The notes under the pieces: model-generated | What the model was told of the DNA's origin: nothing | Databases searched by the model: none | Seen by the model: the letters and a program-made list of their open reading frames with translations, nothing else | Shown here: one piece after another, positions 1 to 64,000 of the stretch | Position numbering within the stretch: the stretch's first letter is position 1 | Layout: the number at the start of each line of letters is the position of its first letter | Translations under genes and position numbers: made by a program | Source of the DNA: a virus | Length of the DNA: 64,000 nucleotides | Direction: 5' to 3' (one strand) | Virus record (IMG/VR): IMGVR_UViG_3300022745_000628 | Location: 64,001-128,000 of that record

Positions 1-2
1 CG

Positions 3-674
3 GCTAGCAAGGCATTGCCTTATATACAAAGCGGCGCAGAAAGTGTTGGATCCGCAGTCAATTCTGGATTGGCAGGACTTAGCGATCTAAAAGATCGTAT
101 AGGTGCAGCTATTACGCCAGGCGAAGATAACGCAGGTGTGTATTCCGGACTATATGGTCCTACGTTGGCAACTGGCGCAGCTATGGGCGGCGTTGGATTA
201 GGAATGTACGGAGCTCACAAATTAATCAAAGGTATTAAATCTCGGCAGCGCGATGCGCAACTTGCTGAAGCTAAGCGAAAATACGAAAAGGCCTTGCAAG
301 AAGAATACGAGTCTATGTTGCTGCAGAAGCATTCCGTTGACAGTTTGTACGAAAAGCGCGCGGATCTGGCATCTATGGCAAATTCGTTGTACGCCAATAC
401 ATACGGCCCGCTAGTTTCTACTATTACCGGCACACCTAAAGAAGAAGCTTGGCGATCGTATTTAGGCACCATGCTTGCTTTAACAGCGGCAGGCGGCGCT
501 GGCGGATATGTAGCCGGTCGCTATATGACTGCCAAGAAGAGTCCGGAGCAGCTTAAAAAGAAGATTTTGCAACAACGCCAGGCTCAGCGGGAAGCAACCC
601 CGTACTCCGCCATTCCGTTCGGGTACACTGTTCCTGTAGACCCGAGTACTCACGTATTAGAATCGCTGGGATAA
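3..674 (+). CDS. Gly/Ala-zipper-containing putative virion (head-internal) protein, probably 5'-truncated by the window
   Basis: Frame is open from base 3 (track start at TTG 15); hydrophobic Gly-rich segments GAAMGGVGLGMYGA and LTAAGGAGGYVAG; EKRA motif. Confidence 0.55.
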   Translation, partial: ASKALPYIQSGAESVGSAVNSGLAGLSDLKDRIGAAITPGEDNAGVYSGLYGPTLATGAAMGGVGLGMYGAHKLIKGIKSRQRDAQLAEAKRKYEKALQEEYESMLLQKHSVDSLYEKRADLASMANSLYANTYGPLVSTITGTPKEEAWRSYLGTMLALTAAGGAGGYVAGRYMTAKKSPEQLKKKILQQRQAQREATPYSAIPFGYTVPVDPSTHVLESLG

Positions 675-676
675 AA

Positions 677-1006
677 ATGGATAAATCGGATTCCGATCAA
701 GATCTCGAATCGGTCGAGTTGCTGCCAGCGTTCTACTGGATTTGTCAAGAATGCGGTAAAAATCAGTATCAGCATGCTATTCATGTTGAAATGTCGGCGG
801 AAGACATGCAAGAAGTGTTGGAAGATCTGGGAATCGATATAGCTGAGCAGTTAGGTAGTGGAGAATTTTTGAAGATCCCAACTATCGTAGAATGTAAGGA
901 TTGCTCCTCGCGTTTTAAAGTAACCTGCCCATTCGTTAAAGACGAACCAGATACGGAAGAAAATGACCAATCCGATGGATCTGCATTTGGGGACTTCTCC
1001 GAATAA
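677..1006 (+). CDS. Small acidic zinc-ribbon protein
   Basis: Two CxxC pairs (CQEC, CKDC); overlaps the RNAP gene start by 44 nt. Confidence 0.55.
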   Translation: MDKSDSDQDLESVELLPAFYWICQECGKNQYQHAIHVEMSAEDMQEVLEDLGIDIAEQLGSGEFLKIPTIVECKDCSSRFKVTCPFVKDEPDTEENDQSDGSAFGDFSE

Positions 1007-4000
1007 TAATCAACCGTCTGCATTAGACGGTTACGACGGATTAGAGTCGCAAGCACCGGATATTCCAGCTATATCTCCGGAAATTACCGAGAAAGACTTA
1101 CGCGAGTTTGCGCATCCGCAGCAATTGCGTGCCGCTATATATGACAAAACTCTAGCTGCCGCGCAAGCGATCCAGCCTGTGCAAAATAATCGGTACAAGT
1201 TATCTGTCACCGACGTACATTACGCGGATCCAGACCATTTTGATCTAACTAAACAAAAACAAGCGCTATTGTCCGGCGGATCTATTGGCCGAAGACTTCG
1301 CGGTACATGGGTACTAGAAGATGCAGCTGGAAACACTCTCGGAAGCAAAACAACGACTTTGGCACGTATTCCGCATTTGACTGACCGCGGTACGTTCATT
1401 AATAATGCCAACGAGTATTCACTAGTAAGCCAACTGCGGCTACGCCCAGGCATTTACACACGTAAAAAGGCTAACGGTGAAATAGAAGCACACGCTAACG
1501 TAACAAAAGGGCCTGGGCACAAGCTATTTCTAGATCCTAAGACCGGCGTATTCAAGCTAGGCATGCAACAATCCGAAATGCCAGTTGTTACGTTACTTAG
1601 GGCTATGGGTGTTAACGACGCGCAGTTGCGCGATGCTTGGGGTAACGAGCTAGCAGCCGCTAATATGCGCAAAGACGATGCGCAAGTCATTACTAAGCTG
1701 CACAAGAAGCTGGTACACAAGGTTGATCCTGACAAGTCGCCATCAGAGCAGGTAGTCGATGCTTTTCACCGTATGGAGCTGGATCCAGAAGTATCCGCGC
1801 GTACATTGGGACATCCGTACACCAATATGACGTCGGATGCGATACTGGCTACAACCAAAAAACTATTGGCTATTAGCCGTAATGAACAAGAAACGGACGA
1901 TCGCGATGCAATGCCGTTTCAAACATTGCACGGTCCGGAAGACTTATTGGCGGAGCGCTTGTCCAAATCACGCGGCACTATGAATAAGTTGCTGTGGAAA
2001 GCGTCAGCTAAAGGCGAGCTAGGTTCTGGTTTAAGCGGTGCTTTCGATGATGACGTTAAAAGTGCACTACTGACATCCGGGTTAGGTCAAGTGTTGGAGG
2101 AAGTTAACCTCGGTGAAGTGCTGGATCAGCAGAACCGGGTTTCGCGTATGGGTGAAGGTGGTATTACAAGCGGGGATTCGGTTCCTGAAGAGAGCCGTGC
2201 GCTCCATCCCTCACAATTCGGATTTATCGACATATTGCGTACTGCAGAAAGTTCGCGCGCAGGCGTCGATTTACGTCTAGCTAATTCTGTTCGAAAAGGG
2301 CCTAATAATACGCTGTATACCAAGGTTATTGATAGAGCAGGTAATCCTGTTTATCGTAAGCCTATTGCGATTGCCGATTCTGTTTTAGCATTTCCAGGTG
2401 AAATGGAGTCGGATACTCCATACGTTCGAGCCATTAAGAATGGCCGTGTAACTGTAGTAAAACGTGACGACGTGGATTACACAGTGCCGCATATGGAAGG
2501 CACCTTGTCACCTATGGCTAACCTCATTCCAGGCAAGTCAGCGGTTAAAGGTCAAAGACTAGTCATGGCATCTAGAATGATGCAACAAGCCTTACCGCTT
2601 AAAGAGCCTGAAGCGCCATTCGTACAATCTGCTAATCCAGATAAAGATGGCGAAAGCTTTGAAGAGACTTATTCTAAGTTCATGGGCGCAGTGAAAGCTG
2701 ACCAGCGTGGCCGAGTTATGGCTGTATCGCCAGACCATATTGAAGTTAAATACGCCGACGGCGATACTAAAAAAATTGAGCTGGCTAACAATTTCCCGCT
2801 TAATCGTAAGACTATGTACACGCAAACAGCTGCGGTACAACCCGGCGATTTTATACAGCCCGGTCAATTGCTGGCACATTCCAACTTTACAGACAAGCAG
2901 GGTGTTACAGCGTTAGGTAAAAACCTTCGTATAGCGTATATGCCATACGACGGGCGTAATTGGGAAGACGCGGTGGTTATCAGTGAATCGGCTGCTAAGA
3001 AGTTCACGTCTGAGCATGCTTATAAGCACGACCACGAGTTTACAGAGGCCGATAAGCCAGGCCGCGCGCGTTACATTAGTATCTTTCCAGGCAAGTACAA
3101 CAAAGAAACGCTAAGCAAATTTGATGAAAAAGGTGCTATTAAACCCGGTACTACGGTAAAAGCAGGCGATCCGCTGCTGCTTATGGTTTCTGAAAAAGAG
3201 CGCAATAAGAAATCTATGATTCGCGGCAATAAGTCTGTGTTTCAAGATAAGTCGATTCTGTGGGATCACGATTACGATGGACAAGTTACCGACGTAATTC
3301 ATACGCCTAAAGGTATGTCCGTAGTTGTTAAAGCTTATAAGCCCACGCAAGTAGGGGATAAACTTAGTCCCAGATATGGGGACAAAGGCATTATCAGTCA
3401 TATCGTTCCGGACGAACAGATGATACATGACGCTGATGGTAAACCATATGAGATGTTAGTTAGCCCGCTTGGCTTAACATCTCGTATTAATCCAATGCAG
3501 TACGTGGAAAACGCGCTAGGTAAAATTACCGAAAAAACAGGTAAAACCTACAAAATCAAGGATTTTGACGGTAACACAGACTTAGCGCAATATGCCGCAG
3601 ACGAGCTCAAAAAGCACGGGCTTTCTGACACTGAGACGGTGATCGATCCTAGAACCGGTAGAAAAATACCGGGCATTGTGACCGGCAATCGTTGGGTAAT
3701 GAAATTGCATCATATGGCTGCGGACAAGTTACAAGGTCGCGGACTGGGGTCTTACGATGCTACCGGCGCGCCAGCTGGTAAGACTGAAACATCCGACTCG
3801 AGTAAACGGCTTGGGATGTTAGAAGTTAATGCGATAATGTCTTCGGGCGCTACGAATGTCTTGCGAGAGGCGGGGCTATTGCGTGGGCAAGCTAATCCGC
3901 AATACTGGTCGGAATACATGTCCGGACTGGATCCTAAGACGCCAGAAGTCCCGTTTGTATACGACAAGTTTGTTAACATGCTGAAAGCAGCCGGGATTAA

Positions 4001-5444
4001 TCCAGTGCGGAATGGGCCTAAAACCCAGCTTATGGCACTGACAGATGCCGATATAGATAAGTTAGCTGGCAATCGAGAGCTCAAAAATGCTGAGACGGTT
4101 AACTGGAAAGACATGGCGCCGGTGGATGGCGGCTTATTTAGCCAAGATCTAACTGGTGGGCACGGATCCATAGGCGGCGGAGGCGGCTCGAGATGGAGCT
4201 ATATGTCTTTGCATACGCCTTTACCTAATCCTGTAATGGCTGAGCCAATTCGGCGTGTACTTGGTTTAACTAAACCGCAGTTTGAAAATATTATCGCTAG
4301 TAAGGATAGTATTAACGGCGAGACTGGCCCGCAGGCTATTCACAATGCGCTTAAGAAGATTGATGTGACGCGAGAACTTGCGCAAGTACGTGAGCAAATC
4401 AAATCTGGTAAAAAGACCAAGCGCGATGATGCAATTCGTAAAATCGGCTATCTAAAGACTGCTGAACGTTTGCAAATGCATCCGTCTGAATGGATGTTGA
4501 GTAAAGTGCCGGTTATACCGCCTATTTTCAGACCTGTGTCTGTAATGGGCTCGAAAAAACTACCGTTGGTAGACGACGCTAACTATTTGTACAAAGAACT
4601 GTGGGACGCTAACCAGACAGTTAAAAACCTGTCTAAGCATTTAGATCCTAAGGATTATGGCGATGAAATGTTGGCGACTTACAAAGCGTTCCAAGCTGTA
4701 ACGGGTTTAGGCGATCCGTTACAAGCCAAAAATAAAGAGCGCGGCGTTGCCGGCATATTAAAGCATGTACTCGGAGCTGGCGGCCCTAAGTCTAGTATGA
4801 TCCAGCGTAAGTTGCTTGGAAGTACTACTGACTTCGTTACGCGCGGTGTAATTGCACCAAACCCAGATTTACATATGGATCAGGTAGCGCTACCAGAAGA
4901 GCAAGCCTGGGATATGTACCAGCCGATGCTTGTTCGTCGAATGGTGCGTAGCGGTATGAGTAAGATGGATGCGTTGCGAGCTGTCGAGCAAAGACAACCG
5001 GTTGCTAAAAAAGCACTAGACAACGAACTCGAGGACGGCGTTGTGTTGTTCAATCGAGCTCCGACTTTGCACCGTTATGGCATTATGGCTGCAAAGCCGG
5101 TGCTGACTAAAAACAAAATTATCGAATTACCTACGTTCGTTTACGCTGGATTGGGCGCAGACAATGACGGTGATCAGATGAACATCCACGCTTTAACGAC
5201 ACAATCCGCTAAAGATGAAGCCATGGAAAAGATGTTGCCATCGAAGAATTTGTTCAATGTCAGCGAATTCAAGGTGCACCAGCTGCCATCCAAAGATTAT
5301 GTGGCTGGACTGTACGCTGCATCTACTGCACGAGACGACAAGAATCAGGTTATGTATTTTGATAGCCCAGAAGCTGCTATCAGAGCATATAAAGCTGGTC
5401 GAATCGATCTTGGTCGGCGTGTGAAAATATTAGATAAGAACTAA
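963..5444 (+). CDS. rpoBC: DNA-directed RNA polymerase, beta subunit fused to N-terminal half of beta'
   Basis: Beta motifs: GTFINNANEYSLVSQLRLRPG, RVSRMGEGGI, ALGKNLRIAYMPYDGRNWEDAVVISE, GDKLSPRYGDKGIIS, MKLHHMAADK, KRLGMLEV; then beta' motifs: GGLFSQ, KVPVIPPIFRP, RKLLGSTTDFVTRGVI, FNRAPTLHRYGI, catalytic GADNDGDQMNIH (5154-5174), PSKDYVAGLY. Confidence 0.95.
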   Translation: MTNPMDLHLGTSPNNNQPSALDGYDGLESQAPDIPAISPEITEKDLREFAHPQQLRAAIYDKTLAAAQAIQPVQNNRYKLSVTDVHYADPDHFDLTKQKQALLSGGSIGRRLRGTWVLEDAAGNTLGSKTTTLARIPHLTDRGTFINNANEYSLVSQLRLRPGIYTRKKANGEIEAHANVTKGPGHKLFLDPKTGVFKLGMQQSEMPVVTLLRAMGVNDAQLRDAWGNELAAANMRKDDAQVITKLHKKLVHKVDPDKSPSEQVVDAFHRMELDPEVSARTLGHPYTNMTSDAILATTKKLLAISRNEQETDDRDAMPFQTLHGPEDLLAERLSKSRGTMNKLLWKASAKGELGSGLSGAFDDDVKSALLTSGLGQVLEEVNLGEVLDQQNRVSRMGEGGITSGDSVPEESRALHPSQFGFIDILRTAESSRAGVDLRLANSVRKGPNNTLYTKVIDRAGNPVYRKPIAIADSVLAFPGEMESDTPYVRAIKNGRVTVVKRDDVDYTVPHMEGTLSPMANLIPGKSAVKGQRLVMASRMMQQALPLKEPEAPFVQSANPDKDGESFEETYSKFMGAVKADQRGRVMAVSPDHIEVKYADGDTKKIELANNFPLNRKTMYTQTAAVQPGDFIQPGQLLAHSNFTDKQGVTALGKNLRIAYMPYDGRNWEDAVVISESAAKKFTSEHAYKHDHEFTEADKPGRARYISIFPGKYNKETLSKFDEKGAIKPGTTVKAGDPLLLMVSEKERNKKSMIRGNKSVFQDKSILWDHDYDGQVTDVIHTPKGMSVVVKAYKPTQVGDKLSPRYGDKGIISHIVPDEQMIHDADGKPYEMLVSPLGLTSRINPMQYVENALGKITEKTGKTYKIKDFDGNTDLAQYAADELKKHGLSDTETVIDPRTGRKIPGIVTGNRWVMKLHHMAADKLQGRGLGSYDATGAPAGKTETSDSSKRLGMLEVNAIMSSGATNVLREAGLLRGQANPQYWSEYMSGLDPKTPEVPFVYDKFVNMLKAAGINPVRNGPKTQLMALTDADIDKLAGNRELKNAETVNWKDMAPVDGGLFSQDLTGGHGSIGGGGGSRWSYMSLHTPLPNPVMAEPIRRVLGLTKPQFENIIASKDSINGETGPQAIHNALKKIDVTRELAQVREQIKSGKKTKRDDAIRKIGYLKTAERLQMHPSEWMLSKVPVIPPIFRPVSVMGSKKLPLVDDANYLYKELWDANQTVKNLSKHLDPKDYGDEMLATYKAFQAVTGLGDPLQAKNKERGVAGILKHVLGAGGPKSSMIQRKLLGSTTDFVTRGVIAPNPDLHMDQVALPEEQAWDMYQPMLVRRMVRSGMSKMDALRAVEQRQPVAKKALDNELEDGVVLFNRAPTLHRYGIMAAKPVLTKNKIIELPTFVYAGLGADNDGDQMNIHALTTQSAKDEAMEKMLPSKNLFNVSEFKVHQLPSKDYVAGLYAASTARDDKNQVMYFDSPEAAIRAYKAGRIDLGRRVKILDKN

Positions 5445-5506
5445 TGCGACACAGCACCGGTTGTACAATTAAAACATCGCTTTCTTCTATTAGGATTTAA
5501 CTACGT

Positions 5507-6391
5507 ATGCCCAAACAAAACGGAACGTCTAATCTAATTTGGTCGTCTCGAGAGATCCCGGACGAAATATCCCAGCCAATCACCAGCGCAGCTGGGCATA
5601 TCGCAGAGGGTGTTAAAGATAATCTTGGACTAGGATTAGGTGCCGGCGGAGCGGCCGCGGTAGCCAATCAATTAGCTAATCGGGCGATGCCTAATATCGC
5701 TACGAGTAAGCCTGTAGTTGGGCCGGGTATGCTACGGGCCGCTGCCAAGATCGTTGGTCCGTGGCGCACACCGGCGGCAGGCGCTGCGGTTAGCTCGCTA
5801 ACGCACGGGCGATCTGCAATCGCTGGTATTCTCCAGAACTTGGCTAATGTAGCCAGCAGAGCAAAAACGCCGATACAAGCTGGAGCCGGTAATACATTAA
5901 AATGGTTAGGAGCCGGGGCTGTTGGCGGAGCCGGTTATGGCGCGTACAAAGGCTATCAAAACGCAGAGAAAGCAAGAACGGAAGCTATGGATACAATTCA
6001 AACTCGTCCTGTTGTTAAATGGAGCTCCGCGCGCGATTTCGGACGTCTGGCCGGTTATAAGCTCGCTGCTGACGTGACTGCTGATGCGCCGGCTGCTAAA
6101 GAGCGCCGACCGCTTAACCAGATTAACGGTAATGACATTGTTGGCGGTGCAACATTCGGGTGGCTAGGTAATCGGATTGGCGCACACGTGCCGGTACAGA
6201 ATCCTGCTGCCAGCTCGTATGCTTCGCAAGGTATGCACAGCAGTATTCCAAATATTGGCAAGATCCTTGCGTTAAACAGCAAACGTATGCCACCGGTGAC
6301 TAATGACCCTAAAGCCAAGTTAATCGGTACAATCTTAGGTGCTTTAGGCGGTGTCGGTGTATCCAAAGGGGTCGACGCCTTAGGCGGTTAA
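5507..6391 (+). CDS. Gly/Ala-zipper putative membrane-active virion protein
   Basis: Several GxxxG-rich hydrophobic stretches (GLGLGAGGAAA, GAGAVGGAGYGAY, IGTILGALGGVGV); YKLAA motif. Confidence 0.6.
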   Translation: MPKQNGTSNLIWSSREIPDEISQPITSAAGHIAEGVKDNLGLGLGAGGAAAVANQLANRAMPNIATSKPVVGPGMLRAAAKIVGPWRTPAAGAAVSSLTHGRSAIAGILQNLANVASRAKTPIQAGAGNTLKWLGAGAVGGAGYGAYKGYQNAEKARTEAMDTIQTRPVVKWSSARDFGRLAGYKLAADVTADAPAAKERRPLNQINGNDIVGGATFGWLGNRIGAHVPVQNPAASSYASQGMHSSIPNIGKILALNSKRMPPVTNDPKAKLIGTILGALGGVGVSKGVDALGG

Positions 6392-6410
6392 TTTTCGGAG
6401 CGATGTACAG

Positions 6411-6440
6411 TTGACGGATACCATACCAATTCGTAACAAT
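6411..6440 (+). promoter_or_regulatory. Sigma70-like promoter candidate for tnpB
   Basis: TTGACG (6411-6416), 17-nt spacer, TAACAAT (6434-6440); -10 match is weak. Confidence 0.35.
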
Positions 6441-6449
6441 TCATAACCA

Positions 6450-7625
6450 ATGTTAATTTCCAGACGTATTGAACTCGATCCAAACAACAAGCAGGTTGGT
6501 CTGTTCCGGCGGCACGCCGGTACAGCTAGGCACGCTTGGAACTGGGGTTTGGCCGAGATCAAGAAGGTCTTGGAAATCCGCAAGGTTGAAAAAGAGCGAA
6601 CTGGCAATGCTGTTACCAAAGTGCCCACCGCGATGGACTTGCACAAACGACTTGTTGCCGAAGTTAAAGTAGCAAACCCTTGGTATTACGATGTTTCGAA
6701 ATGTGCGCCGCAAGAAGCGTTACGCAACCTCGAAAAAGCGTGTAAACGCGTTTTCAAAGTTAAAGGTACTGGGTTTCCTAAATTCAAAAAGCGTGTCAGG
6801 CGTGCTGTATTTGAGTTGACTAATTCTACTTTCAGACGAGCTGGCAAGAAGATTAAGTTGCCGGTTATTGGCTGGATTCGTTGCAAAGAAGCCATCCCGG
6901 CTGACCACGTTATCAAATCAGTGTGTATTAACCAGCGAGCCAATCGTTGGTTTCTGGCTTACAGCTACGAAGTCGAAACCGTTGTCGCCAACGGTCATAC
7001 CGACACAGTAGGTGTCGATCTAGGGCTTAAAACCTTAGCGACATTGTCCAACTGCGAGACCATTGTTCAGCCAAAGCAGCTCAAGCTGCAAAAGAAACTA
7101 GTCAGGTTGCAGAGAAAGCTTGCCCGTCAAAAACGCGGCAGCAACCGACGTAACGTTACCAAGCAAAAGCTTGCAAACGTACATTATCGAATATCTTGTA
7201 TTCGAGCAGATCTAACGCACAAGTTAACTTCACGCTTAGCCAAAAACCACGGCGTAATTGCGATTGAAGACTTGAACGTTCAAGGAATGCTTAAAAACCA
7301 TTGTCTAGCCCGATCTATTGCCAACGCAAACTTTTCGGAGTTTCGAAGGCAGCTCGAATACAAGACTTTACTTTACGGTTCGCAACTCGTTGTTGTCGAC
7401 CGTTGGTTCCCGAGCTCAAAGACTTGTCATGTCTGCCAACATAAGCAGGAAATGCCTTTGTCTAAAAGGGTATTTTGTTGCGAACAATGCGGACAAACGT
7501 CTGACCGGGATTTGAACGCGGCCAAGAACCTAGCAGCGGCCGGCTTGGCCGTTTTAGCGCAAAGAACCCGCAGAGTGGGATCGCTTTGCGAACTAACCAA
7601 AGACGCTACTTGTAGCGTTTTGTAA
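6450..7625 (+). CDS. tnpB: RNA-guided endonuclease TnpB (IS607-like)
   Basis: N-terminal HTH-like IELDPNNKQ..AGTARHAWNWGL; RuvC-I GVDLG, RuvC-II IEDL, zinc finger CHVC/CEQC, RuvC-III DRDLNAAKNL; catalytic D/E/D intact. Confidence 0.92.
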   Translation: MLISRRIELDPNNKQVGLFRRHAGTARHAWNWGLAEIKKVLEIRKVEKERTGNAVTKVPTAMDLHKRLVAEVKVANPWYYDVSKCAPQEALRNLEKACKRVFKVKGTGFPKFKKRVRRAVFELTNSTFRRAGKKIKLPVIGWIRCKEAIPADHVIKSVCINQRANRWFLAYSYEVETVVANGHTDTVGVDLGLKTLATLSNCETIVQPKQLKLQKKLVRLQRKLARQKRGSNRRNVTKQKLANVHYRISCIRADLTHKLTSRLAKNHGVIAIEDLNVQGMLKNHCLARSIANANFSEFRRQLEYKTLLYGSQLVVVDRWFPSSKTCHVCQHKQEMPLSKRVFCCEQCGQTSDRDLNAAKNLAAAGLAVLAQRTRRVGSLCELTKDATCSVL

Positions 7626-7639
7626 GTATTAGAAAGCAG
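7558..7639 (+). ncRNA. 3' part of putative TnpB omega/reRNA scaffold
   Basis: Two hairpins overlapping the tnpB 3' end: CGCAAAG/CTTTGCG (7558-7590) and AAGACGCTA-CTTG-TAGCGTTTT (7600-7621); 5' extent unknown. Confidence 0.45.
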
Positions 7640-7650
7640 CGAATTGATTT

Positions 7651-8304
7651 ATGAACGAAGTATTGATGAAATTGGCGCAACGCCGTATTTGGAGTGACGC
7701 TGTCGCTCAAAGTAAAACGGCTGTTGTCGGGCCCGGTGGCCCGCCTCCTATGGCACAACCACCTATGGACCCGTCCCAAGGTGGAGTTGCGCCACCAATG
7801 GATCCATCTCAAATGGGTGGAGCTCCGCCCATGGGTATGCCTGCGCCTCCAGCTGGAGCCGGTATGCCAGATCCGATGCAAGCGCCGGCTATGGCGCAGC
7901 AACCGGCTCCGACTCCCGCACCAGTAAAACAAAAGGCAGAAGATTGGTTGCCAAAGCTTGATACCAGGCTTTACAACCTACAGCAACAACTTTCGGCGAT
8001 TATGCAAGCTGTTGGCGCTCAGCTGCCAACCGATGCAATCATCTTGCCGCCTGGCGCATCAAATCCACCTATGGAAGCCGCTATGCCACAACCAGGGCCG
8101 CCGCAGCCGCCAGCAGACCCTGCGGCAGCGGGAATGCCTCCTGGCGCCGATCCTTCGGCTATGGCTGGTGATCCTTCGGCCATGATGGCGGACCCATCAG
8201 CAATGGCTAAGCAAAGCTCTATCTCGGATATCATCCGTAGTTCCGACAAAGCAAGTGCAGCTCAAGCGCTTGCTTTATTGCTGCGTAGACCGGTTACAGC
8301 TTAA
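7651..8304 (+). CDS. Pro/Met/Ala-rich low-complexity protein, putative head core/scaffold-like
   Basis: PPMDPSQ and DPSAM repeats flanking a short helical segment (LDTRLYNLQQQLSAIMQAVG). Confidence 0.65.
   Translation: MNEVLMKLAQRRIWSDAVAQSKTAVVGPGGPPPMAQPPMDPSQGGVAPPMDPSQMGGAPPMGMPAPPAGAGMPDPMQAPAMAQQPAPTPAPVKQKAEDWLPKLDTRLYNLQQQLSAIMQAVGAQLPTDAIILPPGASNPPMEAAMPQPGPPQPPADPAAAGMPPGADPSAMAGDPSAMMADPSAMAKQSSISDIIRSSDKASAAQALALLLRRPVTA
8149..8211 (+). repeat. 3 x 21-nt coding tandem repeat (DPSAMAG/DPSAMMA/DPSAMAK)
   Basis: gatccttcggctatggctggt / gatccttcggccatgatggcg / gacccatcagcaatggctaag. Confidence 0.8.
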
Positions 8305-8335
8305 GGCACACAGCAGTAACTATTACGCGCATGAG

Positions 8336-8371
8336 ATCCACATTGTATAAACACAGTGTGGATTTTTTTTT
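8336..8371 (+). terminator. Intrinsic terminator
   Basis: ATCCACATTGT-loop-ACAGTGTGGAT stem followed by a T-run. Confidence 0.75.
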
Positions 8372-8388
8372 ATTAGTCAGGAAACGCT

Positions 8389-8631
8389 ATGCTTGTCGAA
8401 TCTCATAATAAATTGGCGAATATCCAGAAATTTGCAGCTACGCGCGTAGTGATTTACGACGATTTCAATAATCCTATCGCGTTAGCCGTACAGCTTGATT
8501 CTGGTACGTATGTCACTAGTACGCTAGGGCAACCAGACTTTGCCGCATTACTGCAGAATTGTGGTGTACAATCAACCACGGTTATTACAGAGGTAGCACA
8601 CGTACCTCGTAGCCAGTTGAAATTCCAATAA
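8389..8631 (+). CDS. Hypothetical protein
   Basis: 80-aa ORF with upstream AGGA, same strand and spacing as neighbours. Confidence 0.55.
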   Translation: MLVESHNKLANIQKFAATRVVIYDDFNNPIALAVQLDSGTYVTSTLGQPDFAALLQNCGVQSTTVITEVAHVPRSQLKFQ

Positions 8632-8650
8632 CCTGATACAGGAGCAACTA

Positions 8651-8941
8651 ATGTCAGGATCAGCAATGCTGGATCAAATCAGCGAGATTATGCAACTTAC
8701 CAAGGAAGTTGCCGTGTTAAAGACTCAGGTGTCCGAGCTACAACAGGCGGTTACCGGGCTTGTGGAAGTGATGAACGACACGGCTGCGCGGACTAGCGTG
8801 TTTATGCTTACCAATTCTCAAATAATGCTGCGAAAAGGTGTTTGTACCGAAGCAGAGTGGGTGCACGTGCTGGAAGAAAGTAAGGTAGCCGTAGAGGAAG
8901 AGCAAGCTAGTGCCGCTGCAATAGCTGCCGAAGGCGCCTAA
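8651..8941 (+). CDS. Hypothetical coiled-coil protein
   Basis: 96-aa ORF with upstream AGGAG; heptad-like pattern. Confidence 0.6.
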   Translation: MSGSAMLDQISEIMQLTKEVAVLKTQVSELQQAVTGLVEVMNDTAARTSVFMLTNSQIMLRKGVCTEAEWVHVLEESKVAVEEEQASAAAIAAEGA

Positions 8942-8972
8942 TCCGACAACCGTTGTAACGTAAAATAGTTAC

Positions 8973-11822
8973 ATGTCGCAAGAATTAACTGTCGGGCAAT
9001 TATTAATCGATCAGGCACTACCGCCGTCTATGCGCGGAGTGCCGCGGACGCTAGACGCCAAAGGCGTTAGCGCATTATTCCAGGAATTGGCTGAGCAACA
9101 TCCCGATGCATACCGCGATATAGGTAAAAAGATATCGGATATCGGCAGAGATGCCGCTACCATATCCGGTGGCTTCACAAGCGGTATCGCGCACTTGCAG
9201 CAACCAGAAGCAGCTAAACGAATTCGTAAAGAATTCGATGCTAAACTTCAAGCAATATATGCGCAGCATCTTTCAGAAGATGAGAGAAATAAGCAAGTTA
9301 TTGCACTTGCCGGCACTACGCAACAACAAATGGCGGAAGAAGTATATCAAGAAGCGCTAGCAAATAAAAACCCGATTGCGTTACAAGCAATGACTGGCGT
9401 ACGCGGTAATAAGATGAACGTAAACAGTCTGTTAGGCGCAGACATGTTGTACGCAGACCATAAAAATCAGCCTATTCCCTTGCCGGTTACTAGAAGTTAT
9501 TCCATGGGGTTAACCCCTGCTGAATACATGGCTGGCGCATTCGGAGCGCGAAAAGGGACGGTAGATTTGAAGCTAAGTACCTCTAAAGCCGGGTTTCTTT
9601 GTTTAGATGCAGACACATTAGTGCGTATGGCAGATTTTTCTGTCAAAAAGATCTGTGATATATCTGCCGGTGACATGGTTATGGGGGCAGATTTAAAAGG
9701 TAATTGCTTCCCGAGCCATGTAATCGCGTTGATCGATACAGGTGTAAAACCAGTAAATCGATATGATTTTCGTTATGGAAAATCCAGATCCAAATTTATA
9801 TCGATCACTGGCACTGCTGAACATAAGGTATTAGCACGTAAAAGTACTAGGACAAGATCTAAGAAAGTTCGAGTGTATCCGGACGCAAGCAGGGAAATGG
9901 CTGAGTTAGGTTTATTTGGTAATACCGGCACTACCAAATGTGAATTAGTCGTAGCGCCTCTTGGCGAAGATATGCCGCTAGTAAACTGTGCCTTTCAAAT
10001 GGCCACACCGCTAGAACCAGCACAAACTTACGACATTTGCGTGGATAATCCGGATCATTTGTTTGTGTTGGCTAATGGCGCTATTGTTAGCAACTCCAAA
10101 CAATTGAACCAGATATCCCATCGATTAGTTGTTACAGATACAGACGGCGAAGCTCACGACCCCGAAAATCCGCGCGGTATGCCCGTAGACACGGATAACA
10201 AGTTTAACGCTGGTTCGTTGCTTGCCCACGATGTAGCTGGCTACAAACGAAACCAAATACTCACGCCCAAGATTTTGAAAGATATCAAATCGCAGGGACA
10301 CGACTCTATCTTGGTGCGCAGCCCTATTGTGGGCGGCCCAAAAGATGGCGGAGTTTACGCTTATGACGCCGGCGTGCGAGAACGCGGCGGATTGCCCCCA
10401 ATAGGCGACTTTGTGGGTTTAGCCGGAGCACAGTCAATCGGTGAAATCGCGACGCAAGCGTCTATATCCAGTAAGCACTGCTTAATGGGTGGAACTCTAG
10501 TACGAATGGCCGATTTGTCTGTAAAAGCTATAGAAGACATACGAGTTGGCGACCAGGTGTTAGGCGCCGACATGTTTGGAAAGAGCACGCCAGTCAAAGT
10601 AGTTAACACATTCGACAACGGAGAGCGTGAATGTTCGCAGTTCAAATATCAAAAAGGTGCTTCGGCTATCGAGCTATGCAGTACCGCTGAACACAAAATA
10701 TTAGTCGTTACACCGTACGGTAATGAATTATTGGCTGCCGGGGTGGAGCAAGATCCATTATTTGTAAAACTAGCGGATAGTGATGAAATTTGTGTACAAG
10801 ACTACTCCGTACCGTTAGGAATGCAGCCTACATACGATATTGAAGTAGATCACCCGGATCACTTATTTGTGTTGGCAAACGGATTAATAGTTAGCAATTC
10901 CGGCGGGGTTGTCGGAGCGCAAGCTGGGGCACTAACCGGGTTCCCGTTGTTTAACGCTTTAATACAGGTTCCGGAAGTATTCCCAGGTGGCGCAACGCAT
11001 GCCCAAAACGACGGGCGTGTGACGGATATTCGCCCAGCTCCGCAAGGCGGAACATTTGTAATGGTGGATGGACAAGAACACCATGTGCACAGCAACTTGA
11101 AACCTACGGTTAATCTCCGTGATATGGTTGAAGCTGGTGACGTATTGTCCGAAGGATTGCCTAGCCCCGCAGAATTTGTCAAACATAAAGGTGTAGGCGA
11201 AGGCCGCCGGCAGTTTGTTACGGCATTTTCAAAGGCGCTACAAGAAGCAGGTGCTAAACATAATCGGCGAAATGTCGAGTTGTTAGCGCGCGGAGCTATA
11301 AACCACGTCCGCCTAACTGACGAATACGGTAATTTTTCTCCTGGCGAAGTACATCCGTATCAAACACTTGAAGCTATGTGGGAGCCTAGGGCTGGGTACA
11401 TAGCCGTAAGTCCGGAATCTAGTAAGAATTACTATCTAGAAAAACCGGTATTACATTACACAATCGGCACAAAGATTAAGCCGTCGATGATTGCCGAAAT
11501 GAAGAAGTACGGGGTTAAGCGCGTAATAGCCCACTCGGAGCCGCCTCCGTTTGAACCAGAAATGATTCGAGGTATGGCGTCGGTATCAGAAGATCCAGAC
11601 TGGATGACCAATATGTTCGGATCTTATCAAAAATCCAGCTTGTTAGACGCCGTGCACAATTCAAGAGAATCTGATGAATCCGGTACCAGTTACATACCAG
11701 CGCTAGCGCATGGTAAAACGTTCGGGATCTCTGGAGCAACAAAAGGTTGGAATCCAAAGGAATCGCCGATTAAACCGCCGGATTTTACACAACCGAAAAC
11801 TGTGTTAGACGATTGGGACTGA
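8973..11822 (+). CDS. rpoC: RNA polymerase beta' C-terminal half with two inteins
   Basis: LTVGQLL, NPIALQAMTGVRG, SYSMGLTPAEY..AFGARKGTVDLKLSTSKAGFL (bridge helix), AQSIGEIATQASISSKH (trigger loop), LTGFPLF, RRNVELLAR; 644 aa after removal of both inteins. Confidence 0.92.
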   Translation: MSQELTVGQLLIDQALPPSMRGVPRTLDAKGVSALFQELAEQHPDAYRDIGKKISDIGRDAATISGGFTSGIAHLQQPEAAKRIRKEFDAKLQAIYAQHLSEDERNKQVIALAGTTQQQMAEEVYQEALANKNPIALQAMTGVRGNKMNVNSLLGADMLYADHKNQPIPLPVTRSYSMGLTPAEYMAGAFGARKGTVDLKLSTSKAGFLCLDADTLVRMADFSVKKICDISAGDMVMGADLKGNCFPSHVIALIDTGVKPVNRYDFRYGKSRSKFISITGTAEHKVLARKSTRTRSKKVRVYPDASREMAELGLFGNTGTTKCELVVAPLGEDMPLVNCAFQMATPLEPAQTYDICVDNPDHLFVLANGAIVSNSKQLNQISHRLVVTDTDGEAHDPENPRGMPVDTDNKFNAGSLLAHDVAGYKRNQILTPKILKDIKSQGHDSILVRSPIVGGPKDGGVYAYDAGVRERGGLPPIGDFVGLAGAQSIGEIATQASISSKHCLMGGTLVRMADLSVKAIEDIRVGDQVLGADMFGKSTPVKVVNTFDNGERECSQFKYQKGASAIELCSTAEHKILVVTPYGNELLAAGVEQDPLFVKLADSDEICVQDYSVPLGMQPTYDIEVDHPDHLFVLANGLIVSNSGGVVGAQAGALTGFPLFNALIQVPEVFPGGATHAQNDGRVTDIRPAPQGGTFVMVDGQEHHVHSNLKPTVNLRDMVEAGDVLSEGLPSPAEFVKHKGVGEGRRQFVTAFSKALQEAGAKHNRRNVELLARGAINHVRLTDEYGNFSPGEVHPYQTLEAMWEPRAGYIAVSPESSKNYYLEKPVLHYTIGTKIKPSMIAEMKKYGVKRVIAHSEPPPFEPEMIRGMASVSEDPDWMTNMFGSYQKSSLLDAVHNSRESDESGTSYIPALAHGKTFGISGATKGWNPKESPIKPPDFTQPKTVLDDWD
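9600..10094 (+). mobile_element. Mini-intein 1 (165 aa) in the bridge helix
   Basis: Starts CLDADTLVRMAD, block B TAEHK, ends HLFVLANGAIVSN; +1 extein residue Ser; flanks AGFL/SKQL align to SGYL/TRRL. Confidence 0.9.
10479..10898 (+). mobile_element. Mini-intein 2 (140 aa) in the trigger loop
   Basis: Starts CLMGGTLVRMAD, TAEHK, ends HLFVLANGLIVSN; +1 Ser; flanks SSKH/SGG align to RTFH/IGG. Confidence 0.9.
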
Positions 11823-11927
11823 TCCACGCTAGGTGTGCAAGCCTTAAGTTTAAGCCGCATTTTTATTGTTAAGATGCGGTAAACTATAAAAAGGTACATC
11901 TCACATTTTTACCGCAGAACAAATACG

Positions 11928-14177
11928 ATGCCCCTTCAAAAGAAACTGGCGTTCAACCTAAATACCAATGGTAATACCGGGTTTGAACAATCCTTCGCAA
12001 ACCTGGCTCATGCGTACCTGAAAGATGCTGCTCCTAGTCTGATGGACCATGAGCTGGGTTTTCAATTACTGGACACCAACGAAGAAAACACTCGCGCAGT
12101 CGGTGTTTTTGGATTCATGGTGGGCTCTCAGGTGCTATACGCACCGGTATTTTTCTTAAACGGCGACTTGAAAGGTAACGAGCTACTGTACGTTAAGTCC
12201 AATGATATGTTCACGCCGCTGAAAGAAGGCTGGCTGCAATATATTATGAACCGTAAGCCTCAATCGCTGGGAGAGCCTGGAGACCCGTCGTCTATTAATC
12301 CGTCAATCCGTCGACCGGATTTGAGTCAGTTCTATCAAACACCTGGAAAAATCGCTAGCCACGTAGCAGACTTCGCTATTGAGTTCTTGCCAAGCTACGC
12401 AGCGATCACGACAGCTGAATTTGCGAAAGAAGCTGAGGATCTTCGCGGGCTGATATCTGAGAAGTTCAATCTCGATCGATTTATGAAGTCGGCGAGCTCA
12501 GACGATCTTAAAGTGCTTTGTGACACACTGGAATCAAATTCGACGATTGCCGGACGATTCGCCGAATGGTACGGTTTTGACAAGTTGGCGGAAGCTGTCA
12601 AGCGTGCTAAGCAAGACGAGACCCAGCCATCGGCGTTGGATTTGCCAGATATTTCCAATCCAGACCTGTTCTTCGAACCAAGCAAATTGGATGTCTATTT
12701 GGACGTAGACAGCATGCCTGGCGACGCAACGGATCCAGAAAAGGAATATTTCTACTCTCATAACATATTGGTACGAGATAACCGTAAAGTTGAAGAGCAC
12801 GCCAAAGTTCTGGACGAAAGTTCGGATATCAAACTGAGCAATCCAAACTCTACCGGTAAATACCAAGTTCTGGATAAAACTGGCTTGACCGTAGAACGCG
12901 TTGTGCTCAGCCGACCGATCGGACCTAACTCGGTTACTGAAAAGGTGGCTATCCTCGATCCAAGCGGCGACGTACGCTTGGTCTTTAAGCGCGACGCGGT
13001 GTTTGTGGTTAACGATGGAAAAGACGCTCAGAAGGCATTTTCAGACTGGTGGGCCACTGTCGGTTCTAACAGCGTAGATCGTAACAGTACGTATATTGCC
13101 GTTACAAAAGACGGCGTATCTAGCATTCCGTTTGTTATCGAGCGTTCGCTCGGCAAGGCTGCCGACGGCTCGTCTGCTTATGAGATCTCGTTCAAAGGTT
13201 CGGAATCCTGGGATACCTACGACAGCTCTACAAAAAGCAAGGATGGTCAGCGATTTGTAAGTAACAATTCTCGAGAGTACCTGTATATCGGCTCGAAAGC
13301 CGATTCCAAGCTGCACGTACATGAAGGATCGATATACGCGCCGGCGCAAGCTAAATTCATTAAAGTTGATCCGTATCCTGACAGCGATGCGTTTGTACCT
13401 GGCGATATTCACGACGCGCAACGACGATTGCAGCGTGGAACTATCAAGGTGAAAGCTACCCGCGACGCAAATCGTTATGCCATCGACGGACAAGAAATGG
13501 TTTCCAAACAAGCTGCACTTAAGACTTTGGTGCTTAAGTACCGCTTAGGATTTGATTCGGCTAAAGATGTATTGTCCAAGTTGGCTACCGCGGCTCCGAG
13601 AGCTAACTATGCTTTCCGGATCAAACTAGCTGATCCGATGTTGACCGATAACGCGCAACATTCGTTTGGCGTGGACTTTACCCCGCAAACTGACCGTAGC
13701 ACGAACTTCATGAATTTCCAAGGTAGTATGGCTCCGTCCAGCGAGCAGCGCAGCACAATTTCAGAATTGTCCGGTGCCAACTCGGATTTGTCCGGATACA
13801 ACATTTTGACAGAAGGTCGCAACGCAGTTAAGAGCTACGTGCAAAATGCTGCGGATCGTGGAGATAAAGACATATTCGATGTCGGTATGCTATCGTCGTT
13901 GCTTAAGGCAGTTAAGGATGACATGATCATCGATCAATACATCCCAGACCTGATGAAAGCAATGGATAAACTCGGCCGGCTGTTATTCCAATATTATTGG
14001 CATTACGACAAGTTTTCGGCGAGGTTCGGCAAGTCAGATATGCCAGAATTGGAAGACGCTTTGCGTAACAGTTTCGAAATGTTGTCGGAAGTTATACTGT
14101 TCTTGAAGAACAAGACAATCGATCCGTACGCTGAAAACGACACTCCAGACATTTCCCTTAACACATCGGCTGCTTAA
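11928..14177 (+). CDS. Large head-module protein of unknown function
   Basis: 749-aa ORF, first gene of the head cluster; at least 7 K-x-A motifs. Confidence 0.7.
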   Translation: MPLQKKLAFNLNTNGNTGFEQSFANLAHAYLKDAAPSLMDHELGFQLLDTNEENTRAVGVFGFMVGSQVLYAPVFFLNGDLKGNELLYVKSNDMFTPLKEGWLQYIMNRKPQSLGEPGDPSSINPSIRRPDLSQFYQTPGKIASHVADFAIEFLPSYAAITTAEFAKEAEDLRGLISEKFNLDRFMKSASSDDLKVLCDTLESNSTIAGRFAEWYGFDKLAEAVKRAKQDETQPSALDLPDISNPDLFFEPSKLDVYLDVDSMPGDATDPEKEYFYSHNILVRDNRKVEEHAKVLDESSDIKLSNPNSTGKYQVLDKTGLTVERVVLSRPIGPNSVTEKVAILDPSGDVRLVFKRDAVFVVNDGKDAQKAFSDWWATVGSNSVDRNSTYIAVTKDGVSSIPFVIERSLGKAADGSSAYEISFKGSESWDTYDSSTKSKDGQRFVSNNSREYLYIGSKADSKLHVHEGSIYAPAQAKFIKVDPYPDSDAFVPGDIHDAQRRLQRGTIKVKATRDANRYAIDGQEMVSKQAALKTLVLKYRLGFDSAKDVLSKLATAAPRANYAFRIKLADPMLTDNAQHSFGVDFTPQTDRSTNFMNFQGSMAPSSEQRSTISELSGANSDLSGYNILTEGRNAVKSYVQNAADRGDKDIFDVGMLSSLLKAVKDDMIIDQYIPDLMKAMDKLGRLLFQYYWHYDKFSARFGKSDMPELEDALRNSFEMLSEVILFLKNKTIDPYAENDTPDISLNTSAA

Positions 14178-14179
14178 CT

Positions 14180-14629
14180 ATGAGTCAGATCCCCTGGACG
14201 CTACAACCTGTACAATTCGACGATTTGGTTGCCGAAACCTGGCAAGTTGTCAAGTTAAAGGTACCGTGCCGCGGTGATGTTCGTTCGCTACTTGTAACAA
14301 ATATCACCGATGCAGACGCCGAGGTGTCGATCGAATTGTTTACACTGGAAGGGGCCGCGTATGCAGCATACGAATTGACTCCGCCAGATGACGTTGTTCC
14401 GTACACAGGGTCAGCACCGCACGGTTATTCGGTAACTGGTAGCGTGATCACCGGGCAAGGTGGATCCGCTACCATAGCGTCCGGAAGTGCGTATCCTTAT
14501 GCTAATTGCGACGGCTCCCGAACACAGCCAGAATACCAACTTTGGCTGGCTATCAATCCCGGTACCGGGGGCGAAGGGGTTGCCACTGTCGTGGTCTCCG
14601 GAATGTTCGCACCAGTTGGCATCTACTAA
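14180..14629 (+). CDS. Hypothetical beta-rich virion protein
   Basis: 149-aa ORF tightly coupled to neighbours. Confidence 0.55.
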   Translation: MSQIPWTLQPVQFDDLVAETWQVVKLKVPCRGDVRSLLVTNITDADAEVSIELFTLEGAAYAAYELTPPDDVVPYTGSAPHGYSVTGSVITGQGGSATIASGSAYPYANCDGSRTQPEYQLWLAINPGTGGEGVATVVVSGMFAPVGIY

Positions 14630-14634
14630 AAACC

Positions 14635-15591
14635 GTGAAATTAGAACATTATCTGGATTCCGCCAACCGAGCTCCGGATTGGCGGTGGCAGAGAGCTGTA
14701 AACATTCAAGATAATAACGACTTAGCGGCATCTAGAAGTCGAGATGGTTTTCCAGGGTTTTCGTTGATTAAAGAGGCGGCGTCCTTCCGCAGTTATTACG
14801 CTCGTGCTAACAACATGGGAGAATTTCGGGCGGTGATGGAACGATTTCCGCATATATTTCGAGCACACCAGCTATATTCCGATAACACCGATCGTTTACG
14901 CTATGCGCTGGAAGCTAATCTACTTACTGAGCGCAATTCGCTCGAAATAGCCCATTTGCTGAATCTTCCAAAAGAGACGGTGGATATGTATGAAGGGGTG
15001 TTTTTTAATGTTAAACCGTATCTACAAAATAAGCAGTATCTACTGCACTGCGTGATTAAACCAACGTTCGACGAAAACACTTATATGCGCGAATACGATT
15101 TTCTATGGAAATTGTATGCATTATTTCTTGGGCCATATGTATTGGACGCTATGCAGTCTATGTTCCCAAATCCGGTGTATTGTCACTCTCCGGATAACGT
15201 TGTACCGGTACTAAGAGACGATACTATGGACACAGCAAGTCTTAGAGCATCCATAGCTGCCAAGACTCTGAAGTTCACAGAACAGAACAAATTGCCGGTT
15301 CTTGAGCTATTTGCCAAGCTTACAGCTATTGCTCGAGATGCCGAAGCGGGCGGTAAATCTCAAGATTCTATGCTGGCGGCCGTGCAAAGCGTATTTGAAC
15401 ATATGCAATTACATATCGGACGCCATGCATTAACAAGTGATAATAAGGCACTAACTTATGATAAAAGTGCGGTAGAATTGAATATCACAGAGTTAACGCA
15501 AGTATCGTTATACGGCGGACTACCGGATAATGACTCTGTTCCAGATATTAGTTTTGATAAACTGATAGAAGAGAACAACTCTAGACGGTAA
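14635..15591 (+). CDS. Hypothetical helical protein (GTG start inferred)
   Basis: Track start 14506 overlaps the upstream gene by 124 nt; in-frame GTG at 14635 lies 5 nt after the upstream stop. Confidence 0.6.
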   Translation: MKLEHYLDSANRAPDWRWQRAVNIQDNNDLAASRSRDGFPGFSLIKEAASFRSYYARANNMGEFRAVMERFPHIFRAHQLYSDNTDRLRYALEANLLTERNSLEIAHLLNLPKETVDMYEGVFFNVKPYLQNKQYLLHCVIKPTFDENTYMREYDFLWKLYALFLGPYVLDAMQSMFPNPVYCHSPDNVVPVLRDDTMDTASLRASIAAKTLKFTEQNKLPVLELFAKLTAIARDAEAGGKSQDSMLAAVQSVFEHMQLHIGRHALTSDNKALTYDKSAVELNITELTQVSLYGGLPDNDSVPDISFDKLIEENNSRR

Positions 15592-15617
15592 AACCTTTGT
15601 AGTACGGATAATGACTA

Positions 15618-16925
15618 ATGGCACGTTTGGACGCGGCTACCGAAAACAAATTGATGCAAGCTGTTGAAAAAACGGCGAGTCTTGTCGAATGCGAAGGACT
15701 TCATCCGACAAAGGCTTTGGAAAAGGTTGCGCGGGATGCTTCCCTAACCCGCGGAGCTATTGAAATTGTGGCGCGAGCCTACAATACCGGTAAATCAAAT
15801 GCTATCAGGGAATCTGGCTCTGACGTATTTGAAAAGAGCGCTTCTTTCGAAAGTGCTGACTCGGCAGCTGTAATTAGCGCGATATTTCCGGAAGGCGAGA
15901 TTAAAACGGCTGCACCTAAGGTCGACGAAACAGCGTTTTCAATCGACTACTTTTGGGCACCGGAGTCCTTACTTCCCAAGAAAGCTGCTGCATCCAGTTG
16001 CATCAATTTCGAAGATTTGTTCCCAGCGCAAGCTACCAGTATCGAAAAAGATCCGCAACTGGTCCAAGCCGGCATCGCTAAACGCGCCGCATATCTCCAC
16101 CGACAAGTCCAATACTGGCAAACCGAGGCGGCTAACAACGCTCAAGAACAAATTGATGCGTTTTACAAGTTAGCTGCTTATTTCGATGCTGACGATTGTG
16201 ATCCGTACGAAAGTGTGTTGCGCGGCGTCCGAGCATTTGGCAGTCCTAGCGACGTGTTTATTATGGAAAAAGTCAAGCCGGAAGCTCCGACGCGACTTTG
16301 GCACGCTAAGAACGCCAATGCGGCTGTGCCAATTAATCGACAACATCAGGTGTTTGAATTGCTAGAAGCCGTCAAAACGGCTACAGCTAAATGTCAGTAT
16401 TCGCAATCTACGGTAACAAATATCGCTAACGGAATAGCCGAGCTTATAGCGGACGGACAACCGTTTCGTACAGACAGCGTGATTCCTGAACGGACTAAGG
16501 TAGCAGCTGGTATTAATCCGATATCTTTGCTCGGAATCAACGAATTGATGCGGATTATGAACAGCACCGGCGACGAGCTCGGAAATCATCGGCAAGGTGC
16601 AGCTGATTTCGAATCCGCAGCCGGCCAAAAAATGTTGGCCGACATCGGTACACCTGATCACGAACAAAACCTGCGCCGAATTGCGGTAAAGAGTAACCTG
16701 CAAAAGATTCTATCTAGCGACCCGATTTTGCGAGGCTATTCGCCACATGACGTGGCACAGGCCTTTAATCAATATGCTCAAATTTCGCCGACTACAATTG
16801 ATCGAGATCTGCCAACACGTATGGCGCTTCGTCGACAATTGAGTCAGGACGGCCTTGAAACATTTGACCAGCAGCAGATCGCAGACCTGGACAGCTCACT
16901 TAGAACCGGAAAGACCAGCAAGTAA
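15618..16925 (+). CDS. K-x-A-rich head core protein
   Basis: About 10 K-x-A motifs (EKTAS, EKSAS, IKTAA, AKRAA, TKVAA etc.). Confidence 0.65.
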   Translation: MARLDAATENKLMQAVEKTASLVECEGLHPTKALEKVARDASLTRGAIEIVARAYNTGKSNAIRESGSDVFEKSASFESADSAAVISAIFPEGEIKTAAPKVDETAFSIDYFWAPESLLPKKAAASSCINFEDLFPAQATSIEKDPQLVQAGIAKRAAYLHRQVQYWQTEAANNAQEQIDAFYKLAAYFDADDCDPYESVLRGVRAFGSPSDVFIMEKVKPEAPTRLWHAKNANAAVPINRQHQVFELLEAVKTATAKCQYSQSTVTNIANGIAELIADGQPFRTDSVIPERTKVAAGINPISLLGINELMRIMNSTGDELGNHRQGAADFESAAGQKMLADIGTPDHEQNLRRIAVKSNLQKILSSDPILRGYSPHDVAQAFNQYAQISPTTIDRDLPTRMALRRQLSQDGLETFDQQQIADLDSSLRTGKTSK

Positions 16926-18304
16926 TGGATCTAAGCAAAGTCGATTTGCAAACTGCCGCTGACGCACTTAAGAAATACGCGGCCGCTAAACAAGCAGACA
17001 TTGGCATGTCGGCACTCGGCGATGTCGGCATGGGCGGACTTATCGGGGCTGGACTAGGTGCTGGCGCGGGAGCTATTTACGAAGGTTTCCAGCCTGGCAA
17101 GAAAAAGAACTACCTGCAAAGAGCTATAACCGGGGCGGCCCTTGGTGGCACACTTGGCGCTGGCGCGGGAGCTGTTAAGAACTTAGTCACAGACTGGAAC
17201 ACACCTAAGCCAGATACAGACAGTTCCTTAATAAAGAAGCTTGAAGATGCGCATGCGGTTGGAGATATAGCCGCTTACAATGCACACCGTAAAGCTTTGG
17301 AAGACCGCGGTTTGAGCGTCAACAGTGATTCATTATTAGGATCTATTGCTAACAGCGCTACAACGCATAGCGTGAATAAAGACTTAATGGCCGGCGCCGT
17401 AGCATTTGCACCTACAGCCGCACGGCACTATCAAGCTGAAGCTGTTAACGGCAAAGAGATTATGAATCATGCTGTTCGCCGAGATGCTAACGGTAATGTG
17501 ATCCACAATGAATTTGCTGACCGCCTGCGTACTATGGCAGACGAGACCGCGCCAGTGCCAGATATATCGGCAGTTAATGCGGCTAAAACTGCACCGGTAA
17601 TCACTAAAGATGTTATCGATAATCGGCCAGCGCCAACAGCTGATCCGCTATCGGTTGTAGAAAAGACCGACCCTAATTTCGCACGGCGTGAAGCAGAACT
17701 TCACAAAAATATGCTGAACGCGATGAATAACGCTAAAAATTTAAATAATGATAGCGACGCGCTTAAGAAAATTCGCGGAGAAGCTGCGGACAACATGAAA
17801 CAAGTGCGTTTGGAAGCAGCCGCTGCTAAACACGACGTCAGTCAAATGGCTAGCAAGGACAAACTGTTTCAGCAGTTAAACGATGTACACGACAGCCAAG
17901 CGCAGTTAAAGCACAAAGAGAACATCCAAAAAGCGGAACTTAAGTACCAAGAAGATGTAGCGGCGCGAGAAGCCATGAAACGCGACGCAGAGCTTAAAGG
18001 CCGTAAGTTTGAGACCGCTACCATGCGCGACGGTAAAATATGGGATCCAACGGGTAAGCGTTTAAATGTGACCATGCGTCCACGAGCGCAGGGTGGTAAT
18101 GTCGAGCATGCTAAGCATATGGACGATATCCGAAGATCTGCAATCGGAGCTAAAAAAGATGTAGCGAAAGCTACAACTAAGGCCGAGCTGACTACTGGTA
18201 AGGGTCTTGGATCTGTAGGGTTGCGTGCATTGCTTGGCTATTTGGCAGGTGCTGGCGCAGAGGGTTTGTACAGTCATTTAACCATGCCGTCCACCGAAAA
18301 GTAA
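16925..18304 (+). CDS. Gly-zipper plus coiled-coil putative ejected/internal virion protein
   Basis: AKQA followed by GMGGLIGAGLGAGAGA and GAALGGTLGAGAGA; charged helical middle; hydrophobic C-terminal Gly-rich segment. Confidence 0.6.
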   Translation: MDLSKVDLQTAADALKKYAAAKQADIGMSALGDVGMGGLIGAGLGAGAGAIYEGFQPGKKKNYLQRAITGAALGGTLGAGAGAVKNLVTDWNTPKPDTDSSLIKKLEDAHAVGDIAAYNAHRKALEDRGLSVNSDSLLGSIANSATTHSVNKDLMAGAVAFAPTAARHYQAEAVNGKEIMNHAVRRDANGNVIHNEFADRLRTMADETAPVPDISAVNAAKTAPVITKDVIDNRPAPTADPLSVVEKTDPNFARREAELHKNMLNAMNNAKNLNNDSDALKKIRGEAADNMKQVRLEAAAAKHDVSQMASKDKLFQQLNDVHDSQAQLKHKENIQKAELKYQEDVAAREAMKRDAELKGRKFETATMRDGKIWDPTGKRLNVTMRPRAQGGNVEHAKHMDDIRRSAIGAKKDVAKATTKAELTTGKGLGSVGLRALLGYLAGAGAEGLYSHLTMPSTEK

Positions 18305-18305
18305 C

Positions 18306-19805
18306 ATGCTTAAACTTATAGACCCAGCTTCATTTGATTTTGACGCACCAATATTTGAATTGGTGAAAGCCTCCAGCCGTGGACTGATTGGCTACGATCG
18401 CAGTGTGTTTGAAAAGCGCGCGTCGTCAGGTATTTTGTGCAATATCGACGATATGCTTAAACAAGCCAAATCAGATGAGCCGCTTGTACATATGTTGGCA
18501 ATGGGTTCTACAGAACACACCGGGCCTAATCGAAATGGTGATGGCTGGCGTACAGAAACTTTGCGCGCTACTCACCCTACATTCGTGAAGTTTGCCAGGC
18601 TGTACAGGAACCACAGTAATAAAAATCCGGAAAAGTCCTACGGTCGCATTATCAAATCTGCGTTTAACGAGACAAATCCGCGCGTGGAATTGATAGTTGC
18701 ACTCAATGGTAGTGACGCAGCTGCTCGCCGAAACGGCGGATTAGTTGCCGATAAAGAAATGCATAAGTTAGCGTCTGGTAAAGAGCTCGCCGTATCTATG
18801 GGCGCTACTTTACCATTTGACGTGTGCTCGTACTGCGGAAACAAATCTAAAACTCCAGCTGAGTATTGCCGTGGTACCCATGAGGGCGGCAATTGCGAAG
18901 CCGGCGGTTTGCAAACCAAAATGGGGGCACTTGTAAACATTAACGGTGATTTACATCATTTACATGCTGATAACCCAGCTCCCGGCCTCAAATTCTTCGA
19001 CATTTCGCACGTATTTCGCCCAGCCGATCGTATTGCATATGCGCTCGGGCAACTAACCAAATCCGCTGGCGATAACACTATGAGTAAATCGGCTGAAGCT
19101 GCGTTACTCGCTGGTATTACTATTCCAGAGTTAGTATACGAAGAAGATGTACAGAATTACGATACAAACGTACAACGGCTATTAAAGGTTGCGCAGACAC
19201 TTGCTAACTATGAACAAGAAATAGAAAGTGGCGAGAAGTTAGGCGACAGCTATTACTCAATGGCTTTTAGCAGCGAACTGTTTCCAGCAGATATGAGCGC
19301 TGCGCGAAGCGTACGTAACAAATTTTCTATGTTTTTAGGTGCGTTGGCGCGTAACAAAGTATGTCTTCCGGTAGAAGGCTTGATCAGCTTATGTACTGAC
19401 GAACCATTCGAGAAAACTGCTGCAACCGCTAAACTAGTAAAGGCCGTTTTGCCTGGGATTTTCACACAATTATTGCAAGACCCAGAGCTTCCGAGCTTAC
19501 TTAAAACTTCGTACTATCAGCCTGTAGTTCCGCATACTGTTGATAGTTCTTTTGTACAATATCATCCAATACTAGAAAATTTTTCTTTGTATAAAGGTGA
19601 TATCGAAAAACGTGCGACGCGTGCTTGTTTACAATTGATTGAGAATACCTTAGTTAAAGTCGGGAATCACCGCCCTACGGTAACTAACGGTAATCTGTTG
19701 AAACTTGCAAAAGAGTATGCGTTGTACAAACTGGCCTTCGTGGCCGCCGCGGACTGTGGACCAGCCGAAACACGTTTGGCAGTTTTACAAAACTACTGCA
19801 ATTAA
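18306..19805 (+). CDS. Prohead maturation protease (HK97/assemblin-type fold) with C-terminal extension
   Basis: NRNGDG, YRNH (putative catalytic His, about 18602-18613), VSMG (putative catalytic Ser, 18792-18803), CSYC..C motif; sits upstream of scaffold, decoration and capsid genes. Confidence 0.7.
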   Translation: MLKLIDPASFDFDAPIFELVKASSRGLIGYDRSVFEKRASSGILCNIDDMLKQAKSDEPLVHMLAMGSTEHTGPNRNGDGWRTETLRATHPTFVKFARLYRNHSNKNPEKSYGRIIKSAFNETNPRVELIVALNGSDAAARRNGGLVADKEMHKLASGKELAVSMGATLPFDVCSYCGNKSKTPAEYCRGTHEGGNCEAGGLQTKMGALVNINGDLHHLHADNPAPGLKFFDISHVFRPADRIAYALGQLTKSAGDNTMSKSAEAALLAGITIPELVYEEDVQNYDTNVQRLLKVAQTLANYEQEIESGEKLGDSYYSMAFSSELFPADMSAARSVRNKFSMFLGALARNKVCLPVEGLISLCTDEPFEKTAATAKLVKAVLPGIFTQLLQDPELPSLLKTSYYQPVVPHTVDSSFVQYHPILENFSLYKGDIEKRATRACLQLIENTLVKVGNHRPTVTNGNLLKLAKEYALYKLAFVAAADCGPAETRLAVLQNYCN

Positions 19806-19823
19806 CCAAGGACTTTGTTTACT

Positions 19824-21077
19824 ATGAAAAGTTTGTTCGAAGCAATGCGCGAACTGTCGAGTGGCGTAGAGACTGCAAACTCTGCGCAATACAAGCGGGC
19901 TGCCGAGGTCGGAAAGACCACGCACCCAGTTGATAAATTGGATGACGGCGGCAAGCCTGCAGTTGTTGGTGCGTTCGGAAACGAGCAAGCCGCGGATGTC
20001 AAGGCACAACAGCCACAACTCTTGGAAGGCCCCAACGATGTGACCTACAACCAAGAAGCGGCTGCTGATCAAACAAATATTAAGAAGACTGAGATTGGGA
20101 AGGATCCAGCCGTCGAACGTGATTACAAGACCACGTCCTACGACCCAGGCACTACACACCCAGCACGCGTCGACAAGAAAGCTTCCAGCAAGTACGCATC
20201 GGCTTCGCTTAGCGAATTGCTCGGCATGCATACCAAGATTGCTGATGCAATCATGGCTGATGTTGCAAACGGCCAGCCAGTTAAGACTGCGTCTGCACAA
20301 TCGTCCACACAACCAGCAGCTCTTGATATCGATAAACTAGTCAAAGAAGCAGCTGATCACCCAGAAAACCAACCTTTTAAGGAAGGTTACGAGTTGGCAG
20401 CTAAGCTTGGTTTCCAGGCAGCTGGCGCCGAAGCATGGGTTTCCGATTACGTCGAAAAGATTGCAGCTGAAGCAACGCTCGATGCAGACCTTGTAATTGG
20501 TTTGCTCGAAGGCATGGCGCACAAGGCGGCTAACGACAAGGATATGGCTGCCGAGTCTTTTTCTGAAGAAGGTGCGGAGCATGGTAGCCCCGCAGCACCC
20601 AAGCCTTCCGAAGATAAGCCAGTTGAGGGTGCAGCATCTCCAGCAGCTATCGCTCCTGAGTCCGTAGATCCAGCCAGTATGGGTGGTGACGGCGACGGAT
20701 CGGACATGAGTCAAGAAGAAGCCATTGCAGCGCTTGACAAAGCATTGCAAGACTTAGGCATTTCACCAGAAGAACTGGTGGAAGCGTTGCAGCACTCCGG
20801 ATCCACCGGCGGGGCACCTGAGGCAGGGATGCCTCCCGAGGCAGGGATGCCATCGGCAGGTGCTATGCCCGGCGCGGAGGCAGGGATGCCTCCCGCAGCT
20901 GGTGGAGCCGAAATGCCTATGGACCCAAGCGCAATGAAGTTGGGCCAAGATCTCCAAGCATTTCGACGCAAGAATCTGCTAGCTAAGCTTGCAGGCTCTC
21001 CGCAGCCGGAACTTTCGAAACGAGCGAAGGCTAACATCGCAAAGATGAAGTCTTACGTGTCTGAACTTTGCAAATAA
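19824..21077 (+). CDS. Putative capsid scaffolding protein
   Basis: Acidic, Ala/Pro-rich, low complexity, between protease and capsid genes; ATG at 19824 preferred over track TTG 19815; about 9 K-x-A motifs. Confidence 0.6.
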   Translation: MKSLFEAMRELSSGVETANSAQYKRAAEVGKTTHPVDKLDDGGKPAVVGAFGNEQAADVKAQQPQLLEGPNDVTYNQEAAADQTNIKKTEIGKDPAVERDYKTTSYDPGTTHPARVDKKASSKYASASLSELLGMHTKIADAIMADVANGQPVKTASAQSSTQPAALDIDKLVKEAADHPENQPFKEGYELAAKLGFQAAGAEAWVSDYVEKIAAEATLDADLVIGLLEGMAHKAANDKDMAAESFSEEGAEHGSPAAPKPSEDKPVEGAASPAAIAPESVDPASMGGDGDGSDMSQEEAIAALDKALQDLGISPEELVEALQHSGSTGGAPEAGMPPEAGMPSAGAMPGAEAGMPPAAGGAEMPMDPSAMKLGQDLQAFRRKNLLAKLAGSPQPELSKRAKANIAKMKSYVSELCK

Positions 21078-21092
21078 GGACTTAAAATCTCC

Positions 21093-21470
21093 ATGATTAC
21101 TGACGAAACACTCGCAAAGCTCTCGACACCTGAAAAGGTGTTGGAGCATTTGGAACTTAGCGACGTTGCCTTGCAAAAGGCGGCTGCTGCTGAGGAAGCA
21201 CAGAAGGTTGCCAGCGATGCTGTAAAGGCGTTGATCGGCCCAACAGTTCAAACAATGCTACAGTCCGGCGTTATTCGAAAGGATCAAGCTGAGAAGTCAG
21301 CCAGCATTCTTTTGAGCCATGCTGAATCATTGAAGTTGTTGGCGAAGGTTGCGCAGTTTGTAGCTAACCAGCCTTCTAACATCGGAAAACCTGCTGACGT
21401 TGCGAAGCACGCAAGTGCTGACGACTGGGCGGAACAAGACGCGCGATTTTTGGAAAAACTTCGCGGCTAA
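21093..21470 (+). CDS. Small helical head-module protein
   Basis: 125-aa ORF with 4 K-x-A motifs. Confidence 0.6.
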   Translation: MITDETLAKLSTPEKVLEHLELSDVALQKAAAAEEAQKVASDAVKALIGPTVQTMLQSGVIRKDQAEKSASILLSHAESLKLLAKVAQFVANQPSNIGKPADVAKHASADDWAEQDARFLEKLRG

Positions 21471-21494
21471 TCCTTTTTAACTTGAAAATCACAC

Positions 21495-21508
21495 GAGCAC
21501 GGAGGCTC
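21495..21508 (+). promoter_or_regulatory. RBS hairpin GAGC-ACGGAG-GCTC (CsrA/RsmE-consensus-like)
   Basis: Perfect 4-bp stem with ANGGAN hexaloop closed by C-G, 7 nt before ATG 21516. Confidence 0.55.
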
Positions 21509-21515
21509 AACGATA

Positions 21516-22079
21516 ATGACAGCACCATCGCAAATGTTCGAACACTTCCTTGACCCTTTGAAGGGTTGGTGGGATTGGGCGTGTTTGAATTTCGTGGCTA
21601 AGCAATCCGCAGACGTCGAATTCGACATTCCTGCTGGTCGCGTTGTTCACTTGAATTCTAGTGGCGAATTTGTTACCGGACAGTCGGGCGTTACGATGCC
21701 TATGTTCTTGTTCACCGGTAGCGCAGCTTTTGACGTGAATGTTCCAAGCGGAACGACCGCGGCAGGCACCTTTGTTAGCCAACCTATTCTTCCTTCGGGT
21801 GAGATGATGGCTTTGGTTGCAACTGGTGGCTACGAGTTGTCCAGCACCGAATATGACACGACAAAGACTTACGCAGTAAACGATCTTTTGACAGCTCACC
21901 CAGCGGACGATGATTCGGCAGTCGGCGGAGTCCTCACCAACGTCAAAGTTGGTGGCGGCGGAAGCACTACCTATATCGATCCAATCTGCGGCGTTGTTTC
22001 AAAGATCGGACAGCGAAACGAGTACAACGTGCGTGTATTGCACTTTTGGACCGTTTACTTGCCGGCATCGAACGATTAA
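21516..22079 (+). CDS. Putative capsid decoration/cement protein
   Basis: 187 aa, beta-rich (IPAGRVVHLN..G, YAVNDLLT..GVLT), directly upstream of the capsid gene. Confidence 0.6.
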   Translation: MTAPSQMFEHFLDPLKGWWDWACLNFVAKQSADVEFDIPAGRVVHLNSSGEFVTGQSGVTMPMFLFTGSAAFDVNVPSGTTAAGTFVSQPILPSGEMMALVATGGYELSSTEYDTTKTYAVNDLLTAHPADDDSAVGGVLTNVKVGGGGSTTYIDPICGVVSKIGQRNEYNVRVLHFWTVYLPASND

Positions 22080-22089
22080 TCCACAAAAC

Positions 22090-22127
22090 CAACCGCCGGC
22101 TAATAACCGGCGGTTGTTCTTGTTTTC
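22090..22127 (+). terminator. Strong hairpin with T-rich tail between decoration and capsid genes (terminator/attenuator or stabiliser)
   Basis: CAACCGCCGG-7 nt-CCGGCGGTTG then TTCTTGTTTTC. Confidence 0.5.
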
Positions 22128-22151
22128 AATTTCATCAAAAAACTGGCCCCG

Positions 22152-22186
22152 TCGGAAGGACTCCGATGGTCGCTTCACGGAGGAAG
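22152..22186 (+). promoter_or_regulatory. Tandem GGA-loop hairpins in capsid gene 5' UTR
   Basis: TCGGA-AGGAC-TCCGA (22152-22166) and CTTC-ACGGAG-GAAG (22173-22186). Confidence 0.55.
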
Positions 22187-22196
22187 AACTTAAAAC

Positions 22197-23123
22197 ATGG
22201 CTACACAAGAACAAATCGGTGTAATGAACCGCACGTTTCTTGATACGATCGAATCCGGTCAGTACAAGAAGGCCGCGGATGCCGTTACCGATTACACTCG
22301 AACGAAGTTGCGTGAAGAAGGATTCTTCCGCAAGATTATGCCACCGATCCAAGTAGACGACAGTCAACTTGATCGACAAGTTAGTGATCCACGACCTGTG
22401 ATCATCATCGACCGTCAGGCCGAAAGTGGTCCAGCCGTAACCATTCCTTTCGCGACGACCCCACGTAATATGTGGATCAAGGGACCGCGATACATGGTTG
22501 CTTTCAGCCGTATCATCACCCCACAGTTCCAAACAGATAAGGATTATCTGCGAACGTGGCATATGGACATCCGTCAATTGGTCTCCGACCAAGCGATCCG
22601 CGATATCGGTACTGAAGAAGATACCAAGTTTATTTCGGCTGTTAACTCGGTCATGGTCGGCGCAGATCAAGCGGTTCCAGCTAACAACAACGTTGTTCAG
22701 TGGAAGACGATTCCAGGCGGAATCACCCGCGACGCGATCAAGTCTGCTAAGGCAATCATGCGAAAGGGGCCTTCGAAGCTCTCCGCTGAAGTTGCTTTGG
22801 TTAACCACGTTACTATTCTCGAGTTCGAAGCGTTTGATCGTAACGAAATCGGTGGTGACTTGGCACAAGACATTTTCAAGAATGGCTTCGCCGAGAAAGA
22901 AATTTTCAACCTCAAGTTGTTCGCAACGATCAAGGACACGCTTGTTCCTGACGATTCGATGTACTTGTTTGCGGATCCAAAGTTCATTGGAAAACACTTC
23001 GTTCTCGAAGATGTTACCATGTACATGGAGAACAAGGCATTCATGCTTTCGTTCTTCGCATACCAAACTACTGGTGCTGCAATCGGGCACACCGGCGGCT
23101 TGGCTCGCGCTGACTTCGCATAA
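22197..23123 (+). CDS. Major capsid protein, compact HK97/encapsulin-like fold
   Basis: 308 aa; strong RBS and highly biased codons; position after protease/scaffold/decoration; RTKLREEGFFRKIMPP and SDQAIRDIGTEEDTKF pattern typical of HK97-type backbone. Confidence 0.8.
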   Translation: MATQEQIGVMNRTFLDTIESGQYKKAADAVTDYTRTKLREEGFFRKIMPPIQVDDSQLDRQVSDPRPVIIIDRQAESGPAVTIPFATTPRNMWIKGPRYMVAFSRIITPQFQTDKDYLRTWHMDIRQLVSDQAIRDIGTEEDTKFISAVNSVMVGADQAVPANNNVVQWKTIPGGITRDAIKSAKAIMRKGPSKLSAEVALVNHVTILEFEAFDRNEIGGDLAQDIFKNGFAEKEIFNLKLFATIKDTLVPDDSMYLFADPKFIGKHFVLEDVTMYMENKAFMLSFFAYQTTGAAIGHTGGLARADFA

Positions 23124-23142
23124 CCAGTAAGGAGCGTTTACC

Positions 23143-23469
23143 TTGTCGATTGATCACACTAAACTGGCGGAAGCTGCAGATACTCTGAACGCAGAGATCT
23201 ATTCGCCAGTTTTCTTCGAAAAGCTGGCTGCGGCCGGTATTGTTGTTGAAAATGCTGAAGAATCGATCGAGTTCCTAAAACTCGCTCAGAATCTTCGCGC
23301 TCAATACGATAACTCGCAGACTAAGGTTGCAACCGATCGCGTCGCGGCGTTGCGCCAAATTAATGCTGAGATCTCTGGTGAGAAAATTGCTAGCGCTAAC
23401 CCCGTAGTAGTTAATCCAGCGATCGCTCGCGCCGTGTTAAACCTATCGCTAGCTGAAGCTGGCGAATAA
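23143..23469 (+). CDS. Small K-x-A-rich head protein
   Basis: 108 aa (TTG start), 5 K-x-A motifs, AAGGAG RBS. Confidence 0.6.
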   Translation: MSIDHTKLAEAADTLNAEIYSPVFFEKLAAAGIVVENAEESIEFLKLAQNLRAQYDNSQTKVATDRVAALRQINAEISGEKIASANPVVVNPAIARAVLNLSLAEAGE

Positions 23470-23484
23470 TAAAGAAAGGATCTC

Positions 23485-23724
23485 ATGACAACCTTAGCTC
23501 AAAAAACGATGACGGTTGTTACCAATCCTACCGGTGGTACGATTACTTATTCGTTTTTGCCAAAGCACGGCATGACCTTGACGGCCGGCGAATCAGTTTC
23601 AATCCCAGGTGATTTGGTACAGACATTGGCCGCACTTCCTCGTCAACGTAAGTTTGACGCATTGAAGGCTGCCATCGTAGCCAACAAAATCACCTTGACT
23701 TCTCGACCTATCCTCAACGGTTAA
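23485..23724 (+). CDS. Small hypothetical virion protein
   Basis: 79 aa, AAGGA RBS, last gene before terminator. Confidence 0.6.
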   Translation: MTTLAQKTMTVVTNPTGGTITYSFLPKHGMTLTAGESVSIPGDLVQTLAALPRQRKFDALKAAIVANKITLTSRPILNG

Positions 23725-23766
23725 TAACCGTTGGCTGAGTTGAGTGTTCAAGTAACGTGTTAAAAT

Positions 23767-23795
23767 AAATAAGCCGGGGCAACCCGGCTTATTTT
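23767..23795 (+). terminator. Intrinsic terminator ending the capsid operon
   Basis: AAATAAGCCGGG-GCAA-CCCGGCTTATTTT. Confidence 0.8.
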
Positions 23796-23820
23796 GTTCT
23801 CCTGCCACGGGATCTACTAA

Positions 23821-24252
23821 ATGGAATTGCAATATAATTCGCAGACGCCGACAATCCAAAACCACGGTACTATTGCACCGCAGTGCGACTCTCACGGCAA
23901 TCTAAAGGTTTCGATAGAAGCTGGCGGTGGCGGCGGAGGTGGTGGCGGAGGTTCCTCGCTAGTAACATCTACCGGGTCTTGGGTCAACGCGACGCTGACA
24001 ACCAGCGGGGTAGATCAGAACGTGTTAGGGGCTAATTCCGATCGTATCGCCATTCAGATTATCAATCATTCCACGACGGCTACCATCTGGGCCTCGTTTC
24101 ACGGTACCGCTAACGCTTCGCAGCATAAATACATTGAATTGCTGCCTGGTGATATGTGGGAGAACCCGCCTAATTGGTGCCCAAGCGGGGCGCTGCACAT
24201 GGTAGCTGACGACGATAACGTTCCCTATGCCATTATCGAAGGTGTGCCTTAA
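23821..24252 (+). CDS. Hypothetical beta-sandwich virion protein
   Basis: 143 aa; poly-Gly linker then beta-strand-rich domain. Confidence 0.55.
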   Translation: MELQYNSQTPTIQNHGTIAPQCDSHGNLKVSIEAGGGGGGGGGGSSLVTSTGSWVNATLTTSGVDQNVLGANSDRIAIQIINHSTTATIWASFHGTANASQHKYIELLPGDMWENPPNWCPSGALHMVADDDNVPYAIIEGVP

Positions 24253-24288
24253 GAACTACTAGCTAACTAGCTCGCACCCAGCGTTATT

Positions 24289-24326
24289 AGCGCGTCCAGT
24301 TATAATCAAGCTAGGCGCGCTTTTTT
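24289..24326 (+). terminator. Intrinsic terminator
   Basis: AGCGCGTC...GGCGCGCT stem followed by T6. Confidence 0.6.
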
Positions 24327-24356
24327 GTTGTCACTATTAGTTAGTAAACACGCAAT

Positions 24357-27300
24357 ATGCCACTGTTCCACAAACCAGGTTTAAGCTTCTTAGTTCAGCA
24401 ATATCTGACGGAAGCCCAAAAATATCAAGCACGGCGGAACATATCCGTTCCGTGGGGCGGTGACGATGATAACGGCAACGCATTCCGAGTACGCAGCCCG
24501 TTTGAGACCGACGCGGCAGCTACGCTTAGTTTTGAATCGGCTATGGGGGATGATTACGCGTATCTATACGTAGATAGCGACGAGAAATTTAACTACGGCG
24601 CTGGAAATAGCAATACAAGTACAATCCATACCCAAGGCGTAGATTACTATCGTCGCCGAATCGTCACTGCGTCAATGGCTACGCTTATAGACGAGGCAGT
24701 GCACGACTACGGCTACACGCTGCAGCATTATTCGTCGGATTTCAATAATTACTACCGACATACTGTATCTGACGACGACGGACAGATCGGTTCATTTGTA
24801 CAGGACATAGATGCCGGGGTCTACACCTATCAGCAGGTGCGTCCGTATTACGAGCAGATTTTTTCGACAGACGGACTCGGTTACGCAGAGCTTTATGTTG
24901 AAGGTACCGACTACGCAATTGAATTAACCAGCTATGACGGCGCAAATTCCGGGTATCTCGGGCTATTCAGCCCTCAAATAAATTTGTCGCATGAATCCAA
25001 CAATGTTGAGCAAACTATCGAGTTGAGTGCGGCAGCTATAATGCTGGACCGGCAGTCTTACGATGACGGCAACAATAACCGCTCTACTATCACGTTAGGC
25101 CAAAACCAGAGCGCCCCGTGGGTAGGCACATTGCGACTGCAATCGTCGTACGACGGTGATTCCGCGATAGCCTGGGTAGATTTGCGCAGCCCAGACGATA
25201 TGACATTGACCATGTACGTGGCTGCCCAAGATAATGATTCATACGTAAAGACGTCGATGGATCCTTACGATCGCGTAGTCCGAACCAAGATAAATGCGCC
25301 CGGTAATTCGTACTATACGTTTACCGAACAGTACGAACAGGATCTACATCGCGCCATCTATTCTTCGGATCTAGATGATTTCTTGATGCTGGAAAATATG
25401 CAGCCATACGGCTATTTCCTAAATCATTGGGCACCTGACGGTTCTAGGTTTTATTGCCATACCGTTTCTGATGACGAGGGGTATATCAAATTAGATGTGC
25501 GCGATTACGTCGGTAACTATGAAGCCCATCACACGGTGTACCAGGGCTACCACACGTTGTACGCTAGCAACAGCATTGGCGAAGTAGTTGTCAACTTAGA
25601 CGGTTTTGACAAAGAGATCTATTTGCAAGCCAATGACAATCTCACAGCGTCGTATATCGATATCACCGCCAATACGGTGGCTATAGTTGAAGTGTTCAGT
25701 GGCGAATTTGCTGGTGTTAATGCGGAGATACGGGCTGATGCTGCAAAACTGTCATTGACTCGTGATACCGAGTACGCGTCTATCCTAAATAACAGCAAAA
25801 TAGAATTCAAGAAACTCGATGCATACGATATCGATACGATCGTACTTTCGACTTACTACCTAGATTCCGGAGAAGTGTCAGCGACTGCGAAACTGGATTT
25901 AGTAAATTCGGACGGCAATACTGAATTAATTACGCAGTACAGCGCGGATAATTCATACCAGCAATTGTTATTCAATCCGTATACCCCGTCAATTTTAGCG
26001 AGTGTGCGCGGCGCGGATTTCATAGATAGCATCACAGAGACCGCTGTAGGGTTTACATCATCGAAGCTGTACCTTTCCGATTCTACAGCTGCGTTAGAAT
26101 GGGCAAACAGCATAAATGGATTAGGCGCCGGAAACAATATTAAAAAGCATACGTTTGGCATAGACGCGGGTACGGCATCGCTGTATATGACGGACAACGA
26201 TGAGTTCGATGCCGGAAATATGACATATCGGCACGCTACTACGTGGGGCCATACCAGTTACAACCACGGAGTCTTTATGCTGCAGTCGAACGACTACGTG
26301 CAAGTAGACTGGGACGTGGCCGATAATCCGTATAGTTTAATGACAGTTAACAGCGAGGGCAATTGGACCAGTACGGCGTACACATATTCAAATGAATCGA
26401 TATTTCGAATCTACGATTGGTATAACGACGTCAACGTTATTGAGCAGTACATGAATCAGTATGGTTACTTCATTAACCATTACTCATCTGACGGCACACG
26501 GTACTATGGTTTTGAACTCAGTGATGATGACAGTCGAAATGCGCTCGTACTATATGCTTATGGAGCTGGCAATGAGCTAGTCCAGCATTGGGACCGTACG
26601 CTTGAGACAATCAACAATTCTGATGGCCACGGCACATCACAGGTAGTTATGACTCGTGGTACTGGCACAGACGGTGGGTATCTTCACCCAGTATTTGATG
26701 TAAATCTTACACAAACTTATGATGCTAATGCTTGGAACTTTCGATTTAACCTAGACCAAACACTTATTGGTTGGGTATTATCTAGCATACAAAATGTTAG
26801 TGGCGGACACTCAACATCCATCACACAACAATCGCTAGGTACAACTACTATTGAAAGTAGGCAGGATAAAGATTCCGCTAATATACGTTCATGGATTCGC
26901 AGTTCTAAAACAGCTGCATTTATGGAAACAACTAACGTATCGATTGGTACTGGACGGCTAGACTGTTCAGCTTCACAAGTAACTCAGCGATATACACCTG
27001 CATCTGGTCCAGTACAAACAACTGTACTAACTAAAAATGGATTTACTCCAAGTGCTGTGCGTTACGCTCCGACTGTAATTATATTTTCAGAAACCGAATG
27101 GACGGTTCCGCCGCAATACAGTGTTACGTGGGATACGCATACTTACGAGATATTTTGCGATGCTGGAGATCTAGAGATGTTGCTACCAGAGATTACCTCA
27201 GACCACTGGGGACATGAATTTGAGTTCTTTCTAATAGATAGCTCACATGTGTGCACACTTACTCCTTTTAGCGGGCAATTGATAAGCCAAAACCCTAATA

Positions 27301-27386
27301 AGGAATTGACAGATCAAGGCCAGTATGTGTCGATAAGAGCATGTTCTGATGGAAATTGGTATCTGACAGCATCACTCATTCCTTAA
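24357..27386 (+). CDS. Acidic Asp/Tyr-rich fibre/appendage protein A
   Basis: N-terminal LTEAQKYQARRNI fibre-type motif; repeated YGY.LxHYSSD module; paralogous to 27927-30368. Confidence 0.6.
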   Translation: MPLFHKPGLSFLVQQYLTEAQKYQARRNISVPWGGDDDNGNAFRVRSPFETDAAATLSFESAMGDDYAYLYVDSDEKFNYGAGNSNTSTIHTQGVDYYRRRIVTASMATLIDEAVHDYGYTLQHYSSDFNNYYRHTVSDDDGQIGSFVQDIDAGVYTYQQVRPYYEQIFSTDGLGYAELYVEGTDYAIELTSYDGANSGYLGLFSPQINLSHESNNVEQTIELSAAAIMLDRQSYDDGNNNRSTITLGQNQSAPWVGTLRLQSSYDGDSAIAWVDLRSPDDMTLTMYVAAQDNDSYVKTSMDPYDRVVRTKINAPGNSYYTFTEQYEQDLHRAIYSSDLDDFLMLENMQPYGYFLNHWAPDGSRFYCHTVSDDEGYIKLDVRDYVGNYEAHHTVYQGYHTLYASNSIGEVVVNLDGFDKEIYLQANDNLTASYIDITANTVAIVEVFSGEFAGVNAEIRADAAKLSLTRDTEYASILNNSKIEFKKLDAYDIDTIVLSTYYLDSGEVSATAKLDLVNSDGNTELITQYSADNSYQQLLFNPYTPSILASVRGADFIDSITETAVGFTSSKLYLSDSTAALEWANSINGLGAGNNIKKHTFGIDAGTASLYMTDNDEFDAGNMTYRHATTWGHTSYNHGVFMLQSNDYVQVDWDVADNPYSLMTVNSEGNWTSTAYTYSNESIFRIYDWYNDVNVIEQYMNQYGYFINHYSSDGTRYYGFELSDDDSRNALVLYAYGAGNELVQHWDRTLETINNSDGHGTSQVVMTRGTGTDGGYLHPVFDVNLTQTYDANAWNFRFNLDQTLIGWVLSSIQNVSGGHSTSITQQSLGTTTIESRQDKDSANIRSWIRSSKTAAFMETTNVSIGTGRLDCSASQVTQRYTPASGPVQTTVLTKNGFTPSAVRYAPTVIIFSETEWTVPPQYSVTWDTHTYEIFCDAGDLEMLLPEITSDHWGHEFEFFLIDSSHVCTLTPFSGQLISQNPNKELTDQGQYVSIRACSDGNWYLTASLIP

Positions 27387-27399
27387 CAGAAAGTCAAAC

Positions 27400-27759
27400 A
27401 TGAACATAACACCACCAAACCTCACCCAAGAAGAAAAGACCGCCATTACTGTGCGGAACTTAACTGCGCAGTTAAATCGTTCCAAAGACGATATCAAAGG
27501 AACTTTCATCGAGTCCTTCAAATCCTTTTGGTATACGGGACGACCAGGACAAGCCCCAGTCCTCAAGTCCAAAGAAGAAATCAATGCGATTCTCGAAGCT
27601 TTGGATGCTGTAACTCCTGGCCAATCCAAGATACCATTTGCTTGGGCATCTGTACTCCTAACAGCACTTGTAACCGCAGGTGTTGACATTGACCCAACCC
27701 AGTACCAACCACCTTACGAACTTGATGTAACCGATACTTCGATTCGTATTAAGGTGTAG
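27400..27759 (+). CDS. Small helical partner of fibre A (chaperone-like)
   Basis: Similar to 31221-31622 (VRNLT..L, FW..G, LDA.xPG). Confidence 0.55.
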   Translation: MNITPPNLTQEEKTAITVRNLTAQLNRSKDDIKGTFIESFKSFWYTGRPGQAPVLKSKEEINAILEALDAVTPGQSKIPFAWASVLLTALVTAGVDIDPTQYQPPYELDVTDTSIRIKV

Positions 27760-27926
27760 CTCGTGCCGGGCCATTCCATATCCAAGTACACCCATGAAGC
27801 CTATATCGAGCCTAGCTCTAACTTTAAGCCCGCGCTACATCACAAGAAGTTACGTAGGCGGCCCAGTAATACATGCGTAGCGCGTGAAACCACTATTTAA
27901 GTAAACCAAGGTTACCGTAACAAACC

Positions 27927-30368
27927 ATGCCACTGTTTCATAAGCCGGGCCTAAGCTTTTTAGTACAGCAGTACCTAACTGATTCGCAAAAGACTCAGGC
28001 GCGCGGTAATCTGGACGCGCCTTGGGGAGGCGACGACAGCGAAGGTAACAGGTTTTTAGTACATTCTCCGTATCAAACCGAGGCGTACGCCGACTTCGAG
28101 TTTAGATCGCAAAACTCTGAAGACGTAGCGCGTATGGCTGGCGACGCTGTCTCCGGCTGGGTTATGCAGTCTCAATCGGAATTTCGGCAGAGTTCCGCAG
28201 GGTTGGCGCCTTACTTACATCAGCGTATTATTTATAACGTCGAGACAGATGTTAACGTGATGTGGGAGGCGATGTACGACTGGGGCTACGCACTCAATCA
28301 TTATTCGTCCGACAACTCGAGATATTACCAGTTCTTGGTTTCCGATGACGACAGTTGTATCCGGACATTGGTGGCTACCAATGACCAATACAACGAGCAT
28401 ACACATCTGTCTAATCGTAGCGAATTAGTGCAGTACTCTTACGACGAAACGGGAGCCCAGGTTGTAGATATAAATTACGGCGTAAACTACGACGGTCGCG
28501 CCGTACCTACTTTCGACGTAGCTTTGAACTGGGAAATGGACGGAACGGAAATACTTAGTCGCTTGCGTTATGACTACGACAATTACGAATGGGTAATGAG
28601 TCAGCAGCACACCAATGTGTATAAAACTCAGTCGTTGTTGGCGCCAGATCGGCTATACCGGTCCATAGAAAATATCGATGGTGGACTAGTTCAGTTTTTC
28701 GAGCAATCCAATCTTTATTACTGGTGGCTGCAGTCCGAAGGCCCTGACAGGTTGGCCAGCCTATATGTCAGCCATGACGACAACGTAATCGATATGTATG
28801 TGGAGGACACTTATTTATCCGCAGAGACGACTACCGGCTCCAGCGGTTTTTGGATAAATGTAATCGGAGATTTTCCAGGTAGTTTTCAAACTGGGCATAC
28901 TAAGCTGCAATACGATGAAGACTTTGAATCAATCGTTTTAGAAACTACCGTCCAAGTTGGACCATATCCGTGGCAACCCGATGATTTATCATCCACGTCC
29001 ACGCAATCGGTTACGTCGTTCGAATTTTCGACAAAGGAATACAACTGGGAAGGTTACTCCGCTATGAATCCTGGTGGTTTTAGCCACCGTGGACATATCG
29101 ACGGCAACATACTGACGCAGGCAGAGGCGTATCTCGGTGACAACAATCACGGGATAATGTATTTTTACAGTAATTATCTAGATGATCCAGACGCCGGTTT
29201 ATACGGAGTTTCTGCTGGAATAGCTATAGACAAGGCACCAAGTTACAACCAGTTGGGCGCGCGATTATTTGCGTTCGGATTCGATGGCAATACTAGCCCG
29301 TACCAGAACTACATTGAGACATTCAACGATAACGGCAGTGTACGGTTGCGAGCTGGTTATGACGATGTCTTCGCCCAAGTAGACTGGTCTACATCCGGCA
29401 TACTTACAAGTGTAGACGCCAGCGGAGAGTACTATTTCCACGAACAAACCGCGGTAGACATGCAAACACGTTATATTTACGACCGATATAACGATGTGTT
29501 TGCACTGCGTGAGCAGTTTCTCGACTACAACTGGACAATTGACTCGTACTCCTCAGACGGACAGGTTGCATATTTACAGCTAAACCCCGGGTATTCCTAC
29601 GCAGAAGCTTACTACCGCGGTAATGTTGCGTCGCAAGCTTTATGGATAAGCATAGGGGATGATGATTACGACCATCCGGCTTACGAACTGCAAATGAACT
29701 TGAATTATGCCGATACCAATAATTTCTACAACAATTTCAAGTATGACTGGTCATCGATTGGCTGGCTTATGGAAGCCTACAATACGCAAGATGATTCGCG
29801 TAGTGCGTTTAATGCTGCTTGGACAACCATATCCAGCAGGTGTTGGCCCAATTACAACGTGGATCCGGGTACATATTGCGAGCACATTGTAACTCAGAGC
29901 TCCATTGAGTCGAATACAGCTAGTTCCGACGGTAATGGTGTATACAGCTACCAAAATGCATCAGGAATATTTTGGGAGTTAGACATACCAGAAACTGGTG
30001 AATACCAAGACGTAACGTTCGATAGCAGCGGTTTCACACCAAGCGCGATGCGTTACCTGCCGCACGTATTCCGATATTCTGAAGTTTTGGATGTGTTTTC
30101 TGCAGGCTGGAATCAGCACTCTATCGAAGTATACGCTGACGTAGATGACGCAATAGTTGTGCTGCCAGAGATAGTGCCCGATCATTTCGGAGGTGAGCTG
30201 CAGATACTAATACTGGATACCAGTGGTGGCGCGTGCATAATTGCGCCAGCCATGGGGCAGTATATTAATGGGTATCCGTACACCATCAACAACGTGACAA
30301 ATACACTTATTAAACTCCGTGCGTGTTCTAACGGAAATTGGCTAGCATTAACTCTTTACCCTGATTAA
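27927..30368 (+). CDS. Acidic Asp/Tyr-rich fibre/appendage protein B
   Basis: First 18 aa identical to fibre A (MPLFHKPGLSFLVQQYLT); shared C-terminal GFTPSA.RY...LPEI..DH.G.E...RACS.GNW. Confidence 0.6.
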   Translation: MPLFHKPGLSFLVQQYLTDSQKTQARGNLDAPWGGDDSEGNRFLVHSPYQTEAYADFEFRSQNSEDVARMAGDAVSGWVMQSQSEFRQSSAGLAPYLHQRIIYNVETDVNVMWEAMYDWGYALNHYSSDNSRYYQFLVSDDDSCIRTLVATNDQYNEHTHLSNRSELVQYSYDETGAQVVDINYGVNYDGRAVPTFDVALNWEMDGTEILSRLRYDYDNYEWVMSQQHTNVYKTQSLLAPDRLYRSIENIDGGLVQFFEQSNLYYWWLQSEGPDRLASLYVSHDDNVIDMYVEDTYLSAETTTGSSGFWINVIGDFPGSFQTGHTKLQYDEDFESIVLETTVQVGPYPWQPDDLSSTSTQSVTSFEFSTKEYNWEGYSAMNPGGFSHRGHIDGNILTQAEAYLGDNNHGIMYFYSNYLDDPDAGLYGVSAGIAIDKAPSYNQLGARLFAFGFDGNTSPYQNYIETFNDNGSVRLRAGYDDVFAQVDWSTSGILTSVDASGEYYFHEQTAVDMQTRYIYDRYNDVFALREQFLDYNWTIDSYSSDGQVAYLQLNPGYSYAEAYYRGNVASQALWISIGDDDYDHPAYELQMNLNYADTNNFYNNFKYDWSSIGWLMEAYNTQDDSRSAFNAAWTTISSRCWPNYNVDPGTYCEHIVTQSSIESNTASSDGNGVYSYQNASGIFWELDIPETGEYQDVTFDSSGFTPSAMRYLPHVFRYSEVLDVFSAGWNQHSIEVYADVDDAIVVLPEIVPDHFGGELQILILDTSGGACIIAPAMGQYINGYPYTINNVTNTLIKLRACSNGNWLALTLYPD

Positions 30369-30402
30369 TTTCAACGTTTTTTATTTTGAGGAGATTTAGA
30401 TT

Positions 30403-31113
30403 ATGGGTCCGATCCGATTAAACGGTCCTGGCGATTTTTACACGGTGATCGATCAAGTAGCCGATCGCGGCACTTACATCGAGGCTGGCATCGAAAACCC
30501 GTCCGAAAAGATCGCTACCATTCAGGTGCTCAAGGACGTTATTTCGATTGAAAAGCGCTATGACTCGTTGGCTACGATTAACGCAAAGTTCGGTTCTGAA
30601 GTAGCTGTCGAAGCTACAGAAACCGCGCTGGCGATTAGCATACCCGTATTCGAAGTGGCTATCGGCGAAGGCGTCAAAACGCGCATGACCGACACTACTA
30701 TCGAATCACACATTTATGTAGACGACGAGAACCGCACAGTCGATCTGCATATGGACAAAGCCAATGTGCACATCGAAGTTACTCAGGGATCGAGTTTTTC
30801 CGTAATCGATGTGCAACCTACCGAGATATTGATTAAAAACGAAGCTGGCGCGACGCTGCGAATCAGTGGCGACGGAGTATCTGCGGTAAATAGTGCAGGA
30901 TTCGGAATCAGCACGGGCAGCGGCACTGTAGAGATCACCTCGCCGTTGATTATTCCGCAAGTGGACAAAGCTACGCTGCTGTCCGGGGATTATCCCGGAA
31001 ACATTGCCATTTACTATTACAATGAAAATGACAATGACGGCGTCCGCCTTGCGTTTAAAGATCACGTGAACGCCGTTTGGAAAAACGCAAGCGACAATTC
31101 AGTTGTTGCGTGA
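30403..31113 (+). CDS. Beta-strand-rich acidic appendage protein
   Basis: 236 aa, GAGGAG RBS, alternating hydrophobic pattern. Confidence 0.55.
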   Translation: MGPIRLNGPGDFYTVIDQVADRGTYIEAGIENPSEKIATIQVLKDVISIEKRYDSLATINAKFGSEVAVEATETALAISIPVFEVAIGEGVKTRMTDTTIESHIYVDDENRTVDLHMDKANVHIEVTQGSSFSVIDVQPTEILIKNEAGATLRISGDGVSAVNSAGFGISTGSGTVEITSPLIIPQVDKATLLSGDYPGNIAIYYYNENDNDGVRLAFKDHVNAVWKNASDNSVVA

Positions 31114-31220
31114 CATATTCGGCAATTTAATTGGTAGGATATTGGTAATACCCTACGCTTGTCAGACTCGTTGAATCCCCCCATTTAACAATTAAACTCC
31201 CTTTTTCAGAAAGTCTCGCT

Positions 31221-31622
31221 ATGTCTCGTGTTCCAACTCCAGGCGCTGCTGGCGGTCCTAGCGCTCGTGTGCCTAACCTATTTCCACCTGTTCCTATGAC
31301 CGAGGACGAGCAAATCAAGGCCGTCGCGCGGAACCTCACGCGATTGTCTAACCAGCTTGCTGGTACACTCGCTTCACAATTTGACCAGCTTTACAAGTTG
31401 TTCTGGACCGACGGCAAAGACGTGCGATCCGCAGATTTCTTGAATAAGTTGGCTGATACGCTCGACGCTACCAAGCCAGGCTTGTCCGGCCAGCTGGTGC
31501 AACTCGCTGAAGCGATTTCGCAGACCTTGGTTATTTCCGGAATGGTGCAGGCTGAAGATGTGGCGCCAAAATTGCCGATTTCTGTAGACTCGAAAACCGG
31601 CAAATTTACCGTCGGCGAGTAA
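31221..31622 (+). CDS. Small helical chaperone-like protein, paralog of 27400-27759
   Basis: VARNLTRL, LFWTDG, LDATKPG. Confidence 0.55.
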   Translation: MSRVPTPGAAGGPSARVPNLFPPVPMTEDEQIKAVARNLTRLSNQLAGTLASQFDQLYKLFWTDGKDVRSADFLNKLADTLDATKPGLSGQLVQLAEAISQTLVISGMVQAEDVAPKLPISVDSKTGKFTVGE

Positions 31623-31653
31623 TTTGTCGATTTCAACGCCAGCACATACGCAT

Positions 31654-31681
31654 AAAACGCACGGGCTCCCCGTGCGTTTTT
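31654..31681 (+). terminator. Intrinsic terminator (potentially bidirectional)
   Basis: AAAACGCACGGG-CTC-CCCGTGCGTTTT. Confidence 0.75.
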
Positions 31682-31697
31682 GCTATAGTTGAGTATT

Positions 31698-32129
31698 ATG
31701 ACTACACAACGATTTCTGCAAGATAATGTCGTCAAAACTAAGCGCGTAGACGTAAGCCTGGCTAATGTCCCGGCGAATACTACCGTCGTACTTACGATGC
31801 CGTCGCACGATATTACACTAAACGCGGCCGAAGACACGTATTTCCCAGAAAACGCTGCGTTGCCGTCCAAGAATGTTTTTGATGCTATTGTCGACTTGTA
31901 CAGTATGGCTGAAAGCGCATTAGCGCGTCCGACTGTCGAAGAGTTTATCTACAGCGCGTCCGGGCAGTTAACACAGCTCAATTACGCGGACGGCAGTACG
32001 TCGCAGCTTACATACGACGCCAATAAACGCGTAAGCCAGCTGGTCACAAAGACTAAAGATAATGCACGTATAATCACAAAAACATTTGTTTACGACGGCA
32101 ACCGTATTTCCAAAATCATTACGAGTTAA
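31698..32129 (+). CDS. Small virion protein with C-terminal YD-like repeats
   Basis: ATG at 31698 (track TTG 31689); FIYSASGQLTQLNY, LTYDANKRVSQL, FVYDGNRISKI. Confidence 0.5.
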   Translation: MTTQRFLQDNVVKTKRVDVSLANVPANTTVVLTMPSHDITLNAAEDTYFPENAALPSKNVFDAIVDLYSMAESALARPTVEEFIYSASGQLTQLNYADGSTSQLTYDANKRVSQLVTKTKDNARIITKTFVYDGNRISKIITS

Positions 32130-32132
32130 TTA

Positions 32133-33476
32133 ATGGGCACACAGATCCTGCAATACCCAATTGCTGAGCCGCTCTCGCCAGATCAGCCGCTAGTGTTAAA
32201 AGATGTGCGGCTGTCCGCCAGGCCGATCACTACTGACAACAGCGCGACGTGCACTATTACAGCTGTGCTTGACGGTACTGCTAAGGTAGCAACGCTAGAA
32301 CTTCCAGACGAGTACGCGCAATGGCTGTTAACCGGCCGCGGTATTGTCAATATATCGCCAGACGGCACAGTGGTAACATTGCCATACGCCACTGCCGTTA
32401 ATATCAACAATGTCAGCAACGCACCTAGGAAATATGCGTTTGGCAGACAAACAATACAAATATATTTACAGTCTGTAACCCCGCTAACGGTTACGCAGCT
32501 TTTCACAGTACAGGGGCCCGCGCTCGAGACACAGTTCACCGGTTCCTCGGTGTTCAGCGCTGACACGATTAACGCTGACACGCTAGCTTCCGGAAGCGGT
32601 ATAGGAAACCTGACGGTTTTGGCCACGGCGGTAGAGCTGTCAAAAGAGTATTCGACGTCTGCAACCAGTATCACTCTGGTTGGCGCCACGATTGGGTTTG
32701 ACAATTCCGGCACTAACTTACAACCGCAGCTAAACCAGGCGTTTGCCGGGCTGACCTGGGTGTTTAAAAATTGCGTATTTACCAGCAAAACACTGTGGAT
32801 AGCTTTGAAACCAGGCGGCTCGGTCCGATTTTACAATTGCAATCTTGGAGACGTCCGAATTTGCGGCGGAGACGAGACCAGCTCAGTTTATTTTGATAAC
32901 GACTGCTTCGTTACAACAATTGTCGGGGACGGCGAATTTGCAGGCTTGTTGCCGGCCGTGCTAAAAGGAAAGTACGCTATTACCGAGGATCACACGGTAA
33001 CGGATTTTCGCGAAGCTGTCCGAGATATTGTTGGCCTAGCTATTCCGGAAATTAGCAAGGCTATATTGAAAGACTTAGCACGCGGTACAAATTCTGGCGA
33101 TCTGGCAATAGCGCAGGTAGCCGATGCCGTTGACAGTAAAGTACGGCTGGCTTTGCAAACGTTTGAGCCTGGTATGCCAGGCCAGATATTCGGCCCTATC
33201 AATCTTTCTGACGAGATTAATGCAAATCTTCAGACCGCGTTGCGCGGCGTGCTTAACTCTTTGCCGGAAGCGCTAAACCTCAAAGACATGATTTTCAATG
33301 AGATATTGACTGGAAAATACAACCTGCCGAATTCATTGGGTTGGTATTTACAGCAAATTTACGAGGTTTTGGGAACGCAGCCTGACGCTCTTAAAACATT
33401 GCTTGAAGACAGCAGCACTGATATCGCCAAACAATCGCATTTAACGGCAATGTTGGCGTTAATGCATAGGCGGTAA
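32133..33476 (+). CDS. Hypothetical appendage-associated protein
   Basis: 447 aa; beta-rich N-half with beta-helix-like strands, helical C-half. Confidence 0.55.
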   Translation: MGTQILQYPIAEPLSPDQPLVLKDVRLSARPITTDNSATCTITAVLDGTAKVATLELPDEYAQWLLTGRGIVNISPDGTVVTLPYATAVNINNVSNAPRKYAFGRQTIQIYLQSVTPLTVTQLFTVQGPALETQFTGSSVFSADTINADTLASGSGIGNLTVLATAVELSKEYSTSATSITLVGATIGFDNSGTNLQPQLNQAFAGLTWVFKNCVFTSKTLWIALKPGGSVRFYNCNLGDVRICGGDETSSVYFDNDCFVTTIVGDGEFAGLLPAVLKGKYAITEDHTVTDFREAVRDIVGLAIPEISKAILKDLARGTNSGDLAIAQVADAVDSKVRLALQTFEPGMPGQIFGPINLSDEINANLQTALRGVLNSLPEALNLKDMIFNEILTGKYNLPNSLGWYLQQIYEVLGTQPDALKTLLEDSSTDIAKQSHLTAMLALMHRR

Positions 33477-33532
33477 TTACATGCACGACTGTAGCCTAAA
33501 ATAGAGGTAAGCACCCCTATTTTTGAGGCTTT

Positions 33533-36500
33533 ATGTCGTCACAAGCATTTTTTCAGAGCAATGCGGATCCTACCAAACGTCTTAATCTAGATGTGGACGG
33601 CATTGCCCATTCGGCTATAAGAACTATCACGGTTCCGGATCGTAGCTTATCTATTGGTGTAGCTGCGGACGTCTATATTACCGCGATATCCGGCATGACG
33701 TCTGGAAACGTCCAAGCTGCGCTGAACGAGCTCTACACTGCAATTTCCAGCATAAATCCAGATGTGCAGTGGGACGATATTCTAAACAAACCGACTACAT
33801 TTCCACCGTCTGCGCACAGCCACGCTACAGACGGATGGTTTACCACGATATTATCTGCGAAAGCCGATTTGATAACCGGCGTAGTTCCAGCAGCACAATC
33901 CCAGCCAAGCTCCATCTCGTTTAATACCGATACTGGCGAATTAACGCTGACAGACGCTACCGGCGCGGATACTGTCGTGGATCTAAGCATCGGCACCAGT
34001 GATACTACGTCATTCGCAATTGTTCAAACCAATGAAGTAGACATATTTGACCCTACTGCCAATCAGTATGTTCCGATTACGGTAGATAACGGGGAACTGC
34101 TGTTAAACGGCGACCCTATGGTAAACACGGCGACCTCTTACAGCGATCCTAGCTGGTTGACCGCGCTGTCGTACACCAAGCTGACAGATTCAGATACGTG
34201 GACGTTATCGTACGACGCGAGCACTGATACGCTGTCTTTAACCGACCCTAACAGCCTTTCGTATACAACCAGTCTAGGTCTTGGACACAGTTCTATAGCT
34301 AGGTTCGAAAGCCTGGATTTATACGACGATGTTCGGGGAGCTTATGGCAATCTGTACATCGAAGACGGAGTCATTCGGCTTCACTACACTTTAGATAGTT
34401 TTGTATTTATAGATCAGGTGTCTATACACTCCCAGTACGTATCGTATAACGATTCGCAAACAATCCCGACGCTAAATCAAACGTTAGCTCGGGCGAATAT
34501 TAATGCAGAAGCGGCTATTACTGCTGGTACGACCTCGCAGTATTGGCGCGGAGATAAGTCTTGGCAAACGCTCGATACAAGTGTAGTCCCTGAAAACGGG
34601 AACCTATATGCCACGAATGCGAGATCAATTGCAGCGACGCTCACCGGCTACACGAGCGGGGCTGGAACTGTTGCGTCCACCGATTCGATCTTACAGGCGA
34701 TTCAAAAACTCAACGGCAATGATGCGTTGAAGGAACCGTCGATAACAGCTGGGACTACTGCCCAATACTGGCGAGGTGACAAATCCTGGCAAACGCTAAA
34801 TCAAGCTGCGGTCGCAGGGCTGACTACCGCGGATAGTCCGACGTTTGCGGGCTTGACGATCAGCGGAACGACTCCAACGATCAATCTCGGGGCAAGTAAT
34901 TACCTTAAAGTCCAGAGCAATAGTCTGTACTTTAATAATGGGAACGGCGATCAAGGGGTTGTCCTAGATGGGCCACTGTCGCAAGGGACTTATTCGATCT
35001 CTCCTTACGCGATGCTCTTACCGTCGCAGAGATGGGCACCATTCGGCGCATCAGCACGCGAGATTCGAATGGTGGGCGATGCGGTCTACGCCACTGGCAA
35101 CAGTTTAGCGGTAAACGAGCTGATCAACTCAGGTGGCTCGTATGCAAATCCATCTTGGGTGACTTCGCTTGCATGGTCAAAGATCACAAGCACTCCAACA
35201 ACTGTCGCAGGATACGGCATCACTGATGTCATCAATTCAACGCTGACAGGTTATACGAGCGGGGCTGGGACAGTCGCGTCAACGGATTCGATTCTGCAAG
35301 CGATCCAGAAGCTCAATGGCAATGATGCGTTGAAGGTAACGCTTAATGGTGCACTTGGTACACCGACATCAGGCACACTGACGAACTGTACTGGCTTGCC
35401 AATATCGACCGGTGTTAGCGGGCTAGGAACCGGCGTAGCAACAGCACTAGGTGTCAATGTTGGTAGCGCTGGAGCATTTGTTACATTCAATGGAGCACTC
35501 GGCACGCCTTCAAGCGGCACTGTCACGAATTTAACCGGCACAGCATCGATCAACATTAACGGCACTGTTGGCGCGACGACGGCGAATACTGGGGCGTTCA
35601 CGACTCTATCGGCAACGGATGCGGTCACGAATGCAGTTGGTACGATAACCACGTCGAAACCGTTTACGATTTCTCAAACGTGGAATGCAAGCGGTACTAC
35701 GTTCGCAGGGCTACTTATCGATGTAACTAAGACAGCTGCTGCCGCCGGGTCGTACCCATTTAATCTTAAATACAACAGCACGAATTACGTTTATTTCGAT
35801 CCGGCGACTACCTATTTGAACTGCATGGGTGGATTGCAAACGGGCAGCGGGACTACAAGTAACGTGATTGTGCTCGGGAGTCAAATACTCATTGGATCGT
35901 CATCCACACTGACATTTTACAACGCTAGCGGAACATTCACGCTAGCGAGGGATGCCGCTGATAACATACTAGCGCAGAAAAACGGCACAACCGCCCAAAC
36001 ATCTCGACTATACGGCACCTATACGGATGCTAGTAACTACGTTCGATCGTCACTAGCCACAACATCAACGACGATTACATGGGCTGCGGAATCGGCTGGA
36101 ACCGGGGCGGCTAATATCGATTTAGCGATAACGCCGAAAGGAACAGGCAAGGTTACCACACCCGGAATAATTAGTGCTTTATCATTTCAAGACACTGGTA
36201 CTGGAACAGGGGACCATATCTTATGTGCTATTCGGCGCGATTCTTCCTACAACTATTTTTTGCTGAATTCTACTGGATTGCGACTTGGAAGTAATGCTTT
36301 AATCAACTTCTATTCTGGGATTAGTACAATCGGGACTACCGATTTAGGTCTATATCGTAATGCTGCTGGGGTGCTCGAAATTAACACCGGCACCTCAGGA
36401 ACGTACCGTGATTTAATTCTACGCAAGATTAATCATTCTGGCGATATTTCTGCGACAGCATGGACTACATCTGGCTTAAGTATTATTCAGACTGCTTCAA

Positions 36501-38269
36501 CGTTTACTGATAGTTCAAGCTCTGGCACCGTAGCACTAGCTTATAGTAACAAGTTCGGTGGAAACACTATAGCCGCAAGTAGTGCCACGACATATACAAA
36601 GTACATAGGGTCATATTTTGTAAATGAAACCGCCGGAACTAATGTTACTTTCACGGATCGTTATTCATTAGGAACGGATAGTTTTTGGGTTAACTCTGGA
36701 ACTATTACTACCTCACAGCCAGTATTACTTAATCAAACATGGAATGCCGGCGCTGTTACCTTTTCTGCGGCAACTATTAACGTTACCGATACTGCTAGCG
36801 CATCAGCATCATTGCTCCAAGATTGGCAGGTTGCCAGCACGTCGAAAGCATCGTTACGCAAGTCGGGCGATTTGTTTGTTGCTGGTATCGACGTGTCGGC
36901 GAACAATGGCAATGTTGCCAACGGTTGGACTAAATCGGGTTCGTTGTTGATAGGACTCGCAGCGAGTGCCGCGTGTATTCATCTCGACGGCAGCAACGGC
37001 GGCATCATCATTCCCAACGCTGCTTATCCAATCAGTCACGGAAACGGAAACGTAAAGGTGTGGGCTCCCAGTTCAGGTGTGTGGGAGCAACGCAATTTAA
37101 CAACCGCCCAAACGTCGCGGCTATACGGCACATATACCGACGCGAGCAACTATCGCCGGTTATCGATTGCATCTACGACAGCCGGGGCATTCACCATTAC
37201 TCCAGAAGGTGCTGGGACCGGGGCTAGCGGGAACACACTTAGTTTTCCTGACACAGTCTATCTGTCAAAAACAAGTGGTAATCTGCTGGCTGCATATGAC
37301 ACAGATGGAACCACTGTACGTACAACTATCAACAGTCAAGGGATATTTACGCGTGGTTTTAAGTGCGGTAACACCTCGTCTACAACACCGGTTTACGATG
37401 CCGCTACTTTTGGAACTAATCTGCAAATTGATGCGGGAACTTTAGGTAGTTATGTTCGTGGCGCGTCCAACACCCTTTTTGGATGGAACTCGACAGCTAA
37501 TAATGCTAATGGGACTGGACTTGATACTGCATTAGCTAGAAATGCTGCCGGCGTTGTTGAAATCAATACGGGAACTGCCGGTACTTACCGCGACCTAATC
37601 TTACGGAAGATTAATCATTCTGGCGCTATCTCGTCAGCAGCTTGGACTACATCTGGCTTAAGCATTATTCAGACTGCCTCCACGTTTACTGATAGTTCAA
37701 GCTCCGGCACGGTTGCAACGGCCTACAGTAATAAGTTCGGCGGAAACACGATTGCAGCCAGCAGCTCGACTACCTTTACAAATTATGTTGGCTCGTATTT
37801 TTCAGTCGAAAGCGCTGGCACAAACGTAACGCTTACAAATAGCTGGGCGTTAGGCGCCGATTCTTTACGAGTCGGCACTAGCAACCAGATGACCGTCACG
37901 GCAGCTGGGGTACTTAGCTGTCTATCGGTATCAGTTACCGGCAAAATAGCGGTTGCGCTTACATCGTTAACAGATGCCGCAACTATTGCAGTAGATGCTA
38001 CAAGCGCTAACAAGTTTACCGTTACGCTAGGCGGCAACCGCACACTAGGCAATCCGACGGGCACATTTGCGGACGGCCAGATCATTACATTCAGAATTAA
38101 ACAAGACGGTACCGGCAGTCGCACACTGGCTTTCGATACCAAGTATTATTTCGGCGCAGATATCCCGTCTGCTACGCTATCTACGGCAGCTAGTACAGTT
38201 GATCGTATATCGTTCGAATATGATTCGAACAGAGACAAGTGGGACTGCATTTCGTTCTTGAAAGGTTAA
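33533..38269 (+). CDS. Long mosaic fibre protein
   Basis: Thr/Ser/Gly-rich; NVQAALNEL, GALGTPSSGT repeats, duplicated blocks, C-terminal LTDAATIAVD..FTVTLGGNRTL.NPT..GQ..IKQDGTGSRTL domain typical of phage fibres. Confidence 0.8.
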   Translation: MSSQAFFQSNADPTKRLNLDVDGIAHSAIRTITVPDRSLSIGVAADVYITAISGMTSGNVQAALNELYTAISSINPDVQWDDILNKPTTFPPSAHSHATDGWFTTILSAKADLITGVVPAAQSQPSSISFNTDTGELTLTDATGADTVVDLSIGTSDTTSFAIVQTNEVDIFDPTANQYVPITVDNGELLLNGDPMVNTATSYSDPSWLTALSYTKLTDSDTWTLSYDASTDTLSLTDPNSLSYTTSLGLGHSSIARFESLDLYDDVRGAYGNLYIEDGVIRLHYTLDSFVFIDQVSIHSQYVSYNDSQTIPTLNQTLARANINAEAAITAGTTSQYWRGDKSWQTLDTSVVPENGNLYATNARSIAATLTGYTSGAGTVASTDSILQAIQKLNGNDALKEPSITAGTTAQYWRGDKSWQTLNQAAVAGLTTADSPTFAGLTISGTTPTINLGASNYLKVQSNSLYFNNGNGDQGVVLDGPLSQGTYSISPYAMLLPSQRWAPFGASAREIRMVGDAVYATGNSLAVNELINSGGSYANPSWVTSLAWSKITSTPTTVAGYGITDVINSTLTGYTSGAGTVASTDSILQAIQKLNGNDALKVTLNGALGTPTSGTLTNCTGLPISTGVSGLGTGVATALGVNVGSAGAFVTFNGALGTPSSGTVTNLTGTASININGTVGATTANTGAFTTLSATDAVTNAVGTITTSKPFTISQTWNASGTTFAGLLIDVTKTAAAAGSYPFNLKYNSTNYVYFDPATTYLNCMGGLQTGSGTTSNVIVLGSQILIGSSSTLTFYNASGTFTLARDAADNILAQKNGTTAQTSRLYGTYTDASNYVRSSLATTSTTITWAAESAGTGAANIDLAITPKGTGKVTTPGIISALSFQDTGTGTGDHILCAIRRDSSYNYFLLNSTGLRLGSNALINFYSGISTIGTTDLGLYRNAAGVLEINTGTSGTYRDLILRKINHSGDISATAWTTSGLSIIQTASTFTDSSSSGTVALAYSNKFGGNTIAASSATTYTKYIGSYFVNETAGTNVTFTDRYSLGTDSFWVNSGTITTSQPVLLNQTWNAGAVTFSAATINVTDTASASASLLQDWQVASTSKASLRKSGDLFVAGIDVSANNGNVANGWTKSGSLLIGLAASAACIHLDGSNGGIIIPNAAYPISHGNGNVKVWAPSSGVWEQRNLTTAQTSRLYGTYTDASNYRRLSIASTTAGAFTITPEGAGTGASGNTLSFPDTVYLSKTSGNLLAAYDTDGTTVRTTINSQGIFTRGFKCGNTSSTTPVYDAATFGTNLQIDAGTLGSYVRGASNTLFGWNSTANNANGTGLDTALARNAAGVVEINTGTAGTYRDLILRKINHSGAISSAAWTTSGLSIIQTASTFTDSSSSGTVATAYSNKFGGNTIAASSSTTFTNYVGSYFSVESAGTNVTLTNSWALGADSLRVGTSNQMTVTAAGVLSCLSVSVTGKIAVALTSLTDAATIAVDATSANKFTVTLGGNRTLGNPTGTFADGQIITFRIKQDGTGSRTLAFDTKYYFGADIPSATLSTAASTVDRISFEYDSNRDKWDCISFLKG
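34637..35335 (+). repeat. Identical 32-aa block in two copies (34637-34732, 35240-35335)
   Basis: TLTGYTSGAGTVASTDSILQAIQKLNGNDALK twice, with synonymous differences. Confidence 0.85.
36356..37801 (+). repeat. 88-aa block in two copies (36356-36619, 37538-37801)
   Basis: RNAAGV...GSYF, 10 amino-acid differences by hand count. Confidence 0.85.
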
Positions 38270-38272
38270 TAA

Positions 38273-38710
38273 ATGGCTAGCCCGATTACCAACACACGCG
38301 GCACGATACAGACGTTGCTTACAACCGAGCTCAATAGCTTGGCTAACAACACTAATGCTATATCTGGATCTGCCATTACGTTTACAAATGCAGGACATTT
38401 ACAAGCTGAAATCGAGTTGGTCGTTACATTCGGTACGGCTCCTACGGCTAACACCTGTTTAACGCTGTGGTTGCTTCGCGAAGTAGACGGCACTAACTAC
38501 GAAGACGGCGGATCATCCGTAACTCCTGGCAGAGCACCGGACGCCTTTTTTCCTTTACGGGCTGTTACCACTGCGCAGCGTATTATTATGCCGATTACCA
38601 ATATGCCGCCCGGCACAGCTTATGTGTTAGTGCGTAACGACGGTACCGGGCAAACTACGGCGGCTAGCGCCAACACAGTCAAAATCCGAACGTTTACCCA
38701 GCAATTCTAA
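38273..38710 (+). CDS. Beta-sandwich fibre-associated protein
   Basis: 145 aa coupled to the fibre gene; REVDGTNYED motif. Confidence 0.55.
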   Translation: MASPITNTRGTIQTLLTTELNSLANNTNAISGSAITFTNAGHLQAEIELVVTFGTAPTANTCLTLWLLREVDGTNYEDGGSSVTPGRAPDAFFPLRAVTTAQRIIMPITNMPPGTAYVLVRNDGTGQTTAASANTVKIRTFTQQF

Positions 38711-39462
38711 TGATTTACAACTCGTCGCTGTGGCGAAACTGCATATTGGCTTTTTATGCCAGCGCCTTTGGACCTACCGGCACAAAGGCTTGGGATAACA
38801 GCTACAAACAGCAGCACGGTACTTTTAACGGCTTAGCGCCAGACGTAGCATGGGGTGTGTATCTCGGACGGCAGATGCTCGCCACTCCCGCAGCATCCGC
38901 CCAATTTTGTGACTTCGGCAGTTTTACATTGCCAGCCAGTTTCAGCATCATGGCTTGGTTAAATCCTGTTACTGCGGCGTCGAGCTCTAAAATATACATC
39001 TCTAACGAGAACTCCGCTGGTTCCGCCGGATTTTCTATAGGTATTAACTCGAGCAATAACCTCTATGGCAGAATCGGCACCGGGCTTATGACCGCCAACT
39101 CGGCTGCATCTGCCGGCACGACTTATTGTGTGATTCTTACCGGCGATACCTCTTCCGGAACACCTAGTTTGTACATAAACAACGTTACGCAAAGCGGTAC
39201 ATCCGCGACAGTATCAAGCTACAACGCCGGCGGAAATCTATATTTAGGTAAGCGCCCGACTGGGTTGTCCACACAGCCTGGCGACTCTCGCATATACGAA
39301 TTTCGTATTTACGATCGAATACTTACCGCGCAAGAGATAACCGTATTATCTTCTAACATAGGTATTTCCTACGTAACTCCTCGCCGAGTACAGCCTGGTA
39401 CTGTGGCTGTTGCAGCATCCCGCAAAAATTTCATGAATTTGGGATTCCCTGTTACTTGCTAA
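38710..39462 (+). CDS. LamG/concanavalin-A-like lectin-fold protein
   Basis: FSIMAWLN, YCVILT, SLYINNV, LYLGKR, RIYEFRIYDRILTAQEI. Confidence 0.75.
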   Translation: MIYNSSLWRNCILAFYASAFGPTGTKAWDNSYKQQHGTFNGLAPDVAWGVYLGRQMLATPAASAQFCDFGSFTLPASFSIMAWLNPVTAASSSKIYISNENSAGSAGFSIGINSSNNLYGRIGTGLMTANSAASAGTTYCVILTGDTSSGTPSLYINNVTQSGTSATVSSYNAGGNLYLGKRPTGLSTQPGDSRIYEFRIYDRILTAQEITVLSSNIGISYVTPRRVQPGTVAVAASRKNFMNLGFPVTC

Positions 39463-39551
39463 AATATAGGGAGTAACTTGCTATATACTGGATGCACGTG
39501 TGTTACCAATGGTAATACTGGTAATTTCAGGACACTGCAGGAGACTTATTT

Positions 39552-39725
39552 ATGTCACAGCAACGTATGACGTCAGAACAAGCGATCAACCTTCTTAATC
39601 AAGCAGTTATGCAAATCAAGGCGACGCGAGAAGAACACATGGTCCTCTCGATCGCGCTTGAAACCTTGAAAGAAGCAGCATCGCCAAAGACGCCAACTGC
39701 GCCGGAATCTGAAGTAAAGAATTAA
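39552..39725 (+). CDS. Small helical protein (57 aa, below track cut-off)
   Basis: AGGAG RBS; MSQQRMTSEQAINLLNQAVMQIKATREEHMVLSIALETLKEAASPK... Confidence 0.5.
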   Translation: MSQQRMTSEQAINLLNQAVMQIKATREEHMVLSIALETLKEAASPKTPTAPESEVKN

Positions 39726-39731
39726 CTGCAT

Positions 39732-40718
39732 ATGCCAGTTGTAGCCACGCCGATAACCGTAACTGCGCCAACAGCTGAGTGCGCAACAAATGCTGCAACT
39801 CCTCCGGGGTGTGCAGTTACGACCGGAACTAGCGCGTGCCGTAGTCAAGGTATCGTACTAACTACGACACCGGTAGACAGCGGCACCGGTAGTTTAGTAC
39901 CGGGGCGTATTCGGTGTGCTTACTTTAATGGCGGAGCGGATAAGACATTTCGTTGGAAAATGCTGGATATGTCCGGCAATTTGTTGGATATGTCTGACTG
40001 CGTTTGTGTAGGCGATTCCAACGAACCGTGCCCTTTCTCGTTCAAGCTTCTGCTTACGGAGTATTTTGGCGGCGATCCTGTAATTGAATTGACTGGGACG
40101 ATAACTGACACAGACACTGGCGAGATCAGTGTAGTGTTCCCAAAAGCCAAATCGCAGCTGGCCGGGATGTTTTTTGCGCAGATGGTCATGTATGAGACAG
40201 TAGACGGCGATCCAAACCCGGTATTAACTAACCATTTCTATTTGGTTATTAACCGAGATTTGCTGCAGAACAACGATTTCGGAATGTTATCGGGACCGCC
40301 GACTATTGCTGAAGTACGGTTATTTTTGCGAGATTCGGGTAACGCTGAATCTTATTTGTTGGACAATTTCAAATTCGACGATGCAGAAATTGCCTTAGCT
40401 ATAATGCTTCCGGTGCAATATTGGAACGAAATTCCACCGCCGGTAAATCGTTTTAACACGATGAATTTTCCATTTCGTTATCACTGGCTGCACGCCATCA
40501 GTGGGCATTTAATGAATATGGTGGCGGAACACCAACGCGCCAACCATCTCGAGTATTCAGCTGGCGGGGTTAGCGTTAATGACAAAAACAAAGAGTTGAA
40601 CTACTCACAAATTGCCCACCTTCGTTTGGAAGAGTACAAGCAATTTGTGCGCGCCAAGAAAATCGAGATCAACATTCGCAGCGGATACGGATCTTTCGGC
40701 TACACCTATAGGCGCTAA
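39732..40718 (+). CDS. Head-tail adaptor/neck protein with N-terminal beta-sandwich
   Basis: PTIAEVRLFLRD..LLD..FDDAEI..A..YWNEIPPP and YSAGGVSVNDKNK patterns; position before sheath. Confidence 0.6.
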   Translation: MPVVATPITVTAPTAECATNAATPPGCAVTTGTSACRSQGIVLTTTPVDSGTGSLVPGRIRCAYFNGGADKTFRWKMLDMSGNLLDMSDCVCVGDSNEPCPFSFKLLLTEYFGGDPVIELTGTITDTDTGEISVVFPKAKSQLAGMFFAQMVMYETVDGDPNPVLTNHFYLVINRDLLQNNDFGMLSGPPTIAEVRLFLRDSGNAESYLLDNFKFDDAEIALAIMLPVQYWNEIPPPVNRFNTMNFPFRYHWLHAISGHLMNMVAEHQRANHLEYSAGGVSVNDKNKELNYSQIAHLRLEEYKQFVRAKKIEINIRSGYGSFGYTYRR

Positions 40719-40723
40719 ACCGA

Positions 40724-42190
40724 ATGGCCACAGAATTAGTTTATTTTCCGTATGCCGGAAATGCGTCGTTAACCGCCACTATTACGTTGCGCGGTTCTGG
40801 CGACATTATAGAAACGGCTACGGCAGTCGCGCCAACAACTTTTAATCTAGGTGGCACGACTACGTGGCAAGCAGCCACCTTTTCAGGTGCCAATTTCGGA
40901 CCGTTTGCGTTACATGTATTTGACGGCGCAACCGAAATAGCCACATATGATATTGGAATGCTAGGCCCGCGAGCGCTAGCAACACCTATTCAAAATACTG
41001 GCAATATCAATGCTTTTGAACAAGTTCTGGTAGACCATCTGTTTTTTGGCGAGACTCGTGTCTGGTGGCGATTGGCCAGTGATTTTCACGACGCCGGTCC
41101 GTACGTTTATAAGCTACAGGCTAGTTACGGAGCCCATCAGAACGCAATAGATTGGGTGGATGTTTCTGTTCCGCACAGCGAAATCAACTTTATCCCGTAC
41201 GTAAATATGCGAGAGCGTACAGGTAAAAATATGCTTACGCATTATCGCGTAATGCTTTATACGCCCACCGGTACATATTTGTCGAATCCTACGCCGGTTT
41301 GGGGAAACCTAAACAGCATAGATTTCAAATATGCCCAAGAATTAACTAGAAAAGAGCGGATCCGGCTGCGATCTGTATCTGTCCCTGGTTATTTACTGCG
41401 GCGCTTACGTTATGGCACTATTAGCACCGTGGGCACGGATCTTTTAACAAGAGAAGTTGTACGTACCGATATATCCACAACCTGGGGTACTCCATTTGAT
41501 ATTGGGTATCATCCGCCGATCCCTATGGATATAGACCCGACATACGGACCTAATACTGAAAATAGAGGTGGCGGAGATATCCAGACAAATAATACGCTTA
41601 TTCGGCAAATGAATGCCAGGGTATTAGCACAGCCAGATGTGGCGTTTGAAGACGTGTGGGTAAATGCTCAAACTGACGAACGCTGGCTGATTCAGGTAGT
41701 TAAGCCAGTGGCGGCGGTGCGCGGTATTCCGATTGTGCGCGAATTAGCTATGAATTTGATACCGCGTACGCACGTTATTTACAAAATACCGGTCGACGGT
41801 TTTTCGTTAAATACCCGTACAACTGACGAAGAATCCACAGCGCAGGTAGGCGACGGATGCAATCCGGTAAATCACGATTTCCCTACAACAGGTGCTATGC
41901 TATATACAGCCGACGATTGCTGCGGTATTTCAGGAGCCACTGTGACTATTTACACTCAAACCGATTATTCTGCCGAAAACACTGGCGCCGACTTTGTAGT
42001 GGCTTCTACAACCACTACTACCGGCGGGCAATGGACAGAAACAGTAAATTTGTCGGAAGGGGAGTACGTCGTAGTATTTGAAAAGCCTGGGTTTTTTGGC
42101 CCAGATACTCAAACAATTACAGTCACAGACCCGCCGGATCCGGATGCCGGCGAAACTATAGGCGAATTCACCAGTACTTTTGAGTTTTAA
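40724..42190 (+). CDS. Putative head-closure/neck protein with Ig-like accessory domains
   Basis: Multi-domain; WGTPFDIGYHPP; C-terminal ISGATVTIY..GEYVVVFEKPG beta-sandwich. Confidence 0.5.
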   Translation: MATELVYFPYAGNASLTATITLRGSGDIIETATAVAPTTFNLGGTTTWQAATFSGANFGPFALHVFDGATEIATYDIGMLGPRALATPIQNTGNINAFEQVLVDHLFFGETRVWWRLASDFHDAGPYVYKLQASYGAHQNAIDWVDVSVPHSEINFIPYVNMRERTGKNMLTHYRVMLYTPTGTYLSNPTPVWGNLNSIDFKYAQELTRKERIRLRSVSVPGYLLRRLRYGTISTVGTDLLTREVVRTDISTTWGTPFDIGYHPPIPMDIDPTYGPNTENRGGGDIQTNNTLIRQMNARVLAQPDVAFEDVWVNAQTDERWLIQVVKPVAAVRGIPIVRELAMNLIPRTHVIYKIPVDGFSLNTRTTDEESTAQVGDGCNPVNHDFPTTGAMLYTADDCCGISGATVTIYTQTDYSAENTGADFVVASTTTTTGGQWTETVNLSEGEYVVVFEKPGFFGPDTQTITVTDPPDPDAGETIGEFTSTFEF

Positions 42191-42324
42191 TATGTCCGCT
42201 AAACCAACAGAATCCAAAGAGTACCCTACTAAACCCCCGCACGGCATTACAATGTCTATGTATGGGTATGTACCAGACAACGCCCAAATGATTAACGTAG
42301 CTAAAGGACTGGCGCAACTACCAA

Positions 42325-43062
42325 ATGTCATCCAACAGCAGCCGGCCGGCATGCAACCTCAACCTCAATTCTCCGGAAACAGAAGCGCTTTTTCCGGACA
42401 ATAGTAATTTACAGAATCGCTTACCGACTATCGATTCTATATGTCAGTTCGGGTTAACACCGTTATTGATGTCTGGGATAATTCGCGATACGCTGATTAA
42501 TCATTTTTCTAGTCATCTTAATATGATTAGTCCGGTTTTGCGGAAATATTTTACAAACAATACTTACGCATTATCCAGGGATAATGGCGGCGATCAAGAG
42601 AACCCAATATTCATTGATACATTAGATCGTTGGACCCCTACATTATCAGAAGCTAGGCCTGCTTTTGTTATAAAAGATGCGGATTGGACATTCACGCAAT
42701 TAGGTATAAATAACCGTGTACACACAGAACTTAGAACAGGCGAAGAGGCCTTTTTAGGGCTATGGTCTGGCGCACATACGGTATTTGCCTTAGCTTCTGA
42801 ATCAGGGTTAGCCAAAATATTAGCTACAGAAGCCGCTAAACTATTGCTATGGCAGTCATTAGAAATCCAGCGGACTACGCAATTAATTGACTTTAAGGTT
42901 ATGAAGCTGGGCTGTGCTAATCGCTGTGCTGAATCAACAACAAATTACGTGGTACCGGTAGATGTGGGATATGTAGCGCAAGAATCTTGGACTCTTATAG
43001 AAGATGCTCCTAGACTCAAACAGATTAAATTTAGCGCAACTAACCTACTCCGGGACTACTAA
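42325..43062 (+). CDS. Putative tail terminator/completion protein
   Basis: Directly upstream of sheath gene; start codon uncertain. Confidence 0.5.
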   Translation: MSSNSSRPACNLNLNSPETEALFPDNSNLQNRLPTIDSICQFGLTPLLMSGIIRDTLINHFSSHLNMISPVLRKYFTNNTYALSRDNGGDQENPIFIDTLDRWTPTLSEARPAFVIKDADWTFTQLGINNRVHTELRTGEEAFLGLWSGAHTVFALASESGLAKILATEAAKLLLWQSLEIQRTTQLIDFKVMKLGCANRCAESTTNYVVPVDVGYVAQESWTLIEDAPRLKQIKFSATNLLRDY

Positions 43063-43100
43063 ATTTTGTTCTAATTTAAGTAGACCACCAAAACCTCATT

Positions 43101-43116
43101 TCGCCACGGAGGGCGA
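43101..43116 (+). promoter_or_regulatory. RBS hairpin TCGCC-ACGGAG-GGCGA
   Basis: Same ACGGAG hexaloop as the decoration and capsid genes, 8 nt before ATG 43125. Confidence 0.55.
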
Positions 43117-43124
43117 GGCTTCAA

Positions 43125-45962
43125 ATGGCTTATATCAAACCGCAAGTTCGGGTTTTTCAGGAATTCACGACCTCGCCTAGTATTGGCGACAATATTCGGC
43201 GGGCGCACATTTCAGGCCCGAATGCATTGCTGCACCGATTCTCCAAAGCTGCTGAGAAGCCGCTAATTGGATTGGGCAGCTATGTCAACGACACTGATAC
43301 CGCTTATTTCTGGCCTGCTAAGCAAGGCGGATCGCTTGTAGATCTCGACAGTGTTAAGCTTTTCGTCGAAAACGGATTGCTTAAATACTTCGAAGATTTG
43401 ATCGGCGAAACGTCTGGTGACCTGGGTACGATTACTCCAGTCTCTGGGCGCGCTAACTACATCACGCACGATACGGTTAACTGGCGTACAGCCAACAGCT
43501 ATTCCCGTAGCTCCTTGCTATTGGACCGAGACGTCAAGATCGGCGACGTGGCATATATTCGTGGTATCGAAGATCCAGAAGGGGATTGCATCGAGCACAC
43601 GCTTTGGACCACGGTGGCGGGGTTTTCAGCTAATACGGTCGCAGCTGTAGTAGGCAGTGCTTACTCTGATGCCGCTAACGCCGAAGATTCAAGCTATGAC
43701 ATTGATTCGACTTTTACAGCTGGTCAAGCGAACTGCGTACTTGTTGCTAATATCGACGGGGAATCTTACGATGGATTGCCAAGCGGTAACATCAGTGAAA
43801 CATACACGATTGAAGTAATCAAGTCTGCCGTCGCTGGATGTCAAGCTGCTCGGTTCCGCGTCACCTCTGCAAGCGGTAACGACGATGTATCGGAAGTAAC
43901 ACCAGCGGATTTCGGCGACGCTACTACCATCGGCACACGCGGACTGACCGTGACTTTCGACCTTAGCGAAGGCGGCGGTTGCGGCGATGACGCTATAGCC
44001 GCTGGTCTGCCAGCAGATCAGTTCATTGTCGGACAGACATGGGAAGTTTCTATTACGCAGCAAGGCTATGCAGCCTGCGCAACTGCAAACAACACTTATA
44101 CCGGATCTTTCGACGACACCTACATTATCACCGTTGTTAAAGGTGGTAAGTGGGCAGACGGGCCTAAGATCTCGGTTCGAACCGCTCGTGGACTAGATAG
44201 CTCTGGTCCTACCAGTGTGACCGGCAATGCTGTATCTGTACCAGTTGGCTCGTACGGCCTCACAGCATCGTTTGCTAAGTGCTCGGGCGGTGGCGGATCT
44301 TTGAGCGGTCTACGTTATGGCGATATTTTCTACATCGACGTGGTATCTAGCTCGTCCGGACCAGTTCGAACACTGATCTTGCGAGACAACTTGCCATCCG
44401 GTTTGCTTGCCGCTGACGACCTCGATTTGAAGTTGTACATTCAAAAAACCTTTGAAATCAACCCACATCGTACCGAAAGCGCTCCGCTAACCAACTACGA
44501 CACGTCCGCTAGCACGATCACCGTCAACAGCGGTATTACTGCTTATGATTCGACTTGGACGTTGAACGGCGAAGAACAAGTGCTCACGCTGGAATCTGGT
44601 TGCACATTGGCAAACAGCCGGCTATGCGGACAATTGTTTGCAGAGTATCGAGAATTCGTTGACGACCTAACCAACGACATTCGAATTGCTGTTACGGCAG
44701 CCGATTTGGATGACATTCCTGGTCCGCTCGAGCCAAGCAATCCATTGAAGTGGGGCGTATACAAGGCGTTGATCAATACCAGCTCGTCTGGCGTTGCTTA
44801 CACGGCTGTCGCTGACCCTTCGGATCCTGATTCTTGGCAAACTGTTTTGGACGCCGCTGAAGGCCGTCCGGACATTTACAACTTTGTACCGCTTACCTTC
44901 GATACCACGGTTCAAAACCTTTTCGTAGCACAGGCTGTTAACGAATCGGCACCGGAAGTTGGAAACTGGAAGGGCGTCATCCTTTCCGGACAGTACAAGG
45001 AAACCGCAAAGGTTGTAGGTGGCGACGATGTTTTGGCGACGATTGCCGAAAACATTGGAACAACCGAAACCGACTACACCCTTATGACTATCTCCAACGC
45101 TACGTTGCTAACTGACGACGTACGATCTGGGGACAGTGTTCGGTTCTTGTACGACACAGACGGTTACGGTGGAGAAATCTACACGACATATGTTGTACAA
45201 AGCGTTTTGTCAGAAACCAGCCTTATTCTCGTAGCCGGTCCAGACGTAGCCGTCTCCGTGCCACAAAAGGTAGAAATCTGGCACACACTTACCAAGAGCG
45301 AGATCGCTACCGACCTAGTCGAGCAAGCACAATCTTTCGCAAATCGTCGGGTGGTTTTCACTGCTCCGGACATTGTCTACGAAGCTGGCCTGCCAACCCC
45401 AGGCTACTTTGTATGCTGCGCCGTCGGCGGATTGATCTCGTCTGTCCAACCTCATCAAGGTTTGACGCACGTACAGCTATCCGGTTTGGGCGGAATTGTG
45501 CAACGCACGCGTGACTACTTCAAGGCTAGCTTGCTAGACCAACTGTCAGCTGGTGGCGTATGGACTGTCACAGCCGATCGCGCTGGTACAATTTTCACCC
45601 GCCACGCTGTAACAACCGACACTACGGATCTAAAAAATCGCGAAGAAATGATTCGCCGAAACGCGGATTCGATTTCCTACGATTTTGTCGAGTTGCTAAA
45701 GCCGTATATCGGTCGAACCAACGCGACGCCGACTGTGCTTACCAAGCTTGATTACGAAATCAACAAGAAGCTGGACAGCTACACTTCGGTTATCGTCAGC
45801 CAAGACTTGGGCCCACAACTTATTTCCGGAGCTATCGCTGTCGACAGCACCGGCGCCAAGTTGCTCCGAATCCATCCGCTCGCAGCAGATAGAATCGAAA
45901 TTGTCCTTAACGTGTCGCTACCGGCACCGGGCAACAATATCGATCTTCACATTGTTGCTTAA
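43125..45962 (+). CDS. Contractile tail sheath protein
   Basis: 945 aa; MAYIKPQVRVFQEF start; C-terminal CAVGGLIS..PHQGLTHV, LDQLSAGGVW, EEMIRRNADSISY, IEIVLNVSLPAPGNNIDLHI; followed by tube-size gene. Confidence 0.85.
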   Translation: MAYIKPQVRVFQEFTTSPSIGDNIRRAHISGPNALLHRFSKAAEKPLIGLGSYVNDTDTAYFWPAKQGGSLVDLDSVKLFVENGLLKYFEDLIGETSGDLGTITPVSGRANYITHDTVNWRTANSYSRSSLLLDRDVKIGDVAYIRGIEDPEGDCIEHTLWTTVAGFSANTVAAVVGSAYSDAANAEDSSYDIDSTFTAGQANCVLVANIDGESYDGLPSGNISETYTIEVIKSAVAGCQAARFRVTSASGNDDVSEVTPADFGDATTIGTRGLTVTFDLSEGGGCGDDAIAAGLPADQFIVGQTWEVSITQQGYAACATANNTYTGSFDDTYIITVVKGGKWADGPKISVRTARGLDSSGPTSVTGNAVSVPVGSYGLTASFAKCSGGGGSLSGLRYGDIFYIDVVSSSSGPVRTLILRDNLPSGLLAADDLDLKLYIQKTFEINPHRTESAPLTNYDTSASTITVNSGITAYDSTWTLNGEEQVLTLESGCTLANSRLCGQLFAEYREFVDDLTNDIRIAVTAADLDDIPGPLEPSNPLKWGVYKALINTSSSGVAYTAVADPSDPDSWQTVLDAAEGRPDIYNFVPLTFDTTVQNLFVAQAVNESAPEVGNWKGVILSGQYKETAKVVGGDDVLATIAENIGTTETDYTLMTISNATLLTDDVRSGDSVRFLYDTDGYGGEIYTTYVVQSVLSETSLILVAGPDVAVSVPQKVEIWHTLTKSEIATDLVEQAQSFANRRVVFTAPDIVYEAGLPTPGYFVCCAVGGLISSVQPHQGLTHVQLSGLGGIVQRTRDYFKASLLDQLSAGGVWTVTADRAGTIFTRHAVTTDTTDLKNREEMIRRNADSISYDFVELLKPYIGRTNATPTVLTKLDYEINKKLDSYTSVIVSQDLGPQLISGAIAVDSTGAKLLRIHPLAADRIEIVLNVSLPAPGNNIDLHIVA

Positions 45963-45970
45963 TTTCAATC

Positions 45971-45980
45971 ACAAGGACGT
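45971..45980 (+). promoter_or_regulatory. ACAAGGACGT over the tube-gene RBS (A-CANGGANG-U consensus)
   Basis: Exact match to the CsrA/RsmE consensus, 7 nt before ATG 45988. Confidence 0.5.
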
Positions 45981-45987
45981 TTGACAC

Positions 45988-46548
45988 ATGGCCGATACTT
46001 CAGTTTTTAATGCTAACCAGGTATATCGCGGTGCGTTTAACATCGCGAATAGCGTGGTAACGTTCGCCGGACAAGCGGCAGATCACCTTGTCCAAAACAT
46101 TCAATACAACTTTACGCAGCAAATCTCCATGATTTACGAATTGGGCTCGCCCAATGTGTATTTCAATGGCGGACGCGCTAGCGGTAATGCTGCATTGAAT
46201 CGTATCTTGGTGGCGCTAACCAAAGACAAACTTTTTGAGAGCTTCAACGATGTGTGTAGTCCAAACGATATTCATATTACACAGGCGTCCGGGTGTACCA
46301 CAAAGCCGTCGGGTACCGGCGGCACGGTTAGTCCTACAAACACGGTCAATCCTTTTATAAATACCCGCAGCGAGTTGGTTTTGAAATCTGCTGTGTTGTC
46401 AAACATCGGCGGATCGCAAGACAACCAATCAGCTGTGTTTACTGAGCAGATGAGTTTCTTGTTTTTGAACATGACGCGTTCAGTAGGAGCGGGCACTGGT
46501 CAGACCACTACACCTGCCGCTACTACTCCAACTACGGTTGTCGCTTAA
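45988..46548 (+). CDS. Tail tube protein
   Basis: 186 aa after sheath; VQNIQYNFTQQISMIYELGS..YF.GGRASG pattern. Confidence 0.75.
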   Translation: MADTSVFNANQVYRGAFNIANSVVTFAGQAADHLVQNIQYNFTQQISMIYELGSPNVYFNGGRASGNAALNRILVALTKDKLFESFNDVCSPNDIHITQASGCTTKPSGTGGTVSPTNTVNPFINTRSELVLKSAVLSNIGGSQDNQSAVFTEQMSFLFLNMTRSVGAGTGQTTTPAATTPTTVVA

Positions 46549-46578
46549 TCCGCTGCAACTTCAAAAGTACGGTAAATT

Positions 46579-46608
46579 AAAAGCCGCGGGATCCTCCGCG
46601 GCTTTTTT
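46579..46608 (+). terminator. Intrinsic terminator after sheath-tube
   Basis: AAAAGCCGCGG-GATCCT-CCGCGGCTTTTTT. Confidence 0.85.
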
Positions 46609-46622
46609 CATAAAGGTATGGT

Positions 46623-49328
46623 ATGAGTCACAGTTTTAATAAAACTAGCATAGATTTTACTTCTCGGCTAATCAAAGAAAGCCTACAGAAGCTTCAGAAT
46701 CAAGAGGCTATCGGCGCTAGCGGATCGCAACTACAAGCGCCGCAAGACCCGCAAAATCAAGGGTTTGGGCGTAGCAGGGCTCTAGACACCACGGCCAGAA
46801 TACTTACTGGCACTATTGTCGATACTGTAGCGGTTGCAAATATCTACCGAGTTAGCTTAGAGCGTAATAAACCTATCGCGATAGGTATTATGTGCACCGA
46901 TACGTCTCTCGGAGTATACGGCGCAAAATCGCTAACAACGTTATTACCAGGCACTCAGGTCGAGTGTATCGTGCATAATGATACGTCCATAGTTCATATC
47001 ATAGGCGTGGTCCCGCCGAAAAATACGAGTCGTATATACGCACAGCAGGCCATATTGCACGGAGCAACTCGTAGCCGTGTTGATGACGCCCACAAAAAAG
47101 CCTTCAAATTAGACGCCAACCTGGCTTCGGCCACGGCCGGTCGATTATTCGATTCAGCAGGTGGCGGCGAAAGCGGGTGGGTCACAGAAACAGGCATGCG
47201 GATGTTTATAGATCCGTTTATGGCTATGTTTGGCCTGGATGAGATGTCCAGCCTATCGTTCTTCTATCAAGATATGATGACCAAGTTCGCAGCCTACAAT
47301 TTGCAGCATTGGACGTCGGTTAGCGAAGCTGAATATCTCAACGATCAAGACGAGTCGCTACATTGGCACGGCTACGCCACATATCCGTGGGAAAACTTAG
47401 GTTTAGCCGCCAGAGCAGACATATCTAAGATTCAGTCGAAATCTGAATGGCAAGTAGAGTCGCCATACTTAGGCAAGATGGACTTGATCAGTCCGACAGC
47501 AATGCCATTCCACCGACTACGAGACTTTTATGGCTATCTAGGGCAAGGTGGAAAGCGGTTGCTTGTAAGTATACCGGTCAACTTCTCAGACTCAGGCGAC
47601 CTCGGTTCCGACGGTACGTTAGATATGAACGCTGGCACGCGTACCCAGTTTTCCAAATTCGGGGAAGGTGTCATACAACCCGGCTTAGCGGATCAATCTA
47701 TCACGCTCGATGGGCACATTCACATGCAAACTGTGAAAGGTGTTTCTATATCTAAGCGAGGGCTTATCACCGCGCCAACGCGCGTTGCTAAACCAGAAGA
47801 TCCGGCCGGAGACAACGAAAGCAATTACAAAGCCTCTGGAGTTATAGGAAACGGGGCGGCGCACAAAATAACTGGTAAACTTCGGACTAGCGATATTAGC
47901 CCTTCCAGGCAAAAAATAGCTGGTATGCCCGACTGGCACTCCTATATTTACAACTATGCCAGTTTGCAACCATTTCTCAATCATAAGCGTGATTACAAGG
48001 TACCGGAAGAATCAGCCGCTACGTATGCCAATGGCATATCTGAGCAAATACCTAACATTTCTGAGCTAACTAACAAACAAGATATAGACGTTGAACAATA
48101 TAAGCGTAAGCAAAAGATTGATCACCGCTACGGGGAGCAAGATATCTATTCGTTAGGCGGCAGCATCGATATTACCGATGATGGTAATGTCGTCATAACT
48201 AACGGGTGTGGCGCCGAAATTCGCTTAGTAAATGGCAACATCGAGATATCTTGTCCCGGTGATATCATTTTCAACTCGGGCCGCGGGACACATATTAACG
48301 CTGGCAGAGCTTTTACAGCTCGAGCTAAGTCTGATATAGAGCTAAGCACATCAGAACGGGATATCCGTATTAAAGCCGAGCAGAGCGCCTATATTTGCAG
48401 CGGAAACAGCGGTACCGGCGGAATACTACTAGAAAGTAAAGGTGGCGGAAATGACTATGACTTTACTAAATCCGGTAACGACGTTTCGTTTAGCGGGGTA
48501 GCTATCAAGTCAGATACAGGTAATTTCACTGCGGTAGCTAATGCGCAATATCTGCGCACAACAGCTGGTCCAATCGTATTAGACGCCGCAAAAGGGCAGG
48601 CGGACTTGGTTACATATTCCACAGCCATATCCAATTTCACAGCTAATGGCGAGAACTGGTACTTTAACACCGCCGGAGATACAGTATCTGGCCCAGCGGC
48701 CGTATTACAGTCTCAGCAAATGATGCTGCCAGGCGATATGTTTCTGGGCGGGAATATCGACGTGGATGGCTCTTATCGCGGTAATGGGGACTTATCTATT
48801 ACTGGAACAGGAGCGCATTCCGGTGGGCCATTCTGGGGCGATATCGGTAGCGGAGCAGATAGTCTTCGCACGGAGCTGGATCAAATTAAAAATCAGCTTA
48901 TATCCACAATACCTACCGAGTCCGGACAAGGTACTTATGATGGCAAATTGAAAGATCTGTGGTACGCCGATATGCGTGCCGGTAACGATGAAGTTATTTC
49001 TAAGATGACGTTCACATTTTGCACAGATGCTCAATATAAAACAGAAAACTACAAAACATATGAACCACGATGGCAACAGTTAGCTAGAATAACTGGGGCT
49101 AACTTAATAAGTTGGGAAGAAAAGGCTGTAAACGATACGTATCCGTATCCTGGCACAGCTGCCTTTACAACTGATACGTTAGTTATCCAAGATTTCACGA
49201 TATTCGATGCTAACAATAGTCGAGCTCGAGATCGCGGAATGACTGGCGATAGCGTAGCGGATATCTACGGAAATCCTAGCTACGCGGAGCTAACAAACAC
49301 ATCGTTACAAAACTTCAAGGTTATCTAG
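46623..49328 (+). CDS. VgrG/gp5-like baseplate spike protein
   Basis: N-terminal OB-fold-like (GTIVD..YRV..LLPGTQV..IIGVVP); short beta-strand repeats (IDITDDGNVVIT..IRLVNGNIEISCPGDIIFNSG) typical of the beta-helix needle. Confidence 0.6.
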   Translation: MSHSFNKTSIDFTSRLIKESLQKLQNQEAIGASGSQLQAPQDPQNQGFGRSRALDTTARILTGTIVDTVAVANIYRVSLERNKPIAIGIMCTDTSLGVYGAKSLTTLLPGTQVECIVHNDTSIVHIIGVVPPKNTSRIYAQQAILHGATRSRVDDAHKKAFKLDANLASATAGRLFDSAGGGESGWVTETGMRMFIDPFMAMFGLDEMSSLSFFYQDMMTKFAAYNLQHWTSVSEAEYLNDQDESLHWHGYATYPWENLGLAARADISKIQSKSEWQVESPYLGKMDLISPTAMPFHRLRDFYGYLGQGGKRLLVSIPVNFSDSGDLGSDGTLDMNAGTRTQFSKFGEGVIQPGLADQSITLDGHIHMQTVKGVSISKRGLITAPTRVAKPEDPAGDNESNYKASGVIGNGAAHKITGKLRTSDISPSRQKIAGMPDWHSYIYNYASLQPFLNHKRDYKVPEESAATYANGISEQIPNISELTNKQDIDVEQYKRKQKIDHRYGEQDIYSLGGSIDITDDGNVVITNGCGAEIRLVNGNIEISCPGDIIFNSGRGTHINAGRAFTARAKSDIELSTSERDIRIKAEQSAYICSGNSGTGGILLESKGGGNDYDFTKSGNDVSFSGVAIKSDTGNFTAVANAQYLRTTAGPIVLDAAKGQADLVTYSTAISNFTANGENWYFNTAGDTVSGPAAVLQSQQMMLPGDMFLGGNIDVDGSYRGNGDLSITGTGAHSGGPFWGDIGSGADSLRTELDQIKNQLISTIPTESGQGTYDGKLKDLWYADMRAGNDEVISKMTFTFCTDAQYKTENYKTYEPRWQQLARITGANLISWEEKAVNDTYPYPGTAAFTTDTLVIQDFTIFDANNSRARDRGMTGDSVADIYGNPSYAELTNTSLQNFKVI

Positions 49329-49329
49329 T

Positions 49330-50382
49330 ATGTCGTTGCCGAATCCAGCTGCACCATCTAATGCTCACGGCTTACTGCGCGAACAGCTTATGTTTGCCGG
49401 TTGGCAAGACGGCGATCCAATCCCTGACAAGATCTACGAAACGCTAACACGGCTAAAGAACGAGGCGCTGGCGGATTTAGACGAAGAACTGACAATATCG
49501 CAGGATATTGCCGTACAGCGCCTGCGGGCTAAGCTGGCCAAAAATAAGTTCGCGACCATTACGGACTTGCCGCCCAAACAGCAGCGCGAAGCGGTGGAGT
49601 TTGTCCAAAGCAGCATAGAAGCTGTGAAAATAGCGCAAGCACAAGCAGCCGAAGAGGCCGCGTTAGATTCTAAGTTGCATCCAACTATTCAAGGTCAGAC
49701 CAGAGAGCATCTCAAAGACTTGGCTCGGCGTAGAGCGCAATCGCAGATGGAGCAAGCGCCGCAAGAAGAGCCGACAGGATCTTATATTGTCGACGATCGA
49801 GAACCAGAAACACCGGAACCGTTACCAGAGGCCCCGAGACACTGCCCATGTTGCAATTGGGACCAATCTAAAACATTTGAAATTGAAGTAACGCAGGAAC
49901 ACAAAGAACGCTTCATGGTTTCTGTGTTAGGCGGTTCTCGATTTACTGACAAAATCAGTATATTCAGCGGAGCTGCTGCTATTACGTTTCGAACGCTGAC
50001 CACCGCGGAAAACGCCTTATTGCGCGAAGAGTTAGCCTATCGATCTAGGGACGGCAAGATTGTTACGGACGCCGCGTACGTGGCAGCGTGGTTGGAAGGC
50101 CGCTTGGTCATGGCCGTTGCGGAAATTAGCGTGGCCGACAAAGCCACACGCGTTTTCCCAGAGTACCATGAGTGGTTAAAAACCATTTCAAAAGACAGCG
50201 CTGCAAACGCCGAGGCTACGCCGCTGGAGCAGTACACAGCGCAGTTCTACGCACAAGTGCAGCAAGAACCACTGCGTAAATTGTTAAACGACAAATTTAA
50301 GGCTTTCGACCGCCTAGTAGAGACGCTGTTGCAACGCATTGAAGACCCAAATTTTTACAAGGGGATCGAATACTCGGCCTAA
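49330..50382 (+). CDS. Putative tail assembly chaperone (G-like)
   Basis: Upstream of tape measure; CPCC motif; ends just after a slippery heptamer. Confidence 0.5.
   Translation: MSLPNPAAPSNAHGLLREQLMFAGWQDGDPIPDKIYETLTRLKNEALADLDEELTISQDIAVQRLRAKLAKNKFATITDLPPKQQREAVEFVQSSIEAVKIAQAQAAEEAALDSKLHPTIQGQTREHLKDLARRRAQSQMEQAPQEEPTGSYIVDDREPETPEPLPEAPRHCPCCNWDQSKTFEIEVTQEHKERFMVSVLGGSRFTDKISIFSGAAAITFRTLTTAENALLREELAYRSRDGKIVTDAAYVAAWLEGRLVMAVAEISVADKATRVFPEYHEWLKTISKDSAANAEATPLEQYTAQFYAQVQQEPLRKLLNDKFKAFDRLVETLLQRIEDPNFYKGIEYSA
50349..50355 (+). other. Candidate -1 ribosomal frameshift site A AAT TTT
   Basis: X XXY YYZ heptamer in phase; -1 frame is open into ORF 50382-50762. Confidence 0.55.
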
Positions 50383-50762
50383 TGGTGCGGGCAGCCACTA
50401 ACCACGTGGTAGACTTTTCGAAATTTGATCCCCGTAGTTCTTTTGATTGGCACCGCTTACGAATCGTGTTAAACGATCTCGATAGGCAAATGACCGCGGA
50501 TTTGCTGAAATTACGGCACATGGAAGAAGCTTCTTCCATGATTGCCCGTTGGCGTACTTCCGACGGGGCGCGCAGAAGTCAATATATTACAGACTTAGCA
50601 GAAATGCGGAAAGACGTCGTGTCATTGATTAGCCCATGGATATTGCTGGATCCGGAATTAGAAAAAGACGAACAAACTAAGATTTTCGAAGCTATGTACG
50701 CGCAATACAAGGAAATGGCCGCAGCAGGGTTGATTAACGACGGCTCGAAACCCGTAAAATAG
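50382..50762 (+). CDS. Putative tail chaperone (T-like portion)
   Basis: In the -1 frame relative to the upstream ORF; directly before tape measure. Confidence 0.5.
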   Translation: MVRAATNHVVDFSKFDPRSSFDWHRLRIVLNDLDRQMTADLLKLRHMEEASSMIARWRTSDGARRSQYITDLAEMRKDVVSLISPWILLDPELEKDEQTKIFEAMYAQYKEMAAAGLINDGSKPVK

Positions 50763-50793
50763 AATGAAAAGCCGTTTTCTAACAAGGTAATAA

Positions 50794-53700
50794 ATGACAG
50801 AGCAGCTGTATGCATCGTCGGGCTACAGCCCGCCACCACAAAGCTTTATCGACGCGGCACAGCAGGAATACCTGTTTAATTCCCGTGGCCGTAGAGCTCC
50901 TAGGCCTGTATTCATGCCTGGAGATCTTGGTGGGTTTGAGGGCATCGGTAATCAGGTATTGCCGCATATCACGAGTCTGGGCCCGAACGAGCTAGCTATT
51001 ACGCAGTTTAATGCTACTCGTAATGTGTTTGACCAATTGAACGATTATCAAAATATGGTCGGCACGTCGAAAGCCGCACGGTTTTCCAGAGACTACGACG
51101 CCAACCGTATTTCGCAAATATACGGTGGTGGTATTCGTATGGCCAGCGGTCAGAAAAAACTGACCAAACAGCAGCAAGAGCAAGCACGCGCTGTTGGGCA
51201 AATGACGGCCGACAACATGAGCACAGCTATCGGCATATTTGGCGAAGATGCAGTAGATTCGGCTATGGGTAGCGCAGGGTCCGCCACGGTGATGGCTCGT
51301 CGAATACACAAAGCAATGCAGACTGCGATGGACCCTACTACTGGCGAAATAGGTTACACGGCCAATAGATCGGGCAGGTTATCCGCTGGATTGTACGACC
51401 AGCTGTATGGCGCTGCCGCTGCTCCCGAGGCCATGCGCGGTATACGAGCTGGTCAAACCGGCGAGTTGTTTCAAGAATTGCAATCGCGCGGAAGGCTTGG
51501 ACGTCCGCTCACATCTTTAAGTCTGGCCGAGCAACGCGGGCATCTGCCTAAAGAATTAGATGCTACGTCGCTCCGTCGCATAACAATGCAATCTGGCGAA
51601 GTGCAAGCGGCTATAGAAGCTGGGCAGCCTGTTACACCAGCCATGTTGTCCAGAACTGAAGCAGCTGTGAAGGCTACGCATAAACAACTTACAGATCCCA
51701 ACAAACATTTGACACAAGACGAAGTATCTAAACTAACTGGCGGCGAAGCCATGTTGCAAGATACCGAAGTCACCCGATTGGCCGACAAGATGCGCGGTAT
51801 GGCGAAATCTGTGCGAGCCATGCAAGATCTATTTGGTGATGCCGGTAAGCCGAACGCGCCTATGCGCGAAATAGTGCGAGCTATTGAAAATATGACGCAG
51901 GGCGCCGCCAGCTCCATGAGCGAACCGCAAATCAACGACCTTATTCGTAAAACGCAGGCTATTGCTAATAAGACAGGGCTAGGCGTAGACGCTGTATCCA
52001 TGTTGCAAAGCAATTCGGCGATGATGTCGCGTCAAATAGGCGGACACGGGTTATTAGGCGTACACGCTGCCAACGACTCTTTGCTACATGTTCAAGCAAT
52101 GGGGGATATGGGTGCATTCGACAATGCGACATGGGGTTCGGATACTAAAGAACAAGCGTTACACCGAGAAAGCAGCTTGCGAGTGCGAGCGGCTAATTCA
52201 GCGGCCGCCCAGCAAGCTGCGGTTGTAATGCGAATGCGCGATACATCTAATCTGAACGTTAAAAAGGATAGCGAGCTCGGCGCCTACATGGCTGCCGTAC
52301 AAGCTGGTGACGCCACCTATACGTTTAAAGGTAAGCATCTGTCCGTGGCTAAACGCGACGGAGCTTTCCGAGAAATGTTGAAGCGCGACTCCGATCAGTC
52401 TGCCGAAGATATCTCGGCTATGATGTCTGACAAGATAGGTAACGAAGAGTACGTCAATAAATACAACACAGGTGCTCTAGCCACAAAGGCTCAAGGGCTC
52501 GAGCAGCGGAGAATGGTTGCGCCAAAGCTAGCTCGTTATTTGCGCGGATCACTCGGTAAAGACATTAACGAACAACTACTGTCTTCCGGAGCGGTACAAG
52601 ACAATCAAATAGATAGCTTCTATAAGGGCGTGGCATCGCGTGTAACGCAAGATGCTTTCGATATGGATTCCGGTACGTTCAATGACGAAGCTGCGCGTAC
52701 GGAAGCGCTAGGGGCCTCGCAGGAACGGGCTATTGCAGCTGAGATTGATTCTCGGATGAAAGACAAGCCAGAAAAAGAACGCGAAGCATTAAAGAAGAAG
52801 CTGACAGACACGCTGAAGTCATCCCGTACTCGTCGCGGATCGAGCGCATATGCCGCGCTGAACGCGGCTGCCAACTTAAACAAAGATCCTAATAATCCAG
52901 CCGACCGTACGACACTGGAAGATTTGCGTCGCCACAGTAATAAAAGCGTGCAAGATACTGCAGACAAGATGGGCCGCGATGTTTCTGTAGAAGGTCTCAA
53001 ACGCGATGCCGCGGCTGGTTTCGGCAGCGGCGATTTCTTGTCAAGAATTAGCGACGCGATGACCAACGCAACTGGTGACGAAAGCGCAGATAAGATGCTG
53101 CGCACGTTGCTCGGTACGCCAGATACAGAAGCGCTGAAAATTAACGAAAATGACGGTGTATTTGCGCATATTTATGGCTTGGTAAATGACAGTCGAAAAC
53201 TCGACCCGGTCAATAATAAAGACGATTTTGTCAAGTTTAAGCAAAATTCCGAGATAATCGAAGCGCTGGGTTCAGGCGGCGCGTCAGCTAAAAATGTTCT
53301 GGATAAAGCTAAAGGCAGCGGTACTAAACTACCGGACGCATTACGCAAAGATCTTGAGAAGATTGCGAAAGACCCATCTAAAGCCGGCCGTGCCTTAGCA
53401 AAAGAAAAGGGCTACGCTGTGGATGCCAAAGTAAAGGGCGCTGCAGTAAGCGACCACGCTAAGTTGGCTAAAAAGCTTGGAGAAATATCGAAAGGCAAAA
53501 TAGGCGGGCCAGGCACGCGTGCCGAGCTCGGCGGCTTTTTAGATCGAAATGCAGTACACGGCGAAGCGCTATTGCGTGATGATGTTAGCATGCAGCAGCT
53601 TGGTTCTGGCGGGTTAGCGCTGGTCCAAGAAACGCAGGAAACTAGTGCGAAAATCAAAGAATTGCTCGCGAATGCTAACAAAGATGGCCGCCAAGTTAGT

Positions 53701-54162
53701 TTGTCCGACTATCGAGATCCTAACTCCAAACTGACAGAAAAAGAGCAATGGGACATTGAAGCCGGGCTTAAACGCAATGCGAAAGCCTGGGCGGAAATAG
53801 ACAAGCGTAAAGCAACCGGAATGATTGCCGGATCTAAGGGCAGCGTAGCTAGCAAACGTTGGAACAGCGAGGAAACCAACACAGCTAAAGCCGTGGAAGC
53901 GCTTAACAAAGTTAATACAGACGCTACTGGCGCAGCAGGCATGGCTCCCGGAGATACTCAATCTGCCGCTGCTAACGCGCGCATGTACAACAACGTTACT
54001 AAACCGTCCGCGACGTCCACAGAGCTCAAAAATGCTGAGGGCGCTAAACAAGACGAGCATATTGTTGTATCAGGCGTGCTACAACTTCGCCCAGACGGTA
54101 ACGTTGAAGCGGCGATGGAGGGTCAGCGTACCAGTCAAAAAGCCTTTGCGAGCGGAAGATAA
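50794..54162 (+). CDS. Tape measure protein
   Basis: 1122 aa, Ala/Gly/Met-rich helical, position between chaperones and baseplate genes. Confidence 0.75.
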   Translation: MTEQLYASSGYSPPPQSFIDAAQQEYLFNSRGRRAPRPVFMPGDLGGFEGIGNQVLPHITSLGPNELAITQFNATRNVFDQLNDYQNMVGTSKAARFSRDYDANRISQIYGGGIRMASGQKKLTKQQQEQARAVGQMTADNMSTAIGIFGEDAVDSAMGSAGSATVMARRIHKAMQTAMDPTTGEIGYTANRSGRLSAGLYDQLYGAAAAPEAMRGIRAGQTGELFQELQSRGRLGRPLTSLSLAEQRGHLPKELDATSLRRITMQSGEVQAAIEAGQPVTPAMLSRTEAAVKATHKQLTDPNKHLTQDEVSKLTGGEAMLQDTEVTRLADKMRGMAKSVRAMQDLFGDAGKPNAPMREIVRAIENMTQGAASSMSEPQINDLIRKTQAIANKTGLGVDAVSMLQSNSAMMSRQIGGHGLLGVHAANDSLLHVQAMGDMGAFDNATWGSDTKEQALHRESSLRVRAANSAAAQQAAVVMRMRDTSNLNVKKDSELGAYMAAVQAGDATYTFKGKHLSVAKRDGAFREMLKRDSDQSAEDISAMMSDKIGNEEYVNKYNTGALATKAQGLEQRRMVAPKLARYLRGSLGKDINEQLLSSGAVQDNQIDSFYKGVASRVTQDAFDMDSGTFNDEAARTEALGASQERAIAAEIDSRMKDKPEKEREALKKKLTDTLKSSRTRRGSSAYAALNAAANLNKDPNNPADRTTLEDLRRHSNKSVQDTADKMGRDVSVEGLKRDAAAGFGSGDFLSRISDAMTNATGDESADKMLRTLLGTPDTEALKINENDGVFAHIYGLVNDSRKLDPVNNKDDFVKFKQNSEIIEALGSGGASAKNVLDKAKGSGTKLPDALRKDLEKIAKDPSKAGRALAKEKGYAVDAKVKGAAVSDHAKLAKKLGEISKGKIGGPGTRAELGGFLDRNAVHGEALLRDDVSMQQLGSGGLALVQETQETSAKIKELLANANKDGRQVSLSDYRDPNSKLTEKEQWDIEAGLKRNAKAWAEIDKRKATGMIAGSKGSVASKRWNSEETNTAKAVEALNKVNTDATGAAGMAPGDTQSAAANARMYNNVTKPSATSTELKNAEGAKQDEHIVVSGVLQLRPDGNVEAAMEGQRTSQKAFASGR

Positions 54163-54165
54163 CCA

Positions 54166-54654
54166 ATGCCAGCAGTATTTTCAGATAGAACTGGGCAGGT
54201 ATCGGTAGTCACCGGCAACGGCATTGCACCGGCTGCTTTGACCATTAGTACCGGCACGCTGCAATTAAGTTCTAACCCTGTTATCGTCAATAACACGATC
54301 GTGACCAGCATATCGGTAAACGAGAACGTAAACGCACAATTCGCTTTGTCATTAAACAAAAGCGTACACGCGTACATATTTGGCGATCAAGTCGGACAAA
54401 TGGAAATAGGCGGTATGGCTTTTGGAAGCATGTGTTTCAAAGGTACGGTCCCGCAGCCTAAATCCGGGTTGCTGCGCATACAGGAGATATATCATGCAAA
54501 TAAGATGAGCAGTCGCGCACAGCCACTACTTATCGATATTAGCGGTATTAGTTACAGCTGCTTTTTAACGGGCGGCCGGTTCGGGTTCGTAGATCCGCAA
54601 AACAATGTAGCACAATGGTCATTTTCACTTGCTAGTGTAAAAACACAATCTTAG
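54166..54654 (+). CDS. Tube-like baseplate/tail initiator protein
   Basis: 162 aa; HAYIFGDQVGQMEIGG pattern resembling tube fold. Confidence 0.5.
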   Translation: MPAVFSDRTGQVSVVTGNGIAPAALTISTGTLQLSSNPVIVNNTIVTSISVNENVNAQFALSLNKSVHAYIFGDQVGQMEIGGMAFGSMCFKGTVPQPKSGLLRIQEIYHANKMSSRAQPLLIDISGISYSCFLTGGRFGFVDPQNNVAQWSFSLASVKTQS

Positions 54655-54663
54655 GAGATTCCG

Positions 54664-55425
54664 ATGATTAATCACGTTAGAACGTTATTGATCAACCGAA
54701 AGGTTGCGGATCTACCTAGATACGGGTCGGTAGACGAGTTTGTCCCTACAGACTACAAACCGGCGCCAGAAACCGCGGTTATACGCGCACTGCGTAACAA
54801 CATATTCGGTAGTGACCCGGATCTAGATTTTGTGAATTATCGAGCGCATATGTGTATGCGGTTATTACACGGCAGCCCGTGGGCGGCTTACATTACGCAT
54901 CGCGATTCGCGGATTACTTACGACATAAAAAACCAGCAGTTCTTCAACGTATTTAACACCACGGTTACTACAACATCTGATTTAACTGTCGGAGTTACAG
55001 GTAAATTTTGGGCTGACGAAATAACTGGCCGCGTATCTCGTCGCTGGACTATAGCATTTAATGGCACAGATGTTACCGTAGTGGACACGTTTACTAATAC
55101 AACTCAAACACAAGGGCGTACCGACGTTATAAAGCTGGTAAACAGTAATTTGTATTTCGCGTTGCCAAGCACAGCGTCCGAAGGTTTTTACGCAGAGGTA
55201 ATCGCTCGAGCCAAACCTGTGCGATCTATTACGGATATTATCGATCAAATTAGTCCGAATATCGCGCAAGCTGCGGCTAGCGAGATATTTAGCCATGTAG
55301 CTGATTCTGAAATTAGACAATTGTTCGCGTTATGGAACTACGAACCTTTATTACTATGTAAGTACGCAGCATTGTTACTAGGGTTGGCCAGACACACGGA
55401 ATTGTTAAATGAGCAAAACGCTTGA
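54664..55425 (+). CDS. Baseplate-region protein of unknown function
   Basis: 253 aa, AGGAG RBS, coupled to next gene. Confidence 0.55.
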   Translation: MINHVRTLLINRKVADLPRYGSVDEFVPTDYKPAPETAVIRALRNNIFGSDPDLDFVNYRAHMCMRLLHGSPWAAYITHRDSRITYDIKNQQFFNVFNTTVTTTSDLTVGVTGKFWADEITGRVSRRWTIAFNGTDVTVVDTFTNTTQTQGRTDVIKLVNSNLYFALPSTASEGFYAEVIARAKPVRSITDIIDQISPNIAQAAASEIFSHVADSEIRQLFALWNYEPLLLCKYAALLLGLARHTELLNEQNA

Positions 55426-57079
55426 TATTCTTACATATCGGCTAACTATCACTGCCGAGATAAACGGCAAGCCTATAACTAATATCAACAATTTCAGTTC
55501 TACGTTTGCAATAAATACAATCCCATCCGCTAGTCTTACACTTGCGACCGGACGGGAAGTGCAAACTCTGGCTACCACTCCGTTTCACGATATCGGACTA
55601 GATAGCGATAAACCATTGCCCGCTAAGGTATGGGTGACTTATTCAGATCTTGCCGGTGCTACATACAAAGTACTTGTGTTTGAAGGTGAAACAGCTGGCG
55701 TTGGCTGGGCCAGAACGGCTAACCGCGCGAGTTTTATTATCCATCTGAAGCATTGGTTGAGTCATTTGAATTACGCCAGCGCTTTATCGTCTGCGATTCA
55801 TCCGGGAAATCCAGGTAATCTGACTTATCCGGCGGTAGAGCAGGTATTTCAAATTAACGCTGATACCGGAGAGGCGGGCTCAGATCGCCAAGGCTGGATT
55901 CACTCGATAACCACCGACGGACTTGATACCGCAATTGAAAAAGATATGTGGGACGAGCTCCTACTGCCTTACCTTAAAGAAGTAGTAGCACAGGATCCGT
56001 TCGATAGTCAATTAGAAGAAGTGCCGGTAAATACCGAAGCCAACGCCAAAATACTGGACGCGCTTAAGCGCATGACCAGATCAGAAATCGTAACCGCGGG
56101 TTACGACGGCGGAGCGCCGCTAGCGTTAAATTTGATCGATGCGCAAACCGAATTGCCAAGAGGCGACACAGACCAATTATTGGGCGGAATAGGTACAGAG
56201 TTATCCGACCGCTCTTCTCAAAGTTTTGCATATACGACTATTTGGGGAAAATTGATCGGTGAATACGGTCCTACGTTTTTATTCGAAATAGTTCCAACCG
56301 TATCCCATGCCTTAGTAGTGCCCATATCTGGCGCGCTGCGCAAAGACCCTTGGATGGTGTTATCTGGTGACGATCAATTACAAATAGAGCTGTCTGGCGA
56401 GATGGAGCAACCTCTTCGCGCTATCGCGATTATGCATCCTCTAGAAGATGTCACCAACATTAACAACGGCGGGCAGGTCACCCCGTTAAGCGTGGGCGGT
56501 AGCTTTGGCATGTACCAAGGCTCAAATACCGGCGCTATCTTGTTTAAAACCGCACCAGGTTGGCTTACGGCCGGCATGAGTGGGTATCGGGGAGATGCCG
56601 AAGGTCAGGGCGTCGGAGAAGGCGCAGATACCGTAGTTACATCAGCAGACGAGCTCGAGCCGCAGGCAAATAATTCAGACAATGTAGAAAAATTTGCCGA
56701 CGGCCGTAAAAAGAATGCGATGCTGGCGCAAGCTTATGCGCAGCAGCTATATATCAGCGAAATACTGAAAAGTCGAATCGGCTCTGTAACAGGCCCGTTT
56801 CGTCAGGATATTGCCCCAGGTTCCACAATCAAAATATTGGCGCCAGAAGATTTACTGCCGGAAATTCGCCAAGACGAGCGCACCGATTTTCTTGCAAAAG
56901 TAATTCAAGTTACTTCGGTAATTGATGCCCAAGATGCCTCAGCGGCCACTACTTTTACGCTTACTCACTGTCGCACTACGGTTGAAAATAAAAGCGATAA
57001 TTACAGTAGCCCGGCCCCGGCCTTATACAAAGCCGGCTGGGTTGGTGGCGAGCTTAGCAAGGCAGAACGAGTTAATTAA
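55409..57079 (+). CDS. Putative baseplate hub protein
   Basis: FAINTIPSASLTL start and RIGSVTGPFRQDIAPGSTIKI..KVIQVT end resemble hub (gp27/gpD-like) architecture. Confidence 0.5.
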   Translation: MSKTLDILTYRLTITAEINGKPITNINNFSSTFAINTIPSASLTLATGREVQTLATTPFHDIGLDSDKPLPAKVWVTYSDLAGATYKVLVFEGETAGVGWARTANRASFIIHLKHWLSHLNYASALSSAIHPGNPGNLTYPAVEQVFQINADTGEAGSDRQGWIHSITTDGLDTAIEKDMWDELLLPYLKEVVAQDPFDSQLEEVPVNTEANAKILDALKRMTRSEIVTAGYDGGAPLALNLIDAQTELPRGDTDQLLGGIGTELSDRSSQSFAYTTIWGKLIGEYGPTFLFEIVPTVSHALVVPISGALRKDPWMVLSGDDQLQIELSGEMEQPLRAIAIMHPLEDVTNINNGGQVTPLSVGGSFGMYQGSNTGAILFKTAPGWLTAGMSGYRGDAEGQGVGEGADTVVTSADELEPQANNSDNVEKFADGRKKNAMLAQAYAQQLYISEILKSRIGSVTGPFRQDIAPGSTIKILAPEDLLPEIRQDERTDFLAKVIQVTSVIDAQDASAATTFTLTHCRTTVENKSDNYSSPAPALYKAGWVGGELSKAERVN

Positions 57080-57855
57080 TGGCAATTCCGGATTACATCG
57101 ATAAAACACTGCCTTTGGCTAGTGGCGGGCGCGCAGCTCAAACCGAGCCGTTTATCAGCGAATACAACGCCTGGAAAGCGGATCGTACACCTACCACCAC
57201 CGGAGCTTTGTTACAGGCCGTTAATCCGTTACTTACCAGTATGGCCGCGCGCTACGACGACAGCCCTAATTTAAAAGGGCAGGCTAAGTTGCTGGCTTTA
57301 AATGCTTTTGATACTTACGATCCTGCAAAAGGCACACTTCGTAACCATCTAATTTCGCATTTATCCGGCTTACAGCGCCAGTCAGCTAAAAATGACCAGA
57401 TTATCTCCATACCCGAGCGGATCGTAATAGATCAGAGTAACTTACGTAACGCCGAAAAAGAACTATCGGACGAGCTCGGTCGGGATCCTACCGATATAGA
57501 GTTAGCTAATCACAGCGGAGTGCCGCTGAAACGCATAGGGTATATTCGCAAAGCACGTCACGCGATTAACAGCAGTCGGTTTGTCGATGAGGCCGGCGAA
57601 CAGTATTCCCCTGCGTCCGCTATTCCTGAAAATAACGCTATGGCGGATGTTTGGCAAAATATCGTGTATCACGATCTGAGCCCGACGGACCAGCTTATTA
57701 TGGAACACAGCTTGGGATTGCGCGGTAAACCTGTTTTAGAAAACCGCGCGTTAGCTTCTAAGCTAGGAATTAGCGCAGGCGCGGTTAGCCAGCGGAAAGC
57801 TAAGATTCAACAGGCCTTGGATGAGCGGTTCCAACACACGGTATTTGGTGAATAA
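57079..57855 (+). CDS. RNA polymerase sigma factor, sigma-70 family (group 3, FliA/SigF-like architecture)
   Basis: Region 2 AFDTYDPAKGTLRNHL, IPER; region 3 ELSDELGRDPTDIELA; region 4 LSPTDQLIM..LASKLGISAGAVSQR. Confidence 0.8.
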   Translation: MAIPDYIDKTLPLASGGRAAQTEPFISEYNAWKADRTPTTTGALLQAVNPLLTSMAARYDDSPNLKGQAKLLALNAFDTYDPAKGTLRNHLISHLSGLQRQSAKNDQIISIPERIVIDQSNLRNAEKELSDELGRDPTDIELANHSGVPLKRIGYIRKARHAINSSRFVDEAGEQYSPASAIPENNAMADVWQNIVYHDLSPTDQLIMEHSLGLRGKPVLENRALASKLGISAGAVSQRKAKIQQALDERFQHTVFGE

Positions 57856-58316
57856 TGGCCAATTCTGGCGGAACAGCGGGAACTCCAAAAAGTGCTATCG
57901 ATACCAACTTCAATCGGTATCTAGAGAAGCTGCGCATCAACGCAGCGGTATTGCAAAATGCATTTCAAGGTAAAACACAGCGGAAATGGCTGGCGGTCGA
58001 CAACGCTGGATTAGATCCGAGCGTTTTACCTGACCGGCTTCTAGAACGCAAAAACTTAAACGCTGCTTACGACGAAATAACCGGATCCGGCACTCCGGGT
58101 ACTCTAGGCGACATAATAGCTACCAAATTGCAGCTGGACTATTTAGCTATGGCAGAACGCGCTGCGCGAGCTCGCGCCGTCAGTTTGCCGAGAGCGGCGG
58201 CGTTAGCACACGGACGCAGATACGGTCAAGCACACGGCGCTATTTTCACAGACGCTCCCGGAGGAATACCGCACGCGATTAGCAATTACATTCGATCGGG
58301 AGGGCTATCCCGATAA
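57855..58316 (+). CDS. Hypothetical baseplate-region protein
   Basis: 153 aa, TAATG-coupled on both sides. Confidence 0.55.
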   Translation: MANSGGTAGTPKSAIDTNFNRYLEKLRINAAVLQNAFQGKTQRKWLAVDNAGLDPSVLPDRLLERKNLNAAYDEITGSGTPGTLGDIIATKLQLDYLAMAERAARARAVSLPRAAALAHGRRYGQAHGAIFTDAPGGIPHAISNYIRSGGLSR

Positions 58317-58780
58317 TGGCCAATACCTATGACATCATTGCCTTTTCCGGTGCCGGATTTGACACGTTGCGATTAACTACGCAGTCGATTTTCTATTCGG
58401 ACGGGGAAGCGTCGCTTTGCACGGGTATTCAAAAACTCTGCCAGAAGTGGCTTTTGGAATTCCTGACTGCCCGAGGGTCGATGGGATTTCATTTAGCCAA
58501 TCGCGGAACAGATTTTCTAAGAGTATTTCGCGAACGACAATTTAACTCTGAAAGCGATGTACGTAGTCAATTCAATTTTGCTAGTACGCTTGTCTATAAC
58601 AATCTGATTAGCGATTGGACAGCCGCTACGCCGGACGATGAGAAACTCGGGTCTGCCGTACTGAACGGTATAGTCTTGTCCCCCGGTACACTATTGTTAA
58701 CCGTACAAATCACAAGTGTGGCGGGTACAAGCGCTACATTCAAAACACCAATTACAGTACTGCCAGCACTAGCAATATGA
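58316..58780 (+). CDS. Baseplate wedge protein, gp25/GPW-like
   Basis: TGIQKLCQKWLLEFLT.RGS..RGTDF, PDDEKL; directly before baseplate J. Confidence 0.6.
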   Translation: MANTYDIIAFSGAGFDTLRLTTQSIFYSDGEASLCTGIQKLCQKWLLEFLTARGSMGFHLANRGTDFLRVFRERQFNSESDVRSQFNFASTLVYNNLISDWTAATPDDEKLGSAVLNGIVLSPGTLLLTVQITSVAGTSATFKTPITVLPALAI

Positions 58781-60405
58781 CTATAAAAGTAAAGTCAGTG
58801 TCTGAACTTAACAGTTTGGATGTACAAAGCAATCAAGCGTTAATGTCGCAAATCATAGGTGCTGCATACCCCGAGCTAGACACAAGTCGCGGTGTAATCC
58901 ACGACGTTATTTGTTTTTTAGCTGGCGGTGTCGTAAACGGTGTGACGCAGACAGAATTGCAACGTGTTTATGACTCGCGCAGCTTACTTGCTGTAAAAGC
59001 AGATCCGACCAAATACGATGCGGATGTACTAGACAACATCCTGTCTAATTTTTTTATCGAGCGTAACGCGGCATCTACGGCGGTTGGCAATATTACAGTC
59101 GTAATATCTGACAATGTTACGACCGTAATACCTAGCGGGGATATTTGGGCGATTGGTGGACTACAGTTCAAGACAATTTACTCTGTAGTAGCTCGTGTAA
59201 CTGGTACCACTATTATTGCTGGTAACGACAGAGCCATCTTTTCGCGAGGAGACGGCACGTACGAGTTTACTATTCCAGTTATCGCAGTCACAGCCGGAAG
59301 CGCTGGTAATATGCGCGCTGGTTTGACTGCTGTGCCGGCGTCCCCTGCCGCTAGATTCGTAAAGGCTTATACATCGGAAGATTTTACTGGCGGTGCCGAT
59401 TCAGAATCAGTGGACAAACTTATCGACAGAGTTATTAAAGGTATTCCTGCGCCGGTAGCCGCCGGCGGCAGTAATTTACAATCGATGCTGCGGCGTTACG
59501 GACCTTACCCTACGGCAGAGTTTTCGATAGTCGGTTTCGGTAACCGAGCGCAGTTGCGAGACAAACGCTCTTTGTTTCCGATCGCAACAGGTGGAAAAGT
59601 AGATGTCTACGCTAGAACTGCCGTCAACACTATAACGATTAACAAGCGCAAACAATGCGTTTTACAAGAAGTCCTCGGACCTAAATCTAGTTTGTGGTCC
59701 GCCCATATCTTAAAAACCGATTTCCCAGGTTTTTACAGAGCTCTGTCGGCTAGCAATTCCACCACTAACGTTGGAAACTCGTTCCCTATCGAAAGCACGC
59801 TGAAATCGATTAATCTGGAAGATTACGATTCTGCGCCGGACATTCAAAACAATACAGAAGGCGCGTTCTCCGCGTTCCAGACAGCTACTCTTACGTTTAT
59901 AGATACGCTGACAGACACTTCAACGCTGACGCCAGGAGACACGGCGTACTACAGCATTGCGTTAAACGGACAGCCGGGTATTGCCGAATTACAGCAAGTC
60001 GTCAGCGATAGTGCTCACCGTATGTGGAGCGGCGATGTATTGATCAAAGCTGCGGTACCTGCCGAGATATTCATAGATATATCGGTGGATAACGGCAGCG
60101 TCAGCCTTTCAGACGCGGATAAACAAATTATTCAAGCTGCGGCAGCTAGCGCAGCCACTCCAGCAGGTTTTCCTGGCAAAGTGTACTTATCCGATATGAT
60201 CCGCGCGGCAGCTACGGCATTGCCAATAGGTACACAGCTTAGACGGCTTAGTGCGTACGCTACTGTGTTGCAGACAGACGGTACTGAGCTTCACATCTCA
60301 AATAGCACAGAGCTGACCATCCCGGATTTGCCAGATCAAGGGGTTACAGCTGCCACAGTAGGTTTCTTCTGTCACCCTTCCAACGTGAGCGTATCCACAA
60401 ATTAA
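58777..60405 (+). CDS. Baseplate J-like wedge protein
   Basis: YPELDTSRGVIHD, IERNAASTAVGNITV, AVTAGSAGN, FTGGADSESVDKLIDR. Confidence 0.8.
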   Translation: MTIKVKSVSELNSLDVQSNQALMSQIIGAAYPELDTSRGVIHDVICFLAGGVVNGVTQTELQRVYDSRSLLAVKADPTKYDADVLDNILSNFFIERNAASTAVGNITVVISDNVTTVIPSGDIWAIGGLQFKTIYSVVARVTGTTIIAGNDRAIFSRGDGTYEFTIPVIAVTAGSAGNMRAGLTAVPASPAARFVKAYTSEDFTGGADSESVDKLIDRVIKGIPAPVAAGGSNLQSMLRRYGPYPTAEFSIVGFGNRAQLRDKRSLFPIATGGKVDVYARTAVNTITINKRKQCVLQEVLGPKSSLWSAHILKTDFPGFYRALSASNSTTNVGNSFPIESTLKSINLEDYDSAPDIQNNTEGAFSAFQTATLTFIDTLTDTSTLTPGDTAYYSIALNGQPGIAELQQVVSDSAHRMWSGDVLIKAAVPAEIFIDISVDNGSVSLSDADKQIIQAAAASAATPAGFPGKVYLSDMIRAAATALPIGTQLRRLSAYATVLQTDGTELHISNSTELTIPDLPDQGVTAATVGFFCHPSNVSVSTN

Positions 60406-60418
60406 CGAGTTCAATTTT

Positions 60419-61963
60419 TTGCCGTCAGTTTTTGACGACGCTGAACAATTCGCACATCAGCTGGGAAGCTGGTGGTGCGGAGATTATGACGGCGCCGATC
60501 AAATTTATGGCGTAGTACAAGCGATGCTGAGAATTGCTAAATCCAACGACGAAGATGTCGATAGGATTGTGGATAGCTACGCTCGTACTAAAATCGCGCC
60601 GTTACGTACCAAAACATGGATGCGGCTACGCTTGCCGCGAATTCGACTGCAACCCGCCGGAGATCGGTCGTACGATACAGATATTAATTTTGATGACGGC
60701 TGGGAATACGACGTAGACCGTACGCAACCGAGGTTTGTATACGAACTGCCCAAAAATATCGTGGATATAGCCGCGCTTGCAAACTATCCAGCTGCTCCAG
60801 ATGCCGTGCTTACTGGCGGATTGGATTTCATAATTGAAAACAATCGCGTAATCAGTAATTACGATTTACTAGAGTTTCAAAACGTGCTTGAAACAGAAGA
60901 CACCGGGGTAGACAGCTTTGATGCTGATAACGTCGAAATATGGGCCTATGGCGTAAGTATCGATTATTCGGACATGTATCGGCTATTCGGATATATAGCT
61001 CAGATAAAGAAAGCTTCGTCGGAACAATACAATCGAATAGTCAACACATACCTAGACTGTCTGATTAGTGGTGTTACCGAGAACACGCTGTTCAATTTCA
61101 TATTGGCGTGCTTCGACGAACCACAAGTCAAAAATGACGTCGAAATAGTAGAAGCCATATACGCTAATGCTACTGAGCACACGATTATTACGGATCGCGA
61201 AGTATACAAGCACTCGAGTTTCAATACCACTCTCGTAGCAGTCGGCGATGTAGTTCGTAAAGGAAACGTATTGTCCGATGCAATACAGTTGTTCGAAAAC
61301 CTTGCCGATGCAAATCTTGTCACAGCGTTGATAGATTTACCATTTTTGGCGCCATGCCTTAAATTTCCGGTAATCCTGGAAAACAGAGACTTACCGCTAA
61401 TAATTACGAATTTGCACGGATTTACAAAACTCAGTTGGGAACTTCCCGGCGATACAGCACAAGCTGACGAATTTTTTGATTATGTGCACGAGCAAGGTTT
61501 AGCCGCAACCCGGCAAGATATTACGTGTGTGGATCGAAAATATATAGTAACTGTGCCAGATGGCCCTAAAGGTGTAAAAAGTTACCATAAGGGTACACTG
61601 GCTCACTATTTAGATACGCGGGTTAATTTAACAAGTGAGCCAACTAGCGCCACACTGCCCACTACTATCAATCCGTACAAGTTTTTTGCAAAAAACGTGT
61701 TTCAATCTAATCTGGCGGTAATAGTTGTAAAACTACCGCCAAGATTTCAAGGCAAGAATTTGGACGTGTTGCGTAAGGTGTGGGCGCTCCTTCCGCCAAC
61801 GAATAACATATATTTTGTGCTAGAATTGCCTACACAGGTCGAAAGTATTGGTCCTAGTTTTGTAACTACCGGAATTGACGTTTCACACGGCGCTATTATC
61901 CAACCGTTAGAAATTGATGCCTCAGTAGTCGATGTCGCGACGGTAACATTCCGAGAAATCTAG
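60419..61963 (+). CDS. Baseplate wedge protein (start uncertain, TTG)
   Basis: 514 aa after baseplate J. Confidence 0.55.
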   Translation: MPSVFDDAEQFAHQLGSWWCGDYDGADQIYGVVQAMLRIAKSNDEDVDRIVDSYARTKIAPLRTKTWMRLRLPRIRLQPAGDRSYDTDINFDDGWEYDVDRTQPRFVYELPKNIVDIAALANYPAAPDAVLTGGLDFIIENNRVISNYDLLEFQNVLETEDTGVDSFDADNVEIWAYGVSIDYSDMYRLFGYIAQIKKASSEQYNRIVNTYLDCLISGVTENTLFNFILACFDEPQVKNDVEIVEAIYANATEHTIITDREVYKHSSFNTTLVAVGDVVRKGNVLSDAIQLFENLADANLVTALIDLPFLAPCLKFPVILENRDLPLIITNLHGFTKLSWELPGDTAQADEFFDYVHEQGLAATRQDITCVDRKYIVTVPDGPKGVKSYHKGTLAHYLDTRVNLTSEPTSATLPTTINPYKFFAKNVFQSNLAVIVVKLPPRFQGKNLDVLRKVWALLPPTNNIYFVLELPTQVESIGPSFVTTGIDVSHGAIIQPLEIDASVVDVATVTFREI

Positions 61964-61964
61964 T

Positions 61965-62558
61965 ATGCTAACTCCGATTCAGAACAAAATACTTGGGACA
62001 GTAACATTCAAAGACTTAGAGGGTAATTTTATTGCCCAAGTCCAGAATCAGTTGCAACTCGATTGGGCCATAATTGCCTCGAAATGTCTAGGATTTGGCG
62101 ATAGGGCGTACCGCATCAGCGCGATTTACGTTGAATATGAAAATCTCGAGGATGGCGGGGATACCGTAGCGTTGCCGGAGTTTGGTCGAGATTCTGGTGT
62201 GGAATATTACACCGGGCTAGCCGGATCTGCTGTACGAGATTACCTACGTATCTCGCTAGCTGCGCTACCTATGCCCGGCGTAGTAGACGGCACACAAGAT
62301 TATTACGGGGATGATCCTGAAATTGGTAACAAGCTAAGCTTTCTAGCTATTACAAACGGATCCGTCGGAGTTAACGGATTAGCTTTTGCGGACGGTGTCA
62401 ATTCTAAGATCTTTGGTGTTGCTTTAGCGGCTACCCCGAATGTTAACGATCCAACTGCTGACTTGATCTTTGCACGCACATATTTAGAGGGCGCAGATCA
62501 AATCCTGGTGCCAACTAACGCTCGGTACGCAATAACCTGGGAGACGGCATTCCTGTAA
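61965..62558 (+). CDS. Baseplate/fibre-attachment protein
   Basis: 197 aa after wedge genes. Confidence 0.5.
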   Translation: MLTPIQNKILGTVTFKDLEGNFIAQVQNQLQLDWAIIASKCLGFGDRAYRISAIYVEYENLEDGGDTVALPEFGRDSGVEYYTGLAGSAVRDYLRISLAALPMPGVVDGTQDYYGDDPEIGNKLSFLAITNGSVGVNGLAFADGVNSKIFGVALAATPNVNDPTADLIFARTYLEGADQILVPTNARYAITWETAFL

Positions 62559-62559
62559 G

Positions 62560-64000
62560 ATGTACACAAAATTTCCAAATGCCGTCCCGCAAATAACTTA
62601 CGGTGGCAATGTTCGCTCTGACACAATCAATAAGATTGCAAACGAGCTTGCTAGCCGCACGAATTATTTATTGGATCAACTTAACGAAGTAACCGCGGGT
62701 AGCGCGTTAGTTATCACTAACGAACCATGCACATCAGAAGTCACTGCGTTTAACGCCGTGTACTGGAATGCTGACGATCGGCTATTTGAGCCGGCATTAT
62801 CACAAATTGTGACGACCACTGGCGGAGAATACGTAGTAGGTCCGTCGGCACTGGCAATAGGCATAACCACCGTAAAAAATGGCGTAAATCTCTGCGATAT
62901 CACGATTGGCGGGCGTATAGCTATGACCGCTGATCAAGTAGCGATACTTATAAATAACGAAACGCCTGTAAGCGGGCTGCTGTATCTTTCGGCGACTATC
63001 CCAGGTAAATTGACGACATCAAAGCCGTTAGCCGCTATTCCAGTTGGCGTACTGCTCACTCCGTCGAATTCTTGTCGAACTACCTATCAAGTTATTCTCG
63101 GGGCTGGCTGTCTGGCCGGAGACATTAACAAAACGTCAACACACGAGTACCGCTTGTACGCCGTACCGGCTGGCGATCACGTACCGCCGGATGTAGGCAA
63201 CCCGCACACTATTTTGAATCCGGATTCAGCCAGCCACGGATGGCTGCCAGCCGATGACGCAATATTTAACGGGGCAGCGCCAGACGGGGCAGTATTCGGG
63301 TACAACATCTCGCAAGACCCTACTTTGGCAAATATATGGCCACCGAGCGGTAAACAAGTATTGGTAGAGTTTTATTCGTCCAGCGACATCGGAATTGTCG
63401 GACTAAAAGAAGTCCCGACGCATTTTTATATTGTCGACGACACCACTATTTGGTGGACTACGGATTGTTATAGCAAAGTGCCTTGGGATTATCTGCTTAA
63501 CACGGTAGATCCGCCAGATCCGCCAGAAGACTGCGCTATACCAGCGCCAACAGAGATGATCTTACGATTTGATCGCTCGTTTCTGGATAACGCTACACGA
63601 GTAGTTACGAAGTTATCCGGCACTGACGACAAATTGATTACGTTTGTAAACGCCGCAGGACAAGAAGCTAGCCGCGGAGACTTGAAGGCCAAGTTCAATG
63701 CGGATATCGCAATCACAAATTCAGCGGCCACTGGCTCTACCGCAATTAAATCCGTAGGGCCTGGCTTTACGTTTACATCCGGTAAGGTAGTGGAGGGCGT
63801 GCGAAGTTTGTCTAGCACGTTAATAGTTACAGGCACAGAAAGTCGGCTGATCGATCCAGGTCAAGCGGAGTCGGACTCAAACTACCGTATTTACCAGGGT
63901 ATCGTATCTGTTGAAAGCACACCTAGCGCTTTCGGACTGGACATATCGCCTACTCTGGTGCGCCTAGGCGACAGCTTGCAACGTGCATACAACGACATCA
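62560..64000 (+). CDS. Baseplate-attached fibre/structural protein, 3'-truncated by window end (absent from track)
   Basis: ATG at 62560; MYTKFPNAVPQITYGGNVRSDTINKIANELASRTNYL...; in frame at spot checks (63001, 63961) with no stop seen. Confidence 0.65.
   Translation, partial: MYTKFPNAVPQITYGGNVRSDTINKIANELASRTNYLLDQLNEVTAGSALVITNEPCTSEVTAFNAVYWNADDRLFEPALSQIVTTTGGEYVVGPSALAIGITTVKNGVNLCDITIGGRIAMTADQVAILINNETPVSGLLYLSATIPGKLTTSKPLAAIPVGVLLTPSNSCRTTYQVILGAGCLAGDINKTSTHEYRLYAVPAGDHVPPDVGNPHTILNPDSASHGWLPADDAIFNGAAPDGAVFGYNISQDPTLANIWPPSGKQVLVEFYSSSDIGIVGLKEVPTHFYIVDDTTIWWTTDCYSKVPWDYLLNTVDPPDPPEDCAIPAPTEMILRFDRSFLDNATRVVTKLSGTDDKLITFVNAAGQEASRGDLKAKFNADIAITNSAATGSTAIKSVGPGFTFTSGKVVEGVRSLSSTLIVTGTESRLIDPGQAESDSNYRIYQGIVSVESTPSAFGLDISPTLVRLGDSLQRAYNDI

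What the first reader, a model, noticed from the sequence alone, without database searches (positions are those of the whole stretch)
963..11822. Phage-encoded bacterial-type RNA polymerase re-cut as beta::beta'-N plus a separate beta'-C, embedded among head genes
Seen: one 1493-aa ORF runs through all beta motifs and directly (junction about 3940-4150) into beta' as far as the catalytic loop and PSKDY..GLY; the rest of beta' (TVGQ, bridge helix, trigger loop) is a separate gene 3.5 kb downstream. Known: full beta-beta' fusions occur in Helicobacter and Wolbachia, and a beta' split occurs in cyanobacteria/plastids (rpoC1/rpoC2), where the TTxGR segment stays with the N-half; here it starts the C-half. 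phiKZ/AR9 polymerases are split differently and are far more divergent. Inference: fusion plus split in one enzyme is an unusual architecture, and its location among K-x-A and Gly-zipper virion genes suggests a packaged or late-dedicated polymerase. No alpha subunit was recognised in the window.
Basis: partly seen in the sequence, partly recalled or inferred. Interest (0 to 1): 0.8.

Follow-up and report, generated by a model that had tools for sequence, protein, structure and literature searches.

The report
Two-chain phage RNA polymerase with inteins
A 194-kb uncultured phage encodes its only RNA polymerase as two oddly cut chains (all of beta joined to the front of beta-prime, the back of beta-prime separate). 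Hundreds of related phages share this layout, but no paper I could search describes it, and here the second chain also carries two self-splicing inteins in the enzyme's two moving catalytic parts.

Summary
ORF 963-5444 (1493 aa) is a complete beta subunit that runs, with almost no linker (aa ~1018/1020), into beta-prime as far as just past the catalytic barrel. ORF 8973-11822 holds the rest of beta-prime.

- The second ORF is a 949-aa precursor with two mini-inteins, one in the bridge helix and one directly after the trigger-loop His. Removing them leaves a 644-aa chain.
- Both beta-prime zinc sites are gone, and the mature enzyme has no cysteine.
- A TnpB gene sits between the two polymerase genes.

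The genome has no alpha or omega and a single sigma-like gene (57079-57855).

The fusion-plus-split is not peculiar to this phage. It is continuous across the junction in 79 of 80 IMG/VR loci examined, 70 of them have a separate beta-prime-C 0.9-6 kb downstream, and it occurs in the cultured phages Arash (Salmonella) and D69 (Vibrio). In Arash the two chains and sigma are abundant in virion preparations. I therefore read this as a sigma-dependent polymerase without alpha that is probably carried in the virion.

"Among head genes" is only partly right.

No searchable paper describes the layout. This scan has already met it on other genomes. Only the TnpB insertion (0 of 80 relatives) is special to this window.

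The parts
963..5444 (+). Chain 1: complete beta (aa 1-1018) fused directly to beta-prime-N (aa 1020-1493, about E. coli beta-prime 18-554). Contains no cysteine.
   Evidence: Pfam; PDB phmmer; E. coli mapping; Cys count 0; AF2 model of aa 801-1493 best matches cyanobacterial gamma, plastid RpoC1 and bacterial beta-prime.
4017..4019 (+). Beta to beta-prime junction (between aa 1018 and 1020): effectively no linker.
   Evidence: Motif positions; pLDDT below 50 at model residues 217-220, i.e. ORF1 1017-1020; junction conserved in the family consensus.
4155..4190 (+). 12-aa Gly-rich loop in place of the four-Cys N-terminal zinc-binding domain of beta-prime.
   Evidence: No Cys in aa 950-1200; low pLDDT at model residues 270-273; a Cys-free loop is also the family consensus.
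5154..5174 (+). Catalytic Mg loop GADNDGD (family consensus GADFDGD).
5507..6391 (+). 294-aa Gly/Ala-rich protein; not found in relatives.
   Evidence: No Pfam or PHROG hit; 0 of 80 loci.
6450..7625 (+). TnpB (IS200/IS605-type RNA-guided nuclease gene). Single copy, no TnpA. An insertion specific to this genome.
   Evidence: Pfam HTH_OrfB_IS605 + OrfB_IS605 + Cas12f1-like TNB; PHROG 506, E 3e-109; single copy; absent from L008, L009 and 80 of 80 IMG/VR loci.
7651..8304 (+). Conserved 217-aa Pro/Gly-rich protein with one conserved helix. Part of the polymerase cassette; function unknown.
   Evidence: 90 homologs; consensus; syntenic in L008 and L009; detected in 44 of 80 loci.
8333..8366 (+). 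Terminator-like hairpin (14-bp stem plus T-run) between the two polymerase genes.
8389..8631 (+). Conserved 80-aa protein of the cassette; function unknown; no omega-like signal.
   Evidence: Synteny; detected in 38 of 80 loci; profile against PDB gives nothing.
8973..11822 (+). Chain 2 precursor (949 aa): beta-prime-C (about E. coli beta-prime 588 to the end) interrupted by two mini-inteins. The mature extein is 644 aa, has no Cys, and lacks the second zinc site.
   Evidence: Pfam Rpb1_5 + Hint; alignment to Arash and D69; the extein with inteins removed in silico aligns as one stretch to E. coli 710-945; Cys count.
9600..10094 (+). Mini-intein 1 (165 aa) in the bridge helix, between the equivalents of E. 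coli beta-prime L796 and T797.
   Evidence: absent in L008 and L009; at this site 44 of 45 insertions start with Cys and 43 of 45 end SN|S.
10479..10898 (+). Mini-intein 2 (140 aa) in the trigger loop, directly after the equivalent of E. coli beta-prime H936.
   Evidence: absent in L009 and present in L008; at this site 64 of 70 insertions start with Cys and 65 of 70 end SN|S.
11928..14177 (+). Strongly conserved 749-aa protein that follows beta-prime-C throughout the clade; function unknown.
   Evidence: detected in 63 of 80 loci; no fold or sequence match.
57079..57855 (+). The only sigma-like gene of the genome, next to baseplate genes; homolog of the virion-detected Arash Gp10.
   Evidence: tblastn with Arash gp10; Pfam Sigma70_r3 above cutoff plus a weak r4 in the right order.

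Best explanation
This is the only RNA polymerase of a ~194-kb tailed phage: a bacterial-type two-barrel enzyme built from two chains. SHOWN BY SEQUENCE: chain 1 is a whole beta joined without a linker to beta-prime-N, up to just past the catalytic barrel. Chain 2 is the rest of beta-prime. It is made as a precursor whose bridge helix and trigger loop are each interrupted by a mini-inteIN of one family, with Cys1, a T-x-x-H block B, a terminal Asn and a +1 Ser. Both beta-prime zinc sites are deleted, and the two mature chains contain no cysteine. The genome has no alpha or omega and one sigma-like gene. A TnpB element has landed between the two genes in this genome only. INFERRED: (1) both inteins must splice before the enzyme can work, because each cuts a catalytic moving part; they are selfish passengers that have lost their homing endonuclease. 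(2) The covalent beta-to-beta-prime-N link takes over the job of the alpha dimer, which in cells holds beta and beta-prime together. This is feasible because the beta C-terminus and the beta-prime N-terminus lie next to each other in all bacterial RNAP structures (established knowledge; natural fusions exist in Helicobacter and Wolbachia). (3) The phage sigma directs the core to phage promoters. (4) By homology with Salmonella phage Arash, core and sigma are packed into the virion and injected to transcribe early genes without the host polymerase.
For: Domain content and mapping. Fold of the junction segment. Inteins: Hint Pfam hits; exact boundaries and 39% mutual identity; the extein with inteins removed aligns as one stretch through bridge helix and trigger loop; empty-site alleles in L009 and a one-intein allele in L008; the same sites carry 130-190-aa or about 380-400-aa LAGLIDADG versions with Cys1 and SN|S in over 90% of cases. 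Zinc sites and cysteines; median 0 Cys in 92 fused homologs. No alpha or omega. Sigma. Conservation of the layout: 109 of 120 best homologs span beta plus beta-prime-N; 197 IMG/VR contigs encode a relative; 79 of the 80 kept are continuous across the junction; 70 of 80 have a complete separate beta-prime-C 907-5955 nt downstream; Arash and D69 have the same layout at 30% identity. Virion association in a relative: Arash Gp206 has the most spectra of any protein (3516), Gp216 is fifth (1210), and sigma Gp10 has 100% coverage (PMC10585845).
Against: There are no expression, splicing or virion data for this phage. The Arash 'virion' list has 116 proteins, including ribonucleotide reductases, and its authors themselves allow for carry-over of abundant infection proteins. 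The penultimate intein residue is Ser, not the canonical His. Sigma region 2 is not detected by Pfam. A strong terminator-like hairpin separates the two polymerase genes, so their co-expression is not guaranteed. Use of host alpha and omega cannot be excluded from sequence. The record is estimated 93% complete, so absence of alpha and omega is strong but not absolute. The conserved 217-aa, 80-aa and 749-aa cassette proteins have unknown roles and could be extra subunits.
Confidence: 0.75

Rival explanations
1. The same enzyme, but not packaged: it is made after infection and serves middle or late transcription, as the phiKZ non-virion polymerase does. Its presence in Arash preparations would then be carry-over.
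For: The Arash authors raise this possibility, and their list includes metabolic enzymes. In this genome the genes sit at the head of a long same-strand block that runs into structural (late) genes.
Against: Gp206 ranks first in spectra, above the major capsid protein, though it is also a very long protein. There is only one polymerase set in the genome, so if the phage is independent of the host RNAP, the enzyme must be present at time zero.
Confidence: 0.2
2. The two phage chains assemble on the host's alpha dimer (and omega), giving a chimeric core. The fusion would then not replace alpha.
For: The enzyme is much closer to bacterial RNAP (27-30% identity, clear Pfam hits) than phiKZ-type enzymes are, so alpha-contact surfaces might survive.
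Against: phiKZ and AR9 polymerases work without alpha or omega (PMC7598289; PMC13282480). The clade infects hosts as far apart as Salmonella and Vibrio, possibly also Planctomycetota, with only 30% identity between branches, and no host-specific alpha dependence is evident. A packaged enzyme would have to carry alpha along.
Confidence: 0.15
3. The two insertions in the second chain are lineage-specific domains that stay in the protein (like E. coli SI3), or they make the gene non-functional.
For: SI3 sits only six residues downstream of the trigger-loop site in E. coli. The penultimate residue is not His.
Against: Hint Pfam hits; Cys1, block B, Asn and +1 Ser at both; relatives with clean empty sites; the same sites hold LAGLIDADG-bearing versions. 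An unspliced insert in the middle of the bridge helix would be incompatible with catalysis, yet this is the phage's only beta-prime-C.
Confidence: 0.03
4. The locus is a misassembled or captured host rpoBC locus.
For: None beyond the bacterial-type domains.
Against: The same record carries terminase, portal and baseplate genes. The best cellular identities are only 25-30% and are spread evenly over phyla. Hundreds of viral contigs share the exact layout.
Confidence: 0.01

Closest known systems
RNA polymerase of Salmonella phage Arash (Gp206 1525 aa + Gp216 606 aa + sigma Gp10; OQ632216; PMC10585845) and of Vibrio phages D69/D148/D181
   Same: Fused beta::beta-prime-N gene (30% identity over 97% of the length), a separate beta-prime-C a few kb downstream, and a homologous sigma. 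The N-terminal zinc domain is absent.
   Different: Arash and D69 keep the four Cys of the second zinc site, have no inteins in beta-prime-C, and have the portal gene just upstream. The paper annotates the genes simply as beta and beta-prime and does not mention the fusion.
Cyanobacterial and plastid split of beta-prime (gamma/RpoC1 + RpoC2)
   Same: Beta-prime is cut after the catalytic barrel. The model of chain 1's C-terminal part matches gamma and RpoC1 best.
   Different: The cut is offset: chain 1 ends about 65 residues before gamma ends, and chain 2 starts about 18 residues before RpoC2 starts. About 25-45 residues of the intervening hairpin are missing. Beta is not fused in cyanobacteria, and alpha and omega are present there.
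Natural beta-beta-prime fusions of Helicobacter and Wolbachia (own knowledge; not tested here)
   Same: The beta C-terminus is joined to the beta-prime N-terminus.
   Different: Those fuse the whole of beta-prime, keep alpha, omega and the zinc sites, and are cellular.
phiKZ/AR9-type jumbo-phage multisubunit RNAPs (PMC7598289, PMC7824862)
   Same: Phage-encoded, no alpha or omega, beta-prime split after the barrel, and a virion-packaged version exists.
   Different: Their beta is split into 2-3 pieces and not fused. They have two polymerase sets and no recognisable sigma homolog, and they are far more divergent from cellular enzymes.
mReC phages (Weinheimer & Aylward 2020, PMC7481178)
   Same: Large uncultured tailed phages with a deep-branching, bacterial-like beta and beta-prime.
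   Different: In their table, beta (about 900-1520 aa) and beta-prime (about 900-1390 aa) are separate neighbouring proteins, and an NADxDGD motif in a beta-prime hit of at least 800 aa was required. This enzyme would fail both criteria.
Inteins in RNAP large subunits of archaea and in RPB2-type genes of eukaryotes and giant viruses (PMC1635734; own knowledge for the archaeal ones)
   Same: Self-splicing inteins lodged in conserved catalytic regions of a multisubunit RNAP.
   Different: Here the host is a phage enzyme of bacterial type. One intein family has spread over several sites of one gene (at least four in beta-prime-C), with a Ser-Asn C-terminus.

Membership tests
Bacterial-type multisubunit (two-barrel) RNA polymerase core | Beta barrel with the two active-site lysines (GDK...GDKG) | tested here: met
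   GDK at aa 798 and 806; conserved in the family consensus; Rpb2_6 E 3e-54.
Bacterial-type multisubunit (two-barrel) RNA polymerase core | Beta-prime barrel with the D-x-D-x-D Mg loop | tested here: met
   GADNDGD at aa 1398-1404.
Bacterial-type multisubunit (two-barrel) RNA polymerase core | Bridge helix and trigger loop | tested here: met
   Present and contiguous only after removing the two inteins in silico; then aligned to E. coli beta-prime 710-945, E 1.4e-21.
Bacterial-type multisubunit (two-barrel) RNA polymerase core | Alpha dimer and omega subunits | tested here: not met
   PF01000, PF01193, PF03118 and PF01192 find nothing in the 194-kb record at E <= 1, while the controls ring. 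The 217-aa and 80-aa cassette proteins do not look like alpha or omega.
Bacterial-type multisubunit (two-barrel) RNA polymerase core | Two beta-prime zinc sites | tested here: not met
   Zero Cys in chain 1 and in the chain 2 extein; site 1 is replaced by a Gly loop; the site 2 positions are non-Cys.
Bacterial-type multisubunit (two-barrel) RNA polymerase core | Sigma-70-family initiation factor | tested here: inconclusive
   One gene has region 3 above the cutoff and a weak region 4. Region 2 is not detected. It is homologous to the Arash 'sigma' Gp10.
Arash-type two-chain phage RNAP (informal clade) | Single ORF spanning beta and beta-prime-N, a separate beta-prime-C downstream on the same strand, and a phage sigma | tested here: met
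Arash-type two-chain phage RNAP (informal clade) | Presence in virions | not testable with these tools
   Known only for Arash.
mReC phage RNAP (PMC7481178) | Separate beta and beta-prime genes; NADxDGD in a beta-prime of at least 800 aa | tested here: not met
   Searches compared.
phiKZ/AR9-type phage RNAP | Beta split into two or three chains; no sigma homolog; two enzyme sets | tested here: not met
   Beta is whole and fused; one Rpb2_6 locus in the genome; a sigma-like gene is present.
Class 1 intein (HINT fold) | Hint domain; Cys/Ser at position 1; T-x-x-H block B; C-terminal Asn; Cys/Ser/Thr at +1 | tested here: met
   Pfam Hint E 8.5e-13 with two stretches; both begin with Cys, contain T-A-E-H and end Asn|Ser.
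Class 1 intein (HINT fold) | Penultimate His | tested here: not met
   Ser-Asn in both, and in over 90% of family members at these sites. Inteins without this His are known (own knowledge), so this lowers certainty about splicing only slightly.
Class 1 intein (HINT fold) | Intein-free alleles of the same host gene | tested here: met
   L009 631 aa has none and L008 804 aa has one; 68 of 70 IMG/VR beta-prime-C genes are about 560-640 aa.
Class 1 intein (HINT fold) | Protein splicing activity | not testable with these tools
   Needs expression.
IS200/IS605-family TnpB | HTH + OrfB_IS605 (RuvC) + zinc-ribbon TNB domains | tested here: met
   PHROG 506. Candidate D, E and D residues were seen by eye in the translation.
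IS200/IS605-family TnpB | Element ends, omega RNA and TnpA | tested here: inconclusive
   No Rfam hit in 1-16000; no TnpA; only 58 nt and 25 nt of flanking intergenic DNA.

The most novel reading that the evidence does not exclude
A very large, world-wide clade of ~150-230-kb phages, which includes cultured Salmonella and Vibrio phages, carries in its virions a minimal bacterial-type RNA polymerase that is free of cysteine and zinc. It is made of just two chains plus a sigma. The covalent beta-to-beta-prime-N link replaces the universal alpha-dimer assembly platform, and the loss of Cys and Zn is an adaptation to passing through the capsid and tail. This would be a third, undescribed design of phage multisubunit RNAP beside the phiKZ and crAss types, and the one closest to the cellular enzyme.
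Probability: 0.5. Interest if true: 0.75.

Novelty: new variant of a known kind. Interest (0 to 1): 0.6.

Why it matters
All cellular RNA polymerases need an alpha-type dimer to bring the two large subunits together. An enzyme that is clearly bacterial in sequence and pairs with a sigma, yet works as two chains without alpha, omega, zinc or cysteine, would show how little of the core is needed. It would also be a compact, sigma-programmable polymerase for structural and synthetic work. Because cultured members exist (Arash, Vibrio D69), the predictions can be tested at the bench now. The inteins add a second point: one intein family repeatedly targets the bridge helix and trigger loop, the most conserved moving parts of the enzyme. 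That is a clear example of selfish elements sheltering in indispensable sequence, and it makes enzyme activity depend on protein splicing.

Tried and rejected
(1) Alpha-like role for the conserved 217-aa protein: its family consensus is Pro/Gly-rich low complexity with one helix, and the ESM Atlas model is unusable. Rejected.
(2) Omega-like role for the 80-aa protein: a profile against PDB sequences gives only noise, and the pattern looks strand-rich. No support.
(3) The Zn-ribbon ORF 677-1006 as a stand-in, in trans, for the lost zinc domain: it is not conserved in Arash, D69 or L007-L009. Rejected.
(4) Function of the 749-aa partner: no Pfam or PHROG hit, nothing from the Atlas, AF2 pLDDT 69, Foldseek against PDB with nothing at E <= 0.001, the viral library giving only an uncharacterised phage protein, VIA wide search best Z 5.5 on helical hairpins, and profile against PDB with nothing. 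Left unknown.
(5) Membership in mReC: rejected from the authors' own table.
(6) The 'moraphage' paper (PMC12619734): those phages have no RNAP.
(7) Rfam scan for an omega RNA or other RNA in 1-16000: nothing.
(8) Single-protein scan of IMG/VR with the junction segment found nothing; the alignment-based scan was needed.
(9) The first estimate of intein frequency (97 of 120) was biased because the query itself contained inteins. The sample not selected on inteins gives 2 of 70.
(10) No phylogeny was built. The deep position rests on even 25-30% identity to all bacterial phyla among PDB hits and is not rigorous.


Full report
SOURCE AND OBSERVATION. The window is bases 64001-128000 of a 193.8-kb IMG/VR viral record estimated 93% complete. 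ORF 963-5444 (+, 1493 aa) carries Pfam Rpb2_3 and Rpb2_6 (beta) followed in the same frame by Rpb1_1 and Rpb1_2 (beta-prime N-terminal half). ORF 8973-11822 (+, 949 aa) carries Rpb1_5. Against E. coli, ORF1 aa 130-1013 align to beta 121-1336 and aa 1102-1489 to beta-prime 160-550. The solved-structure search gives the same picture for every bacterial phylum, at E 1e-59 to 1e-42.

THE JUNCTION. The beta C-terminal motif ends at aa 1018 (nt 4016) and the recognisable beta-prime N-terminus begins at aa 1020 (nt 4020), so there is essentially no linker. The four-Cys zinc-binding domain of beta-prime is replaced by a 12-residue Gly-rich loop (aa 1065-1076), and there is no Cys anywhere between aa 950 and 1200. 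Both features are in the family consensus. An AlphaFold2 model of aa 801-1493 (mean pLDDT 71.7) has low confidence exactly at the junction and at the Gly loop. Its best structural matches are cyanobacterial gamma, plastid RpoC1 and bacterial beta-prime (E ~1e-28). The catalytic loop reads GADNDGD with three Asp (the family mostly has GADFDGD), and the two beta lysine motifs are present.

THE SPLIT. ORF1 ends at about E. coli beta-prime 554, which is about residue 560 of the 624-626-aa cyanobacterial gamma. ORF2 residue 4 aligns to actinobacterial beta-prime 660-665, and ORF2 residue 51 aligns to residue 33 of cyanobacterial RpoC2. The cut therefore lies in the same post-barrel surface region as the cyanobacterial and phiKZ-type cuts (PMC7598289), but it is offset.

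Aligned with Arash Gp216 (606 aa) and D69 gp264 (609 aa), ORF2 has two extra blocks. Block 1 is aa 210-374 (nt 9600-10094, 165 aa) and block 2 is aa 503-642 (nt 10479-10898, 140 aa). Each begins with Cys, contains a T-x-x-H block, and ends Ser-Asn followed by Ser. They are 39% identical to each other, and Pfam Hint matches with two stretches. Block 1 sits between the equivalents of E. coli beta-prime L796 and T797 in the bridge helix. Block 2 sits directly after the equivalent of H936 in the trigger loop. With both removed, the 644-aa sequence aligns as one uninterrupted stretch to E. coli 710-945. A relative whose fused subunit is 59% identical (L009) has a 631-aa beta-prime-C lacking both, and one at 65% (L008) has only the trigger-loop one. 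Among intein-bearing homologs, 44 of 45 insertions at the bridge-helix site and 64 of 70 at the trigger-loop site start with Cys, and 43 of 45 and 65 of 70 end SN|S. Sizes are either 130-190 aa or about 380-400 aa with LAGLIDADG domains, and two further nearby sites are used. These are therefore mini-inteins of one homing family that have lost the endonuclease. In a sample not selected through the intein, only 2 of 70 beta-prime-C genes carry an insertion, against about 20% of fused genes, so a double-intein C-half is uncommon. The non-canonical penultimate Ser is a family trait.

NO ZINC, NO CYSTEINE, NO ALPHA OR OMEGA, ONE SIGMA. The second zinc site is also gone: the positions of E. coli C814, C888, C895 and C898 are non-Cys. 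ORF1 and the ORF2 extein contain no cysteine at all, and all ten Cys of the precursor lie in the inteins. Ninety-two intein-free fused homologs have a median of 0 Cys, whereas Arash and D69 keep the four Cys of site 2. Pfam models for the alpha insert domain, the alpha dimerisation domain, alpha-CTD and omega find nothing in the whole record while ringing in the control genomes. There is one Rpb2_6 locus, so there is a single polymerase set. The only sigma-like gene is ORF 57079-57855. It has region 3 above the cutoff, a weak region 4 in the right order, and no region 2 hit. It is homologous to Arash Gp10 and lies beside a Baseplate_J gene.

SURROUNDINGS. Between the two polymerase genes lie the following:
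- a 294-aa Gly/Ala-rich ORF with no relatives;
- a TnpB gene (6450-7625; Pfam HTH_OrfB_IS605 + OrfB_IS605 + TNB; PHROG 506; single copy; no TnpA; no Rfam hit nearby);
- a conserved 217-aa Pro/Gly-rich protein;
- a strong terminator-like hairpin (8333-8366);
- a conserved 80-aa protein;
- a 96-aa ORF.
A strongly conserved 749-aa protein follows beta-prime-C. In 80 IMG/VR loci the typical gap between the polymerase genes is about 1 kb. The 217-aa, 80-aa and 749-aa proteins are detectable in 44, 38 and 63 loci. TnpB, the 294-aa ORF and the 96-aa ORF are detectable in none. The core cassette is thus: fused gene, 217-aa gene, 80-aa gene, beta-prime-C, 749-aa gene; TnpB is a private insertion. None of the three cassette proteins could be assigned a function. 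The portal homolog that precedes the polymerase in Arash and D69 lies about 115 kb away here, and the terminase homolog about 80 kb away. According to earlier notes of this scan, which I did not check, capsid and sheath genes begin about 10 kb downstream. 'Among head genes' is therefore only loosely true.

HOW COMMON, AND IS IT KNOWN? The 120 best database homologs of the junction-containing part are at least 52% identical. Of these, 109 span beta and beta-prime-N, and many lie on ~200-kb contigs. In IMG/VR, 197 contigs encode a relative. Of the 80 kept, 79 are continuous across the junction (L090 is stretched by an insertion, and L078 is cut short by the contig end). Seventy have a complete separate beta-prime-C 907-5955 nt downstream. 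In six no beta-prime-C was found because the contig ends within 2.2 kb, and four gave only partial matches. The cultured phages Arash, D69, D148 and D181 share the layout at 30% identity, so the fusion and the split predate the divergence of these branches. The only GTDB hit is a relic fragment on a contig binned as Pirellula. The Arash paper calls the genes beta and beta-prime without noting the fusion, and reports both, with sigma, among the most abundant proteins of virion preparations. The mReC phages of Weinheimer and Aylward have separate beta and beta-prime, and their filter would have excluded this enzyme. Reviews of jumbo-phage polymerases describe only the phiKZ/AR9 type. Seven full-text searches found no description of this layout or of inteins in a phage bacterial-type beta-prime. 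This scan's own earlier notes show the same layout, and even twin bridge-helix and trigger-loop mini-inteins, on other genomes. Those are unchecked AI notes that agree with what I found independently.

MECHANISM. Shown: the anatomy above. Inferred:
- The inteins must splice, since each interrupts a catalytic element of the phage's only beta-prime-C.
- The covalent link substitutes for the alpha platform. The two termini are adjacent in bacterial RNAP, and natural and engineered fusions are functional (established knowledge).
- The phage sigma supplies promoter specificity.
- The enzyme is packaged, by analogy with Arash.
Rivals are a non-packaged middle/late enzyme (0.2), assembly on host alpha (0.15), permanent insertions or a dead gene (0.03), and host contamination (0.01).

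VERDICT. This is a real, conserved variant of the phage multisubunit RNA polymerase that I could not find described in any paper. The window adds two mini-inteins and a private TnpB insertion. It is interesting to transcription and phage specialists and directly testable in cultured relatives. It is not unique to this genome.

Noticed in passing
window 6450-7625: Intact-looking TnpB (RNA-guided nuclease family) inserted between the two polymerase genes, on the same strand, with only 58 nt and 25 nt of flanking spacer. Single copy in the genome, and absent from 80 of 80 related loci. No omega RNA or element ends were identified.
   Followed up: partly
window 11928-14177: 749-aa protein with dozens of invariant residues that always follows beta-prime-C in this clade (also Vibrio D69 gp266, 22% identity). 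No family, fold or solved-structure match. A candidate for an unknown polymerase partner or a virion protein.
   Followed up: partly
window 7651-8304 and 8389-8631: Two small conserved genes sit between the polymerase genes in most relatives. One is a Pro/Gly-rich protein with short repeats and one conserved helix. The other is an 80-aa protein that looks strand-rich. Their roles are unknown.
   Followed up: partly
window 8333-8366: A 14-bp-stem, T-tailed terminator-like hairpin between the two polymerase genes, suggesting they may lie in different transcription units.
   Followed up: no
window 677-1006: 109-aa acidic ORF with two CxxC pairs (weak zinc-ribbon hit) that overlaps the start of the fused polymerase gene by 44 nt. 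Not conserved in relatives.
   Followed up: yes
L010 (JANPHB010000342.1, contig binned as a Pirellula MAG) 5944-8898: A relic of the fused gene (matching aa 937-1403 only) followed by a LAGLIDADG ORF, next to a tyrosine integrase and AAA_21/DUF4435 defence-like genes. A possible host hint (Planctomycetota), or a captured fragment.
   Followed up: partly
L002 (Arash) and L003 (D69), beta-prime-C genes: The Arash/D69 branch keeps the four cysteines of the second beta-prime zinc site, whereas the window's branch has none. Zinc-site loss therefore happened stepwise within the clade.
   Followed up: partly
OZ196140.1 / OZ196545.1 (Vibrio phages D181, D148): In these isolates the match to the fused gene comes in two pieces, with an annotated homing endonuclease and four 'hypothetical protein' calls under it. 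The gene is interrupted there by another mobile element.
   Followed up: no
window, gene starts at 963, 5507, 6450, 8973, 11928: Most genes in this block lack a recognisable Shine-Dalgarno sequence upstream of the start codon.
   Followed up: no

Follow-up and report, generated by a model that had tools for sequence, protein, structure and literature searches.

Genes and ribosome-binding sites in the window

The stretch of DNA that was analysed, here called the window, comprises 64,000 nucleotides (bases 64001-128000) of an IMG/VR virus record of 193,796 bp. This record stems from an uncultured phage, is 93% complete and has a G+C content of 47%. All large genes of the window are carried by the + strand. 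Among them are a gene for a decoration-like protein, the major capsid gene that follows it, the tail sheath gene and a putative tail tube gene, which are listed in Table 1 together with the features of their leaders. No family match was found for the decoration-like protein. Its AlphaFold model had a pLDDT of 87.5, and the top Foldseek matches were auxiliary or decoration capsid chains (Sf11, BB1, HFTV1 and TW1), all of them weak (E 0.02, prob about 1). On the basis of this model, 'decoration-like' appears to be a reasonable label. The tail tube gene also had no family match.

Table 1. Positions of the virion genes and of the features in their leaders, numbered from the first base of the window
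Feature	Position	Strand	Basis and remarks
Decoration SD hairpin, GAGC-ACGGAG-GCTC	21495..21508	+	Read from sequence; in minimum-free-energy (MFE) fold; orthologous leaders covary
Decoration/cement-like gene, 187 aa	21516..22079	+	ATG at 21516; directly upstream of capsid gene
Terminator-like hairpin with T-run, decoration-capsid intergenic region	22090..22116	+	Consensus scan
Upstream capsid-leader hairpin, 8-bp stem, loop AGGAC	22149..22169	+	Read from sequence; MFE fold
Capsid SD hairpin, CTTC-ACGGAG-GAAG	22173..22186	+	Read from sequence; MFE fold; orthologous leaders covary
Major capsid protein gene, 308 aa	22197..23123	+	ATG at 22197; matches phrog_2522 major head protein
Sheath SD hairpin, TCGCC-ACGGAG-GGCGA	43101..43116	+	Read from sequence; MFE fold
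Tail sheath gene, 945 aa	43125..45962	+	ATG at 43125; matches phrog_279 and phrog_2839
Tube-gene SD, linear match to the 10-nt RsmE consensus, ACAAGGACGT	45971..45980	+	Read from sequence; no stable stem
Putative tail tube gene, 186 aa	45988..46548	+	ATG at 45988; assigned by position after sheath gene

The Shine-Dalgarno (SD) sequences of the decoration-like, capsid and sheath genes are each contained in a hairpin. An earlier sequence-only reading of this DNA had reported the hexaloop C-ACGGAG-G in three different stems at these genes. This was borne out both by reading the sequence and by the minimum-free-energy folds of the leaders, in which all three hairpins are present. The stems are short (4-5 bp), easily melted and all different; that of the sheath hairpin can be extended to 43099-43118 by two more G-U pairs. 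At each of the three sites, the loop plus the closing G reads GGAGG and lies 11-14 nt before the ATG, and the GGA core is exposed in the apical loop, as expected of a CsrA operator. The extended consensus CANGGANG, an ANGGAN hexaloop closed by C-G, is matched exactly by all three hairpins, each of which reads CACGGAGG, so that the match to the CsrA/RsmE consensus noted by the sequence-only reading stands. According to the passage of PMC4894983 in which they are cited, apical hexaloops containing CANGGANG are high-affinity targets of CsrA/RsmE.

The sequence-only reading had extended this pattern to a fourth gene, the tube gene, and to weaker AAGGAC versions before 19824 and 21093. The tube-gene SD indeed carries the consensus, as CAAGGACG, but in linear form, and neither this site nor the two AAGGAC sites fold into a hairpin. 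These three sites are therefore regarded as plain SD sequences. A further claim concerned a second GGA-loop hairpin in the capsid leader. In this phage the hairpin is real, and its GGA lies 21 nt before that of the SD hairpin; no second GGA loop was found within about 50 nt in the decoration and sheath leaders. As a GGA-loop hairpin, however, it is not clearly conserved beyond chance: upstream GGA-loop hairpins were seen 15 and 18 times in relatives versus about 10.6 and 10.7 expected, and GGA occupied 22 of 846 loop trinucleotide slots. These counts do not support a second upstream loop as a clade-wide feature.

Two other structured regions of the window deserve mention. Between 20820 and 20897, inside a gene for a scaffold-like protein of 417 aa, three perfect hairpins GAGGC-AGGGAT-GCCTC match CANGGANG, and the region folds with a z-score of -3.4. 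We rejected these hairpins as operators, since their sequence codes for a peptide repeat, (E)AGMPP, and relatives retain this repeat without the hairpins; codon choice has probably produced the hairpins as a by-product. At 58293-58312, the SD (GGGAGG) of a gene starting at 58316 forms part of the 5' arm of a stem of 7 bp, ATCGGGA/TCCCGAT. The upstream gene terminates at 58316 as well, and this SD looks like a masked site that is opened by translational coupling.

Occurrence of the motif within this genome

CACGGAGG occurs three times on both strands of the 193.8-kb genome, where base composition leads us to estimate about 5 copies, and all three copies are located at the decoration, capsid and sheath ribosome sites. 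CANGGANG has 24 and 12 copies on the two strands, of which only four precede real gene starts, namely those of the decoration, capsid, sheath and tube genes. In a flank-permutation census of this genome, ribosome sites with an ANGGAN hexaloop numbered 4 versus 4.3 expected for stems of at least 3 bp, and 4 versus 1.9 expected for stems of at least 4 bp (p-value of 0.11). Hairpin ribosome sites are thus not enriched over the permutation expectation in this phage, and this limits the support for the sequence-only reading. The fourth match in the census belongs to a 190-aa gene in an array of small paralogues and is compatible with chance. On the other hand, we estimate that perfect Watson-Crick stems of at least 4 bp at all three genes where the hairpin recurs would arise jointly with a probability of about 2e-5 (about 0.027 per site). 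It should be noted that the motif counted within this one genome alone is not significant and that the evidence is comparative. The significance comes from orthologous, covarying hairpins in related phages.

Conservation and covariation in related phages

A nucleotide search of the INPHARED phages gave no match, and IMG/VR scans with the single capsid or sheath protein gave none either, whereas an alignment query did retrieve relatives, namely 80 IMG/VR loci with capsids 46-56% identical. At least 135 capsid-bearing IMG/VR contigs belong to the clade, and the capsid has more than 220 metagenome homologues. The MAG bins holding these homologues span many phyla, including Planctomycetota (three cases, two bins and one protein label), Nanopelagicales, Nannocystaceae, Akkermansia, Methylococcales and others. 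We rejected a host assignment on this basis, as such a scatter probably represents binning noise.

The decoration-like gene is located just upstream of the capsid gene in all 80 related loci (tblastn). In most of these loci, the capsid and decoration ribosome sites are both hexaloop hairpins of the form A-(C/U/A)-GGAG with very different stems, including TTC/GAA, AAAC/GTTT, GCAC/GTGC, GATC/GATC, GGAAC/GTTCC, CACAC/GTGTG, AGAC/GTCT and TCTTGAC/GTTAAGA. Covariation was scored for a 5-bp helix in gapless alignments of 58 distinct capsid and 57 distinct decoration leaders, in which leaders without a hairpin were included. In the true helix, 72% of the cells were paired as compared to 53-54% after shuffling, and 59 cells showed a double change where 23-26 were expected, a number that was reached in none of 500 shuffles. 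Every slid register that served as a control scored below the true helix. The view of the sequence-only reading that differing stems around a constant loop reflect selection on structure is upheld by these data.

Hairpins of the type A-Y-GGAG with different stems were also seen in about 16 of the 27 sheath leaders read (for example GGC/GCC, ATTGGC/GCCAGT, GTGC/GCAC and AATGC/GCATT), and in only about 7 of 26 tube leaders. The genes with hairpin ribosome sites are mostly virion genes, which are expected to be highly expressed. The closest relatives, with capsids 83-84% identical, keep both the capsid and the decoration hairpin, and in one of them the decoration stem is compensated to AGCGC/GCGCT. 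In relatives with capsids 71-74% identical the hairpins have been lost, also at the sheath gene, and in some CsrA-bearing relatives (G010 and G012) both the capsid gene and the decoration gene are preceded by a plain AGGAGG. Some relatives hold the SD in pentaloops or heptaloops instead of a hexaloop. Since the hairpins are kept with covariation in some lineages and lost in others, the element is old and under selection, but losable.

Several additional observations were made in the surroundings of these leaders. The word TAAC(T/C)(A/T)A, as in ccctaactaa, is conserved 5-20 nt upstream of many hairpins in the capsid and decoration leaders of relatives (loci L040-L080), and in the window, words resembling AATTTCA are found before the capsid, tube and sheath leaders. 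Both kinds of words may be late promoter or transcript-start signals, in which case the hairpins would lie at the extreme 5' end of their mRNAs. In a relative with a capsid 74% identical (L232:221-1868), a resolvase gene and an IS605 OrfB/TnpB-type gene are inserted directly upstream of the head-gene module. A faint Pfam match to intein splicing is recorded for the large gene that lies upstream of the scaffold-like gene in a close relative (L235:1-539).

A CsrA-family protein encoded by the phage

CsrA is a well-studied bacterial regulator of translation. A six-frame Pfam search revealed that the phage itself encodes a CsrA homologue of 81 aa, outside the window at positions 143741-143986 of the genome and about 80 kb downstream of the capsid gene. 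The GTG start of this gene overlaps the end of the upstream gene, and no informative family was found among its neighbours. The protein scored 47.6 bits against PF02599 (cut-off of 27) and 39.5 bits in the six-frame search of the genome, and it also matches phrog_9500. Its N-terminus, MLVLNRK, keeps L2, L4, R6 and K7, while the counterparts of R44 and E46 of E. coli CsrA (1y00) are R60 and E62, so that the RNA-binding residues of the family are intact. In the monomer model, the usual strands are present together with the C-terminal helix. Strands 2 and 3 are separated by an insertion of 17 aa, modelled with a pLDDT of about 56, at the position where RsmN/RsmF carry an internal helix. This CsrA is the most divergent one that we have seen, with 39.5 bits in the genome search versus about 45-90 bits in almost every relative, and a search for relatives of the protein returned only the protein itself.

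CsrA was detected in 33 of 50 related records and, among the 26 records with a completeness of 90% or more, in 23. The sequence-only reading had considered a phage-encoded player as one possibility, and such a player is indeed present in this phage and in most of its near-complete relatives. Some relatives have two or three copies of CsrA or fused double domains. In L093 (G008) and L100 (G024), single proteins of 184 and 159 aa contain tandem CsrA domains, the second of which has an insertion after strand 2, like the CsrA of the present phage; these proteins may be single-chain versions of the CsrA dimer. Many other relatives' CsrA proteins (csrA loci L090, L099, L101, L102, L106 and L109) have a basic C-terminal tail that contains a conserved G-L-E-R-(P/Q/S) motif, which is absent from the CsrA of this phage and might serve as a handle for a partner protein. 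In addition, 4 of 27 csrA genes of relatives have a hairpin with an AAGGAG hexaloop on their own ribosome site, an arrangement that is consistent with autoregulation.

Hairpin sites and the presence of csrA

We compared the numbers of hairpin ribosome sites in eight whole genomes with and without CsrA (Table 2). This comparison is not decisive, as only three complete CsrA-less genomes were available.

Table 2. CsrA and hairpin ribosome sites in eight whole genomes, for stems of at least 3 bp and of at least 4 bp
Genome	CsrA	Sites, at least 3 bp	Expected	Sites, at least 4 bp	Expected
G041	Present	33	8.4	20	3.3
G045	Present	22	5.8	14	2.2
G007	Present	18	5.5	9	2.1
G005	Present	10	6.9	9	2.7
G049 (complete, terminal repeats)	Not detectable, even with a profile of the phage CsrA	13	5.4	7	1.9
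G040 (complete)	Not detectable	4	5.9	3	2.6
G003 (89% complete)	Not found	13	6.1	6	2.2
G000 (this phage)	Present, most divergent	4	4.3	4	1.9

The hairpin sites of G049 include those of the capsid, scaffold-like and tube genes. Since this genome keeps enriched hairpins in the absence of a detectable CsrA, the hairpins do not strictly need a CsrA of the phage. A host CsrA could serve instead.

Other components of CsrA circuits were looked for as well. FliW was detected neither in this phage nor in any of 34 relatives. Among the Rfam families, only one tRNA and no sponge RNA of the CsrB/RsmZ type was found in the whole genome, and no intergenic region exceeds 3.4 GGA per 100 nt. The small RNA with GGA repeats that had been suggested as something to search for is therefore not apparent in the phage genome. 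Two candidate sponges were dismissed. The most GGA-dense spacer (genome 191355-191529) contains TTGGA repeats that are not in loops, and a structured RNA candidate near 46 kb of the genome is GGA-poor. The former is a spacer of 175 nt outside the window with several spaced TTGGA(G/T/C) words and a stemless ACGGAG SD before the next gene; the words could be an operator or a promoter repeat.

Possible functions of the hairpins

The explanation to which we give an even chance of being correct is that the three hairpins are CsrA/RsmA-type operators and that a CsrA-family protein, probably that of the phage itself, would act on them to control the translation of the main virion proteins. Each hairpin would present an A-C-GGA-G hexaloop, closed by C-G, atop the SD of an abundant virion mRNA, that of the decoration-like, the capsid or the sheath gene. 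A CsrA-family dimer would bind these loops and compete with the 30S subunit, and in this way the timing or the amount of virion protein synthesis would be set. The most likely binder would be the phage-encoded 81-aa homologue, and host CsrA may bind as well. In the capsid leader, the second GGA loop 21 nt upstream would reproduce the two-loop layout of the Campylobacter flaA leader, in which the loops are bridged by one CsrA dimer. The motif with its fold, its covariation across the clade and its strict loop geometry, as well as a csrA gene with intact RNA-binding residues, are shown by the data, whereas the binding of CsrA to the three sites and the direction and the purpose of the control are what we infer. 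Several points count against this explanation, namely the chance-level number of hairpin ribosome sites in this genome, its divergent CsrA, the enriched hairpins of G049, the plain SDs of G010 and G012, the loss of the hairpins at 71-74% capsid identity, and the searches for FliW and a sponge RNA that found neither. Moreover, there is no obvious reason why a phage would repress the proteins it needs most.

The sequence-only reading had already named an alternative, namely that the loop simply displays the SD. Under this alternative the hairpin would work without CsrA: a short stem would expose a strong SD, GGAGG, in an apical loop, such that the virion genes are translated efficiently whatever the structure of the surrounding mRNA, and the hairpin may also protect the leader from decay. 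The SD usage of the phage is in keeping with this idea. Among 223 called genes of the whole genome, 64 have no SD-like motif before any scored candidate start, including large virion genes and RNA polymerase genes, and this may point to a low use of SDs by the host. SDs of the GGAGG type are rare, being found at 10 genes when longer forms are included. The three hairpin genes are among these 10 and have the strongest SDs of the genome, where many other genes have none. Other findings that would fit are the 4-5 bp stems that are easily melted, the enriched hairpin sites in the complete CsrA-less relative, the pentaloops and heptaloops that hold the SD in some relatives, and the predominance of virion genes with an expected high expression among the genes concerned.

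However, if the function were SD display, loops of many sizes and with many registers should be tolerated. We therefore examined stems of at least 4 bp around the GGAs of ribosome sites in the eight whole genomes pooled, with loop lengths of 3-9 and every register. The hexaloop with GGA at positions 3-5, that is NNGGAN, was seen 85 times versus 36.6 expected (2.3-fold). The only other excess among all loop sizes and registers concerned 8-nt loops with the GGA one base further in, which we take to be these same hairpins with their closing pair scored as open. When no loop base was forced, loop position 1 was an A in 78% of the hairpin sites versus 32% of the non-hairpin sites. The closing pair was mostly C-G, with a 5' C in 54% and a 3' G in 59% of the hairpin sites, and ACGGAG and ATGGAG together were about six-fold enriched. 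GGAGG is usually preceded by a pyrimidine (C/U), which shortens the SD pairing that an A would extend, and two bases upstream an isolated A is retained. Such a strict loop geometry, which is the one reported for CsrA/Rsm targets (PMC4894983; bioRxiv 10.1101/2020.08.24.265819), would not be expected of a generic SD-display function, for which the near-universal presence of csrA in the clade would also be a coincidence. SD display is weakened by these findings and is, in our judgement, a less likely but still credible rival to a CsrA operator.

It is also conceivable that another factor recognises the hairpins, such as an RNA-binding protein of the phage, a GGAG-targeting endoribonuclease like RegB of T4, or some host factor that is not CsrA. 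In favour of this, the loop shows strong conservation although no CsrA was detected in G049, most genes of these phages are without known function, and the preference for Y at loop position 2 lies outside the published CsrA consensus. Nonetheless, we consider this unlikely, because the geometry fits CsrA targets point for point and no candidate protein was identified. Moreover, RegB acts on early mRNAs and is not known to act on late ones.

Lastly, the genome-wide count at expectation, the loss of the hairpins from sister lineages at 71-74% capsid identity and the divergent local CsrA might suggest that the stems are, in this genome, chance flanks around ordinary SDs or inherited remnants without a present function, but this is very unlikely in view of the perfect stems at all three orthologues with the low joint probability estimated above, the single 8-mer that they share, and the retention of the hairpins, one with a compensated stem, in relatives at 83-84%.

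Comparison with known CsrA systems

If the three hairpins are CsrA operators as proposed, the closest parallel among known systems would be the flaA leader of Campylobacter jejuni, which is controlled by CsrA and FliW. This leader belongs to the mRNA for the self-assembling structural protein that is most abundant, and it has two ANGGA stem-loops, the second of which covers the ribosome-binding site, a GGA-to-GGA distance of 21 nt, and compensatory changes (Dugar et al. 2016, PMC4894983). Similarly, the target here is the mRNA of such a protein, and the capsid leader is short and has two loops, with the second on the ribosome-binding site and the same 21-nt spacing; the structure is likewise supported by compensatory changes. 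Unlike in the flaA system, the regulator gene belongs to a phage, virion genes are targeted, and CsrA control is a prediction. Moreover, only the capsid leader has two loops, of which the first is a pentaloop, and the FliW partner is missing from this phage and the 34 relatives searched.

The sites also resemble RsmE-hcnA and the high-affinity sites of CsrA/RsmA, where an ANGGAN hexaloop closed by C-G overlaps the SD, in that all three match CANGGANG exactly. They differ in that the flanks fit the (A/U)...(U/A) of the consensus only at the capsid site, and in that they are phage-borne and no sponge RNA was found. The SELEX consensus of RsmA/N is CANGGAYG in a hexaloop, according to the part of bioRxiv 10.1101/2020.08.24.265819 that cites it. 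Where that consensus has a Y, loop position 6 of the phage hairpins is a G that forms part of GGAGG.

Phage-encoded members of the CsrA family have been recorded before, both as the csrA alleles of PMC7366521 and as the 'CsrA-like regulator' of PHROG 9500. Sobrero and Valverde (2020, PMC7366521) surveyed 2517 phages, 30 of which had csrA, and gave neither a target nor a function for it. In contrast to these alleles, candidate targets can be identified for the present system, and they are in the phage's own virion genes. In the literature that we searched, no paper connected the CsrA of a phage with the virion mRNAs of that phage, and phage csrA was encountered only as a census (PMC7366521).

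A more far-reaching possibility is that this clade of jumbo phages runs a CsrA circuit of its own, which would couple the synthesis of virion proteins to assembly or to the time of infection. The capsid, decoration and sheath mRNAs would then be kept silent by the phage CsrA until they are released, either by the mass of late leaders, which would serve as their own sponge in the way the flaA mRNA does, or by a FliW-like virion protein, and in the present phage the circuit would be reduced to three operators and a remodelled CsrA. We regard this scenario as rather unlikely in its entirety. If true, it would represent a viral counterpart of the homeostat formed by flagellin, CsrA and FliW.

Irrespective of such a circuit, if the hairpins are CsrA operators, this would explain why phages carry csrA. 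It would mean that large phages use a borrowed bacterial regulator to control the translation of their own late proteins, and a hairpin of 20 nt and a protein of 81 aa would constitute a compact and testable RNA-protein pair.
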